NCBI GenBank assembly: GCA_050084515.1
Contig: CM114271.1
Coordinates: 13,392,001-13,456,000 of the forward strand
DNA length: 64,000 bases
Direction of reading: 5' to 3'
DNA from: Blasia pusilla
Lineage: Eukaryota
Shown here: positions 1-64,000 of the stretch, one piece after another
Layout: each line of letters starts with the position of its first letter
How positions within the stretch are numbered: position 1 is the first letter of the stretch
Program-made: the position numbers and the translations under genes
The notes under the pieces: model-generated
Databases searched by the model: none
Told to the model about the DNA's origin: nothing
What the model saw: only the letters and a program-made list of their open reading frames with translations

Positions 1-73
1 ACTCAAGATAGTCCGCTGGCTCCAATGCCCTATCCACGATAGATCTTGGCCTATCGGCTACTCAGATGTGACA
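1..73 (-). repeat. 5' terminus (A repeat) of another copy of the DNMT-Gypsy family, running off the left edge of the window
   Basis: Reverse complement reads TGTCACATCTGAGTAGCCGATAGGCCAAGATCTATCGTGGATAGGGC..., near-identical to 4993- and 17003-. It is not preceded by a B repeat, so it is an A1 end. Confidence 0.85.
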
Positions 74-1829
74 AGGTGGTGGGCGATGACTAAGATACTG
101 TACAAACATTGCAAGCTGTAAGCGCAGAAAACTCAAAAGAGACAAATAAAACTTTGAATCTGCATAATGCGAGAAGAGCGGTAACTAGAGCTTATAAATA
201 TAGACGAATACTTTGTATTAGGGTTAAACTTGGGCGGGTAAGAGAAACATATGCAAGTAGAGTGCTTATTATCAAGCGGAAAAACTTTAACGCGTAGAGG
301 GAGTAGAAATTGGACGAGCGGTAGAGCTGAAAAAAACCAAAGGAGTACTCACAACAAAGACCCTCGGAAAGAAGCGAAAAAATTGTAACGCGTAGAAGGA
401 GTAGAAATCAGACGAGTGGCAAAGTTGAGAAAATATTTATGAGTATTGACGAAAACCAGAGAAGTACTCACAACAATCACAAAAAATACAATCGAATATG
501 AATTGGAGATGGAAAAATAAATTCGATTCAAACTCATGAGGAATCCGAACAAAAGCATCCGCCATTAGTGTGTAATTGATTACTGCCAGTCTACATGAAC
601 ACCAAGTATAAACGCTGCCACATTCTTGATATGAGAGAGAGGCATTATGTCTCACAAGAAGCGAGAGGCATAATTTATGATATTGGGAACTTTAGATCCT
701 CATCGGACTCTTATCGCACGGTGTTGCTTCATAGTAGTCACGTGTTCCGACACGTGGGTGCCTGCAAGAAAACATGTGGATATGGAGCCACCACGAAAAG
801 GGACCTAAAATGACCCCTACATGTAGTGAAGAGTGAGAGAGTGTTTTTATATTTCATTTATGTCCTCATGTTGAGCTTTTAGAGCACCTCTTGTTTAATT
901 TTTTTAAGAATTATGTCGCTAGAAGCTGCTCTCCTTCATAGCAAAAGATGGATCTGGTTTGATATCAAGTGTAGATTCAAAAATGGAGTTGGCCGCATGA
1001 GCCTTTTTATTTCAATTTTGCATAAGAAAGATCTAAAGGGGTAGGGAGAATTCGTTGCATGTAGATGGACAATCGAGTTGCCTCGATGGGAAGCCCTTAG
1101 TCACGCATGTTTGGGTTTGTTTCCTCATTTTTTTCAAAAGGTTGTGCACAAAGGTATTGCTTCTTTTTTTTGGTTTTAACGTTAACGGATAGCAAAATGA
1201 ATTTGGATAACATCAAAGTGTCGAGAGGGATTGCTTGGATGTAGCATGTGAGTGTGACATCAAGAGTATGTAGGAGTGTGTTGGAGGAGAAAAAAAAGGT
1301 TTAGGTCTTGGGGGGATTTTTAAGTAAGGGCGGCAAGACTAGGGTAAGGGCGGCTAGACTAGGGTTAGGACGGACAATTCTCATAGAGAGCGTAAGGGGA
1401 TGTCATAATTCACTATGAGGGAGGGTCCGCTAGACCGTACGTAAGGAGATATGCCCAACCAAGAGCTCTGTGCAGCGTTGAAGCAAGTTGTAGCGTCAGA
1501 GGGACGTGTGCAAAAGCCTAGAGTGTCGCGACCCTCATAGCTAAACGTGCACCAATGTGGAACATTAGAACTCTAGTGGGCTCACACTAGGATAGAAGCA
1601 TGTTGGAGTCTCTTAGATGAGGCATGAGTTGTAAAAGCGAGATGCAAGCCTTATTGGGTGTCTCAATTGATGATGATTGTAACCTAGCAGAACAAGATCA
1701 AATGTCAAGCAAGACTTGAGAGGAGCTCAAGTCCCACAAGAGTTGGGAGCCAAGGGGATTGTAACCCGACTTGGAACTTGACTAAGCGTTTGGGAGTTCT
1801 CCATGTTGGTGCACATGAGGTGTTGCGGA

Positions 1830-4800
1830 GGGGGTATACAAGAGTAGAGTGCCCCTCCCATTTGTTAATGGATTCTATTATGGATCCATGTCATCGATCC
1901 CACGTTGTGAGGCATGATGATCGACAGCCGTTGACTGTGGTCAACAAGATTGACATGCCATGGGCAGCCTTTCTCACATTTTTTAGTTTTCCCGCTTCCT
2001 ATGCATTCAAGGAGGCCAAGCTTGGCTTGTTTTGGGATGACCAGGTATAGCGGTTGGTGGAGCCCAATGTCGATGAGCGAGAGCTAGCGATGGGATTTCC
2101 CACATGAGTGACGGTAATATCGTCATTATCAGAGGCATCATGACAACGTGTCGTGAGTCAAGTGATGGACGTGAACTGCTTGGCATGGATTATCACCTTA
2201 GGAGTAGCTGAGCAACGTCATTTGAGGATGCAATAGATCATAACTGTTGCATTGGTGAGCCCCATGCCTACCAAGACGGTTGAGGCAGTGGCTAGGGGCG
2301 AGACCCGAGGAGATCAACACATGCACCATGGGTGATCGGGAGAGACACCCTTGGAATTCTTGGGATGTTTTGTAGGTACGTCGGGAAATGATAACCACAA
2401 CATCGAGGGTGGTTTAGGGTACTGCACATGGAGGAGATCAAATTTTGCAGTTGGTTGTAGGGGAGCAATCGAGTCATGTTGTCCAAGACGGGGTTGCACC
2501 ATAGCAACCACCGATACTCGCATCGGAGAATCCTACTGTAGTCACGATGGAGACTTGGGAGCCACATATGGGCCCTAAGTTGAAAGGAGGAGAGGGGCGT
2601 TGGATACATCAATTTCTTAGAAGTTATAGTAGTTGTTTTGCATTCAGCATGCATGATTTTATTGATTTGGGTACGCTGAAGGGTCTAGAGATCCGTATTG
2701 AGTTGTTGAGCGACACGTCGATCTTCCGACAACCCTACAGGTACAATGATATGGAGAGGGCTCTGATTTAGAGTAGAGCCAATATTGGGTTGGAATAGGA
2801 CTAGTGGAGATGTCGCATGGAGAGTATGCATCTAATACTATGAGTCCGTCATGCCTGCCAAGAAGGATGTGCATGGCAACTGGACGGATAGGCGGATGTG
2901 TGGAGATTACCGACCTATTAATTGGCAGATGAAGTACGATAGGTATGCCATGCCCACCCCTAAAGAGATCTTTGATGATATTGGGCTTGCGAAGATCTTT
3001 AGTTTGTTGGATCTTTGAGCCAGATACCATCAGTTGCTTATCAGATTTGAGAATAGGCAAAAGACGACATTTTGGGGCATCGATCCTTACGGGAAGGATT
3101 GCTTGTACCAATGGCCGTTCTTACCATTTGGGTTAAAGAACGCTCCGATTGAGTTTCAGAGGGTCATGGATAGGATCTTGGTAGGTCTAGATTTTTCTAG
3201 GTGTTATAGTGATGACATCGTAGTCTTTAGCGCCACGGTTGAGGAGCATGAGCGACATCTGTAGGAGGTGTTTTGACGATTGCAGTTACATGGGCTAAAG
3301 CTACATCCAGACAAGTGCAAGCTCTTCTACAATCAGATTGAGTACTTGGGTCATACCATATATCCATGTGGCCTTGGTGTGCAACAGACAAAGGTAGAGG
3401 CTATTTGATGCCCTACAGATGTGAGTCGAGTTTGTGCATTCATGGGATTGGCAAACTTCTATCGATGATACGTCAAGGGTTTCAGTTTGATTGTGAAGCC
3501 GCTAACTTGCTGACCAAGGTGGATCAAGAGTGGCACTGGGAGAGTGAGCAGGAGAGAGCATTTCAGTTGCTCAAGGAGAGGTTGACGTCTGCACCTATAT
3601 TGAGGAGACCGATCAGGGGGCCTCTGTTCCAGTTACATATCCATTAGAGCATGTTGGGGCTTGGAGCCGTGCTCACCCAACATGACGATGAGGGTAGAGA
3701 GTTTGTGGTGGCTTACGCAAGTCACTCAAACTACGTTGCGAAGGTGAATTATAGCTCATATGAGGGTGAGTGCTTGGTTGCAGTGTGGGCTGTCGCGTAT
3801 TTCAGGCGTTATTTATTCGGCAAACCCTTTACCATTATGACTGATCATCACCCACTTAAGTGGTTGATGGAGTTTGACAAGCCTACAGAGAAGCTTGCGA
3901 GGTCGGCTCTATTGTTGTAGGAGTATGATTTCTAGATAGTACATAGACCTCGGATACTCAACCAGGATGTAGATGGTTTGAGTTGTAACCCATGCCTGAG
4001 CCAGTGAGATATGTGACTAGAGCTTGATGGCATGGAGAGAGTGATGAGGAGTTGGTTCCAAGATGGCACGCGTCAGCCTATTTGCGGATGTTGGATATGG
4101 AGAGCCACATTTTTGAGACTTCGATGGCGAGGTCTAATGGAGATTCCTTAGATCTAGAGGCCGGTGAAGAGATGACATGTGGCCAAGATATTCAAGAGGA
4201 TGGAGTAGTCTTGGAGTAACTGCGTGCTCGCAACGTCGCGAGCACAATTGGTGCTAGAGAGTGGAATCGGATCCTACAATGAGCCAGATGGTTCTAATGG
4301 GAGGGGACACATATGTTGCAAGTTTGGGAGGATGGTAGAGTACGTGTAGTGCCTTATCCTTCATAGAGAGCATGTCTGGTGCGCCATGCCCACGAGGAGT
4401 AAGGTCATTTTGGAGTGAAGCGGACGTACAACTTGCTCCAGATACAGTATTGGTGGTGAGGTATGCAGGCTGATATTCAACAGTGTGTGATCGGGTGCAA
4501 ACATCGTTCAATCCTCTGACTCCACAATTTCATCCACTTCCGATCATGGATTTAGGTTATATATGGAGTTTGGATTTTGCAGGACCTTTACCTTTGACGG
4601 AGCGCCATAGTCGTTATGTGTTGGTGATGGTTCGACACTTCTTGAATTGGATAGAGTTGGTTACATTGCTTGACAAAACAAGTGAGGGAGTAGCGTATTC
4701 CTTCCTAGGTTGAATATTGAATCATTACGGCGCACCAACTCAGTTGTTGACAGACCACGACACAGAGTTTTGCGGGGAGTTTCAAGCCTTGTGTGATCAC

Positions 4801-4992
4801 GTGTTGATCGACCACCGCACCACTTCGCAAGAGCATCCTCAGGAAAATGGACTAAAGGAGAGGGTTGTGTAGACGGTGAAGAGAGGTTACGTAAGCATGG
4901 CTTGTAGAGAGGTCACCTAGGGGATTCGGACCTCCAGTTTCCGTGGTTGGCGATGGGATACAGATTCAACATGCAAGCCTCCTTAACGTCTT
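1830..4992 (+). pseudogene. Element A pol fragment: C-terminal methyltransferase part (TRD, motifs IX/X), RT, RNase H, N-terminal integrase
   Basis: EPNVDERELAMGF and VSQVMDVNCL (motifs IX/X), LPFGLKNAP..FQRVMD, CYSDDIVVF (RT), YSSYEGECL (RNase H), WSLDFAGPLP (integrase). Many stops and frameshifts. gag, protease and the MTase N-terminus are absent. Confidence 0.85.
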
Positions 4993-5472
4993 CGTCACAT
5001 CTGGGTAGCCGATAGGCCGAGATCTATCGTGGATAGGGCGTTGGAACCAGTGGACTATCTTGAATGTAACTTTGTCCCACTATGTCGGATGAGGTTGAAG
5101 ATAGGTCCATTGTGTCAGGAATGTTATTTCTGACAATTTTCATGTTGAGGTCTTTCACAGCGGGATGACTTGTTGACTAGGTCACCCGCCCCTGGTAACC
5201 TGTGCGTGCAGGTTACCAAGGGGAGGGCTATTTTTAGGGGAAGAGCCTTTTGGCTCTTCCCAACCCTATATAAGAGAGGAAGGTGGCTTTCCTAAGCCAT
5301 CTTTCTCATGTTGGGCCATTGGAGCACCTCTCTTGTATGTGTGTGAGATAGGACTAGGGTGCTAGCCTCCAGATTCCTTGATAGCATAGGGTGGACAAGG
5401 CTCAATATGCCAATGTAGATTGAGGAGTGGAGTTTTAGGCCGGGTGTACCGTTTTTACTACTCTTAATTTTT
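4993..5472 (+). repeat. Element B repeat A1 (480 bp)
   Basis: Aligns along its whole length with 17003-17483. Contains a TATATAA box near 5267. Confidence 0.92.
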
Positions 5473-6855
5473 ACATGAGAAAGATGTTAGGGGGCTGGTG
5501 GGAATTCGTTGTTTGTAGGTAGGCAAGCGAGTTGCCTTGGTCGGGAGCCCCTGGAGACGCGTGTGTTGCGGGTGTTGGTCATTTTTTTGTTCGGAAGGCC
5601 GTGGGCAAAATCGCTGTCCGTTTTTCATAGATTTCTTTGGTGCGGGTTGAAGGGGAACAACAGCTGAGTGTAGCGCACGGTGTGCAACAAGTGGCAGTGA
5701 GTGAATCAACGACGAGTGAGTGCCGCGTGTCGCAAAAGAGAGAGCTTTGTCTTGTAGTCGCCGGGGGGCTGTCAAGCAAAGGCGGCTTGGTAGCTATTTA
5801 GGTTACTTGTAGCGTTTTAGGTCATAGAGCTGTGTTAGGTAACTTGGATCCGCGGGGCTTCTAGGTACAAGCGTTGGACTTGAGCGTCTAAGGAAGGAAG
5901 AGAGAGGGGCCCGCATAGGGCCTCGTGCCCATACAGGATTGCGGCTCCATAGGGAGCCGCGCAGGTGTAGTTAAAGCAGGGCCGCAACCACATAGGGCTA
6001 CGTGCCCTCAACAGACCCCGTAGGCCCAAGGCCGCGGTAGAGAGGGGGTCGCGGGAGCTGAGGAGCTCTTAAGGTCGAGGAAGGAGGGGGTGGAAGGAGT
6101 CATTATGACTCCAAAGATGGAGGAAGGGCATGGGCAGGTGTGCCCACATAGGGCGCATGCCAAATGGGTAGAGACAGAGCCGGGAGCTAGGAGCGGGAGT
6201 GAAGGAGGAAAGAGGGGGCGTTTAGGGTCTCGGCCTCATAGGGCCGCGCGCCTAAGGGAGTAAAGAGAAGTAGTTCGGTAAGGGAGAGCACTTATGGCTC
6301 GGGATAAGAAGCTCTGAGAGAGGTTAGGATAAAGGCGGGGCTGAAAGGTGGTAGCCGGAGAGCAAGGTTGCGCGTGGCAGGGAGTTCGAGAAGTAGGGAG
6401 TAAGAGTCGGGTGAAGGTGGCGGAAGGTACTATCACCACATAGATAAGAGTGATGTGGTGACCAGGCTACCCGGTTAGGCAAGTTTGGATATGCTTACGT
6501 AGTTAGGAGAGCATACGTGGTCGATCGGGCTTCTACCAAGTTTTTCAGAGTTTAGATTTTCCGAACATTATTTTCGGAGGACTGGACTAACTGCCAGCAA
6601 GGTGGGTGAGCTACACCGACAGTTGACGACGGAGTGGTAGTGCTGGAGACACATGCACTGATGCCGACGGGTAGTCCGTATCTGTTGACGAGAGACTCAG
6701 GGTTGCTGTCAGACGGTGAGTCTGACAGGGTTGTCATCACGGCATTCTTCCAGGTTTCGGAAGAACGGGGTAGTGCAAGCACTAGTAGTGGTGGGACACG
6801 GAGTGGAGTGAGATACCGAGGGGTCACCAGTGAGAAGCTACCTCGACATCCATCC

Positions 6856-8753
6856 ATGGCTAGATCGTCATCACTAGACACTGGGTCTGGTGACGAGATC
6901 GCAGACGAAGGCAGTATCACTTGGCAGGAGATGGACAACATGGGCCATCGGGGCATGCGTCGTTTCTCCGGTGCAATGGGCACCATTGACTTAGATGATT
7001 TTATCCAGGAGTTCGACACGTGGTGCGACTTCCAGGAGATACGGACCCCGACACGGTTCAACCCTTTCATGGCATGGAAGGGGTTGTTTGAGCACTTGGA
7101 GGGTCCTCCGATGGATGATTACATGGAGTTTCGATCACTATATTCAGTAGAGATCGATGCTTGGAGGATGTATTGGGCTCCAGGGTATGTGTCCACTGGT
7201 GGTCGCAAGGCATATGATGGGATTGTGAGAGGAGAGAGACCCACACCATCAGCCCGGAGACTAGATGGAGAGGAGGGCAGTGAGACAGGCGATGTGGCAC
7301 AGATCTCTAGTGGTAGCGAGCCACCCAGCTTTAGCCCCAGTGGAGTTCTTCCGACAGTTGGGGAAGAGCTACCAAGGCATACACACCAACAAGCTGAAGA
7401 GTCTACAGGATATTCAGCGACGATCAGGTGAGAGTTTGAGAGAGGCATTCACGCGCATGAGGAGGCTGATCATTGCTACGTATGGAGTGACTGAGGCGCA
7501 GTCAGTCCAGTATTGGTATGGGGTTCTGGACTGAGAACTACGGAGGAGAGTCCGAGATGCGGTGCTAATTCACACAGCAAAGCCCACATTGAAGGTGATC
7601 TTTGAGTTTTTTGAGCGTATTGAGCTCAACATGAGTGAGGAGCAAGTAGTGACCGCTGGATTTTCTCGAGAGTCGACGGATCCACGAGCGACGGTGACCC
7701 CACAGGTGCCACAACGAGCACCAGTACCACAGGAGCGGGCCGGTGTGCCCAGAGAGCAGGTCGGGTACCGTGAGCCTATAAGGCAATGACCCATACCTAC
7801 ATATGTTGCCCAGTAGGCACCGATGTGGTCTTGTTGGACGTGTGGAGGGGCCCATAGGCAAAGAGATTGCCCACAGCATGGGAGAGGACCACGAGCGCCT
7901 CCGATTGCTCAAGAGCCACAGAGGAAGTCCCCACCACAACCCTAGTGTGACTATTGCCACAGATATGGTCACACTAGGGATAGATGTTTTGACCTTCGCC
8001 GAGAGGCACGTCCAGAGGTAGGCCAAGGGCCTGGGGGCGATCGTCTTGGAGGAGGTCGGGGAGTTCTTCCTGGACATGGTGGTAGAGGACCACCACCAGC
8101 CAAAGGAGATGGAGTCGGAGCACCAGAGTTGGCACTTCTCACGCGCATGGATCAGTTGGAGCAGAGGATTGCTGCCAGGACGATGATGCAGCTCAAGGAA
8201 GGCACAGAGCCGCGAGCAGCTAGTGTGGCTCCAACTTCTACCTCTTACCTTGACCCGGGTGAGGATCTTGCCAGTATGGGATTTATGTGTAGTGCAGCCT
8301 AGGTTGAGGCAGCTGCAGTGGTGACTCGGGGTGCTGCGAGAGGCACCGAGCCATCGAGAGGTGGAGTTGAGATTGACCTACTAGAGGGGATCAATGAGCG
8401 GCAGGCCAGGGTTCCACAGTCATTCACATTGTCGGCGGCACTACACACACTAGAGCGAGCAGTGGTGAAACGTGGAGTAGTGTTACTAGATAACCGAGCG
8501 GGAGTATTTTTCTTGGTTAGTCCAATGGGGACAGTATACCACCCGCAACGCGTCCTACTTGATTCGGGAGCGCAACCCTTGATGTTAGGGAAGGCGGCGT
8601 GTTTAGCGTTGGGGTTACGGAAGGCCGACATTGAGCCTTGTCCCTTCCAGATACAAACCTCGATTGGGGGCGTGTCACCCACGCAATATATGACTCGACA
8701 GGAGATAGTTGTCAGAGTCCAGCCAGAGCATGCGACGGATAGTGCGAGGTGCG
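6856..8753 (+). pseudogene. Element B gag plus aspartic protease (decayed)
   Basis: MARSSS...DLDDFIQEFDTWCD...; zinc knuckles CWTCGGAHRQRDC (~7832) and CDYCHRYGHTRDRC (~7947); RGG-rich stretch; protease active site VLLDSGAQ (~8550-8575). Confidence 0.85.
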
Positions 8754-11700
8754 GTAAGAGGAGAGGAAGAGAGGAAGAGAGGAGAGAGGAGAGAGGAAAC
8801 TACCTTCAACCGAAATAGATACTTTTTTTTGAAGAGAGTTTCCGTTGGGTTGAAGAGAGGAAACTTTTTGTGTGAATTTTTGCACTTTTTTGTTCATTTA
8901 TTAAACAATCCCACAATTTTTTTTTCCTCTTCCATATTTTGGCAACCCCTATGAGTCCGACGAGTTGCAAATTGCACAAAATTTACAAAACTGAAAAATC
9001 AGTGGAATCATAAGTGTGGAACCAATCACTTTTTCCATCCAAGGTCTGGAAAAAATCTATCATTTGCCCTGGGCTCAATAGAGTTCAAGCTCACAGTGAA
9101 GGTTGAGAAAAAAATAAAAGTACAATCTAAAACCTCATTTTGCATCCTCAAAGTGGTTTGTTTAAAATACTTGAACTTCTTTGAGGGGTGGGGTGGTTGG
9201 TGGATTCCTACTCCTACCTCCGACTCTCTTAAAACTACCAAACAACACATAGTACATGTGCTTACAAGGAAATACCTTTTGCCACTTGTCTCTCTTTGGA
9301 CAAAGTCATCACATGAACATGTGGGAAAGCAACAGATGTGCACCACATACACCCTGTGACACTTGAATTTCTGTGTTGTTCTGACCCAATACATCCTTCC
9401 TATTCCATTGCCACTCAAGACATCTTTCGTGGCGATGATCTCCATTTTGCCTCCCAAGCTGGTGCAATTCATTTTGCTCTCTCCACCATTGGCCTAGACA
9501 TTCTGTTTCTCTTCACCCCATTTCTAGACTCAAGCAGAAATAATGGATTGAGATCATCCACCTTCTCCGGGTACATGTTGACATCAATCTTGGGTTGAAT
9601 CGAAATCGAAGGTCTCTGTAATCGAACATGCTCGAACTTCCCCGTCTCTGAGTCGAAACCGACACTTGTAAGATTGTCCACTTCATCTTGAGTGCGATTC
9701 GTGTACTGCGGCGATGGGCCAAATCGTGGGGGTATTCGGGAGCTCCAATGGCAGCGGATAAGACTTCGAAAGCGCAAGATTCATTTGGGCAGAAGAAGTA
9801 CTTCAATTGATCCCCGGTCCTCGTGAAACGATCAAAGGTTTTGAGTCCCCAAAACCCAGGCAGTGGTCGTCCAGTCCTTGTACAGTTCTTATTTAGGAAA
9901 GTGCCGCATGCTCTCCTAATGCCATCTGATCCTTCCTTGCACGTGGGTCCACATCCTGGGTCGCTCCGAGATATATGCCACCGTTTTAGGTTGCAATCCA
10001 CTTCCATTACCGGAATCCCATATTGTTGAACCACCCCAGTGAGAGGATGTTGCAAACTTCCAGCAACGGAGGGCTTTTGAAATAAAACATTCACTGATTT
10101 TGGAGAAGTAACTCCATCACGGATTTGGGACGGGTTCGGGGTCCCCGAATACCTGGGCGGTGTAATTTCCTCATCCAAATCAATCACCGGATTTGTTCCT
10201 CGATGCTGCCTCTTCACCTGCTTGAAGTCAAGATACTTATCTGGTCTCCACGAGTCTCGTTCGGACTGCTCTACCACCATCTGTATGGGACGTCTTGAAA
10301 CCCGCCCACGAATATCCCCACCTATGTGTACGTCTTGCTCGAGTGGAGTTCCAGCTACGCACCGGTTGAAGGCTTCGACATACAATTTTTCATCACCAGA
10401 TCTCACAGCCGCCCTAACATAGAGCTCGTAGATCGACGACCCTTTTCCTTTTGTTATGCCTCTTGTGAGGAAGATATGGGATGCTGCAGACTGTAGCATT
10501 GCTCTTGCCTGGTCTTGTTGGCATGCCTCCACAAGTGAAATTCGTTGGCATGCTTGTGACGACCTCCAAGAGGAATGAACACTTTCTGCTCCACTTGTGT
10601 TGGGGTAGAGGGCATTTTCATGAACGTTCAATCCCTGCAACGACGGCAATGTTAGAAGGGAACGAAAATAACCCAGGAGTAAAAGAAATAAGCGACCTGT
10701 CGGAACCAGACGGGTTGCAGGCCCGAGGCATCCCATTAACGACTCTGCGACCCGTCGGGTCCCGACGTGTTGTAACCCTAAACCCACCTACCGCAACCCG
10801 TCGGAACCCGACGGGTTGCAAGGCCGAGGCATCCCATGAACGACTCTGTGACCCGTCGGGTCCCGACGGGTTGCACACTCGAGACGACACCAAACATCTG
10901 GATGCAACCCGTCGGTTTCCGTCGGGTTGCACACTCGGGCAACCCGTCGCATCCGACAGCTTGCTTGGTTTCTTGGGTTTGAAATCCATATAATTCCCAC
11001 GCTTCTCACCCTGAGCTACAACTTTACAAACAATTCTCAGCGTGAGCTTGACAAGACAAAATGGTGAACTCACCTGCCGCATGAAGTTTCCCCATTGTCT
11101 CATACGTACAGTCCACCAACTCAACCAAGAGCACAACTCTTTGTACTTCCCCTTAATCGCATGCTTCCTCCACCACCCATGAAGTTCTTCCTGGCAGTCC
11201 ATGGCCTGCTTCAAGGTTTTTCTGCCCTTGCAACGTTGGAGTAGAGTGACATGCTCTGTCCTCTTATTCTCCTTGATGCAAGATTTGGTGTACCGGGTCA
11301 CAGACTGTTGCTAATGGAAAGCATCCGACCTTTCCCTCTCCGGTTGAACCTCTCCACCCCAGAACACTTCCCGGATAGGAATCCACCCAGGTTGTGCATT
11401 GTCCGCCATGAACCCATAAATTTCCGGAGGTGGCCTTTTGTTTTCCTTCATCACCTCCAATAAGAGTAACAAAGACACATCTTCAACCGCCAACGTCTTC
11501 GCCTTTACTTCACACACAAATATAGTTTTGAGTCCCTTCTCCACATGGTCATAAACGTGAGCACCCATCGTCAACCATCCATTCAGCACTCTGTAGCAAA
11601 TATCAAAGCTGACCCAAATCCCGTAAAGATCTTCCCCTTCCCTCATTCTATCTATAAGATCGAGGCCACTCGAGGGACCTGTGGTTGACATTTTGAAGAC

Positions 11701-11946
11701 ATAGGCCCTGGATCCCTCGCCTCCTTGGCCCATGAACTGCCATCTCTGAATGAATGGAAATCTGGAGTTGGCCTTGATTCTGGCGATGGCATCCATTTCG
11801 GCCGTCTTTCCATCGAACTCAGATATCGACGCAACAAATTCCGGAAGCATTCAGGATCAGCGAGAAATGCGAGATTTTCCCAGAGTTGTTTCTCCTCAAC
11901 CGCCGTGATCTCGCCCTGTCCAGGGATTCCAAGCAATTGTTCCTAT
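8754..11946 (-). mobile_element. 5'-truncated Mutator-like (MULE) transposase gene fragment with SWIM zinc finger, inserted in the element B protease
   Basis: WVSFDICYRV, YGFMADNA, AFH and PNTSGAESVHSSW (MULE DDE-like motifs). CFPTCSCDDF..PCKH (SWIM) at ~9260-9335. GT-AG intron 11073-10635 joins MRQ|GLNV in frame. Flanked by GGTGCG at 8748-8753 and 11947-11952. No TIRs. Confidence 0.7.
10692..10964. repeat. Array of six ~27-bp palindromic units inside the MULE intron
   Basis: The unit at 10793-10819 is GCAACCCGTCGG-AAC-CCGACGGGTTGC (perfect 12-bp stem). Five degenerate copies surround it. Confidence 0.85.
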
Positions 11947-12475
11947 GGTGCGCACACGTGTGATTACGACACCAGCTGAGCCGTACCATGCGTTGGTGGG
12001 GAGAACACTATTATATCCCCTAGGTTTCATCCTTGACTTCTGGGAGGAGACCGTTGCTTATCGGCCAAGATGGCGGTCAAGTGACGGCCGGATGAGTTAG
12101 TTACCCATGCAGTTTGCGGAACGAGGTGGTCGATCACGAGGCGAGTCTGTGACCACGTTGGCAGCTTTCACAGGTAGTGTTAGTTGGCCAGGAGAGTTGT
12201 TGGAGGGGAACGCACATGCGGAGGATGTCCCAGTAGCAGATAGTCCCACGGAGAGACAGGCCATGGTGGGTGTCTCTTCCCATGTTGGCGAGACCTCTTC
12301 ACCATTGTGGGGTACGACTTGAGAGCTACAGAGGAGTGCCGACGACCTCGTGAGGCATGCGTGGAGTCATGCTTTTATCCCGGAGCAGCGAGAGTCACGT
12401 GGCAATTGGACTTTTGGAGTGGAGACGTTGATCCCACTAGATACCACACTCGCTGTGTGGCAGTGCCCAGAGGAG

Positions 12476-13430
12476 GGTGTTAGGGTGTTAGATCTCTTCA
12501 GAGGGATTAGCACCAGATTAGCTGCAGTATTGCACGTGGGCATACGGGTGCATCAATACCTTTATGTGGAGAGAGATGAGACCGCGCGGCGAGTATCATT
12601 ACGTTACGTGGCGAGATTGGTCTAGAGGTATCGTGAGTTGTTGCCGGTATTTGCAGTACGGGGATTTCAGCATACACTACCCGCCGACATCTCTTTGGTG
12701 GGGGTGCAGGATCTAGATAGAGTTGGCACCATTCATTTGGTGATTGATGGATGGCCATGTCTAGGTCATTCATGAACTGGCCGAGGATTTGGATTGCAGG
12801 ATCCGAGGTCAGGGATGTTTTGGGAGATGCTGCAAGTAGTACGATACTTGCAGGAGAGTCAGACATGTTCTCCAGCATTTTGGAGAATGTGCCGTTGTTG
12901 GGAGACACTCGTGCTTGTGTGATGACAAGTGTGCATTAGGTGAGGTCCTGGTTGGGACCTGATGTGTTGCTAGATGCAGCGAGAGTTGGGTCACGTGCCC
13001 ATTGTCCATGACTGTGGTGGAAGAACTTGATACCATCAGAGGTACTGAGTCGAGCATACGATGGAGTCTAGAGAGCACCACATCTCATAGTGGATGTTAT
13101 TTTGAGCTTAGGGCGTCGATCTCAGGTGGTGACGCGGGATGATGGACCACCGTTGGCAATGGCCAATAGGGTGGGGGAGTTGAGGGCAGCCTTACCTACG
13201 TTGGTGAGCTTCCCAGCATCCCATGCCTTTCGTCAGGGAGGGTCAGGCATGATTTGGGATGAGGTGACTGGAGCATTGGAGGAGCCTACCGCAGATGAGC
13301 GCGAGCACGCCATGGGGTTTGCTACCCGTACTACGGCGGTGCCAGGGATGATTGAGGCATCCCGGAGATAGGTGTTGGGGCAGACAATGGACCTCAACTG
13401 TCTCACATGAATAGTTAGCCTAGGTATGGC
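12476..13430 (+). pseudogene. DNMT3-like cytosine-C5 DNA methyltransferase domain inside element B pol
   Basis: Motif I VRVLDLFRGIST (~12479), II YLYVERD, IV LVIDGWPC (GWPC 12749-12760), VI LENV (~12880), VIII GSRAHCP*LWW (decayed RxR), IX EPTADEREHAMGF (~13282), X VLGQTMD (~13372), in canonical order. Contains stops. Confidence 0.88.
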
Positions 13431-13724
13431 TGAGCAGAGACGGATGCAAGTGACATCCATGCCGTCACGTCCACGAGTTAGACCATTGCCTACAGGGTCT
13501 GTACAGGCATTGGTTGGGGCCGAGACGAGGAGAGATAGGCACCCATGGACTTCTTGGGACGTCGTTCGAGCAGAGAGTGCAAAGACGGCCAGAGTAGAAT
13601 ATGTTCATTTTTTGGATGTTGAGCATAGTGTGGGAGGTCAGAGTGGAGTGGCTATTGCGGAGGTGGCTAGGATTGCTACATAGCAACCAAAGCCGGAGGT
13701 TGCGTCCTCTCCAAGTGAGGTCAC

Positions 13725-16700
13725 GATGGAGACTTGGGAGCCTGTGATAGGTCTCAAGTTGGTAGGAGGAGAGGACAGCGAGTTCATAGGTTTCTGAGAG
13801 GTCATGTTAGTTGTTTTGCCTTCAGTATGAGAGACTTGAGTACGCTGAAGGGTCCCGGGATACGGATTGAGTTGGCTAGTGATACGCTGATCTTTCGTCG
13901 ATCCTACAGGTATTTTGATATGGAGCGAGCCTTGATTCAGAGCAGGAGTCATGACTTGTTGGAGGCAGGTTTTCTGGAGTTATCACATGGGGAGTATGCA
14001 TCTGCCACAGTCATGTTGGCGAAGAAGGATATGTATGGCAATTGGACGGATAGGCCGATAGGTGGAGATTACAGTCCTATCAACCGACAGACCACATCAG
14101 ATCGGTACGCCATGCCTACTTCCGAGGAGATCTTTGATGCGGTAGGGCATGCAAAGATCTTCAGTACTTTAGATCTCCGTGCTCGCTATCATCAGCTTCC
14201 TATCAGGTTGGAGGACAGGGAGAAGACAACATTCTGGGGGATAGATCGGCTCGGGAGAGATTGCTTGTATTAGTGGCGGTTCTTACCATTTGGGTTAAAG
14301 AACGCGCCTGTAGAGTTTCAGAGAGTGATGGATAGGATTCTGGCTGGCTTGGAGTTTGTACAATGCTACATAGATGATATTCTTATCTTCAGTTCCACAG
14401 TTGAGGAGCATGAATAATACCTGTAGGAGGTGTTTCGGAGATTGCAGTAACATGGACTGAAGTTACATCTAGGCAAGTGCAGATTCTTTCAGGAGCAGAT
14501 TGAGTATTTGGGACACACCATATACCCAAGTGGGTTAGGCGTTCAGCAGACGAAGGTAGAGGCTATTGCGTAGATTCCAGGCCCTACAGATGTGAGTCGA
14601 GTCCAAGCATTTCTTGGACTGGCAAACTTCTATCAACGGTATATCAAGGGTTTTAGTGCGATCGCAAAGTCTTTGACCTTGTTGACGAGACTTGATCAGT
14701 TTTGGTGGTGGGGAGATGATCAGGAGCGAGCATTTCAGGAGCTCAAGGATAGGTTGATGTCCTCACCTATTTTACAAAGACCAATTAGGGGTCGCCCATT
14801 CCAATTACATACGGATTGGAGCATATTGGGTCTAGAAGCAGTGCTTACTCAAAGGGATGACAAGGAGAGGGAGTTCGTTGTGGCTTACGCGAGCTGATCG
14901 AACAACATTGCAGAGGCAAAGTACAGATCCTACGAGGGAGAGTGCTTGGTTGTAGTGTGGACTGTGGCACATTTTAGGTGCTATTTATTCGGCAACCCTT
15001 TCATACTTATGACTGATCATCAGCCGTTGAGGTGGTTGATGGAGTCCGACAAGCTAACGGGAAAGCTTGCCATGTGGGCTCTATTTCTACAGGAGTATGA
15101 GTTTGAGATGGTTCATAGGCCAAGCCGGCTGAACCACGATGCGGATGGGTTGAGTCGTAACCCATCTCCGAGTGAGAGAGACGACAGAGGAGCTCACTGG
15201 CACGGAGAAAGTGATGAGGAGATGGTGCCCGGTTGGCATGCATCTGCCTATCTTTGTTGGTTGACTATGGCAGGTCAGCCACAGATGATGACTCCAGTGG
15301 TGGAGCTCGATGATGAGTCTTTGGATCCGGAGGTCAGTGAGGAGGCGACATGTGGTCGTGATATCCATGACGACGTGGAGGTTGTGGAGTTGTTGCGCAC
15401 TGGCGTCATAACGAGCACAGTGAGTGCTAGGGAGCAGGATCGGATCCTACAGAGAGCCAAGAGGTTCAGATGGGAAGGGAATCACATTTTGCGGGTATGG
15501 GGAGATGGTAGGATACGAGTAGTATCTCATCTTTCCCAGCAAGCACGTGTAGTGCAACATACCCATGAGCAGTTGGGACGTTTTGGAGTTAAGCGTAGTT
15601 ACAGCTTACTCCAGGTTTAGTATTGGTGACGCGGCATGCATACTGGGGTACAACAGTTTGTGGCCATATGTATGGTATGTGATAGAGTGCGAACATCCTT
15701 CAATGCTCCCACTCTACAGTTACATCCTTTGCCGATTATGGGTTTAGGTTATCGGTGGAGTTTAGACTTTGCGGGACCTTTGCCATTGACGAGGCGTCAT
15801 CATAGGTACGTGTTGGTCATGGTGGAGCATTTCTCCAAGTGGATAGAGTTGGTGGCACTACCGAACAAGGCGAGCGAGGGAACAGCTTATGCATTTCTAG
15901 ATCGTGTGCTTAGTGACTTTGGTGCACCGGCGGAGGTGTTGACTGACCAGGGTACCGAGTTCAGGCCTTGTGTCATCAGGCGTTGATAGAACCCCGCACC
16001 ACGTCCAGAGATCATCCTAAGGAGGATGGGTTGGCGGAGAGAGTGGTACAGATGGTGAAGAGAGGATTGCACAAGTATGGCTTGCAGCGGGGACAGTTGA
16101 GGGAGTGGGACCTACAATTGCCATGGTTGGCTATGGATTATCGCTTTAGTCGGCAGGCATCCTTGGCGTCATTTTCACCGTACTTTTTGCTCTTTGGGAG
16201 AGAGCCAGATTTACCTGCAGCGATTCAATGTGACATGGCAGAGGTGTTAGATCTTGATGATCCAGATGTGTGGGTACAAGCATGTTCTCAAAGGGCGGAG
16301 GTTTTTCGTAGAGTTATGCCTATGGCCTTTGAGAACTTAGCTATTGCTCAGCATAGAGATACATTGAGGTACGCGACCACTCGTGGAGGAAGCTATCGTT
16401 CAAGGATTAGGAGGTTTCATCTTGGAGATAACATGTATTTACAGCAGGCATTACCCACGACGCTAGATGTCACTGCACGGCACACAATCCTACGTGTGCG
16501 CAAGGTATTATCGACCGGAGTCCTCATGTTGGAGGGATGGGATGGTATAGTTTGGAAGGATCATGTGCGCAATTGTGCGCCATGTCATCTTCCAAAGTGG
16601 ACGGGACAATGGATCCGAGCTTGGCAGTGGTACCTGCAGCTTGAGGTGTATGTTGTGCAGATCTGCGAGGGGTGTAGCCATCATGTTGGTATGTGATGGT

Positions 16701-16787
16701 TGTTCTCGAGGATGGCATATGTCATGTCTGACCCCCCCTCTTGATGTGGTTCCCACGAGACGATGGATGTGTCCTAGATGTGTATAG
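13725..16787 (+). pseudogene. Element B RT, RNase H, integrase and C-terminal PHD finger
   Basis: IFSTLDLRARYHQL, CYIDDILIFS, FQLHTDWS, TDHQPL, HHCC zinc domain, WSLDFAGP, TDQGTEF, DGLAER; PHD CMLC..MLVCDGCSRGWHMSCLTPPL..PTRRWMCPRC (~16650-16782). Confidence 0.93.
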
Positions 16788-16852
16788 GTAGTAGGTCATG
16801 TGAGAGAGATGTGATATTGTCTATCTGGAGTTCGGGGGATCCAACTGCCAGC

Positions 16853-16862
16853 TAGGGGGGCG
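16853..16862 (+). promoter_or_regulatory. Polypurine tract upstream of B1 in element B
   Basis: CCAGCTAGGGGGGCG. The same motif lies before B1 in C (20211-20226, minus) and in A (40656-40670). Confidence 0.75.
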
Positions 16863-17621
16863 GTTGTGTGATCTTCATGTATATGTATGAGTTGATTTTT
16901 TTAAATGTGTGGATCGACCCGTGTGTGGGGAAGATTGGTGTTTTGTGGTGTAGATATGAACATCAATGTATGTTGTGTAGCGATATGTATGCGCACGACA
17001 GCTGTCACATCTGGGTAGCCGATAGGCCGAGATCTATCGTGGATAGGGCGTCGGAGCCTGCGGACTATCTTGAGTGTAACTTTGTCCCAGTGTGTCGTAT
17101 GAGGTTAAAGATAGGTCCATTGTGTCACGAACATTGTTTCTGGCAACTTTCATATTGAGGTCTTTCACAACCGGGTGACTTGTTGACCAGGTCACCCGCC
17201 CCTGGTAACCCGTGCGTGTAGGTTACCAAGGGGAGGGCTATTTTTAGGGGAAGAGCCTTTTGGCTCTTCCCCAACCCTATATAAGAGAGGAAGATGGTTT
17301 TCCTAAGCCATCTTTCTCATGTTGGGTCGTTGGAGCACCTCTCTTGTATGTGTGTGAGATAGGACTAGGGTGCTAGCGTCCGGATTCCTTGATAGCACAC
17401 GGTGGACGAGGCTCGATATGCCGATGTAGATTGAGGAGTGGAGTTTTAGGCCGGGTGTGCTGTTTTTACTACTCTTTATTTTTGTTGTGTGATCTCCATG
17501 TATATGTATGAGTTGATTTTTGTACATGTGTGGATCGACCTGTGTGTGGGAAAGATCGGTGTTGTGTGGTGTAGATGTGACCAGCGATGTATGTTGTGTA
17601 GTGATATGTATGCGCACGACA
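16863..17621 (+). repeat. Element B 3' block: B1 (16863-17000) - GC - A2 (17003-17483) - B2 (17484-17621)
   Basis: B1 and B2 are 138-bp direct repeats, both ending ATGCGCACGACA. A2 matches A1. Confidence 0.92.
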
Positions 17622-18337
17622 TCTTTCTCACCATACTTGTTGCTTTAAGGCCGAGAGCCAGATTTACCTACGGCCATTCGTCGAGATGTTGTTGAGGTAT
17701 TCAACCTTGATGACCCTAATTTATGGATGCGAGCATGTTCTCAAAGGGCTGAGTTGTTTCGGAGAGTGATGCCCATGGCGTTTGAGAACTTGGCCATTAC
17801 GCAACATGGGAATACGTTGAGGTATGAGACTATTCAGGGAGGTGGTTATCGACCGACTCTTCGGAGGTTTGATCAGGGAGACTATGTCTACTTGTAGCAG
17901 ACGACACCCACGATGTTGGATGTGAGCGAGGGGGTACGTGAGATTTTGCCATGTGGTGTTCTCTTATTGGAGGAATGAAATGGTATGGTTTGGAAGGACC
18001 ATGTGCATCACTCTGCTTCATATCACCTTCCTAACATTGACGGTACAATTGATGCAAGCTTAGCAGTAGTTCTTGCAGGCTTGCGATGTATCTTGTGTGG
18101 TTTCACCCGTGGTGCAGCCACTTTGCTAGTCTGTGATGGATGTTTGAGAGGATGGCATATGGTATGGTTTGGAAGGACCATATGCATCACTTTGCTTCAT
18201 ATCACCTTCCTAACATTATCGGTACAATTGATGCAAGCTTAGCAACAGTTCTTGCACGCTTGCGATGTATCTTGTGTGGTTTCGTCCGTGGTGTAGCCAC
18301 TAAGCTAGTCTGTGATGGCATGTTTGACTCCACCTCT
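17622..18337 (+). pseudogene. Element A integrase C-terminus and PHD N-part, with a local tandem duplication
   Basis: REPDLP, MPMAFENLAI, VWKDHV, CILCG..LLVCDGCLRGWH. ~17980-18160 is repeated at ~18160-18320. Confidence 0.85.
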
Positions 18338-18453
18338 TATTGAAGATTAAGTTACAGTCAAGCTCATGAGATATCTGAACTACTACATTTGGTACTCACA
18401 CGAAGTAGGGGAGCTTAATATTGGTTAGTCAGTTAAGCGCGATTATCTTAACT

Positions 18454-19476
18454 TGTCGTGCGCCTACTCTCCTTGAACGTTAATCTTGTTTGTTGCGGAA
18501 GCGTGCGTTTAGTAGGTCATGCTCTCAATGCTGATCTGCATCCAAACACGCACTTTGGTTAGTCGGGTCTTGGATCAATCAACGGGATTACATCTCGTTC
18601 TCATCTCTCATCAAGCTCAACCTTCCTAGTTTCGCGGTTTCCAACACGGGCAAATCTCGGAAGACTTGGAACAGACTTTCTGGTCGGTTCAAGAACCTGA
18701 AACGGCGTTTCGTGCCTAGCGGTTCCAACTGTCCAATGGACATCCAATGAGTTTCTCATCAAGACTCACACAAAGTGAATCTCGGGTTGGAATCTAAGTG
18801 TGGCGTACAAAGTCCACTCCCTTGGATCAGGTTTGGGTTTCGAGTTCCCACGCCAAACTCCCGTTCCATCCTGTGCCTGTAAAACGCCGTTTGGCGCCCA
18901 AAGTGGGGATTTATTTCCCGAGACATCTCGGAGAGACTCCTCCCTTACTAGTACTTTTGGGGATCTCCAAGGGCCCCCTACATTTAGGGAAAGACACCCG
19001 GGCCTCTCCAATTGGCCCTCAACCCGATTGCTCTCTCAATTGTTTTCGGCCAATATCTCAGCCATTACTTATGCGTTTGCTCAGATCTTTAGTGCGTCGG
19101 AAGCGTCTTAAGATCAACTTTCCAACGCGCCCTTATTTGTCCCAAATGCATCTTGGAGCTCAACGTTATGGTCCTAAACACAATCAGATTCTCCCAAACG
19201 CTAGTCGTGTTCCAAACTGGTTCTCACCTCTTTGGCAACCAACCTCCCAAGACTCAACTCATCTCAAGTCTTGGCTCACGTTTGGTCTAGGTTTCCTGAT
19301 CACGACCACTAACGCATGAAACGCACAACTCTGTTTCGCGTTTCGTCTCTTAGACTTTTCCAAGAGACTTTTCCAAACGCCTCTCCAAAGTGCAAACTTC
19401 GCAGCGTGAGTTCCCTTGAGTTCTGATGTTTCACTTGACACCTATTTGGTGTTGTTTGGTTATGAGGGTCGCGACA
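18454..19476 (-). mobile_element. Solo LTR of the element D chromovirus family
   Basis: TGTCG...CGACA, 1023 bp, aligns with 24807-25823 and 31162-32191. TSD TAACT at 18449-18453 and 19477-19481. Confidence 0.93.
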
Positions 19477-19640
19477 TAACTAGGTTTAGTTAATCACAAT
19501 TAGTCTAACTTGAGACTGTAGTTAAGGTTAGGGTTAAGGTTGCTTGTACATACCCTATATAATTGAGAAGGGGACCAACCTCCATTCATTCTCGCATTAC
19601 AAATTTTGTTCTCCATGGTGATATGTGAGTGTGAGAGCCG

Positions 19641-20212
19641 TGCCTTGCGAATCCACATCGTCATACAACATACATCGCTGACATACCATACTCACATACA
19701 TACATAACATAGACGAGAGCATACACAAACATAAGTGTACCATAACTGAAATCCTACTGTCATAAACACGTATAGAATCACATACAATCAAGCCAAACCC
19801 ACTCCACGATGGGAGAATCCAGGTCGAAACTTGCGGGAACCACCATAGCTAAGAGCTCTACTCACTACCAAGGCTAACTCCCAACGCAACAGGCTCAACT
19901 CAAAGAACTAATTGTTCTTTGAGTGCACTCCATACTATATCCTCCAACCTAAGAGCGGGCCCTACTGGAAAAGTCACCCTCAACTGAGTAACCCCCAACC
20001 CTTTGTATGAAACCGCATCTCTACCTAGAAACTACGGCCCTACATAAGGTATGGCCTCTACTAGCACACTATACTCTATGACATAATCCGTATGGTCATG
20101 ACAGCCGTCGTACCCATCCACATCGTCATACAACATATATCGCTGACATACCATACTCACATACATACATAACATAGACGAGAGCATACACAAACACAAG
20201 TGTATCACAACT
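19641..20212 (-). repeat. Element C 3' block: B1 (20212-20106) - GC - A2 (20103-19784) - ~36-nt spacer - B2 (19747-19641)
   Basis: B1 and B2 are 107-bp direct repeats. A2 (320 bp) matches A1 at 35208-34889. The PPT lies immediately upstream of B1. Confidence 0.9.
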
Positions 20213-20393
20213 CGCCCCCCTAATTGGCGGTTACGTCCCTCTAACTCCCAGGTAACCCTATACATCTACTACATGCTATACACCTTCTTGGGTGCACGAA
20301 TCAAAAGGCCGGGTGCTAGGTTGCCCCATCGTTAGTCGCCTATCTGTAATCCATATCACGCAAAGATCAAGTCATCTACCTCTCCTAAGTACA

Positions 20394-23300
20394 TCAAGGA
20401 CAAACCCACCTTCCAGTAGGAACAACATCCATACGTGGAATCAAACACATCATGTGCCAACCCCTAGAACATCGATCACACACCAACATACGGGCTGCGT
20501 TACTAGCAGACCCACACAACATATACCTCAAGCTAGCACGTATCATGGCTAAGCTTGGGTCAACAGTACCATCCACATTTGGAAGATGACATGGCGCACA
20601 ATTACGCACATGGTCCTTCCAAACAACTCCATCACGACCCTCCAACATGAGAACTCCAGAAGCTAACACCTCTTGCACTCGTAAAATAGTGCGGCCTGCC
20701 GTCACATCCAACGTTGTCGGTGCAATCTGCTGAAAATAGACATAGTCCCCCACATGGAACCTACGAATCGATGGTCGATAACCTCCACCCCGAATGGTTG
20801 CATACCGCAACGTATCCCTGTGTTGAGCAATGGCAAGGTTCTCAAAGGCTATTGGCATAACTATCCGGAATAGCTCTGCCCGTTGAGAACACACTCTCAT
20901 CCACATCTTTGGGTCATCAAGGTTCACCACCTCACTAGACTCCCAACGAATTGTTGCTGGCAAGTCTGGATCTCGACCGTATAACAGAAAATAAGGTGAG
21001 AAGGAAACCAAGGATGATTGGCGACTGAACCTATACCCCATGGCTAACCATGGCAACTGAATATCCCAGTCTCCAAGATGCCCCTTCTGTAGGCCATACT
21101 TGCGCAATGCCCTCTTCACCGTCTGAACCACACGCTTAGCCAAACCATCCGCCTTTGGATGATCTCGAGACGTGGTCTGATGATCAATCAACGGCTTGTC
21201 ACACAAGATCTGAAACTCACCCTGAAACTTTGTACCCTGGTCGGTCAGCACTTCAACTGGTGCACCAAAATGACTAAGCACTCTATCAAGAAACGCATAC
21301 GCCGTTCCCTCACTTGCCTTGTCAGGTAATGCCACCAACTCAATCCACTTGGAGAAGTGCTCCACCATCACCAACACATATCGATAATGTCGTACACTCA
21401 ACGGTAACGGTCCCGCAAAGTCCACACTCCAAAGGTAACCGAACCCCATAATAGGCAAGGGGTGTAACTGTGGTGTAGGGGCATTGAATGATGCCCTCAC
21501 TTGGTCACAAACCATACAACGTGACACCAACTGTTGTACCTGAGTATGCATGCCACGCCACCAATACTGACCAAGGAGTAAGCTATACGTACGCTTTACC
21601 CCAAAATGTCCCAACTCCTCATGGGCATGTTGCACAATGCGCTCTCTCTGAGCCAAATGCGGCACTACTCGTACTCTACCATCCTTCCACACACGGAGAA
21701 TATGTGTTCCCTCCAATCGATGCCTCTTAGCACGTTGAAGAACACAGTCTCGTTCCTTGGCACTCACTATGCCTGGCACCCTACTGGTCCGTAGGAACTC
21801 CAACACCAACGCATCATCATGAATATCACACTGATCCGTACCACCATCTCCAACCTTAGGATCTGAAGGCTGGCCATCTATCCTCTGACTAGAGTAAGAT
21901 GTCATGTGGTCCTCCATACTAGAGTCCACCCCTAACCAACATAAAAAGGCGGATGCATGCCAACCTCGCACCATCTACTCATCAACCTTGCCATGCCATC
22001 TAGCCCCAGTTGCATCCTCTTGGCTAGTACATGGGTTCCTACTCAACCCATCAGCATCAAGGTTGGCAACTCCAGGTCTATGTACCACCTGGAAGTCATA
22101 CTCTTGTAAGATAAGAGCCCATAGTGCAAGCGTCCCTGTAAGCTTGTCAGACTCCATTAACCACTTGAGCGGTTGGTGATCAGTAATAAGGGTAAACTGT
22201 GTGCCAAACAAGTAACACCTAAAGTGTGCCACAACCCACACTACTGCCAAGCACTCTCCCTCATATGAACTGTAGCGTGACTCCGATGCATTATTCGAAC
22301 GACTTGCATAGGCTACCACAAACTCCATATGCTCATCATCATGTTTTGTCAACACCGCTCCAAGTCCCAACCTACTCCAATCAATGTGTAACTGAAATGG
22401 GTGCCCTCTGATAGGTCTCCTCAAGATAGGCGCAGCCACCAACTAGGCCTTGAGCTCCACAAAAGCTCTCTCCTGATCATCTCCCCAATGCCACTTTGAT
22501 CTGATTTCAGAAATTGGTTCAAAGGCTTTGCCATAGCACTAAATCCCTTCACATACCTCCGATAGTAGTTCGCCAATCCCATGAATGCCCAAACTCTACT
22601 CACATCTACTGGACGTGGAATAAGTGCAATAGCCTCCATCTTTGCTTGCTGAACTCCCAAACCACATGGATAGATCACATGATCCAAGTACTCAACATCC
22701 TCATGGAAGAACTTACACTTTCCTCGATGCAAACGTAGACCATGAGCTTTCAACCACTCAAACACAATCTGCAGATGTATCTGATGCTCCTCCACCGTGT
22801 TACTCAACACCAAGATATCATCAATGTAACACCGAACAAAATCCAACCCTGCTAGGATCCTGTCCATCACTCTCTGAAACTCGGCAAGTGCATTCTTCAA
22901 CCCAAAGGGTAAGAATTTCCACTGGTACAAACAATCCTTGCCATGAGAGTTGACACACCAAAATGTTGTCTTGGCCTTGTCACTTTCCCGAATCGGCAAT
23001 TGATGGTATTATGCCCGAAGATCCAAAGTACAGAAAATCTTTGCTTGTCCCACCACATCAAAGATCTCCTCAGGTGTAGGCATGGCAAACCTATCGGCCT
23101 TGGTTTGCCGATTGATAGGATGGTAATCTCCACACATCCGCCTATCCGTGCAGTTGCCATGCATATCCTTTCTAGCAGGCATGAGAGTGGCCGATGCATA
23201 CTCTCCATGCGACAACTCCACTAATCCAGCCTCCAAAAGGTCCAACGTCCTACTGTGAATCAGGTCCCTCTCCATATCATTATATAGGTAGGGACGATGA

Positions 23301-23465
23301 AAGATTGGCATATCACTAGCCAAATCAATCCGTATACCGGGTCCAACCAAAGCACCCAACTCCTTCATTCTAAAGGCAAAACAACTCCTATAAGCACGTA
23401 GGAACTGTGTCAAGCGTCGTTTCTAACCTCCCGTAAGCTTGGGCCCAAGTAATGGCTCCCAAGTC
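20394..23465 (-). pseudogene. Element C RT, RNase H, integrase and PHD finger
   Basis: ORFs 23009-23413, 22421-22999 (CYIDDILV), 21975-22442 (RNase H) and 20394-21974 (526 aa: HHCC, DFAGP, TDQG, DGLAKR; MLCG..MLVCDRCSRGWHMMCLIP..WVCP). Confidence 0.93.
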
Positions 23466-23739
23466 TCCTCCACTAGCACACTAGAGGGAGAGGACGATGC
23501 CATTGGCTGCTACGCAACCCCCTCACAGGATGGTACACCCTTAGCTACACCATCATCTGAGCAAATAACTCCTCCACCAGCATGAGCAACCAACTCCACA
23601 TGCCCAACCATTACATCCCATTTACTCCAAGGATGCAAAATACTACTCTCCTCGCCCCTAGCCGATGCCTTTACCGTCCCGGTAGCCATCGAGCTCATCA
23701 CAAGGGGTGGAAGACCCACAGACATAGTCCGAAGTCGAC

Positions 23740-24350
23740 GCTGCTCGACCATACCAAGACTCAAAATCCAAGTCAAACAATTCAAGTCCATGGCTTGACC
23801 CAACACATGACGTCGTGAAGCCTCAAAAATGGAAGCAACCGCTGTCACACCAGTAGCAAATCCCATCGCACGCTCTCTCTCATCAGCGCTCGCCATCATC
23901 CGGGTGTGAGTGTCACCCAACAATGGAACATTCTCCAGAATGTAAGTTGGAGCACGTACCTGATGAACGTGAAGATGTCGTAACACCCGTAACATCTCCC
24001 AAAACAATCAAGACCTAGGGTTGTGTAATCCCTCACCACGACTAGCACGTGTATGACCTTGACATGGCCATCCAGCAATCACCAAATCCACAAGACCAAC
24101 CCTCTCAAGGTCCTGCGCCCCCAACAATGCAATGTGTGACGGCAAAGCACGCTGGTATCCACGAATAGCTGATGGCGGCAACAACTCAGGATATCTCCGC
24201 ATCAACTGACCAATATGTCGGGATGAGACTCTTTGGGTTGTCTCATCGCGCTCCACATACACGTATCTCCGCATAGGAATATCGGCCTGCAACACTGCAG
24301 CCAAACCAGTACTAATCCTACCAAAGAGATCTAACACACAAATGGATGTA
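23740..24350 (-). pseudogene. DNMT3-like C5 methyltransferase domain in element C, with an internal deletion
   Basis: ICVLDLFGRISTG (I), YVYVERD (II), VDLVIAGWPCQG (IV, catalytic PC), FWEMLRVL, YILENV (VI), DERERAMGF (IX), VLGQAMD (X). Same reading frame as the downstream RT ORFs (starts 24649, 24007, 23413, 22999). Confidence 0.9.
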
Positions 24351-24806
24351 GTATCCAAAGGGGATAACCCAACAGGACCAGAAGTAGGAGTCCGCCGTGG
24401 GGCCTCCTCTTCCTCGTGAGGTATAACAGCCTCACACCAAGCCTCCTGAACTAGGCGATCAGCCTCCTGCCGTAGTGCACCGCCTGAACTCCAAAGTGGC
24501 ACATCCAACGATGAGGATGCTACTGCTGCAAAACTAGGGACCTCCTCTACCTCTTCATGCACAGGAGAATCCATAGTAGAAACATTACCCTCCAAAAAGT
24601 CTCTTGGCCATGTGACTACTCCACTAAAACTAGCCACAAATGCTAACACCGTTGGGCAAGACCCTCCAAGTCAAGCCCCATAAATAAATCTCACAGGAAC
24701 TTGGCTCATACGTCCATCCCCGGACTGCCAACCAGCTCTATAAGACGATGTCTCAATGGGGTAATCCATCTGAAAACCCATCGGTAATAATACTGCTCTT
24801 CCAACT

Positions 24807-27800
24807 TGTCGTGCGCCTACTCTCCTTGAACGTTAATCTTGTTTGTTGCGGAAGCGTGCGTTCAGTAGGTCACGCTCTCAACGCTGATCTGCATCCAAAC
24901 ACGCACTTCGGTTAGTCGGGTCTTGGATCAATCAGCGGGATTACTTTCCGAGTTCTCGTCTCGGACTCTCTCTTCAAGCTCAACCTTCCTAGTTTCGCGG
25001 TTTCCAACACGGGCAAGTCTCGAAAGACTTGGGAGACTTTCTGGTCGGTTCGGGAACTGAAGCGGCGTTTCGCGCCTAGCGGTTCCAACTGTCCGATGAA
25101 CATCCAATGAGTTCCTCACCAAGAATCGCACAGAAGTGAATCTCGGGGTTGGAATCCAAGTGTATGCATAAAGTCCACTCCCTTGGATCAGGTTTGGGTT
25201 TGGGTTTCGCGCCAAACTCCCGTTTCATCCGTGCCTCAAACGCCGTTTGGCGCCCAAAGTGGGGTTTCGTTTCCCGAGACATCTCAGAGAAGGTACTCCC
25301 CTTACTAGTACTTCTGGGGATCTCCGGGGCCCCTACATTTAGGGAAAGACACCGGGCCCCTCACTGGCCCTCAACCCGATTGCTCTCTGAATCGTTTTCG
25401 GCCAATATCTCAGCCTGTACTTATGCGTTTGCTGAGATCTTTAGTGCGTCGGAAGCGTCTTGAGATCAGCTTTCCAACGCGCCCTTACTTGTCCCAAACG
25501 CATCTCGGAGCTCAACGTTATGGTCCTAAACACAGTCAGATTCTCCCCAAACGCTAGTCATGTTCCAAATCGGTTCTCACCTCTTTGGCAACCAACCTCC
25601 AAGACTCAACTCATCTCAAGTCTCGGCTCGTGTTTGGTCTAGGTTTCTGGTCGCGACCATTAACGCATGAAACGCACAACTCTGTTCGCGTTTCGTCTCT
25701 TAGACTTTTCAAGAGACTCTTCCAAACGCCTCTCCAAAGCGCAAACCTCGGCGTGAGTTCCTTTGAGTTCTGATGTTTCGCTTGGCGCATATTTGGTGTT
25801 GTTTGGTTATGAGGGTCGCGACACTCACCCCTCCTTAGAAGGTTGATGTCCTCATCAACGCAAACCTTATTGATGTTAAGTTCTGGGAAGCCGACCCCTT
25901 CACACGTAATCGCGTTACGTAGCTAACCCATAATTCCTCTTTTTGGCTTAAGTCTTAGGTTTGTCGCTAAAAGACTTAGACTTATTAGCTTCGCTTTCGA
26001 TGAGCCTAGACTAGTTTCGCCAAACTAATCTAACTATCAAAATAAGCTCACTAAGTCGCAACCTAACACTTCACTCACTATTTGTAAACAACCTTTGTCT
26101 ACCTAGCCAACTCGTACTATTTTTGGGTCCTGTATTCCACCTAGGCGCGTCACTAAGTTCAGTCATGAAACATGAATGAGATCACCACAAACCCCAAGAC
26201 AGACTCATCCCCCGCCGAGCGTTAGGGCGAGCCCAAATGCTAGTACTTCAACACTTGGTCTGATCTAGATGCCTTATCTGAATACAAGCTCTCACCTCAA
26301 ATACTCATTGTTTGGTCTCCTTGACTTACATCCTAAGCATATGAAGAACTACTCATTGGCTTGCACAAACCAAACTCAAAATTACAATACAAGCATCGAA
26401 TCTCCGAATCCATGTCTTCTTTATTGCAACAACTAAACCTTTCTAGTTACAACGGGTTATCGGCCCAAGCTTTCGGTCAAGTTATGTCCATTGCTTCACC
26501 ATGTACTAACGCACGTGCTTTGCTTGTATCCATCTGAAGTCACGCAATGCTTCTTGCGCATGTTCTAGATCCGCCTCCGCAATCCAAGTCGCCTCTTTCA
26601 CATGATAGCCTTTCCACTTGACCAAGTACTCGTACTTGGTGGCCCTACGTCTGGAACGCATAATAGTCTCAACCTCGAACTCGGTTCCTCATTTTCGATG
26701 ACCGGTTGTGGTCTCAACATCCTCCTTCGCTCGGGGACATTGTCTTGAAGATACTTCTTCAATAATGACACATGGAAAGTCGAGTGAATCTTGAACTCGT
26801 TTAGCGGCTCAACGTGTACACATCCTCAAACGGCCTTGCCTTAATCACATACGGTCCAGCATACTTGGCTGACAATTTCGCATGAACAATTCTTTCGGAA
26901 GAGTGAGATTCTTAACACTCAACCACACTTGTTCCCCAACTTGGAAACTCACATGGCGCCGACTTTTGTTAGCATGCTTTACATTACCTTAGTTGAGCCT
27001 TGGCGAGACTTTCTCTCGCTTCGCTCTTGTCGTTCTCTGCATTTCCACTAACAAACATTCCGCCGTTGCTTGACGAGTGTGTGTCGATGTATTGCCCTTC
27101 GAAAGAGCTAAGTCAAGAGGCCCTTCTGGTTCTCTTTGATACGCCAGAAGAAACGGAGATTCTGCGGTTGCAGAATGCTTAGTCAAGTTGTAACAATACT
27201 CAGCCATACTTAACCACTTGGCCCAATCTCTTTGGTCCGCACTCACGTAATTCCGTAAGTATTGGTTTACGACCGAGTTTACTTTTTCTGTTTGCCCATC
27301 TGTTTGAGGATGGAAGGCCGTACTAAAGCTGAGTTTGGTCTGTAACCTCCTGAATAGATGTTTCCAAAAGGCACTGGTAAACTTCGGATCCCGATCGGAC
27401 ACAATGCTCCTAGGCAATCCGTGCGCACGCCACCAATCATCCAGGAATAGTCGGGAAGTCGTGTAGGCCGTCGCAAACTCTCTCGTCGGCACAAACCTCC
27501 CCAACTTGCTAAACCGATCAACTATCACAAGTATAGCGTTGTATCCCTCAGATTTTGGAAGACTCGTAATGAAATCCATGCTAATGCTTTGCAAGGGTCC
27601 CTCCGGGATTGGCAAAGGATGAAGTAAACCTTGTTTCTTCGCATAAGACACGCGGTTCGCCTGGCAGGTCACGCATGTTTTCACATATTGAGCAACATCT
27701 TCCTTCATGTTGGGCCAGAAGAACCTCTTAGACAAAACAGCAAGAGTGGATTTCTCCCCTTTGTGTCCCGCCAAAGGTCCGTCATGACCTTCCACAAACA

Positions 27801-30800
27801 CCTTGGTCCGAAGCTTGCCTTGGCCTACATAGATCCCGCTCTGCTTAAACCTTAGCAAGCCGTGTCTCAAACTCAGATTGGCCACCTTCTCGCCCGCTTT
27901 AACTTCCCAAGGTACTCCTCGCTTGTTCATCCTTCATGTATCCTTCAGAATCCTTCTTTCAGTCTGTTTCATTAGGGAACATTGCTCTCAACACTTGTGT
28001 AAATCGATGGCATGTGTTCATCCTGCGACTTAAGCATTTGGAATGACATTGTCTTTCCTGGCTTGTGGATTAGCTCCACATTCATCAACGCAAGGTATCA
28101 TGCCACCAAAGTTTTTTTTTTTGGCGTCACGCGATCTGGGTCTCAAAATACTTGAGCGATATGTTATCGGTGAATACTCGAGTCTGTGAAGTCCCAAATA
28201 GTGACGCCACTTCCTCAAGCAATGAACCACCATAAACAACTCTTTCTCATGAGTAGGCCATCTCCTTTCGGTGTCGGTCAGCTTCTTGCTTTCGTATGCT
28301 ACAGGTCTCCCTTTTTGCACCAACATTCCTGCAATCGCGAAATCACTAGCATCCGTGTGCACCTCGACCGGTTGTTCAAACTCCGGCAGTTTTAGAACTG
28401 GTTCCTGCGAGAGGATCTCTTTGACTCGATTGAACGCTTTATCCACTTCCTCGGTCCATGTAGTATTGGCAAACTTTGCGGTCCAATCCGTGAGAGGTTT
28501 CACTATGCCCGAAAAATTCTTCACGTATGTCCGGTAAAACTGGACAGCTCCGATGAACCTTCTCATCCCCTTCACCGTGGAAGGCGGTTCCCATTCGGCA
28601 ATCGCGCTCACCTTTTCCATGTCTGGACTCACTCCATCCGCACTGACCACATGCCCCAAGAACTTGATCTTCGTTAAACCAAACTCACTCTTATCCGCAT
28701 TCGCATACAGCTTGTTCGCCCTAAGTTTCTCAAACACCGTCTTCAAATGTCGAGCGTGCTCCTCTAGTGTTTTCGAATAGATGAGTATGTCATCTATATA
28801 GATGATCACAAACTCATCCGTCTCCTTGTGAAAGATGGAGTTCATCAAAGTGGTAAACGTCGGAGGCGCATTACAAAGACCGAAAGGCATTACTACAAAC
28901 TCGAACAAACCGTATCTCGTCCTACAGGCAGTCTTCTCTACATCCGCTTCGACAATCCGAATCTGATAATATCCTGATTTCAGGTCAATCCGGCTGAAAT
29001 ACTTGGCACCCGACAATCGATCAAAGAGGTCATCCATCCTCGGTAGAGGATAGTTATTCCTTACCATCACTTTATTCAGCGTCCGATAATCAACACAGAG
29101 TCTCAACTTCCCATCCTTCTTCTTGACAAAGAGGACGGGCGCCCCATAAGGTGACTTGCTCGTTCGGATGTAACCCCTCTCTAGGAGTTCACCCAATTGT
29201 TTCTTCAACTCAACAAGTTCCTCTTGATTCAACCTATATGGTGCCTTTGAAGGTGGTTGAGATCCTGGTATCACCTCAATCTTATGATCAACCGCCCTAT
29301 GTGGTGGCAACTCAGTCGGAAGCTCCTTAGTCAACACATCTTCAAATTCTTTCACAACTCTCTTGAGTGTTTGAGGATCTCCTTGAAACTGAGTTCTGAT
29401 CTCTGCATCTTGCGCTTGCATCATCATCCTCTACTCGTCTCATCAAGCAAAGGAATCCTTCCTCTAACTCCGCCAAACTCGTCCTCGTGATGGCGTTCAC
29501 CAACTCCGTCTTTCTAGGCACCTCACGAACCAATATGACGTCCGTCCGTCTGCCGTCAACCAAGACGCTTAACCTCAAAGGTCTCCGCCTCAGTTCCACC
29601 TCATACGCATCCAAGAACGTGTTCCCCAAGACTCCGTCAATACCGTCCATCTCGCAAACTGTAAAATTCTCCTTCAACTCAAATACTCGCATCTCACAAC
29701 TAGCCCTAAAACCAGATCGATGTCCGGTGGGATTTTCCTCCCGCGAATCCTACCTAATGGGTTCATCCGCTTTGGTGGTTGGCAATCCCAACATTTTTAC
29801 GATTCTCGGACTCAAGAATGAGTGCGGCTTTGTATCAACGAGCAACATCACATCGCGATTAGCGATCTTGGATCCTAGGTAAACCAAATTGGGCGTTCTC
29901 TTGGTGACTTGTAGAGATGTATCTAGATCTCCCTCCGATAAATGCTTAGCGGCAAACGCAATCATACTCCGTTTACTAACCTTGGGCCTCACACATTCCT
30001 TAGCCATATGCCCGGGTTCGCCACAATTATAGCAAATCACTTTGGCATTCGTTGACTTCGTAAACGGCGGCCCCTTCGGCTTCGCGTTGAGTTCCACTCG
30101 TTTCGCCGCTAGGGCGAGAGACCCTCCGTGGTCACACTCACCCCCATTCCAAACCCTCTTGGATGTCCCTTTATTCTTCTGTAACTTAGAAAAACTTTTT
30201 GTCTCAAAGGGTTTCGGGTGTTGGACTTCATCGTCCCCAATCCGCTCGGCTAGTCTCAAGAGGTCCGCGCACGTCTCTGGGATGTGAGGCATACGAAAGA
30301 GAGCCTTCTCGGCACTCCGTTTGAGCCCACTAAGGAAGATTACCTTTTTAGTATGTTCATCCGTGGAAAGTGCACTCATGAGCGCACTAAACTCTCGCAC
30401 ATAAGCGCCAAGTGATCCACTCTGGCGCAACCTCACCACCTCCATGCCATCGCGGTACTCCTGATATTCCGCAATGAATCGGTTCCCAATCAACTCCTTG
30501 AAATCTTCCCAACTCAACGTTTTCCACGACCTAGATGTTCTTTCCGGTGAGCCGTCCACCAATGGAGAGCGTGATCCTTAAACGTGATCACTCTGATCAC
30601 CTTGTCTTGTTCATCGCTTTTGCGCTTGAAATAGAGTTCGAGTTTGTTAGAAACTCGCTCACTTTCGAGAACACCCCATTCTGTGAATGGCGTTGGCAAA
30701 TTAGTCTTACAAAGCTTCTTGCGAACTAGAGGCTCCATTTGACTTGAATTCGAGATCACCTTGCTCTGTTCACCATCTGGTCCGCCATCACCTTCATCAA

Positions 30801-32191
30801 TCCCATCATTTGGGTATAAAAGGCCAGATCGTTTAAGTTTGGACCCGAAGGTCCCGCGGAAAGATTTTCGGTTGGAACATCCTCATGTCTGGGACTCGGC
30901 ACTTCGGGAGTTGCAAATTCCACCTCCGGCTCTTGGTCCGTCATTGATTCGTCTCTTGGCTTCTTTGCTTTGACTCGCGGTTTCTCGGTTCTTCGCCCTT
31001 GGTCGCCATTTGCGAAGTCGTCGCTTTTCTCAGATCTCCTCCTCGCCTCTTGCGTTCCTCCTCGGCGTCGCGGTCTTCCGGCTACCTTGAGTTCTCCCCA
31101 AACGTCCAAATCTTCAACGACCCCAAGTTCACGCTCATCAAGGAATAGCTCTGATACCACGTGTCGTGCGCCTACTCTCCTTGAACATTAATCTTGTTTG
31201 TTGCGGAAGCGTGCGTTCAGTAGGTCACGCTCTCAACGCGATCTGCATCCAAACACGCACGCCGGTTAGTCGGGTCTTGGATCAATCAGCGGGATTACTT
31301 TCCGAGTTCTCGTCTCGGACTCTCTCTTCAAGCTCAACCTTCCTAGTTTCGCGGTTTCCAACACGGGCAAGTCTCGAAAGACTTGGGACAGACTTTTCAG
31401 TCGGTTCGGGAACTGAAAACGGCGTTTCGCGCCTAGCGGTTCCAACTGTCCGATGAACATCCAATGAGTTCCTCACCAAGAATCGCACGAAGTGAATCTC
31501 GGGTTGGAATCCAAGTGTGGCGTACAAAGTCCACTCCCTTGGATCAGGTTTGGGTTTCGGGTTTCCGCGCCAAACTCCCGTTTCATCCCGTGCCTCAAAA
31601 GCGCCGTTTGGCGCCCAAAGTGGGGTTCGTTTCCGAGACATCTCAGAGAAGGTACTCCCCTTACTAGTACTTCTGGGGATCTCCGGGGGCCCCCTACATT
31701 TAGGGAAAGACACCCGGGCCCCTCCAATTGGCCCTCAACCCGATTGCTCTCTGAATCGTTTTCGGCCAATATCTCAGCCTGTACTTATGCGTTTGCTGAG
31801 ATCTTTAGTGCGTCGGAAGCGTCTTGAGATCAGCTTTCCAACGCGCCCTTACTTGTCCCAAACGCATCTCGGAGCTCAACGTTATGGTCCTAAACACAGT
31901 CAGATTCTCCCAAACGCTAGTCATGTTCCAAACTGGTTCTCACCTCTTTGGCAACCAACCTCCAAGACTCAACTCATCTCAAGTCTCGGCTCGTGTTTGG
32001 TCTAGGTTTCCTGGTCGCGACCATTAACGCATGAAACGCACAACTCTGTTCCGCGTTTCGTCTCTTAGACTTTTCCAAGAGACTCTTCCAAACGCCTCTC
32101 CAAAGCGCAAACCTCGCGGCGTGAGTTCCTTTGAGTTCTGATGTTTCGCTTGGCGCGTATTTGGTGTTGTTTGGTTATGAGGGTCGCGACA
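24807..32191 (-). mobile_element. Element D: full-length chromovirus (Ty3/Gypsy with chromodomain) inserted in the element C protease
   Basis: LTRs 24807-25823 and 31162-32191 (TG...CA). TSD CAACT at 24802-24806 and 32192-32196. Met-tRNA PBS TGGTATCAGAGC at 31159-31148. PPT adjacent to 25824. Confidence 0.95.
26520..31147 (-). pseudogene. Element D gag-pol: CCHC, protease, RT, RNase H, integrase, chromodomain (frameshifted)
   Basis: CYNCGEPGHMAKEC; SPYGAPVLFVKKKDG; YIDDIL; VHTDASD; ISMDFITSLP; HPQTDGQTE; chromodomain EFEVETI..YEYLVKWKGY..EATW at ~26530-26685. Confidence 0.93.
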
Positions 32192-32196
32192 CAACT

Positions 32197-34030
32197 AGTA
32201 CATCATACGACTCGGCTGATGTGACTACTGCAGGTACTCCCAACCGAGAGCTATCAGTCGCATGATCTGGTCTCAACTGTACTGAGAACTTCTCCCATGT
32301 CATGAATTGAGACCCATCATTGGCTCCTCCAAGTGATGTTTGAATCTGGAATGGGCAAGGCTCAAGCTCTGACCTCGAATACCCAAACCAATACATGCCG
32401 CCTTTCCCAACATCAAAACGTTGGGCACGAGAGTCTAACAAGACTTTATCTGGTCTATATACCTGTCTTGTAGGACTTACCAATCAGAATATCCCACTCC
32501 GGTTGTCCAACATACATACACCAAGTGTAAGCCTCTCACGATCAATGGATGGCCGGGCTCGTAATGCATCCATCTTCGCCGCTACTGCCTGCCAAGTAGC
32601 ACTGGTACTCAATGCTATACCTGACATAGAGGGTCGCTCCACCAAAAAACCCTCATCCACCTCAGCACATGTAGCAGTAACACCCCCACGTTCACACAAC
32701 GTGGCTGCTAGCTGAAATATATAAGCTAAGTCAACTCCTAAAGCCATCAATGGGGATCCCAACACTGAAGTTGTCATCTGCAATACTACACTGGATGCTG
32801 CATCCGTATCTACTACACGCGATGTAGATGCCTCAGTCCCCACTGTCGGCTCAATAGGCTGCGTAGGAACCATGAATGGAGTCCTAAGCACCTCAGACAA
32901 CAAGAATGACTAGGGAAGCCTAGCCTGCCTCCCAGCCTCACCCCTTTGTGGATCCAACTCCACAGTAGCACCACGTGACTCTGACGCTCGAGTGGCTCCT
33001 CTCGTAGAATCGGTGATGCCTCAACCTTTTGTCTTTGCACTCGCCATATAAGAAAGATCATCCCCTCCATAAGAGGTGGAAGCCCCTGCTCCCGAACCTG
33101 ATCTATGTTGGATACCAGCCATAGTAGCCAACTTCTGCTCCAACTCCTCAATCTTGGCAGCCATAGCTGACTCTGTCATAGTGGTAGGGGTGGCCACCGT
33201 AGGCTCTCCAACCACTGGTCCACCTCTATCACCCCTACCACCTCTACCACCTCGGCCTCTTGGAGCTACTCCACCACGACCGCGGCCTAATCTCAACTCT
33301 GGATGAAGATCAAAGCAACGCTCTCGAGGATGACCTGGTCTCCCGCAATGATCACACTGAGTTGGGGCCGACTGAGGCCCATCCTCCAAAGTCCGTCTCC
33401 CATCCTCTTGGGGACAAAACCTCCTAACATGATCACCTCCACATGTCCAACATGACTATCCTTGTTGCGGGGCAGCAAATGAAGGCAATGGTCTCTACGC
33501 AAGTGTCCCTCTACAACCTGACTAAGGTCGTGTGTACCTCCCACGACTCCCACTACTACTACCACCACCAGTACTACGAGACTGTGAGGTGGGCTGTTGA
33601 ATATAAGAAGTAGTATTTGTATCCCTACTGAATGCGAATGTCACCACTCTCTCCTTCATCATGTTAAGCTCAATCTTCTCAGATAGAGCAAACACATGGG
33701 TCAATGTGGGTGAATCATCACTCATAAGAGTAGCATCACGTACCCTACGTTGCAACTCTCTGTCCAAGATCCCATACCAAAACAAGACTGCCTGAGCCTC
33801 AATCACACCCTAGGTAATTGAAATCAAGCATCGCATACGAGTGTGTGCCTCACGAAGACTCTCACCAGTCTTTCGCTCAAATTCCTGAAGACTCCTCAAC
33901 TTCTCTGTCTTCACTCCCTGATAGTTCTTCTTCAACCTCTTGAAGAACTCTGCAATCGGGCTGAACGATGGTGGGGCACTAGTACCTCCACTAGTACCTC
34001 CATTGGTACCCCCACCCCTCTTCATCAACT
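32197..34030 (-). pseudogene. Element C gag and protease (the protease resumes at 24806)
   Basis: PPSFSPIAEFF..ESLREAHTRM; knuckles CWTCGGDHVRRFC and CDHCGRPGHPRERC; KVLLDSRAQ. Homologous to B 7320-8750. The gag N-terminus seen in B appears deleted. Confidence 0.85.
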
Positions 34031-34888
34031 GTCGGAAGTGGAAAAGGTAGCCGATAGCTCAATCCACTCCGTATGAAACCACCATTGTCCGCACCACGGT
34101 TCCCAACCAGACCACCAGACAGCTCCGTGATGACCAACGCCGATGCCGCACCACCACCAAATTACCACCACTAAGTAACCAAGTGACGTCGATGTTGTTG
34201 TACTATTCTAGGTCTACTAGCTATGGGTGTAGGCAACCTAACCTGTCAGCACCACAAGAAGCCTCCCACGATCTACTGGTCATCACTCCAGCCTCACTAC
34301 CGGTAGCAGAGAGGAGTAACACTACTCTGGAAATCAGCGTCAACCCTAACAAGGGACGCGCAAGCAAGAAGCAACGATGGAGGGGATCCAAACACAGGAA
34401 GTCCAACGACAATCCTCCAATCGCAAATGGAAATCAAGATAACACAATCCACCAAACGTGGCGCCCCTTGAATCCACAAAACCCACCACACAATTCTAAA
34501 GCAATAGCTACTCCGCCGCGGGTCGATGACGTGCTAGTCGGACTCGCAGCACCTGAAAATATCACGTGCATGGAGAGGCTACACCGTACTATGCGCTAGA
34601 GGTCCATCAACCAAAAACTTGATATGCATAAAGCGCCTAACACATCTCCGAACATCACCAAATGAGCTACACCAGTGTGTACACTGGCATAGTTAAGAAC
34701 TCAGCAGTTAATCGTCTTCCAGGCAGAATAGCCCAAAGATGGGTGACCAGTTATCCAACACTCAAATCACAAATCTTGCAAAAACTGCCTCACGCCGAAG
34801 CAAGCAAGCTTGCTTGCTTGTTCCTTGCTCCTTACTCCGCCTCTCACACCCACTCGTCCCGAGCTACCTCGAGTTGCCTCAAAGCCTC

Positions 34889-35208
34889 ACAATCAAACCA
34901 AACCCACTCTACGATGGGAGAATCCAGGTCGAAGCTTGCGGGAACCACCATAGCCAAGAACTCTACTCACTACCAAGGCTAACTCCCAACGCAACAGGCT
35001 CAACTCAAAGAACTAATTGTTCTTTGAGTGCACTCCACACTATATCCTCCAACCTAAGAGCGGGCCCTACTGGAAAAGTCACCCTCAACTGAGTAACCCC
35101 CAACCCTATATATGAAACCGTATCTCTACCTGGACACTATGGCCCTACATAAGGTATGGCCTCTACTAGCACACTATACTCTACGATATAATCCGTATGG
35201 TCATGACA
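34889..35208 (-). repeat. Element C repeat A1 (320 bp)
   Basis: Aligns with 19784-20103. Confidence 0.92.
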
Positions 35209-35768
35209 GCCGTTTTCCACCAATTATGCTTCTTTAGCAGTTTTCCACATGGTATTAGAGCGATAGGAGAACATCACTTGAAATTCTTGGTATTTGAAGA
35301 GAGAAGAGAGGCAAGAGAAGGCAAAAATTTAGTTTGGGAGAAGGAAATTTTGTTCAGAGCTCAGTGGATGCAGATTTCAGGTGGAGCTTTCACGGTGATA
35401 AAACTTTGGAGGCGTTTTTTAGGGCTTTCTCGGTCAATTTAGCCACCTGGGTCCGCAAAGGCTAGAATGATGCCAAAGGCTGGTTCTATACATCTTATAA
35501 AGCTCATTGAGAGCTTTCCAACAAACCCAAAATTGCTGCTTGATTCTAACATTCTGAGCTCTTGCAGTAGCAATTTCAATATAAGAAAGTGCAATTAGTG
35601 AAGAAAAGTTGTGCAGTTTGTTCTCTACAGACCAATTCCGACTAGTTCTTTCATAGAATTGATCAATTTTGGCAAATCTCAGGTCGATTTTTGTGTAGAA
35701 ATGGTCTGTGCTTCACTTGGAGTAGTAGAGAGCCTGAAATTACATTTTTGTAAGTGAAATCGCTCGTT

Positions 35769-38700
35769 ATGGAGTATTCCTCAACAACAATCATAAGCGA
35801 GAAGCTAGATAAGTAGAATTACAATGTCTGGAAGTTTCCTATGAAAAACTTTCTCATATGTCAAGAACTATGGAAGCTTGTTACAGGTGATGAGGCCAAG
35901 CTAGAAGATGACTCAACAGACTTGAATTTTCGCGCCTAGAACAAACGCGCAAGGCAAGTAATCCATGACATTTCAATAACAATCAGTTCGCCAATGATAG
36001 GTCACATTCAAGATGTTGATACTCCAAAGGAGAGCTGGGATGCATTGAAAAAGTTATTCCAGACATCTAAAAAGGCTAGAAAGCTTCAATTGAAAGAGCA
36101 ATTGAACGAAGTGATGAAATGATTGTAAAGCATCAATGATTATATTTTGAGTATTAGACATATTGTTGATCAGTTGAATAGGATTGGAGTGAGAGTAGAA
36201 GATGATGATCTGATTTTGTTCACTCTTCAAGGCCTTCCAAAGGATTACAAGTCCTTTGAGACCTTTATCTCTGTGAGAGAGAAGTATCCAAGCTTTCAAG
36301 AGTTAGTCCCTGTGTTAATCAATGAAGAGATGTGCCTAATAGGCAGCGGTAACTTGTCTAGTCTACAAGAGAGTGCGCTATTTACAGGTTATGGATCAAA
36401 CAGAGGCAAAGGTCGTGGCACAAGCTTCCGTGGTCATGGTGGATATCAAGCATATGGAGGAAGAGGTACTCAATATAACATCATTCAATCACCTATGAAC
36501 CAATATCAGACAAAATCACAAGGTGGTGATGGTGGAAATCATTGGGGTCGAGATCAGTAGCAGAGGGTCCCTAGATCTTGCAATTATTGGGGGATAAATG
36601 GTCATTATGCAAAGTTTTGCTTCAAGAAGAAGGCAGATATGAGAACAAGAGCCTAACAACAACAAAACTATATGGAGCAACAACACCAAGAGCAGTACCA
36701 AGAACAACAACATTCACAAACGGAGCATCTCTTAGTCATGACTCATCATATGAGAGTAATGGTCAAGAAAGACTCAACAGCAGATTTGTACATTGACTTT
36801 GGTACATCAAATCACATGACCTCACAAGCTAAATGGTTCAGTAGTTTGGAGCTGGTGAAAGATCTTGCAATTGTGCTCACAGGAAATGACACTCAACATC
36901 ATATCACGCATACCGGTAAAGTTCCAATAGCATCAAATGGTCTTTGTGTCTTGGAAATGTTCTTTATGTTCTTACCATTGCAAGAAACCTGATCTCTCTA
37001 GGACAGATAGTAGAACGTGGTTATCAAGTGAAGTTTAATGTAGATGGATGTTTCATTGAAACAATGGATGACCAGACTAGATAGCCAAAGGAACTAGATC
37101 TGGAAGAATGTTCAAATTAGATGTTTCTATGCTAGAGATTCAAACAACAATGTATGGTCAAACCGGCTAACAAGTCACAAATCTAAATGTGTGCCATAAG
37201 AGAATTGGACACATGAATCTTCAAAGATTACAGAGTCTTTCATCATCTAATATAGTAATAGGACTCCCTAAATTAGCAAGTCCTACTACGTTAGAGGTAT
37301 GTCCTTCTTGCCAATTTGGAAAACAAACTAGATTTCCTTTTCCAAAGCAAGGTAGAAGAGCATCCAGGATATTGGAGTTGATCCATAGTGATATGTGGAC
37401 AACATCATAACATAGCCTCAGTGATTGCCAGTACTTTGTTTCATTTATTGATGACTTCTCTAAGTATATATGGGTATACTTTCTGGAAGCCAAGTTAGAG
37501 GTATTCTCAATATTCCAAACATTCAGAGTTCTAGTAGAGAAGCGGACTGGAGAACACATTCTGAAATTGCATTGTGATGGAGGAGGAGACTATCTTTCAA
37601 GAGAGTTTGATGACTATTTACTTCAAAATGATATCCAACGTCAAGTGACTTGCCGTTACACTCCACAACTAAATGGAGTGGTTGAGAGGAAGAATCGACA
37701 TATTGCTGAAGCGATACGAGCTATGCTGAATGAGAAGAACATGCCTAAGGGCAGAGGATGTAGTATATGCAGTCTTCTTAACCAACCAAACTCCAACAGC
37801 AGGAGTTCATGATAAAACTCCATTCGAAGTCTTCATAGGAAGTAAATCTCATTTTTCCTTCTTGAAAGTATTTGGCTATATTTTTTATGCTTATGTTCCT
37901 TCTTAGAGACGTCAAAAATTAGACCCCAAGTCTAAAAGATGTATCTTCATTGGCTATGCTGATGTAACTAAGGGATATAAGTGCTACATTCCATCCTCTA
38001 GGCAGCTTATTATTAGTCGCGATGTTGTCTTTGATAAGCTAAAGTCATTGTATGCACCATCTGAGTCTATTCCACCTCTAAACTCATCTATTGAGGGGGA
38101 GAATGTGATTGTAAACCAACAGACATTGTCTTCAACTTCCCCAAGTACTAGTGCAGAACTAGGAGAGGTCCTAGATTCATCAGTTAAATTTGTGAGTCTA
38201 TCGACGGAAAGAGTACGTATTCAGTCTGTTGACACTAGTCAGAGCTCGAATCAGGTGTCAGAGGCATCTACCTCTAAACAACAACTTCGTAGATCAAGTA
38301 GAGTTACACATCCAATTCATAGATTCATAAATGAAGGTTTCCTTGCGACACATCATGCATATATGATGACTATCCTTCAAGAAGAGGAGCCGAGTTGTTT
38401 TGAAAAAGCTGCAAGTAAAGTCAAATGGATTGAAGCTATGAAGGAAGAGCTTGCTGCATTAAGACATCATCAGACATGGGAACTGGTTGATATACCTTCC
38501 GGTAAGGAAGCTATTGGTTGCAAATTGGTTTACAAAATGAAGCGCAATCAAGATGGTACAATTAACAGATACAAAGCGAGATTGGTGGCTAAGGGCTATG
38601 CACAACAATATGACATCGATAATGAGGAAACATTTAGCCCTGTTGCAAAGATGGCAACTACAAGAGTAGTAAGAAGTGGAGATTACATCACATGGACATC

Positions 38701-40136
38701 AAGAATGCCTTCTTGAATGGAGATTTGTACGAGGAGGTATATATGATTCAACCATCTGGATACGAGCATCCCAAATTTCCATTTTGCATATACAGGTTGA
38801 AGAAAGCTCTATACGAGCTCAAACATTTAGCCATGTTGTAAAGATGGCGACTACGAGAACAGTGCTTGCAGTTGCAGTAAGTAAGAAGTGGAGATTACAT
38901 TACATGGACGTCAAGAATGCCTTCTTGAATGGAGATCTATACGAGGAGGTATATATGATTCAACCACCTCAATACGAGCATCCCAAGTTTCCATTTCGCG
39001 CATGCAGGTTGAAGAAAGCTCTATCCGGGTTCAAACAAGCTCCAAGATCTTGGTATGGCAAGATTACATAAGTCCTACAAAAGTTGGGTTTTAGGATATA
39101 TGATTCAGACTCCTCATTATATGTCTTGAGAGGACAAGATCCTACGATTCTCATTGTGTTGTATGTTGACGATCTCATGATTATTCTGAGTACTGAAGAA
39201 ATGGTACAACAAGTCAAGCTTAAGTTACAAGTAGAATTTGATATGAAGGACTTGAGAGAACTCAAGTACTTCCTTGGTATTGAGTTTAACAAGGTTGGAG
39301 AGAGCATGTGATTACTACAACGACAATATGCTCTTCATATGCTTTCAAAATATGGTATGACGGCTTGTAAGCCAATCTCTATACCGTTGGACCAGAGTGT
39401 GAAGCTAGAGGTGGATGAAGGAGAGTTGCTTGCAGATTCTAAAATGTACAGGCGCATGGTTGGAAGTTTGATCTATCTAACTATAACCAGACTAGATTTG
39501 AGTTATGTTGTTGGCCTAGTTAGCCAGTTTATGCAAGCACCTCGAAAATCTCACCTTGATGCCGTGAGGAGGATTATGCGGTATGTGAAATTCTCTATTC
39601 AATTCGGGCTTCAATTTGAACCTTCTCTGAGTTTTCAATTATAGGGATTCACAAATGCTGATTGGGCAGGAAGCGTGTCTGATCGACACTCCATATATGG
39701 TTATTCATTTACTTTGGGAAGTGCAGCCATAAGTTGGGCTTCAAAGAAGCAACCTACAATTGCTTTATCTTCAACAAAGGCTGAGTATAGAGAAGCAACC
39801 AATGTAGCATGTGAGGCGGTGTGGCTTCATCGATTACTTGTTGAGATTGGTATTAGTAACTTAGGACCTAGTATAATATATGCAGACAATATTAGTAGCA
39901 TCAAGCTTGCTAATAACCCTGTGTTTCATGCTTGTACAAAGCATGTTGAGGTGCACTATCAGTTTATCAGAGAGAAAGCGCTTGTAGGAGATACTGATCT
40001 TGTGTATATAGATACAAATCAACCAATTGTTGACATCCATACAAAGGCATTGTCTAGAGATAAGTTTGAAATGTTTAGAAATGATTTAGGCGTAAGAGAT
40101 ATTGATATGAACTTAAGGGGGAGTATTGAAGATTAA
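35769..40136 (+). pseudogene. Copia E gag-pol (gag, protease, integrase, RT, RNase H), decayed
   Basis: [89 protein letters not shown]. Integrase precedes RT. Confidence 0.93.
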
Positions 40137-40435
40137 GTTACAATCAAGCTCATGAGACATCTGAACTGCTATATTTGGTACTCACACGAAGTAGGGGAGC
40201 TTAATCTTGGTTAGTCAATTAAGCGCGATTATCTTAACTAGGGTTAGTTAATCACAATTAGTCTAACTTGAGACTATGGTTAAGATTACAATTAGGGTTG
40301 CTTGTACATACCCTATATAATTGAGAAGGGGACTAGCCTCTACTCATTCTCTGATTGCAAATTTCGTTCTCCATGGTGGTGTGTGAGTGTGAGAGTCGTT
40401 TTCCACCAATTATGCTTCTTTACCAGTTTTCCAAA
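40124..40435 (+). repeat. Copia E 3' LTR (312 bp)
   Basis: Follows the PPT and matches the reassembled 5' LTR. Confidence 0.92.
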
Positions 40436-40440
40436 CCTCT

Positions 40441-41443
40441 CACTAGGGTTCCTCGAGGACGATGGATGTGTCCCAGATGTACATAGAGTAGGTAGTTCTA
40501 GATTCCGACTTGTGTTTGTGACATGGATGATGAGAAGGTGACTAACGATGGGGCCATATGAGCACCTGATCTTTTTTCTCTTAGCGTCCGAGAGATGTAT
40601 GTCATGGTAGGTAGGAAGAGATGGCTATCTGGAGTTAGACGGACCTAGTTAACCACCAGCTAGGGGGGCATTGGGAATATTTTGGTACTTATCGTCTCGT
40701 TGTGTGGATTCCATGAGTTAGTATGGGATCGTGTATGTTGTGTGTATGTTCGGCGACAACAATGTATGTTGTGTAGCGATGTATTTGCGCACGACAAATA
40801 TCACGTCTATTAGGATAGATCGACGAGATCTAGTAGAGCGCCTTTAGAGATACTAGAGGACACCCTCAGAAGGTCGAGGATGCCTTGTTGGGGGCATAGG
40901 TAACCTCAAAGAGCAGGTTTTTTCTTTGTTTCGGCTAATTTGAAACTATATTTAGGAACTTACTATTTTGGGCAAGTTATCATTTTTGGTATAGTTGAAT
41001 TTACACTTTGGGAAGTGGCCCTTGACCCGCTACAGCAGGTCAAGAGCCAAGGAGATGACCTACGAGCATAGGTTATCGTGGAGAGGGCTTGGGAGAAGGA
41101 AGGGGGTATACTTCCTAGAGAGAGAGAGAGAGCTTGAGAGCTCATTCTCTCTTTGTTGAACCTCTTGGCATGAGGCGGCGGAGCTATGGTCCTATTTGCC
41201 TTGTGTGTGTAACCCAAGCCTCTCATTAGAAGGGTGGGTTTGGTTTGACATGACATAACATGATATATATATTGCACACCATGGAGAGCTTATTGTGAGA
41301 GAGATTTGATCAATTTAATTGGAGGAGTATTTTCGTGATCTCTTTGTGTGGATTCCATGACTTAGTATGGGATCGTGTATGTTTGTTTATATGTTCGGTG
41401 ACAACAATGTATGTTGTGTAGCAAGATATATATGCGCACGACA
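40441..41443 (+). repeat. Element A 3' end: PHD end, PPT (~40661), B1 (~40700-40796) - 2 nt - A2 (40799-~41343) - B2 (~41344-41443)
   Basis: TTGTGTGGATTCCATGA...GCGCACGACA occurs twice. The junction reads ACGACA-AA-TATCACG, a decayed CA|NN|TG. Confidence 0.85.
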
Positions 41444-44159
41444 ATACTGACAATATGGGAATTCTCCCAAGCACATGGCAAGATGATATCACGAAAAGAG
41501 GGATTTTCAAAATGATAGACGACAGGAAATCTTGGGATGCAATGTTCAAAGACGACCACAATGCATCGCCTGCAACTGGTAGGCATCATTTATATTTTTA
41601 TTGATTTCTTTAATGTTGGTATTCACAATTTTGCATAATAAGTTCAATGTGGTTTTTTTATCCACGCATTCGGAAGGAGGCTTTGATGCTGATCATGAAA
41701 GGGATTGAATTCAATGAGCAGAAATTAACAAAAAAACAAGCATCTAAGGAACTTAGAACAATCATGGGAAGTATCAGGCTTCCTCAGTTGACAAAACTTA
41801 GACACATTTTTGTAGTATCCATAGATGTAGTTATACACTTGACTTTTGCTCAGACTATGATTTTGATCAAGAAAATGCATGAGGCAAAGAAAAATGGATT
41901 ATTGTTGAATGTACACCCTGACGTGCAACCTCATAGTGTCATTAATTTAGACGACTTAGAGGACCTTGCTTCTAGGAGTAAACAGGTTTCTATTCACTGC
42001 CCACCCAATAACAATCCCATTCGAATGCTTAGCTCGGCGTAAAAAATGTCAACCTCATCGACATATTTTCTATCATCGACTAAGAGGTAGCAAGAGTTTT
42101 AAGTAATAAAGTAGATATCTTCCCAACACCAATTTTCATCATTGAACATAGTAAGACCAGTTATCCTACAATATTGTTACAAACCATAGTAAGCCAAGAT
42201 TTTTTTCTTCTTTATGTATTATCGAATTTGACACTAAAGATTGCATTCAAAATACATACATGTTCTATGGCTAATATTTTTTTTTGCTACAACAAGTCTG
42301 TTATTATCCAATGTAGCAAATGTTATTTGCATATCAACAAGTCATTTCAACCATCACAGATATGTGTCGTCTCCAATCACGTGTACTTTCACTATCTTTG
42401 CAATTAGCAAAGATTAAATCTTGTCCGTGTAGCCATCAAGCAAAGCCCTAAACTATCCTATAAAAAGACTTACAAAGTCATAATCCTATTCATTTTAATT
42501 TCCGTTGATGCACCTGCATAGCTCTAGGTAATATTTCGTGTTCACGGCACTTTCAGCTAGATTCTTGTGTCTTCTTCTCTTTGTTAATGGAGTCTTCTCG
42601 TTGCAAGGTACTCTTCAATATGTTCATCTTTCTCGCAATAGCTCCGTCCCAATTTACCATGCTTTCCAATTCTACTCAAATGTTGCTCTTGGAGAATATC
42701 ATATTGGGTAGCATGTATGAGCAATCATGAGAAGTATCAGCCTATGCTCGTAGAAATTGTTGTACATATCTAATCTGTGTTACTTGTGCTTCCAGACTAT
42801 TCAAATTAGCTAAGCTGAGCAATCACGTGAGCAATGTGACCACGACGTCAACGTACTAGAGCATCGATGCGCAACACCACCTTTCAGATGGTGGTCTGCC
42901 CTCGTCGCCAGCTCAAAAACCTACAAGAAAACGATTGCTACGTGATCTTGAACTAGCATAGAAAATTTTACTTATAGTGTGTGGAAGGTTGACGCGAATT
43001 GAAGCACAATTGAAGGATTTACGACCATCTGCGAGATACTTAGTAGCAGTTCTTGAAGCACATAATTCCATCAACTCGGACAAGTTTACAAAATTTTAAG
43101 TCCAAGTTAGCATTAGGCGAGAATTAAGATACTACCACCATCTGGTTCACTTTCGTTATCGATTCGCATTCAATGCATACTTTCTTTCTTAGAAAGCTGC
43201 ATTAGTTTTGAAGTGTAAGAACATGTTATGAAGCACCGCTTCTGATAGTTAGTAAGTTAGAGTAAGATTCTTTGCAAATGACTGAACTGCACACTTGTAG
43301 GTGGATGACGATTAAGTTTGCTACAAGTTTAGGCAAATGCACTAAATATGTGTAAGGAAATCAGAGTACGTTTTTTAGTTACCTCACCTTAATGTACATT
43401 TTAATCATTCTCTCCCTACCGATTGTCACAAGCCGTTGCTTGACTAATATAAGGGGTTATACGTTTTAGTCTGATTCAAGTGTTGAAGCTAACATCATTT
43501 GATTTCCTGAGTTTCATTCTTCTACACACTATTCTTGCAGTCTTCCAAGAAGTAACACTCTTGCCATTGGATAATCTTCACTTACACTCTTATCTTTGAT
43601 TTATGACATCCACTTGTTTACGAACTTGGCACTGCCAGTTCCTTACTAACACCTTATATGCCACCTGCCATTGAGATTTTGTGCTTTTACCGACAACTCT
43701 TCAATATACTTTGATTGTTTACATAATTCGCATTTAATCTACACTTCCACACTATATCTCCTCTGCATTACTTTCATTATTGGTTCCGTGTGCACAATTT
43801 GTAAGTAGTAGAAGCAAGCAGTTGCGGCCACTACGTGCCTGCTTTGCTTTAGAAAAGCCACTGTGTATGCTTTCAACATGCAATCTTATGCATTTGATTA
43901 CTTTGTTCTCATGATTTTCGATGATATGATACAACTTTCCACATAACACATTGTTTCACTACTCAAAGTACAACATATCACAAATATGTTTGGTTTTTTA
44001 TAATTTGGGAATGTAGAGCATTTGTGTGTGTAATTACAACTCTATAATTCTGAACTAATACAAACAATTTGCCACTATCCTTAAAATAAACTCTCCTACA
44101 AATTGACAAGTTTTTCTTGTAGCAAACCTTTTATCAAAGAAAAATAAATGTTAGATGCT

Positions 44160-44390
44160 GGTTTAGGGTTGAACCTTAAGTTAACTCAACCCTAAAGCTG
44201 CAACTAACTCGACGATTGCAACGGGATTATTTATGATACATATATTCTCATATGAATCCGCCACACTTAGTTTGCAAATCAAGAAGGCTCTCCAATCCTA
44301 ATATAACACTTAGTTTGCACGCGGTGTCGTTCCTTCCGGAATCGCCGAGCACATAGGAGGCCCGACAACTAGAGGGTTTAGGGTTGTAGC
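44160..44390. promoter_or_regulatory. Possible telo-box-like motifs upstream of MAK16
   Basis: TTAGGGTT/AACCCTAA near 44163, 44188 and 44378. Telo-boxes are common in plant ribosome-biogenesis promoters, but these motifs are short. Confidence 0.3.
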
Positions 44391-44737
44391 CACACTCGAA
44401 GAAACTTGACGTTGGAATGCGTGGGGATTCGGGGGACCGGACGAGAGCAGGTGTGCGTTTGAATCTCCGCAGAAGTTCAATTGTTGTGGTTGGAAGGCGG
44501 AGACTCGGACCGGACGACAGCGAGTTGGAATCTCCGTTGCTTGAAGGCATACGGTAGGAAACCGGGTCTAGGAATATAGTGGAAGGACCGGACTAATGTG
44601 ACAGTTTGAATCGCGGCAGTGTCATAGTTTGTGGTGTTTTTCAGCGAAGCTTGGGTGGACAGTGGGGCGATCGACGTTCGAGCGTGGGCAGAGGTTCCCG
44701 GGATTGTAGAAGGGGAGGTTTCGGCGAGAGTGCAGCC

Positions 44738-47700
44738 ATGCAGCACGATGAGGTGATTTGGCAGGTCATAGGCCACAAACACTGCAGCTACAGAGCTAGG
44801 TGAGTAATTCTTGCTGATTCTGCGGGACTTCTTGGGTCCCTTTCTTTAGTTGCCGGTCAGTATCGTGTAAGATTGTGAGATGCGGAGATGTATGTTTTGT
44901 GGATTTGCTCCATCTCGCAACTCAACACGCGTCCTGGGTAAACCAGAAAATCGCTGTCTTCATGTCTTTTGAAACCATCTGACTCGAAAGGCGTTGCACG
45001 ATCGATCTTGCTGCAGGACCCAAACGCAGGATTTCTGCCGAAATGAGTACAACGTAACCGGACTCTGCAATCGGAGTTCCTGCCCATTGTCCAATAGTCG
45101 CTATGCAACTATCAAAGAGATCGATGGTATTTGATTTTTCGTCGTTTTGGGGCACGAATATCTGCTTGAATTGGCTGCAATTCTGATGGGTTTGACGGCG
45201 TTCCTTCTGTTGATCGTTGACACTGAGGTTTCCGAGCAAAGCAGATGGTTTACGTCAGCGCACGTCTTTTTAATGTTCAGTTTTTCCCCACATAATATGA
45301 GTATCGGTCCTAATCGTCTCGAACTGATGTCTGCACAGGGGTCCTTTACCTTTACATGAAGAGCATTGAAAGAGCTCACGCACCCAAGAATCTTTGGGAG
45401 AGAATCAAGCTACCGAGGAATTACGCTAAGGCCCTTGAAATTGTGGATAAGCATCTGGTAATCCGGTTCAACTCGTTAAAATCCTGCACCCTGTGATGTG
45501 TTTGTAATTAATTTTCTTAAAAATTTTAAAATATGGTTGAGGAATCAGGTTAGGTAATGCTAGGAGCTAATTTTAAACTCTGTTTCTTTGTCGTGATTTT
45601 GACGGTAACTAGAACCGGGGAAGAGAAAATTGAATTGAGACGTGAGTGTGCTTGGCAGGAATTTTGGCCCAAGTTTCTTGTCCACAAAAATAAGCAGCGT
45701 TTAACGAAAATGACTCAGTATTTGATACGAATGCGGAAGCTGGCTCTGAAAGTGAAGTAAGTGATTACCTGCGGTTGTTAGTAGAGTCTGAAATACCCTC
45801 TCAGAGGTTAATGGCAAAGGAATAAGTACAGGAACATCTTGAAATTGAGGAACACGAGGAATGGCAAGAGTTGAGATTAATTTACTTCTCTAGATTCCAT
45901 GCATGAGGTCTTACTCTAGTTGGAAGGATGCCCTCAAAGAGTCTCAAGTACAGATGTACTTATTCACAGCTTATGGTCACTCTGTATTGCCCCTATAGTT
46001 TCATCATCGGCTAGAATTCATTTGAATCTCTTTTCTGCTCACTTGTGGGATGGATTGGGCTGATATTCAGGCCGAAGCTTATGACCATGCCTGCCAAGCA
46101 AGTCCAGAGAGAAGCTCGGCGGGAAGCCAAAGCTGAAGTAGCTGCAGTTCTGGATAGGGTACATTCCTTTCCATGTCACACTGATAGGTTGGTGTCTGCA
46201 ATCAAAGAGATCATTCTTTGAACTTTATATGTAATCATTTAGCTATCCTTCTCAGGCTAGGAAGACCATTGTTAATATTTGGATCTTAGATGTGGGGACA
46301 TCTACCTAATCATAAAAATAGAGATTCACCCATTGGTGTGGTCAGATTACTCTACATGTTCCCATATCATTTAGTTAGATTGCCTTCTAGACCCCACGAG
46401 AAAGTAGAATTTCTTGTGGATATGGTGCATTACCCTGATTGGTTCTAATTTTTATTCTCTTTCTCACAGTCAATAGAGAAGGAGCTGCTTCAGCGCTTGC
46501 AAAGTGGGACCTATGGAGATATTTATAACTTCCCCATGAAAGAGTATGAGAAAGTATTGGATATGGAGGAGATGGAGGCTGCTGATGAGAAGGAAGAGGA
46601 GGAAGAAGAGGAAGAGGTTTGATAACAACCATACTTTCTAATGCATGGCATCATGGCATTTGATGGATGAGCACTCTCGTTCGGGGGTTGTCTTCTCTGC
46701 TGATTGATATCAACAGAAGACTGATGGAGCTTTCTAGGAAGAGATGTGGTTCTTTCGACAATATGACTTTCCCGGAGAAGTGTGGATAGAAATCAGTGAG
46801 GGAATCTCTACATGTTGAAGGATTTTCCTTTGCAGTTTGTCAAGTGTCTGGTATGTCCATTCCAACCATTATTCTTTTTCAGGAAGGAGAGCCGGAAGTG
46901 GAGTATGTGGAGGGTTATGAAATGGAGGATGAGCTTGAAGACTTTGCCAAGGATATGAAAGTAACTAGCAGTGAAGAGTCTGACTCAGAAGAAGAGGGTG
47001 AGTCCACATCTCGATGTTCCACAATCATCATCGGTCTCTTTTGGCTCAGGTTTGGGATCCTCACTGGAAAATTTATCTCAACCAAGACTTCACCTTCTCA
47101 CGAAAGAAATGTGTTTGTCCTTGACAGATGCACGGAAGAGAATGCCAGCAAGGAAAGATGGATTGTCTGTAAAAAGGGATGCAAATGGTTGGGATGATGT
47201 CGCAGCTGCCAAAGCTGCTGCTGCAAAAAGAAGGAAAAGACGAGTCCATGTGGAGGTAATTGGGTTGATGCCTGTTCCAAATGGATGGATCTTAACGTCT
47301 CTTACCATGCACTTGCTTTTTTCTTAATTCCATCTCCATAAGTTTTCAACAAGAAGGTTTGAATGGATATAAACACGGTGCAAGAACATTTGTCAAGCTA
47401 CTCTACTAAACCCCTAAGCCATACTGAACACAGTCAAGGGTCCCATGACAAATTTTGATCTTTTGTGTAGGTATGTTCCCCCCATGAAGTGTAGTGTATT
47501 ATATGCACACTTCCTTCCTCATTTTTTATTATGCTCTTACATGCAGTGTAGTTACATTCCTTACTCTCAGAAGTTATCCCAATATCAGGGTGGCTGCACT
47601 TCAAAGATGGCGAAGTTCTAGACAAATACAATGTGAAGATGACAGTCTGTTGCATTCAAAAGCACCTCATCTGTTATTTTGTCTGGACACGTGTTTATTT

Positions 47701-47759
47701 GTACTTTGCTGCAGATTGAATATGAGGAAGAGCAGGAGAACACATCGCAACGAGCCTAG
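44738..47759 (+). CDS. MAK16: MAK16 ribosome-biogenesis protein (60S), 303 aa. Exons: 44738-44799, 45017-45126, 45339-45457, 45659-45756, 46071-46158, 46470-46616, 46883-46997, 47128-47255, 47715-47759
   Basis: [88 protein letters not shown]; acidic tail; VEIEYEEE. All introns are GT-AG and the exons sum to 912 nt in frame. Confidence 0.95.
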
Positions 47760-48999
47760 TTCTATCACTAGCAGACTTTCAGTGGCAAACCTAGCTGTTC
47801 TTGAGCAAGAGAATCAACCAGAGACTCATATTGAAGGTGCTTCAGAACGTGTTTCAGAATTGTCGAAAGCCACATGTATGCACCACACTCCATGGATATC
47901 TGTGTCGAAGGGAAGAAGTATTCTGTGTGTTGGATCTTGTCTCATAGTTGCCACTGTGTATCATAACACAATTTTGTAGCCCACAGAATTTACATGAGCA
48001 TTTGTAAACAAGAATATCAATTCTAAGCCACCGACTATAGCTCCTATTGGAGCTCGTTAACAAGTCATATTGAAGTCGCATCAAGAGGAATTTTGCTTTT
48101 AATCCTCCCGTCATTTTAAGTCAAATCACTGTGTGACAAGAATGAACATGTGTTTCCTGTTCAGGGTTCATCTGCTCTCTTTATGTGTGCTTTCATCGGC
48201 AGGAGTCAGATGGTCTATCCTATATCAGTCTCTGTACTCATAATATAGTTAAAGTATTGTTAAATACTGCTACACGCAGGGATTTTCTTATTAATGGGTT
48301 TCAATTCAGGGTCGCAATGGCCTCTATCATCTTGAGAGGATGGAAGCAGATTTTGTTGTGCTATCAACGTTCAGTACTCCACCAAGCAATGAAATAGCAA
48401 GTATACTGTACAAATTTTATGAGGTGAATCCACTTTTTCATACCCCTGAACCATCCTATGCAGCAAGGACAAATGAGAGCCTGAGAAAGGATGGGATTCA
48501 AGAAGAACCAGAAGGAGAGCTGCTACAGATGTGATGCCGGTTGATCCTCAAATGCTGAAAAAACTCGTTTGATCCAGGTGGAGTTTAATTGCTCTATCTC
48601 AACGGGATACTTAGGAATTTACTCGTACTACTGGAGATGAAGATCTAATACTTGTTTGACATAGTACTTGGGCTGTTACCGCTAGGATTGATGGCAGGTC
48701 TCTGTTTGGGCAGATGGAGAAATGATCTATTAGAAAATTTACCTATTTTTTGCGTAATTAAACTTGAACCTGGGTCTTTTTCTTTCTTTGTTGACTAAAT
48801 GAAGTGATTTTGAAGTCTCATCCACATCACAATATTTTTGCTACTAGTTGGGAATAGACTGGGTATGGCAGATGTTAGTTGGGAGTAATATGGAAGATGG
48901 GATGAAATACTGATGTAAATTACCTGGTATGGATATTGGTAATTTGGTTTGGCCATAAATAGTCATAGTAGGCTTTTACAACTAGTAGCTGCCGGTAAG

Positions 49000-51900
49000 G
49001 CATCTCTTTTGAAAATAGGAAATTGATAAAAGAGGACGGGAGATTCTCATTGAAAGTACTGCAGGGGATTCTAAGAGTTGGAAACATCAAGGCATACTCC
49101 ACCAAGGGCAGAGAAGAAAAGGGGAAACCCCTTAAAAAGTCACGATGCCAAGTGTAGAAACAATTTGCGGAAACTAAAGAAACATGAATACCAGCAAGAG
49201 GGTCTTTAGCGGCGGTGTCCCTCATAGTATGATTCCATAGTAGAAATTGGTCAGTTTGGACACGTTGCAAAGAAATAGGTGCACATTGTTTACAATACAA
49301 CTCTGTAGTAATTGAAGATGACCCGCTCCGAGTGTAGAAGATAGGCAAATTCAGAATGGAAAGGGTCAAACCTCTTGTCTATCTCCATATATCTCAATGG
49401 TTAAAAGTGATGTCTTCCACGAAGATGTTACTTGTACCAAGCTTCCTTGTTTGACTATGAATGTCACTACTAAACCTCATGTAGGATGTGTAATTTACAA
49501 ATATTTCAAGATTGTGGCCTACAAAGGTTTGTACAAATAAGGAAAGCTTGCATGCAGTAGTCTAGTTATCCGGTTTCTCCTTGCACAAGGAAGTTAATCT
49601 TGCAAGCAGAACAAGACATGATATATCACATATTGTAGGTGGTTATCCTCTCACCCCAATTGGACCATATGGATGATGCACACCAAGTGGATCTAGGCTC
49701 CCATGACACCCATAATATGTTGAACCAACCATATATGGTAAGAGACACAATCACATCATTATGATGAAGGTAAGTGCCAATATTTGGAACGTCGAAAGAA
49801 GAGGGCAAGCAACCATTGGTGAGCAACCATCCTTTCCAAGAGTAGGAGTGAATGCATGCCTCCATGAGAATACCCGTGTATAACATAATATTTATAAAAC
49901 CAGTTACAAGGTGGGCATCCATTGAAAGTAGGGAGAATTTCCCTAGCCATATCCAAAAGGGAATTTCTTCGTAATCTGAGAGAGTACTTTAGGGAAAAGG
50001 AGCCCTCATCTACTTGAGACATATACTATAGTAGAATGGGTCCATTTCCAACAAAGAATATAGAGCAAAGAAGGGATATTCTTAAAACTTTTAGAAAATG
50101 ATGAAGAGGTGGCTAAATCTTTGGAGAGAAGACCTACACTGCCAACGAAAATTGGCCAAGAGGATTGTGGGGGGGCTAGTGGACCAATGGGACAGTCAAA
50201 GTGCAAAGCCCAACAAACATGGTTGCACAAAAACAGAAAAGTCCTCCTTAGGACGGACAAGTCTAGACCTGGGTTTCTAGAGGTGGGACCCACACTTTAT
50301 AAGCCATGATGGAAGACAAGGCAGGGATGAGTGGAGCAATGAAGGAAGAGGGAGTGGAGGTGGAGGGAGGAAGAAACCGGAGAGTATGGAACACGAAGGC
50401 AAGCAAGGGGAATGAGAAAGAAGGGAAAGGTGGGGCCCTTACGGACAAGTCCTTCCATAGGACGGACGTAAGTCCATGGACATGGATTTTCTCCATTTGC
50501 AACCTTGCCAACAAAATATTCCACACTTGTAGGATCCTTCTATCAAAAGATCTAAGGAAAATATGGAGATGGTTGAACATCCACATACTCCTAATGAGAT
50601 GAAATTTGCATCTAGCATAATAAGAGAAGAGGATGTCGGAAGAAACTTGAGGATTACCAACCTTGGCAAGATCATCAACATGAGCAGATCCTCTATAAGT
50701 GTCACTGCAATGACGGTCGAAACAAAGTCATCACTCCAAAGCAAAGCGAAACTCCTAGGATGAACATATCTTCATTTGCTGACATAAATCCATCAAGTAA
50801 ATGGAATTCATAACACATGGAGACTATGCCTTACACTTTCCCACCTTCACGATGAGGCCCACTTATGCGAAAAAAATACAATTAGGAAAGGTCTCCACGA
50901 GAGAGAGAACTGCTTGGTAACAAGCCAAGGCAAAGAGAATACTGCTAAGGGAATCTCCTTGACTAGAACTAGTGGTGAGCAATAAAACCATGACCTCCTC
51001 CTCACCAACCATGGTAGAAATATAGGGAAAAAGAGGCCCCATATGTGGGAGCCCCGCACAAAGGGAATTAGGCTCGCAATGGATCCTCATACATCCTTCA
51101 TCTTCAAGAAGATAGATGCACAAGACATTGAGTTGAAGGCATTCTCAATACCTAATTGTTAAATATCCACTCTAGATGGTTATTAAGAGAAGTCTTCGAA
51201 CCAAATGAGACAGTCTTAAAAATAAGTTGGGATGGCCACACCAAATTGATGTAGACATATGTACTTCTCAAGGTTTGTTATCTTGGAAGGCCTCGTAATG
51301 TTGCAAACTCTTGTTTATTGCAACGCACCAACCTCAAAAGAACCTCACCAATAGCGATCAAACCTATTGCTCCACCCTCTAACAATGCCAAGAATTACCC
51401 TACCTCCAACACATGGGCCACTACTATTGGAAGTCTTCCCTAGGCTAGATGAGAGGCAATATGGAGCAACTTAGAGAAACCACTAGCAAGATTCTTTAGG
51501 GGGAAGCAATCCCAAAAAATTTCGCACACCAGACACACCAAACCTTGAGAAGAAAATTTTAGAGATCATTCTATTGCTCGTGCAAAGAGTCTTAAATCTA
51601 GGTTAAAAATACGTCAAGATGAAAGTCACACACGAAAGCTGGAATATCAACCACTAGGCAAGGGTGTAGCCTCTTAAGGGTCTTGATGGTATCAACTGTT
51701 GGAGGTACAATAACCAAAAGGCAAAGAGTGCACACTACTTGTGAGTAGCATGCGCTCACAAGTATATCTACAATGCCATACATACATCCTAATGTTCTAC
51801 AACCTAGTTTCTAAAAGATTATCGAGTGAAAAACAAAGTGAAGTGCCACCTCTTATGCAAGCCACAAAGCCAATCTGCAAAGATTCCCAATCAACTCCAC

Positions 51901-52100
51901 ATAATCGCCTAAATTGGTCTGAAACATCCCTAAGGCTGGCCTTCCCACCCTTAGTATAGCAAAGACACCAACATGGAAGAAGAAGTAGTAAATACGAAGA
52001 GACCTCATCCATAGGGTGAATTGCTATCCTATCTAGGGAGAGAACGAAAGCATGGCAATGTAAAGGTCATCTCAAATAACATTGGGGGATTGTGTGGAAT
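49000..52100 (-). pseudogene. Heavily decayed LINE (L1 ORF1-like) relics
   Basis: Stop-riddled minus-strand translation shows a weak ORF1-like pattern (LP...L.AIG..L....R..V.INL..P at ~51230-51450). No RT motif seen. Confidence 0.3.
50220..50500. repeat. Dispersed repeat with a second diverged copy at ~55220-55505
   Basis: Shared CATGGTTGCACAAAAA, GAGGTGGGACCCACACTT, GAGGGAGTGGAGGTGGAGGGAGGAAGAAA and AAGTCCTTCCA in the same order. Confidence 0.8.
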
Positions 52101-52349
52101 GACCTTAAGTAGAGGAAGACGTGTCTCGAAGAGACATGAGGTTATTATGATGGACCCATGATAGCATCCAGATAATGCTGTGAAAAGTCTAAAGAGCATA
52201 TATCCATGGTGGACTAAAAGAATCACCCATCCAAATCTATTAAATCTAGGATGATTAGCCGCTAAGTTATTCCACACTTTGGAGCGAGTGAAGAAGTTGA
52301 AACAACAATGACATTTGGTATCCCAAGTAGATGCAAGTTTTTTTCTTTC

Positions 52350-52935
52350 ATACATCTTATAACAAAGGTTTGGAATAACCTTTTGATTTGTGGGCTTTCG
52401 ATGAAAAATCCATTTCACTAAAACTTTGCAAGGAGGTTTTCAACACTCTTATGAACTAGTCTACACAATTTTAGGTCAAGACCACATGCTTGGAAAAGAT
52501 GAAAAATATGCAAGTCCTTTTCCCTTAATAAATCTTCTTGCAAAGGTCTGGAATGACATTTTCATTTTTGGGCTTTGTATGGAACTTGCATTTGACTTTA
52601 AATTTTTCATGTGATTTTAACTACTTTTATGAACAAGTACAACAAAAATTAGATCAAGAAAATATACCCGCAAAGGATGAAAAATATGCAAGTCCATTTT
52701 CCATGGTACATTTTCTTGCAAGGGTTTGGAATGACCTTTCCATTTTTGGGCTTTTGATGAAAATTACATTTGCCTTGAAACTCTGCAACATGCTTTAAAA
52801 AATATTTCAAACACTATTATGAACATGTCTAAAAAGTTTCAATTCAAGACCGTATTCCCGATAAGGATAAAACAAAATTTAAGTTATTTTTCCTAAATAA
52901 ATCTTATTGCAAGGGTCAAGAATGACCTTTCTATG
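52350..52935. repeat. Diverged tandem repeat, ~175-190 bp unit, about 3.3 copies
   Basis: The AAGG..TGGAATGAC motif recurs at ~52365, 52542, 52720 and 52911. GATGAAAAATATGCAAGTCC occurs at ~52498 and ~52676. Confidence 0.7.
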
Positions 52936-55900
52936 ATGGATCAAGGATGCAACTCGCCTCAAGAGAGATGTCACCCCCTCCAATCCACCATACCCACGAC
53001 TCCACAAGATAGCCCATACCTGAATCTTCCATAACTTATTCTTCAAACTAGAAACCTTAGTAATCCACTCGCCTCCCGTCCACATTAAGAGTCACATATC
53101 ACCTAATTCGCAACTTAGAAACTCACAAACCCAAATCTAAACCCCTTCACAAATACTTGTATGCACATAGGAAAAATAAGGGATGCCGGGACTCTATGTG
53201 GGAAAGAAAGAACCAAGTGTGTAGTTACAAAAGTCTACTTTAAAGAGAAAGAGCGCTAAACAATGTTTTGGGATACTTATATGGAATTTTAAAAAAAAGG
53301 AAGTTTAAGGCATACAATGAGACACGTCTTATATCCATTTACCAAGCAATAATGATTAGAAGAGATTGAAGATAACGTGAAGTAGACGAAAGGAGAAGAA
53401 ATTTGAATGCAAATCACTCTAGTGAAACACGAAACCCTAATATGACTAAAACTCAAGTAACACAAAATTAAAACAATTTTACTTAACCATATGGATCAAG
53501 GCAAGGACTCAGGGAAAAAAATAACGAGCATCCTTAGATTATCATTTGGACATCTCACACCAATTATGTCTTCCTCATGCACCAATTTTGTCTACACAAT
53601 GTCGTATATTACAAGAAAGACAACAAATTTCGTTTTAGCACGTGATGAGAAACATCGAATCCGACCATTCTGGTCATTTGGCCGAGAATCAGGAACTAGT
53701 TTGAAAATGTGCTAAAGCAAAAACTTAAGTGTTTTTACCCCTTAAAAAATCTTGTTTTAAATCTAAATTTTTGAAATAAGGAAATCAGCAAGAAAACTCC
53801 CTTTTAAATCAACCCTTTTTTTTAAAAACACAAAATCGCACTTGATACCCCAAATTTTCCTTCACAATGATATTTTTTAGAACATAAGAATTTGGAAAAA
53901 ACTCAAAAATTATAAAATTTTAGGCATCCTACAACTGATCACTTCTACGTATGAACATCTCAAAAAGTGCCTATCCAAAACAATAGAAATTGGTGAGGTA
54001 AGCACAGTTATTTAACCTAACTTTTTGTGGCGATGAAAACATTTGAATTTGGTCCTACCTCTGATCATTCTAATGCTTCATACCAAAGTACGAGTTGAAA
54101 CTAGGAATTTCTTATAATTTGGAATAATTGAAACTATTTTGCTAACCTAAGTCAAATTATATAACCATAATAGCTTATCCAATTGCAATAAACCATAATC
54201 AATCAATAAACTCTGAACCACAATTGCTATTTGGATTTCACATCCAAATATCAACACCATAGTTGATAAATACATGGTACCAAATAAACAAGGTAGATCA
54301 TATTGTCTGGACATTTTAGGATCGTTCAATACAAAATTCCATTGGGAATGCGAAAATATGCCCAAAAGCATATGGTAAGCGGTGACATGGCTTGAAGCCC
54401 AAAAATCTTTAGATTGAAGCTAGAAAGAGAGCGGTCATGAAACACTTGTAAACTTTTGGGCCATGAAAAAATCTGATTGTAGATGGAAAGTGATTGGTCA
54501 TAAGATACTTCTAAACTTTCCGATCTAGAAAAACTCCGATTATAGACAAAAATTCATCGATCTTAGGACACTTAACAACTTTATTACGGTTAGTAATTGA
54601 TATTGTAGACGTAAGGTGATATATCCTAGGAAATAAAGTTTCAAATTAATAACTTAGACATAAGCGTGTTTTATAAGATAATCAAGAAATGCATAGGGCC
54701 TACTCATAAATTCTAGGAAAAATATGGACAATAATAGCCAACCAAGTGTACCACAATTCATTTGTGCCTTTAAATACTTGGCTCTATTTATCATTTACCA
54801 AGTATTGTGATTCCGTGTGGAGAATAGAAAGGATCCAATCTTCAAATTATAAAGTATCATATAGAGATTTCTACTATTTCTTTGAGTGGTTCGTCAAGGT
54901 CTAAATGTAGCTCTTATAGTTCTTTGGATCATCCAAAAAATTTACTATCCAACCAAGTTTTAATATTTTCTTATGTAGTACAAATAGATCCTCATATATA
55001 AGCTTATTTTTTACATCTCCGAAAAATCCATTTAAACTACGGGTACTTCATTTCAATAGTGGAGAGAAATTTGGAGGGAGGTGTGATCATTCGTAGGTAC
55101 CACACAGTTGTCCATCCCAAATGTCCTCTGATCGATCACTCTTGGGAGTTTGTCAAGAAAGAGTTCTAGAGGAGGGTCTCGTCTTGGCCAGAACCTCCTA
55201 CGATTGATCACTCTTGGGAGCATGGTTGCACAAAAATAGACTTGGACGGAGAAATCTCAATATATCCAAGGACATGGATTGCAAGAGGTGGGACCCACAC
55301 TTATAGCTTATGATGGAAGGTAGGGCAAGGGCAAGTGGGATAATAAGGGGAGAGGGAGTGGAGGTGGAGGGAGGAAGAAAGGGAAAAGTATAGAACATAA
55401 AGGCAAGTGGAGGGAATGAGAAAGAAAGGGAAGATGGGGTCCATATGGATAAGTCCTTCCACACCACGGATGTGTCCGCGAACACCAACTTTGTCCACAT
55501 GCAACCTTGCTCGGGAGTTGTATCAAGAAAGAATTTTGAAGGAGGCACACACGTCTTGGCTCGGAGCTCCTTAAAAATATCAATTTTAGGTTTAGCTTGA
55601 CTTTCCATCACTTTCGTCTTGTGCAAAGGAGAGTAAAAAATCCTACGACTGATCACTTTTGAGATCATGTGTGGCAAAAATAGGTAAAAGGGAAGCAAAT
55701 AAATGACTCAAGGATAAACGCTTTATCATAAATTTTCCGCAAGAAGCTCTGAAACCTTCTCTTTATAGGATAAGTAGTCTCCATTTGGTTTATTGCCCCA
55801 AATTTGAAACAACTAGTATGTTCTAAACTATGATCGATTCAATTGTTTCAACTTCTACAAAATCAATCAGTGAAGGAGGGAGAAATTCTAGGCACGAGAT

Positions 55901-56639
55901 CAAAGGATAAATTGAAAGTACTAATTCTAGCCAAGGTTGTCCAAAGATGCTATCGAGAAAGTAGCCTATATTTTTTAGATTGGCAATGAATTTTTTATCC
56001 CTAGTTGGCTAAGGAAAAAAATTGTATAACCTCCTCCATCTCTGCATTAGGCTTTGGTTACCAAGATATTAGATAGTTTATTGCGTAGAAACCCAACTAT
56101 ATGTGAGAACATTGTTGATGATGCCAAAAATATACACTGTTCCACAAATTTAAAAATATGGAGTCTTCAAAGATAGTGAGAAGAAAATTTAGAACACCTT
56201 CTTAGTATTGTGAAACAACAAATGATTTTGATAGTGGCAAGAGTTAATTTTGATAGTGGCAAGAGATTCCCAATCGTAGAACAATAGTTTGAGGGGAATG
56301 ATCTAGTTTTTTATGTAGATATTCCAAAAGATAGCGGGATAACTAAACTTCATTGAGAGAAATCAAAGAAGATTTTGAAACGACGAATAAACTCTTGAGT
56401 GATTTCATATATTTCTAAAAGTCAATGTTGTTGGAAGATGTGTCTCTCTGACAAAAAGTAAAATAGTTAAGGTAAGACTTCTAAAGAGTTGCATCTCCTG
56501 GTCAGTGGAAGGAAAATCTCTCTTTGCTTACATGATGAGTAGTCTAGCTATATGGAGATGTAGTTTTAAGACATTATTTTCTTGTGAAAGTAACTGAATT
56601 CAGCATATCAAACCACTTCATTGTTTGATATGTTTATGA

Positions 56640-58200
56640 TAAATATAAATCCTTGGATTAATCTTGATACCACAAAGCACCATGATATTCTTTATTACTC
56701 GTATTGGAATGGTGTTCTACATTCTTTTAAAGACATCTCGAATAGCTTCCTAACAACGATTTCTTTCATTTTTCAAAAAAATATACAAAGAAAAGGTATA
56801 AATATCACACACTAATGGTATTCTAGTGTATTCCTCTTTTGTGAGATTATGGAGGAAAGAGTTCACTTTTGTCAAAATTTCAAAGAGGAATTGTATGTCA
56901 ATATGTTCAACATGTATTAAGTTCAAGCCGTTGCGGAATAAGGCAAAATCACATTTTGAAAGAGATATGTTTTGGCCCTTCTTACTCAACGCTTTCAATC
57001 ATAATATCAAAGTACATTAAAGAATGGAATTTTCCTATCATGGATCATTTTTGACCTACAACATGGAGGGACAAATAGTCGTTGGAAATAAACCTTAAAA
57101 ATCCTATGTGAACATAAATTTTTCAGAATACATGAGTTGATGTCATCAAGTGATTGGTCATAAGACACATTTATGAAGAAGAGTCCTACAATCAACCACT
57201 CTAAGTAATGAGCTTAAAGAATTAAAACTAAATATGATCGGTCGTATGATACTTTTTTTAGGATAGTGCTACAACCACCAATTTTCAGTTATAATAGTGA
57301 TGTGAACAAAGTTGGGAAGAAGAGCCCTACGACCAATCACTCTAAGTTATGAGCTAGAGATCAAAAGTGATCAATTTTACTGCACTTTATTTGAAGATCA
57401 AAACTATTTGATGGTCCAAAAAAATCAGAATTTGATTATTGTAGAGATAATTACGCATTGGCAATAACTACATACCAAATTAACAAGTTAAAGAGAGGGA
57501 AAGACTTGCTAATCATCATAAGAAATATTTCACTTTACCAAAAAAAAGATGTTGGAGTGGTTCTCGATGCGGGATGGCCATGGTTTGGAAGAAAACATAA
57601 TTGCCTCATTTCATCCCCATGTCAAAAAATATGGACAAGTATTTCATATCCATTTATATGGTGGGTTGCCTTCTATTCAAAAAAAGGTTATTGTCTAGGA
57701 TTTTATTGAATCACCCCAACATTCATAATGATACAAATTTTCCCGTGACAGTCCTACACAATATTATCAAAGAAAGGGAAGACAATCTTCCTCTCATCCT
57801 CTAATTACAGCTTGAAAATACTACACAAGAAAATTAAAATTAAAATTTACTTGCTTGTCTTAATATGTTAGTGGATAAAGAAGTATTCCGTAAAGTGAAA
57901 GTTCGGTTTCTCATGGTTGGACATACTCATGATCAGATTGAGCACATGTTCAATTGCTTCTCTTGACATCTTTGGCACAAGAATGCCTATTGTTTGAATT
58001 CATTAGAGAAGATCAATGAATGTTCTTATTTCCCTATACCTCTTATCACTTTTGTGAAAGATTGTCCAGCTTCTCCAATCAAAGACCTACAAGACTTAAC
58101 TTTCGAAAGGTAATTTTGAATCAAAAAAGGTTGAAGATGGTGCAACATTGATATGGGGGAAGCAACTTTTCTATAGTGTAATCTTGGGAAGAAGGCCTTC
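56640..58200 (+). pseudogene. Decayed DDE transposase relic (Sola-like / DUF7869-type motifs)
   Basis: SSFVRLWRKEF..VKISK..MSICSTC (56830-), PHF..MSK (57605-), LPLIL*LQLENTTQEN*N..L..LV..EVFRKVKVRFLMVGHTHDQIEHMF (57787-57951). Family assignment is from motif recall only. Confidence 0.6.
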
Positions 58201-58538
58201 CTTTTTTTTATCACAGGAACAATGTGGCCATCAAGACAAATTCCTTTGAAAGGTTTGAAGGAGGGGAAAGATAAATAGGATTTCTCAAAGTATTATGGAG
58301 AAAATTTAGAGAAATATACACAAAAATTGAAGTTGGGAAGGTCTATTATGATGATCTTTAAAAAGAAGGGTGGGGAAAGTTTTTTTCAGCATGAGCAAGA
58401 GATCTTGAGTGATTATCTGCAACTAAGTGGTAAATGGTAAATAGATCAAGCATGTGGGACCCAAAGGGTCAAAAGGCTGAAAAACATATTACAAGTCATT
58501 CATTCACCGACCCAGAAAAGGATCCTAAAGACCTTCTC

Positions 58539-59130
58539 CTAGCTACTGCCTAGAGCACTTGAGCGATGAATAATGACGTCCCTAATATAACAACCTAAAT
58601 CATAAGGCACTAGCTGTAGTAAACAATAGAAATTCTCCACATCTATTTTATGAGCTAGTCTAATCTCTTCATACCTTGGACATGTAACAAACACATGCTC
58701 TTCATCCTCAATATTTTCTCCGTCATATAACCTACAAATCCGTTCACTTCTATCAATATTAAAACATCGTCCTTCCTCAATTCCTAGCCTATGAGACCCA
58801 ATTCTATGTCGTGCGATAACATGACGTAAGGACGTGGAGATCCCCGCAAGTAGGTATCCTTGTTCAAAATATACAAGCATAGGATTAACATGAAGTTGAT
58901 AAACTCCATTTTTTTGCCCGGGTTGCTCCAAATAATGGTGAGAAATTTCTTCTGTAGATGCTTGCGGAGTGCCATCGGTTTCAAGTCCCAATCGCGTTCC
59001 GCCACATTCCACTTTGAAAACCAAGTCACCACATCCGCCATCCACCCTATAGTACGTATGGCTCGCAAAGCTTGATGAGGCAGGCAAGAAACATCAAGAG
59101 ATCTCACCCTTACGATATAAATGATGGTCA
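58539..59130 (-). mobile_element. 3' end of a 5'-truncated non-LTR retrotransposon (RTE/RTEX-like ORF2 C-terminus)
   Basis: IARHRIGSHRLGIEEGR..RSERICRL....EDEEHVFVTCPRYEEIR, a typical post-RT zinc-binding region. Confidence 0.7.
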
Positions 59131-60069
59131 AGTAAAGAGTTTCAGCCTCTAGAGGAAGACAACCTATTTCTTGAGCCTAAGAACTTGGTGGGAATCTTGG
59201 GAATGGCACCCAAATTCCATTATGTCCATTAGAGTATCCTGATCCACAACATGGCAAGCCCAACAATGTTGGATGATGAGATATTGGAAAGAGTTGTGGG
59301 ACCTTTTCAGTTGATAAACACTATAGTAATACTGGTCCTTAAAGAAAAAAAGTTGACCATTTGGTCTAAGGAAGAATCTGTGATGATTGTAGTGGTAGAT
59401 ATAGAGGATCTTGTAGGGAGAGTATTTTGGTTGGTGAAAGTAGATAAGCTTTTTTTCCAAGGTGAATGGAGTCCTAAAGAATATTTCCATAGCATCGTTC
59501 AATGTGAGAAGGAATCCAATGATAAGTTCTTATTTTCTAGAATTCATGAGTAGATCTTCTAGGAAGGAAAAAAGGGATAAGTTGGATGTAAGAGAGATAA
59601 ATGTTTTTGTGTATAATTTTCTCCCAAATGCAAACAACACCATGAAAAGAAATCGTGGACTTGATTAGAGCATATTTAGAGACATGGAAAGCACTAACTA
59701 GCTATATAAAATTTTGTAATCCAAGAGAAAGAATAAAAGTGTTCATATTTTTTCCTACAAATGATCAAATTTGGATTTAAGGTGGGTGGGTTTAAGCATT
59801 GTTAGGTATTTTGTCATACAATGGATCAATTCTATACGATGATTGTATATCTTTTCTCCTATGACCAATCACAAATTTTGTCCTTTGATCGATTCGATTT
59901 GTTGCATGCATTTTGTCCTTCAACTGATCAGTTTATCACATGAGGAGCAAAAACAAGTACAATTGCAAGAGATAAGACACTATAAATACAAGAGATATGA
60001 CAAGTTGGAAAATTTTCATATTCATTTTATGAGTAGAATATTCACAAATCCAACCTAACATTATGTCCA

Positions 60070-60860
60070 TATCACGTTCTTCTTCTTTGTCAAGTGTTTT
60101 TATACTGGAATGATAAGTTCCTATGCAATTTTTTGGTAGAGATTAGACGCAAAGTCTAGTAGGTCATAGATGACCTGCTAGGGAGTAGGGTAACCTACGA
60201 TAATAGGTTTTTATTTTGTGTAGATCCATTTAGAGGTCATATAAGGAGTTTACTATTCCAAGTAAGTTCCCCAATTATGTGAGCTTTGACTTTCTATTTA
60301 CGGAAGGTGGCTCTTGACTACTATTGTAGGTTTAGGGTCAATTGGTGACTTTGTTCACAAGTCACTAAGGGGAGGGAGGACTTTGAGGAAGATTTTGGTG
60401 CAGAAGTCACCAAAGGGAAAGACTTTGAGGAAGTCTTGGAAGAGGACCAAAGGGAGGACTTTGGGAAAGACTTTGAGGAGGACCGATGGGAGGACTTAGG
60501 GAGAGGGCGTATATCTCAAGGAGAGTGAGTTTGGAGAGCTGATTCTTTCCTTGTTAAACCTCTTTAGAATGAGGCGGCAGAGCTATGGTGCTCCCTGGCT
60601 TGTGAGTAACCCCATCCTCTCACCATGAGAGTGGGTTGGTTTGACAAGAGAGAAAGAGTGAGTGTGAATGCAAACCATAGAGCTCTTTGTATGTTGTGTG
60701 AGATTTTTATCTATTTTACTAGGAGAGAATGAGTGAGGTCCATAATACGACGATTCTGAAGAGAGAGTTATTGGTGTATTAGATGGTTTGCAAAATTGCA
60801 AGTTAGGGACCGTATTCATGGCTCAAGAGCTTGTGAGGGTGTTTTCAAGAGCACCATATT
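60070..60860 (+). repeat. Diverged A repeat plus leader of the DNMT-Gypsy family (subfamily of 40799-41343)
   Basis: Shares GGTAACCT, TGAGGCGGC.GAGCTATGGT, GTAACCC and GTGGGTT.GTTTGACA with 40799-41343. Downstream sequence resembles 63840-63960. Confidence 0.6.
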
Positions 60861-63203
60861 GCTGGTCATAGTTTGTATGGGAGAAATGAGCATGGAAGTG
60901 CTACCGATTTTTGGATGAATCTAGGGATGCGGGATAATCAATACCCTCGCCAGTAAGAGATTGAAGTTCCAAGTTGAAATTTCCGAGCACCTCAGATCGT
61001 GGTCCAAAGGGTTATGTTCGCTATCTTCTAAAAAACATTTTCTTTCAATATGATCAATTGAGTCATCTGACCCTTCCCGTCATTGATTTCCACGTACCGA
61101 TCAATTGTGCGTTGGTCACCCAACAATGCTAGGTGATTTTTTTATTGATGGGTTTGAGTTCTCATTATTACACTATGATGCTTAGAGATTAATAACCACT
61201 CGATGTGGATGAAGTACCGTGCCTTGACTTTATAGCCGCAACGCGCCACAAATTTCCGTACGCGCGTAGTGCTAATTAAGGCCACATTGCATCATCTCGA
61301 TCATGAAGCCATATCACGTCGTCAAGTGCTATGTCATTAAAATTGTAGTCGTACCATGCTGCCATAGTCGCACTACATCATTGAAGAGAATTAAATTGCC
61401 TCAGTATCAAGGAGGACGACTAATCAACATTGAAGGAGTTTGATCTTATGTAATGCCCACTATTTTGAAAATTTTATAGTTAGAAAAATTTTGTACAGAG
61501 ATGAGTTGAAGTCTTCATGAATGAAGATTGAAGAAAAAAGATTTTTGAAGATTATATATAAGTAAAGGAAGGAAGTTCTTTGTCAAGATTTTGAGCATGG
61601 AAGTAATTGAAGAGTTAACGTATTGAAGAGAAGCTCCATTGAGAAGACAAGGAGATTGGAAGATCAAGGACTTGACGTGGAGGAGTAGAAAATTTTGAAG
61701 TGTATGTTGAGCAAGAACTGACAAGCAGAAGAAATCACGAAGGCAATTTGGTTTTCATAATGAAGACCTATCAAGGCAAAATTGTTAACGAAGATTGTGA
61801 AAGAAAGGAAGACTAAGGAAAAGCCAGTGATTCATAACGGAAGAAAGAAGAAATTAAACGAAGACGAAGAATTCAAACTTCAAGAAGAAGAAGATAACGA
61901 AAAGAAGTTAGGAAGTCTCAGCTATTGTCTTTGTAAATATGAGCAAGGAGGTTTGGAAGAAGACAAAGAAAGAAAGTCTTTGTAACAAAGAACCCGTGTA
62001 GTCTTTGCGAAGACTGGAACATCTTGGTGGAGTAGAGAAGACTAAAATATCTTTGTGAAGAAGAGAAGATTGTCAGCAGTTCCAAGAGGCACACCGTTAG
62101 AGTAGTTAGGTTGGGAAGAGTTATGACGTTTCAGGAGAATTAGGAAAGGCACGACAGTTACTTTCAGTTGATTTCTTGGGATCATATGTAAAACACACTA
62201 AATCATAGATTAGGAAGTTAGGGAGATCTAAAAAGATCTTTAGAGAGAAAGAAGCGCTTCACATCTCAAGAATATCTTGAGCTTGAACAAGTATTTAAAG
62301 GTCCCTCATGTCTTTGATGGAAAAAATGCCTTCCCTTTCTTTATTTTGATGTGCGAATGTATGCATAATCTTATTGGGTCTGCAGAGAGAAGAAAGGTTT
62401 GGTCTTGAATTCGATAGAGAAAGAATAAAAAATCACACAGATGTATGAAATTTGTTATACAGAAAAGTAACCCGCGCGGACACATTGAATTTTGATAGTA
62501 AAATGAGCCATTGATTAACTATGTTCTCCTTGAGGTTCTTTGTTGTTTAATCGAGACTCAAATCATGAAATCATGAGATCCACTCAAGAAGATACTCTAA
62601 GGGAAACAAAAAGATTTGGTATTGAGTGAAGTTGTTCTTGTTCTTTGTTTGATGCAAGGCCGAGGAAGTTCTTGAATTCCTCCCATTCATGAAAAACCTA
62701 CCTCTCTTTTCAGGAAATTGTGATCTTCTTGGGGAAAAGACTATGTACTATTTGATCAAAAGATTGCAATTTCCATTCTCTTATATATTACATCCTTTGA
62801 CCAAGTTGGGATCAAGTTATAGTTGCCAAGGAGCGACATCAACGTTGTTTTAGGTTATCCATCTTACAGACTAGATTGTCTTGGACTATTGAGGGATTTT
62901 GGGTGTTAGATGTTTGTTGAAGAGTTTGGTTTGAGGGGATGTTGTGAGCATCATTGATGTATAAGAGTAGGGGGCATAGACTTGTATGGGATATTCATAG
63001 TGAGAATTATTCCCTATGCTGACTAGGGGATAGGTCAACATAGATTATTGTTGCACCACACTACTTGTTGTTGTGTCATGCAAATCCCATAGTGAGGGAG
63101 TGTAGGTTTGAGTGATATAAGCTTATAGTTTCAAGTGGCTAAGAGTTTAGTCATAAGGGTAATAGTGACTATGTGAGAGATGCACAAGTTTCACCACAAC
63201 GTC

Positions 63204-64000
<797 letters not shown>

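Follow-up and report, generated by a model that had tools for sequence, protein, structure and literature searches.

Repeat elements in the window

The window is a stretch of 64,000 nucleotides from Blasia pusilla (contig CM114271.1, positions 13,392,001 to 13,456,000). It contains several related retroelements (Table 1). Two complete ones, B (4993-17621, plus strand) and C (19641-35208, minus strand), have the repeat order A1...PPT-B1-A2-B2 instead of two full LTRs; the 3' block of a further element, A, has B1, A2 and B2 in the same order. Canonical LTR elements (nested Ty3/gypsy 24807-32191, solo LTR 18454-19476) are found normally in the same window.

Repeats were identified by self-BLAST and with A and B probes. 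The A pair of element B (4994-5472 and 17004-17483) is 92.3% identical over 480 nt and its B pair (16863-17000 and 17484-17621) 91.3% over 138 nt. In element C (minus strand) the A pair (34889-35213 and 19784-20108) is 95.7% identical over 325 nt and the B pair (20116-20212 and 19651-19747) 95.9% over 97 nt. B1 and B2 of element A (40695-40797 and 41339-41444) are 90.6% identical.

The limits of B and C are set by target site duplications (TSDs) and paralogous empty sites. TCTT is duplicated at the edges of element B, which is nested in an older related element, Z; Z gives independent limits for B. The two align at about 70% identity (2541-4956 with 13720-16136; 17622-18161 with 16169-16721). 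When one TCTT is removed, Z is collinear with the homologous stretch of B (16120-16190) with no indel. Element C is flanked by GCCG, and a paralogous uninterrupted sequence at 40391-40404 has a single GCCG; C therefore starts at 35208, not 35213. The 36 nt at the 3' end of its A2, previously taken for a gap before B2, are the true 3' end of A; they have been lost from A1 together with the primer-binding site.

B is present only in 3' blocks, as seen in a probe scan of the window, and is thus not an independent repeat. The same scan finds no B adjacent to the lone A 5' ends at 73->1, ~60070 and 63205. The A...B-A-B layout of these elements is real and odd. A reading made from sequence only had described it for B and C, with the same 3' block in element A and three more A ends lacking B, and all of this is borne out: 4-bp TSDs flank A1 and B2, and the empty sites agree. 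The element and layout proposed for B stand; its start is now placed at 4993, a shift of one base. The outcomes named as contrary were looked for and none was found, neither full LTRs at both ends in most intact copies nor TSDs around A1/A2 nor an independent B.

Table 1. Features of the window, numbered from its first base
Feature	Position	Strand	Basis or remark
A-type 5' end TGTCACATC.. of another element running off the window; no B beside it	1..73	-	
Older related element Z, RT-RH-IN part	2541..4992, continues at 17622	+	~71% identity to B 13720-16136; junction read
TSD TCTT of element B, left copy	4989..4992	.	Empty-site collinearity
A1 of element B	4993..5472	+	Begins CGTCAC, whereas A2 has TGTCAC
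TATATAAG within A1 of element B	5267-5274	+	Sequence reading
Predicted transcript start CATCTTTCTCATGT within A1 of element B	5298-5311	+	Prediction from sequence
Putative self-primer binding site ACATGAGAAAGATG of element B	5473..5486	+	Exact complement of 5298-5311; abuts A1 end
Degenerate gag (CCHC knuckle near 7946) and protease (LLDSGAQ) of element B	6610..8750	+	Motifs in ORF translations; no significant Pfam match
Foreign insertion (~3.5 kb) in element B, between PR and DNMT	8750..12300 (approximate)	-	GC skew flips; minus-strand ORFs (no Pfam match); palindromic ~55-nt tandem repeats at 10692-10954
Degenerate DNMT-like region of element B	12323..13700	+	12485-12910 is 69% identical to DNMT-like region of C
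RT, RNase H and integrase of element B, with stops and frameshifts	13719..16696	+	Pfam RT_RNaseH, RT_RNaseH_2, rve
Polypurine tract AGCTAGGGGGGCG of element B, abuts B1	16850..16862	+	Motif also before B1 in C, A and relatives
B1 of element B, end ..CACGACA	16863..17000	+	Self-BLAST, probes
Dinucleotide GC at B1-A2 joint of element B	17001..17002	+	GACA-GC-TGTC is a perfect 10-bp palindrome; conserved across subfamilies
A2 of element B	17003..17483	+	Self-BLAST, probes
B2 of element B, end ..CACGACA	17484..17621	+	First base is base after PPT in B1
TSD TCTT of element B, right copy; Z resumes	17622..17625	.	Self-BLAST, junction reading
Solo LTR of an ordinary Ty3/gypsy family, inside Z	18454..19476	+	TSD TAACT 18449-18453 / 19477-19481; empty site at 40235-40245
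B2 of element C; element 3' end at 19641, ..AAGGCA	19641..19747	-	Self-BLAST, probes
A2 of element C, TGTCAT start at 20103; includes 36 nt absent from A1	19748..20103	-	Self-BLAST
B1 of element C (20212->20106) and GC (20105-20104); PPT AATTAGGGGGGCG just upstream	20104..20212	-	
DNMT-like region, RT, RNase H and integrase with C-terminal PHD finger, element C	20394..24670	-	Pfam RVT_1, RT_RNaseH, Integrase_H2C2, rve, PHD
Ordinary Ty3/gypsy LTR retrotransposon nested in element C	24807..32191	-	Two full 1-kb LTRs, 96% identical; TSD CAACT
Protease, gag and 5' leader of element C	32175..34888	-	Two CCHC knuckles in ORF 33021-33455; translations; no Pfam match for protease/gag
A1 of element C, TGTCAT start at 35208	34889..35208	-	TSD GCCG 35209-35212 / 19637-19640
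3' block of element A	40695..41443	+	B1 40695-40796, dinucleotide AA, A2 40799-41338, B2 41339-41443
Diverged A-type 5' end TATCACG..; no adjacent B	60070..60730	+	Probes
A-type 5' end, then (GA)n run; no adjacent B	63205..63654	+	78% identical to A2 of element A

Coding capacity and lineage

The coding part consists of gag, protease, a C5 DNA methyltransferase (DNMT), reverse transcriptase, RNase H and a DDE integrase with a PHD finger. Pfam matches rve, Integrase_H2C2, RVT_1 and RT_RNaseH in the window elements and their relatives, and among solved structures the best match is Ty3 Gag-Pol (7q5b, E 4e-98); the Ty3/Gypsy assignment made from sequence only holds. The integrase ORF of element C runs for 526 aa without a stop. 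As that reading had also noted, there is no sign of a tyrosine recombinase: Phage_integrase is absent from every ORF scanned, in the window and in the near-intact relatives L023, L075 and L078.

The window's own DNMT-like ORFs have no Pfam or PDB match; their putative identity rests on homologues. PF00145 scores 51 bits in L023 and is precomputed in 35 of the 38 homologues of window ORF 24008-24670. The integrase-PHD ORF of element C matches Klebsormidium, Marchantia, Calypogeia, Riccia, Sphagnum and Haematococcus proteins; the Klebsormidium rve+PHD proteins are 48-51% identical to it, and the nearest named relatives are liverwort and moss proteins. The elements belong to green-lineage Ty3/Gypsy, of the "Gypsy-DNMT3" kind first seen in Klebsormidium.

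Relatives and integration sites

Three complete relatives in metagenome contigs have the A1...B1-A2-B2 layout in common, and 12-14 distinct long loci from at least three subfamilies are found in other assemblies; the recurrence in diverged subfamilies claimed for the window extends to these. Exact 4-bp TSDs lie outside the start of A and the end of B in seven of ten complete copies (element B TCTT, element C CGGC, L003 AAGG, L065 AATC, L001 TACA, L006 TGTT, L034 ACTA). Three of four bases match in two more (L062, L014), and L068 has no TSD. B is never found upstream of an A 5' end (0/18; 13 loci and 5 window ends).

The layout is not a universal rule for the family: among the roughly 30 distinct related loci, 16 have a short A...B form that lacks A2-B2. 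The metagenome contigs are short-read assemblies, in which B1-A2-B2 could collapse to B. Unique flanks and TSDs, exact and 4 bp long in three of the five short copies with both ends visible, argue that the short forms are real.

A palindrome (..ACGACA-NN-TGTCAY..) lies about 100-175 nt after the PPT in 26 of the 49 loci scanned, and also in the distant relatives L023, L026, L039, L058 and L075. NN is mostly GC; the remaining values are transition derivatives of GC. The outer ends of the elements, TGTCAY... and ...ACGACA, are the halves of this palindrome, which recurs with GC at the internal B1-A2 joint. At the A2-B2 joint, the last base before the primer site is joined to the first base after the PPT. 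This joint is precise in element B and in 10 of the 13 long copies listed; it is aberrant in the other three (L002, L062, L072).

Probable self-priming and the polypurine tract

Directly after A1 come 14-17 nt that are the exact complement of a segment of A lying about 30 nt 3' of a TATA box; the 3' edge of A is set in this way. The exact complement abutting A1 is 17 nt in L003, 15 nt in L062, 14 nt in element B and 12 nt in L006 and L014, and its sequence differs between subfamilies. Only 0-1 of 300 shuffles attain the observed lengths (0/300 for the 14 nt of element B). TATA lies at -31/-32 in element B, L062, L006 and L014. Among 12 5' ends tested, complementarity is at least 12 nt in five, 9-10 nt in three and at most 8 nt in four; these last have no clear primer complementarity and are old, two of them with imprecise BLAST limits. 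In the predicted leader RNAs the 5' end pairs with the primer-binding site (PBS) in both MFE and centroid structures (3/3, including element B). Most likely, transcription begins within A and the RNA serves as primer for its own minus strand, as in Tf1. Transcript start, poly(A) site and cDNA ends are all predicted here.

In B, C, A and relatives, B1 is directly preceded by a conserved polypurine tract, which fixes the 5' edge of B. With the self-primer site at the end of A and the PPT at the start of B, the LTR defined by reverse transcription would be B+A.

Comparison with known elements

The same layout was noted in 2018, although the sequence-only reading knew of no description. In the charophyte alga Klebsormidium nitens, KnitGypsy-Dnmt3 combines Gypsy domains with repeats like those of DIRS elements (de Mendoza et al. 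2018, Nat Commun 9:1341, Fig. 4c legend, PMC5890265). It shares with the elements described here a Gypsy-type Pol with an inserted Dnmt-type C5 methyltransferase and, according to the legend, the DIRS-type order A-coding-B-A-B. The host lineage is different, the nearest named relatives here being from liverworts and mosses. The passages on KnitGypsy-Dnmt3 in that paper are silent on TSDs, PBS/PPT, end sequences, a junction palindrome and short forms. The putative self-primer site, the PPT-B abutment, the permuted B+A LTR, the end/junction palindrome and the short forms are new here; we found no paper with this detail.

In available descriptions, PAT/Ngaro/TOC1-type elements also have split direct repeats (A1...B1-A2-B2) whose internal B1-A2 joint reproduces the joined termini, often a methyltransferase, and RT/RH related to Ty3/Gypsy. 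They have a tyrosine recombinase (YR) rather than a DDE integrase, lack protease and TSDs, and their methyltransferase is mostly Dam-like, not C5. In contrast, integrase, protease, 4-bp TSDs and TG..CA ends are all present in the elements described here.

Neumann et al. 2019 (PMC6317226) give a summary of self-priming in Tf1/Sushi and Tcn1. In Tf1/sushi and the plant Tcn1 clade, as predicted here, the PBS is complementary to the first transcript bases, not to a tRNA. Tf1/sushi and Tcn1-clade elements carry a chromodomain and are bounded by two complete LTRs, whereas the repeats here are permuted and a PHD finger and DNMT are present; the comparison is one of features. Canonical Ty3/gypsy elements, such as the nested one at 24807-32191, share the gag-PR-RT-RH-IN order, PPT, TG..CA ends whose terminal bases (TGTCG...CGACA) are similar, and short TSDs. 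They differ in having identical full LTRs at both ends and, in the window example, a 5-bp TSD; the DNMT elements begin with A alone, finish with B-A-B and are flanked by 4-bp TSDs.

Origin of the permuted copies

A one-off rearrangement, nested-insertion artefact or misassembly of ordinary LTR elements is scarcely credible, even in a window full of nested insertions. The order, palindrome and outer TSDs recur within the window, in two complete elements plus one 3' block, and at 12-14 independent loci elsewhere, the A and B pairs are equally diverged within each element (92/91% in B, 96/96% in C), and the Klebsormidium layout was reported independently (PMC5890265). It is also highly improbable that these are DIRS/PAT/Ngaro-type elements, or use a YR in trans with the integrase as a passenger. 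The repeat order is that of PAT/Ngaro/TOC1 and SymbioDIRS-Dnmt3 (PMC5890265 Fig. 1e legend; PMC7192593 Fig. 1 legend), and many DIRS have a methyltransferase. However, YR elements are described as making no TSD (PMC4157794), while nine of the ten complete copies here have full or near-full TSDs, with TG..CA ends; the lack of any Phage_integrase match in the ORFs scanned and the presence of protease, HHCC-DDE integrase and Ty3-like RT/RH also argue against it, as does the stop-free integrase ORF of element C. The idea of a Gypsy lineage that converged on split-repeat replication was an earlier conjecture; the sequence fits self-primed PBS/PPT reverse transcription and palindrome integration, not a DIRS-like cycle.

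We consider it likely that these are self-primed Gypsy-DNMT3 elements integrated as circular permutations via an internal palindrome. Reverse transcription would give an ordinary LTR, B-GC-A, and integrase would cut and join at the internal palindrome, not at the cDNA tips. The integrated copy would be the permutation A-PBS-internal-PPT-B-GC-A-B, in which A1 alone would suffice as promoter, B1-GC-A2 would bring complete LTR information into the RNA and B2 would provide the right-hand integrase end. A standard PBS/PPT cycle would give B-A...B-A; A...B-A-B would need a hypothetical extra joining step, with cDNA end-joining, circularisation or an end-to-end template jump as candidates. Short A...B copies, which have no 3' R and would be expected to be dead, may be deletions between B1 and B2 or may come from direct integration of the piece between the palindromes of canonical cDNA.

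The short form could even be the default product. Integrase would then nick canonical cDNA (B-A...B-A) at both LTR palindromes, much as phage Mu is freed from its flanks, and long copies would arise only after cDNA extension or circularisation, as a replication-competent minority. This is plausible but falls short of probable. Distinct short loci (16) outnumber long ones (12-14) among the relatives, and their TSDs are exact in three of the five with both ends visible. They are not older than long copies (the median terminal branch is 0.049 for 11 short forms and 0.050 for 5 long ones, both small samples), and the three shortest terminal branches belong to them. Form never differs within 12 same-flank pairs, two at 3-5% divergence, and the three aberrant A2-B2 joints would be expected if the joint were remade each cycle. 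However, all three visible 3' ends in the window are long. Deletion between direct repeats of 100-175 bp lying 300-500 bp apart would give an identical product with its TSD kept, further deletions in the B1-A2-B2 block are seen (L079, L072), and a sterile default product would be costly for the lineage.

Integration from a covalently closed 2-LTR circle, with A-B as the circle junction and one palindrome opened by integrase, appears unlikely. The A2-B2 joint is exactly U5 end to U3 start, as in a blunt-ligated circle; opening at the PBS-proximal palindrome would give A-PBS...PPT-B-GC-A-B, and the 2-bp spacer would leave 3'-recessed CA ends on both sides. However, the palindrome occurs twice, in identical form, in such a circle. 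If the second copy were opened instead, the product would be A-B-GC-A-PBS...PPT-B, and a randomly cut circle predicts A-B-A...B copies as often as A...B-A-B; none of the 18 5' ends is of this kind, which is very unlikely with equal choice. If the circle route were nevertheless true, these elements would show the circle-junction model, which was given up for retroviruses, in operation.

Repeat layout and limits of the elements

Repeats in the window were mapped by self-BLAST and probe searches. Together with inspection of the joints, these searches confirm the split-repeat layout that the sequence-only reading had proposed for the DNMT-carrying Ty3/Gypsy elements B and C, with direct repeats in the order A1...PPT-B1-A2-B2, and its 3' block in element A. 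The coordinates proposed there were slightly shifted; element B starts at 4993 and element C occupies 19641-35208. In element C, the '36-nt spacer' described between A2 and B2 is actually where A ends; the A1 of this element has lost that stretch along with the PBS. Probe searches found no B-type sequence in the window beyond the 3' blocks of the three elements, and the A-type 5' ends at 73->1, ~60070 and 63205 have no adjoining B. A long (GA)n run (63655-63760) directly follows the A copy at 63205.

Repeats and coding regions of the DNMT-carrying elements in the window
Element	Feature	Position	Strand	Details
B	A pair	A1 4994-5472; A2 17004-17483	+	92.3% between copies; 480 nt; self-BLAST and probes
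B	B pair	B1 16863-17000; B2 17484-17621	+	91.3% between copies; 138 nt
C	A pair	34889-35213; 19784-20108	-	95.7% between copies
C	B pair	20116-20212; 19651-19747	-	95.9% between copies
A	3' block	B1 40695-40797; A2; B2 41339-41444		B pair 90.6%
C	gag		-	Two CCHC knuckles; followed by protease
C	DNMT-like region	ORFs 24008-24670 and 23510-24007	-	Motifs I, IV and VI, read by eye
C	RT, RNase H, integrase		-	Integrase ORF open over 526 aa; HHCC, DDE core, PHD finger at C-terminus (Pfam)

The outer limits of elements B and C can be set independently of the repeats, because both interrupt an older relative (Z) and are flanked by TSDs, and their target sites have uninterrupted paralogues. In self-BLAST, the similarity of Z to the integrase region of element B itself breaks off at 4956-4968 and picks up at 17622. 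The joints carry TCTT at 4989-4992 and 17622-17625; if one TCTT copy is left out, Z aligns with the corresponding part of element B with no indel. Element C lies in a later part of Z and is flanked by GCCG at 19637-19640 and 35209-35212; at the empty paralogous site in element A (40391-40404) the tetranucleotide occurs once. Similarity between Z and element A ends 34 nt past element C (35247). The expectation that TSDs would flank A1 and B2 is thus borne out for both elements.

The procedure used for these elements also recovers canonical layouts. In the window, an ordinary Ty3/gypsy family (gag, RT, RH, IN) is represented by a full copy nested in element C (24807-32191) and by a solo LTR in Z (18454-19476), with 5-bp TSDs of CAACT and TAACT, respectively. 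Its 1-kb LTRs are 96% identical, and they begin and end (TGTCG...CGACA) much like the DNMT elements. Elsewhere in the window, 38628-39037, 52331-52934 and 17980-18327 are short tandem duplications or arrays.

Encoded proteins

The Pfam domain order RVT_1, RT_RNaseH, Integrase_H2C2, rve is common to element C and three relatives from metagenome contigs (L023, L075 and L078). Phage_integrase, the tyrosine recombinase domain, has no match in any ORF scanned from the window and the relatives; rve is present. Element B, with the same gene order as element C, shows more decay. Between its protease and DNMT lies a foreign insertion of ~3.5 kb (approximately 8750-12300). The minus-strand ORFs of this insertion (424, 230 and 179 aa) have no Pfam match, and it contains palindromic tandem repeats of ~55 nt (10692-10954) with units like GCAACCCGTCGGAACCCGACGGGTTGC.

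The DNMT-like, gag and PR ORFs of the window have no Pfam match, and ORF 24008-24670 has no match in a PDB sequence search. The window's own DNMT copies are too decayed for a Pfam match; their assignment is based on PF00145 in homologues and in L023. Among the homologues of ORF 24008-24670, 35 of 38 contain PF00145, and several are Marchantia polyproteins that also contain RVT_1/RNase H. L023 is a near-intact relative in which ORF1 comprises protease and PF00145 (51 bits; cut-off 22), the latter between protease and RT, while ORF2 is RT-RH-IN-PHD by Pfam. Among PDB entries, its Pol matches Ty3 Gag-Pol (7q5b, E 4.4e-98) and Ty3 RT (4ol8, E 8e-75) best. In L023 (5082-5086) and in L026 (4660-4664), which is also near-intact, ORF1 (gag-PR-DNMT) and ORF2 (RT-RH-IN-PHD) are divided by just one in-frame stop; this could be a read-through site instead of a mutation.

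Named relatives of the element C integrase ORF come from Calypogeia, Marchantia, Riccia, Sphagnum, Klebsormidium and Haematococcus. They include Klebsormidium rve+PHD proteins at 48-51% identity in pairwise matches. The IN-PHD combination (20394-21974, minus strand, and relatives) recurs in matches from chlorophytes to bryophytes; a PHD finger closes the integrase of this lineage where chromoviruses have a chromodomain. The available text of a plant LTR-element survey makes no mention of PHD (PMC6317226).

L075 (1368-11405) and L078 (3-11835) are distant relatives with 45-46% integrase identity and very long intact ORFs (1163 and 2182 aa in L075; 2083 and 1906 aa in L078). Both have a spacer of ~680 aa between RNase H and integrase, with a G-patch in L078. 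Their ORFs have no DNMT match, and large N-terminal parts are without Pfam matches. No direct repeats are found within these two contigs; in L075 the PPT and the palindrome described below lie only 18 nt from the contig end.

Related copies in metagenome contigs

Eighty related loci were retrieved from metagenome contigs with an integrase alignment. The 3' end is classifiable in 40 of these, and distinct loci were obtained by sorting the 3' flanks; the remaining 40, which either do not reach the 3' block or are from subfamilies with repeats that cannot be aligned, were not counted. Complete elements of the long form (A...B-A-B) occur at three of the 80 loci, L003, L062 and L065, all with the layout A1...PPT-B1-NN-A2|B2, where NN is a dinucleotide; their TSDs are AAGG/AAGG, GCAT/ACAT and AATC/AATC, respectively. 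In total, 12 distinct loci have a long 3' end (L002, L003, L011, L020, L065, L040, L047, L049, L059, L062, L070 and L072). L030/L031 are likewise long, and L079 is a deletion derivative which retains the A|B joint.

A short form (A...B) is found at 16 distinct loci (L001, L006, L008, L014, L019, L021, L022, L034, L042, L043, L044, L051, L060, L063, L066 and L068). In these, the element stops at the end of the B that follows the PPT, with no A2 and no B2. Where both ends of a short copy are visible, TSDs are exact (TACA, TGTT and ACTA), match at 3 of 4 bases (GGTT/TGTT) or are lacking (L068). Across the complete copies, 4-bp TSDs are exact in 7 of 10, with 3 of 4 bases matching in 2 more.

None of 18 A 5' ends (13 loci and five window ends) has B upstream, and A is never followed by B at these ends either; thus neither a canonical B-A 5' LTR nor the permutation A|B-A...B is seen.

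Signals at the repeat edges

The putative PBS directly after A1 is an exact complement of a stretch inside A, so that the element is self-complementary at this point. The complement is 17 nt in L003 (partner at 164 of 339), 15 nt in L062 (165 of 307), 14 nt in element B (306 of 480) and 12 nt in L006 and L014; it is 9-10 nt in L065, L033 and L034 and at most 8 nt in L001, L017, L032 and L068. Values of at least 12 nt are reached by 0-1 of 300 shuffles. Since the paired sequences differ between subfamilies, the pairing is kept by covariation. In element B, L062, L006 and L014 the internal partner is preceded by a TATA box at a distance of 31-32 nt, and in 3 of 3 predicted leader RNAs the 5' end is paired with the putative PBS in both the MFE and the centroid structure. 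Pairing and TATA box together are the signature of Tf1-type self-priming, with a transcript start predicted from TATA spacing. Self-priming would place this start inside A, and would account for the exact 3' edge of A. A tRNA-type PBS was considered and set aside in favour of self-priming: the bases after A1 contain no TGG... complement of a tRNA 3' end.

In element B, window positions 17621-17632 (CATCTTTCTCA; the last two bases of B2 and the 3' flank) are identical to the first 11 bases of the predicted transcript (5298-5308). This identity is probably due to chance; it is absent in L003 and L062.

In all subfamilies, B1 begins directly after a conserved polypurine tract (AGCTAGGGGGGCG and variants; AGGGGGG). 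The A2|B2 joint consists of the last base before the primer site and the first base after the PPT. Element B and 10 of 13 listed long relatives have this precise joint; it is aberrant in L002, L062 and L072.

The outer ends of the elements, TGTCAY... and ...CACGACA, are mutual inverted repeats. The same motifs meet at the internal B1|A2 joint with two bases between them, mostly GC; GACA-GC-TGTC is a perfect palindrome. This palindrome is conserved although the remainder of A and B cannot be aligned between subfamilies, and it lies 100-150 nt after the PPT in the distant relatives L023, L026, L039, L058 and L075.

Proposed replication and integration

These signals suggest a scheme in which A would comprise the proximal promoter, R and U5, and B the distal U3. 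The RNA would begin at the start within A1 and extend past the one in A2 to a poly(A) site; it would contain the PBS, the coding region, the PPT, B, GC and that part of A which holds the promoter. LTRs equal to B-GC-A would result from self-primed reverse transcription. The integrase would read the palindrome inside this LTR, not the cDNA tips, leaving CA-3' ends and making a 4-bp staggered target cut; the provirus would consequently be a circular permutation, A-PBS...PPT-B-GC-A|B. Here A1 would be enough for transcription, B1-GC-A2 would pass on a complete LTR, and B2 would provide the right-hand integrase end. The end of A may be linked to the start of B by blunt joining or circularisation of cDNA, or by an end-to-end template jump, before the PBS-side palindrome is cut.

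Standard strong-stop transfer schemes, worked through for transcripts that end in A2 or in B2, all need an additional joining step to produce A...B-A-B. As the sole route, a 2-LTR circle opened at random is disfavoured, given that the A|B-A...B permutation is not found among the 18 5' ends. A bolder reading is that a widespread green-lineage Ty3/Gypsy clade has shifted its integrase sites from the LTR tips to a palindrome within the LTR. The integrase would then serve as an endonuclease that cuts internal sites of a longer cDNA, either circular or joined end to end, and each provirus would be a circular permutation of that cDNA; this proposal is tentative, and somewhat doubtful.

The short forms could have arisen by deletion between B1 and B2, which are direct repeats of 100-175 bp lying 300-500 bp apart; however, all 12 pairs of copies with the same flank are concordant in form, and no locus was caught in both states. 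Alternatively, the piece of a canonical cDNA that lies between its two palindromes could have been integrated directly. Long and short forms have similar branch lengths, and 3 of 3 3' ends in the window are long. Whichever origin applies, the short forms lack the 3' R and should be unable to replicate. Among long forms, A2 is down to 74 nt in L072 (L072/L073 2479-2552), and L079 (3321-3592) has lost PPT-B1 and half of A2; these internal deletions indicate that the 3' block is deletion-prone.

Comparison with known systems

The elements share with Ty3/Gypsy (Metaviridae) the Pol order PR-RT-RNase H-IN and RT/RH of Ty3 type, with an aspartyl protease in L023 ORF1. They also share a DDE integrase, short TSDs, TG...CA ends (here TGTCAY...ACGACA), and a PBS at the 5' repeat and PPT at the 3' repeat, which are assigned these functions here from sequence. 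Canonical Ty3/Gypsy elements have two identical full LTRs, whereas here the 5' end has A only and the 3' end B-A-B or B alone; the absence of two identical LTRs is the sole departure. Self-priming is described for Tf1/Sushi and Tcn1 in the available text of PMC6317226; a PBS complementary to the element's own transcript 5' end is common to both systems, the start being predicted here.

Split direct repeats in the order A1...B1-A2-B2 are shared with the PAT/Ngaro type of the DIRS order (DIRS1, PAT, Ngaro, VIPER). Those elements contain a tyrosine recombinase, while these contain an rve integrase and no Phage_integrase. According to the available part of PMC4157794, YR elements integrate without TSD, in contrast to the 4-bp TSDs found here.

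The closest parallel is KnitGypsy-Dnmt3 of Klebsormidium nitens, an LTR Gypsy element with Dnmt3-type domains inside Pol (PMC5890265, as far as its text is available). A C5 methyltransferase domain in a Gypsy polyprotein is common to both; it is recognised here via PF00145. In the figure legends of that paper, the DIRS structure is given as A-coding region-B-A-B (Fig. 1e) and KnitGypsy-Dnmt3 as combining DIRS-like repeat order with Gypsy domains (Fig. 4c), as is the case here. In its available text, the Klebsormidium layout appears without TSDs, end sequences, priming or short forms. A 2026 preprint (10.64898/2026.05.21.726589) names 'streptophytes (Gypsy-DNMT3)' in the portion available. A full-text literature search found no other descriptions of Gypsy elements with split direct repeats.

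The earlier interpretation, a Gypsy lineage with split-repeat replication, is therefore supported in part: TSDs at A1 and B2, Gypsy proteins and the lack of a YR agree with it, but the layout is not new, being already in print for Klebsormidium. The elements are classed as new members of the known Gypsy-DNMT3 kind, in a bryophyte-like host. What is added here is the putative self-primer site, repeat edges defined by PPT and PBS, a palindrome as the putative site of the integrase, 4-bp TSDs and short forms that occur often.

Significance

LTR finders presuppose two identical terminal repeats. They will wrongly delimit DNMT elements as A1..A2, with B2 and the TSD left out, and short A...B copies will escape them entirely. 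Judging by many Marchantia, Calypogeia and Sphagnum matches, the family appears to be common in liverwort and moss genomes.

The added features make the replication puzzle concrete and testable. Ordinary-looking reverse-transcription signals combined with integration at an internal palindrome would mean that repeat edges set by PBS and PPT are separated from integrase recognition. The old question of how split-repeat retroelements restore their ends becomes testable, since these elements have a DDE integrase and leave clear TSD footprints. If a whole clade has indeed moved its integrase sites to an internal palindrome, split direct repeats would be independent of tyrosine recombinases; the clade would then be a natural example of integration that starts from a junction of circle or concatemer type, and a tractable model, with TSDs as footprints, for the regeneration of DIRS/PAT/Ngaro-type termini.

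Follow-up and report, generated by a model that had tools for sequence, protein, structure and literature searches.

The interval 12476-13430 (plus strand) of the window, a stretch of 64,000 nucleotides of Blasia pusilla DNA, is very probably what decay has left of the methyltransferase domain in a Ty3/Gypsy-type retrotransposon that has an integrase and split direct repeats, and about the identity of the domain and the architecture of the element as such we have little doubt. Transposable elements are nested within one another in the window, and tblastn with two Marchantia proteins, P0001 (Gag-protease-methyltransferase) and P0008 (methyltransferase-RT), and with Sphagnum P0015 mapped three copies, A, B and C, of one kind of element there. 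All three copies are dead and without functional consequence themselves: each of them is broken, as a preliminary description of this DNA had already remarked. Copy B has seven in-frame stops and one frameshift, copy C a stop and a deletion, and copy A four in-frame stops.

In copy B the methyltransferase motifs I to X follow each other on the plus strand in the order that had been described for a C5 methyltransferase, and the coordinates given for the domain proved to be accurate. Motif I (VLDLFRGISTR) lies at 12479-12526, the motif II region at 12557-12580, motif IV (GWPC) at 12734-12772, motif VI (ENV) at 12877-12906, motif VIII at 12967-13008, motif IX at 13291-13320 and motif X at 13372-13407. 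The reading frame is interrupted by stops at 12623, 12773, 12937, 13009, 13069, 13369 and 13408 and by one frameshift at about 12875-12876. The statement that copy C (minus strand) holds the same domain is correct in that a remnant of it (23768-24343) is present in one frame, with motif I at 24343-24305, motif IV at 24088-24050, motif VI at 23944-23912, motif IX at 23887-23858 and motif X at 23806-23768; the remnant is not complete, since about 120 codons, comprising motif VIII and the target-recognition region, have been deleted and an in-frame stop stands at 24010. Copy A has the C-terminal half of the domain (about 1739-2320, plus strand), as had been noticed, and keeps motifs IX and X (2069-2188). 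Several residues that are invariant in the relatives are lost or replaced by stops in A, B and C.

The Pfam family PF00145, the profile proposed in the preliminary description as a check, was matched by the stop-masked read-through of copy C, in which X was written for stops, at 29.3 bits (E 7.4e-7; cut-off 22). The N-terminal half of copy B reached 17.9 bits, which is under the cut-off, its C-terminal half gave no PF00145 match, and the unbroken ORF pieces taken singly gave no Pfam methyltransferase match; intact relatives score 31-51 bits with the same profile. A profile HMM of the family domain scored 447.7 bits on copy B (profile positions 2-341), 215.6 and 77.8 bits on copy C and 133.3 bits on copy A. 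The PF00145 match on copy C and these profile scores argue that the likeness of the domain is not due to chance. The CpG observed/expected ratio (0.57-0.67 for the dead copies, 0.55-0.69 for intact relatives) gives overlapping ranges and does not separate the two.

By sequence and by predicted fold, rather than by phylogenetic placement, the domain is nearest to DNMT3 and can in this sense be called DNMT3-like, which agrees with the resemblance suggested earlier. With two relatives as phmmer queries against the PDB, DNMT3A, DNMT3B and DNMT3C came out on top (E 8e-11 and 9e-10), followed by tobacco DRM (4e-7 and 1.5e-3), with bacterial enzymes and DNMT2 behind it; the PDB matches listed for these two queries included neither DNMT1 nor chromomethylase. 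The fold comparisons rest on an intact relative, L012, and not on the broken copies. Its AlphaFold model (pLDDT 89.7, pTM 0.90) retrieved by Foldseek, among the matches listed to rank 50, exclusively DNMT3A, DNMT3B or DNMT3C (E about 1e-18). VIA-align against 48,161 chains likewise placed DNMT3B (Z 27.4) and DNMT3A (Z 27.3) first, followed by M.MpeI (24.5), HhaI (21.3), DNMT2 (about 20), DNMT1 (17.9), DNMT5 (17.7), ZMET2 (17.2) and DNMT3L (10.2-10.7). Solved C5 methyltransferases align to the model with Z 17-27, and the methyltransferase fold, with a target-recognition domain, is predicted to be present and to match DNMT3A/B best. M.MpeI trails DNMT3 by just 3 Z units, a modest margin that speaks against an unqualified DNMT3 label.

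The catalytic domain of animal DNMT3A and DNMT3B is accordingly the best match found (E about 1e-10, Z 27, TM 0.8 on the target), and it shares with the element domain the order of motifs I-X and a short target-recognition region. However, identity amounts to only about 20-24%, and the element domain differs by additional sequence between motifs II and IV, by a longer stretch between motifs VIII and IX, by the lack of PWWP and ADD domains, by PCQ in place of PCN, and by its membership in a Gag-protease polyprotein. PWWP and ADD gave no Pfam match in ORF1 of the intact relatives; protist and algal DNMT3s are likewise described as being without companion domains (PMC12344493), so that the absence of PWWP and ADD is not strictly defining. 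Motif IV reads PCQ, as it does in bacterial enzymes and in DNMT1, and the aligned site of DNMT3A is PCN, an observation which weighs against a simple DNMT3 label. Plant DRM is the second-best family by sequence. DRM enzymes are circularly permuted, with motifs VI-X before I-V, whereas the motifs of the element domain run unpermuted from I to X; together with the VIA-align result for DRM2 (Z 9.2, 131 residues), in which only the N-terminal half of the L012 model was aligned, this rules out a DRM identity.

The element that carries the domain is best seen in copy B, which occupies 4994-17620 (plus strand) and lies within the integrase gene of another copy, with copy A on its left and fragment D (17621-18320) on its right. 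The integrase sequence of copy A halts at 4993 and restarts at 17621, and a short near-duplicate of the target is found at both junctions. Copy B begins with the 5' terminal repeat A1 (4994-5472; 92.3% identity to 17004-17483), followed by Gag and protease (6931-8755; tblastn with residues 1-703 of Marchantia P0001), the protease active site DSG being at 8561-8569. A foreign insertion of 3.2 kb (8756-11956), recognized as a gap in the tblastn map, splits the copy downstream of the protease; its minus-strand ORFs are without any Pfam match. The linker from the protease to the methyltransferase domain follows at 11957-12475 (linker and methyltransferase together cover 11957-13626 in the tblastn map). 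Beyond the methyltransferase lie the end of ORF1 (13681-13689), a decayed region with RT, RNase H and integrase core (13752-16150), and a PHD finger at the C-terminus of the integrase (16647-16784; PF00628, 42.8 bits). The copy is closed by repeat B1 (16863-17009; 89.8% identity to 17484-17630), repeat A2 (17004-17483) and repeat B2 (17484-17620), which forms the 3' end of the element; all these features are on the plus strand.

Copy C (19651-35213, minus strand) is interrupted by a different Gypsy element that is nested in it (24805-32193). Its Gag and protease are found at 33971-32193 and its methyltransferase region at 24805-23567, with Pol onward to about 20400, and its repeats are A1 at 35213-34889, B1 at 20212-20116, A2 at 20108-19784 and B2 at 19747-19651. 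Copy A, on the plus strand, opens partway through the methyltransferase, within its C-terminal half, at about 1739 and extends to about 4968. The repeat order A1 ... B1-A2-B2 is common to copies B and C, and we take it to be the split direct repeat layout of PAT/Ngaro-type DIRS elements. Since another copy's integrase gene encloses copy B, with junctions at 4993 and 17621, repeat B2 is part of the inserted element, and a reading of the terminal repeats as plain LTRs is ruled out. RT, RNase H and a Gypsy-type DDE integrase were found by Pfam and tblastn in the same element as the methyltransferase, and also in intact relatives. The PHD finger of the integrase resembles most closely those of CHD4, KMT2C/D, PHF12 and DPF3.

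Relatives of the domain were found in liverworts, mosses, green algae and metagenomes. A word-indexed protein search with copy C, in which 8000 candidates were scored, returned 37 proteins at E <= 1e-3; the top matches were many hypothetical proteins of Marchantia polymorpha (63% identity) together with proteins of Calypogeia fissa and Sphagnum fallax, and further searches of this kind added Sphagnum troendelagicum, S. jensenii, Mesostigma viride and Chromochloris zofingiensis. None of the proteins in these word-indexed results carried the name DNMT3 or DRM, and no Klebsormidium sequence was among the search matches. A Scenedesmus 'pol' protein was added by cluster look-up, which supplied an organism name for this one cluster of the 19 queried. 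HMMER against 1.84 billion representatives gave 2524 matches at E <= 1e-3; their number fell to 765 at 1e-10 and to 227 at 1e-30, and many of the best 150 of the 2524 are 1000-3456 residues long; the only addition from an ESM Atlas search was a Streptophyta methylase cluster. A metagenome scan yielded 598 pattern matches, of which 358 encoded a relative and 80 were kept. An uninterrupted methyltransferase domain was present in just 5 of these 80 loci, so that decayed copies are the rule there as well. A FastTree phylogeny of 223 domain sequences, which was built without copy A (too short) and the Sphagnum rows (below the 280-position filter), placed copies B and C in an 18-row clade with six Marchantia sequences and one from Calypogeia (local support 99), their nearest relatives being liverwort sequences. 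The relatives in Marchantia, Calypogeia and Sphagnum suggest a large lineage (227 clusters at E <= 1e-30) that extends into land plants.

To judge from the residues that its relatives have kept, the domain is catalytically conserved. Across 27 relatives with 35-65% identity, the invariant positions include the F and G in motif I, GWPCQG in motif IV, ENV in motif VI and AH.R in motif VIII. The dN/dS ratio of the methyltransferase between copies B and C is 0.17 (bootstrap 0.09-0.26, 185 codons), a rough value since the synonymous sites of the two are saturated (pS about 0.64 in the methyltransferase); the ratio for RT-RNase H of the same pair is 0.10. Cleaner values were obtained from intact metagenome loci, with 0.15 for the methyltransferase between L030 and L033 (dS 0.25), and with 0.13 for the methyltransferase and 0.06 for ORF2 between L030 and L034. 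The preliminary description had named a ratio near 1 as the mark of neutral cargo; the values found point to purifying selection that held the domain while the subfamilies diverged. The divergence itself, which had been proposed as well, is visible in the window, where the three diverged copies, with a pS of about 0.64 between B and C, represent more than one subfamily. It is therefore extremely improbable that the domain is neutral cargo, or that a host DNMT pseudogene has come to lie beside a retrotransposon by chance. The three broken copies of the window and the 75 of 80 metagenome loci without an intact domain would be in line with such a reading, but the order Gag-PR-DNMT-stop-RT recurs in three diverged copies and in many species, dN/dS is 0.13-0.17 and the catalytic motifs are invariant.

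The same invariance bears on a non-catalytic role resembling that of DNMT3L, in which the protein would bind or misdirect the methylation machinery of the host. DNMT3L has the same fold (Z 10.2-10.7), and a Klebsormidium homologue showed no activity in yeast, a result that its authors do not take as decisive (de Mendoza et al., 2018; PMC5890265). However, none of the 27 relatives departs from the catalytic Cys, ENV or the SAM-binding motif I, a conservation which a purely structural role would not need, and we consider such a role very unlikely.

The domain had been described as embedded in Pol. It does sit between protease and RT, but it ends ORF1 (Gag-PR-DNMT), and an in-frame TAG stands before RT. 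In all three copies the tail behind the methyltransferase terminates at this TAG, which is followed by CAA-CCA in copy A (2502-2510, plus strand) and in copy B (13681-13689, plus strand), where it forms a read-through context of the tobamovirus type, and by CAG-CCA in copy C (23504-23512, minus strand), where RT comes next in the same frame. The domain of copy C is therefore in frame with RT, as had been stated, but only across the TAG at 23512. Annotated Marchantia and Calypogeia proteins stop at the same point. In the intact metagenome loci L030 and L034, ORF1 runs from the protease and methyltransferase to TAG and is followed in frame by an ORF2 of 1047 residues, which encodes RT, RNase H, the zinc and core domains of an integrase and a PHD finger. 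The stop context is TAG-CAG-TTA or TAG-CAA-TCA in L030, L033 and L034, with the in-frame ORF2 of 1047 residues in each.

Among the 71 metagenome loci with a motif IX-X anchor, T(AG/AA)-CAR-YYN was found at a fixed distance in 31 (25 in frame; 22 with TAG and 9 with TAA), and all 31 belong to the close group, in which they make up 31 of 40 loci. The remaining 31 anchored loci form a distant group; in its protein relatives P0069 and P0073 the domain lies between RNase H and integrase. In most metagenome loci the second codon after the stop is CCC and not YYA (27 loci have CCC or CTC). The 9-mer is present four times in the window, which by our own arithmetic is about the chance level, so that only its position and its conservation between saturated copies carry weight. 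A fourth TAGCAGCCA, at 32710 on the minus strand, is out of frame with Gag by the same arithmetic and was set aside as a chance occurrence.

UAG-CAR-YYA has been reported as the consensus of efficient read-through in plant cells (PMC3159437). We think it fairly probable, on the strength of this stop context, that occasional read-through of UAG yields Pol. Tobamovirus-type (type I) read-through and the Gag-Pol of MLV likewise have an in-frame UAG between an upstream product and a polymerase (PMC3159437). The two codons after the stop in A, B and C match the CAR-YYA of the tobamovirus-type context, whereas many relatives of the element have CCC as second codon. If read-through does not take place, splicing or separate initiation might bypass the TAG, or the TAG might be the plain end of a Gag-PR-DNMT gene. 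The Marchantia gene model P0008, which fuses the methyltransferase to RT and skips the stop region, would fit this, as would the prevalence of CCC over YYA in the metagenome loci and the nine TAA stops. It is nevertheless rather unlikely, since the stop and the next two codons are kept in A, B and C despite saturated synonymous sites, in intact loci the stop is always followed immediately by an in-frame ORF2, and the context fits the plant read-through consensus (PMC3159437).

Working relatives of the element have two reading frames in one register. ORF1 encodes Gag, an aspartic protease, a linker of about 150 residues and the unpermuted DNMT3-like domain and ends at UAG followed by CAR-YYA; ORF2, which would be reached by occasional read-through of this UAG, encodes RT, RNase H and an integrase with a C-terminal PHD finger. 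If Pol arises by read-through, the methyltransferase would be produced with every Gag molecule and hence far above RT and integrase, and the place of the domain before the leaky stop leads to a concrete and testable prediction of dosage. The protease of the element may release the methyltransferase, the freed enzyme may then carry out de novo cytosine methylation of the new cDNA or insertion of the element, and the PHD finger of the integrase might read histone tails at the target. Cytosine methylation is the main weapon of the host against transposons, and a transposon that encodes a de novo enzyme is therefore counter-intuitive.

De novo methylation of the cDNA or insertion of the element itself was proposed by de Mendoza et al. 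(2018; PMC5890265), and we regard self-methylation of the cDNA as a possible, still tentative, function of the domain. An active enzyme might also have another target, either the RNA of the element, in the manner of DNMT2, or host DNA in trans. DNMT2 enzymes have the same fold (Z about 20), production at the level of Gag would suit a role bound to RNA or to the particle, and the published text considers both RNA methylation, in the case of the LINE-borne DNMT, and effects in trans on the methylome of the host (PMC5890265). In sequence and fold, however, the DNA enzymes DNMT3A/B are nearer to the domain than DNMT2 is, and the arginines of motif VIII are retained; a target of this kind seems quite unlikely to us. 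Self-methylation of cDNA would also be part of a wider picture, in which an old group of elements spread across the green lineage, with integrase, DIRS-like split repeats and an epigenetic kit of their own, still has living members in bryophytes. This kit would comprise a DNMT3-type writer, encoded before a leaky UAG, made one-for-one with Gag and packed in the particle, and a PHD reader on the integrase, and it would allow the element to methylate its own cDNA and to choose or mark its chromatin site. The picture as a whole is rather unlikely; if true, it would mean that the element sets its own epigenetic state rather than leaving that to the host. Since Marchantia, as a model plant, can be transformed and its methylomes are published, the action and the substrate of a retrotransposon DNMT, left open in 2018, would be directly testable there.

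Gypsy-type retrotransposons with a DNMT3 are already known, with one case in print from a charophyte alga, and close relatives are found here in liverworts and mosses. The work of de Mendoza et al. (2018), which the preliminary description had given as precedent, was cited correctly (PMC5890265), and a paper of 2025 that cites it speaks of DNMT3s inside retrotransposons 'in streptophytes and dinoflagellates' (PMC12344493). KnitGypsy-Dnmt3 of Klebsormidium nitens is likewise an integrase-type Gypsy element with an intronless, unpermuted Dnmt3-like domain in its polyprotein (PMC5890265). It has purifying selection in common with the elements described here (Ka/Ks < 0.2 there, 0.13-0.17 here), and, according to the legend of Fig. 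4c, DIRS-like repeats with Gypsy domains, which compare with A1 ... B1-A2-B2 in copies B and C (PMC5890265). The elements of the window and those of Klebsormidium, compared by published description, may form one lineage, for which the shared DIRS-like layout is the best available sign. The differences lie in the host, a charophyte there and liverworts, mosses and green algae here, and in the leaky stop after the methyltransferase and the PHD finger of the integrase, which find no mention in the main text on KnitGypsy-Dnmt3 (PMC5890265). As far as the published text goes, the yeast assay of the Klebsormidium retrotransposon DNMT, which gave no methylation and which its authors do not take as decisive, is the only published bench test of such an enzyme from the plant lineage (PMC5890265).

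SymbioDIRS-Dnmt3 and SymbioLINE-Dnmt of Symbiodinium are likewise described as retrotransposon-borne DNMTs, and the SymbioDIRS-borne enzyme is reported to carry out de novo CG methylation in yeast (PMC5890265). These elements belong to another host lineage and are a tyrosine recombinase DIRS element and a LINE by their description, in contrast to the DDE integrase found here. A literature search outside subscription journals and supplements found no paper describing retrotransposon-borne DNMTs in bryophytes, nor one on a Gypsy element that combines a PHD finger with a DNMT. PHD fingers as such are known from green-algal Gypsy elements, for instance Gypsy-7a_cRei of Chlamydomonas, which shares with our elements a green-lineage Gypsy polyprotein with PHD finger and for which a methyltransferase is not part of the description given (bioRxiv 10.1101/2022.06.16.496473). 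To the known cases the present analysis adds the position of the domain in ORF1 before a leaky-stop context, split repeats for which a nested insertion provides confirmation, and the extension to liverworts and mosses.

The integrase of the DNMT-bearing, Gypsy-type retrotransposons ends in a PHD finger (PF00628), located at 16647-16784 in the plus-strand copy B and found at the same place in ORF2 of the intact metagenome loci L030 and L034 and in the database relatives P0066-P0073. Among PDB structures, it is matched best by the PHD fingers from CHD4, KMT2C/D, PHF12 and DPF3. In chromoviruses the end of the integrase carries a chromodomain, whereas in the DNMT-bearing lineage this position is occupied by the PHD finger.

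A distant branch of the family, comprising P0069, P0073 and the metagenome loci L045-L080, has the order RT-RH-DNMT-INT-PHD in one ORF, with the methyltransferase placed between RNase H and integrase. The methyltransferase domain has therefore either been shifted within the polyprotein or been taken up on two separate occasions. Another relative, P0255 (455 residues, 51% identity), is labelled as a DNA cytosine methyltransferase from a Candidatus Obscuribacterales metagenome-assembled genome; its source is probably a eukaryotic contig binned among bacteria.

The broken copy A (1739-4993) and fragment D (17621-18320) are the two halves of a single older element, interrupted by copy B, which landed in its integrase gene. 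Fragment D retains a decayed PHD region and contains an internal 169-nt duplication (17980-18147 and 18159-18327). Split direct repeats of the form A1 ... B1-A2-B2 were found in copy B (4994-5472 and 16863-17620) and in the minus-strand copy C (19651-20212 and 34889-35213), combined with a DDE integrase in one element. The coding strand of the DNMT-bearing elements shows a strong excess of G over C (GC skew 0.2-0.26; plus strand at 1-8000 and 12000-18000, minus strand at 20000-34000), so that the orientation of each copy can be read from the skew profile alone.

Copy B is interrupted by a 3.2-kb insertion (8756-11956), which includes a 101-nt tandem duplication (10692-10873) and long minus-strand ORFs of 424, 230 and 179 residues, for which Pfam returned no matches. 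A separate Gypsy element is represented by three copies of its 1-kb LTR: two (24803-25823 and 31159-32198) border the insertion of this element that is nested in copy C, and the third, a lone LTR (18450-19483), adjoins the 3' end of copy C. A decayed Copia-type element with gag, integrase and RVT_2 lies at 36129-39071.
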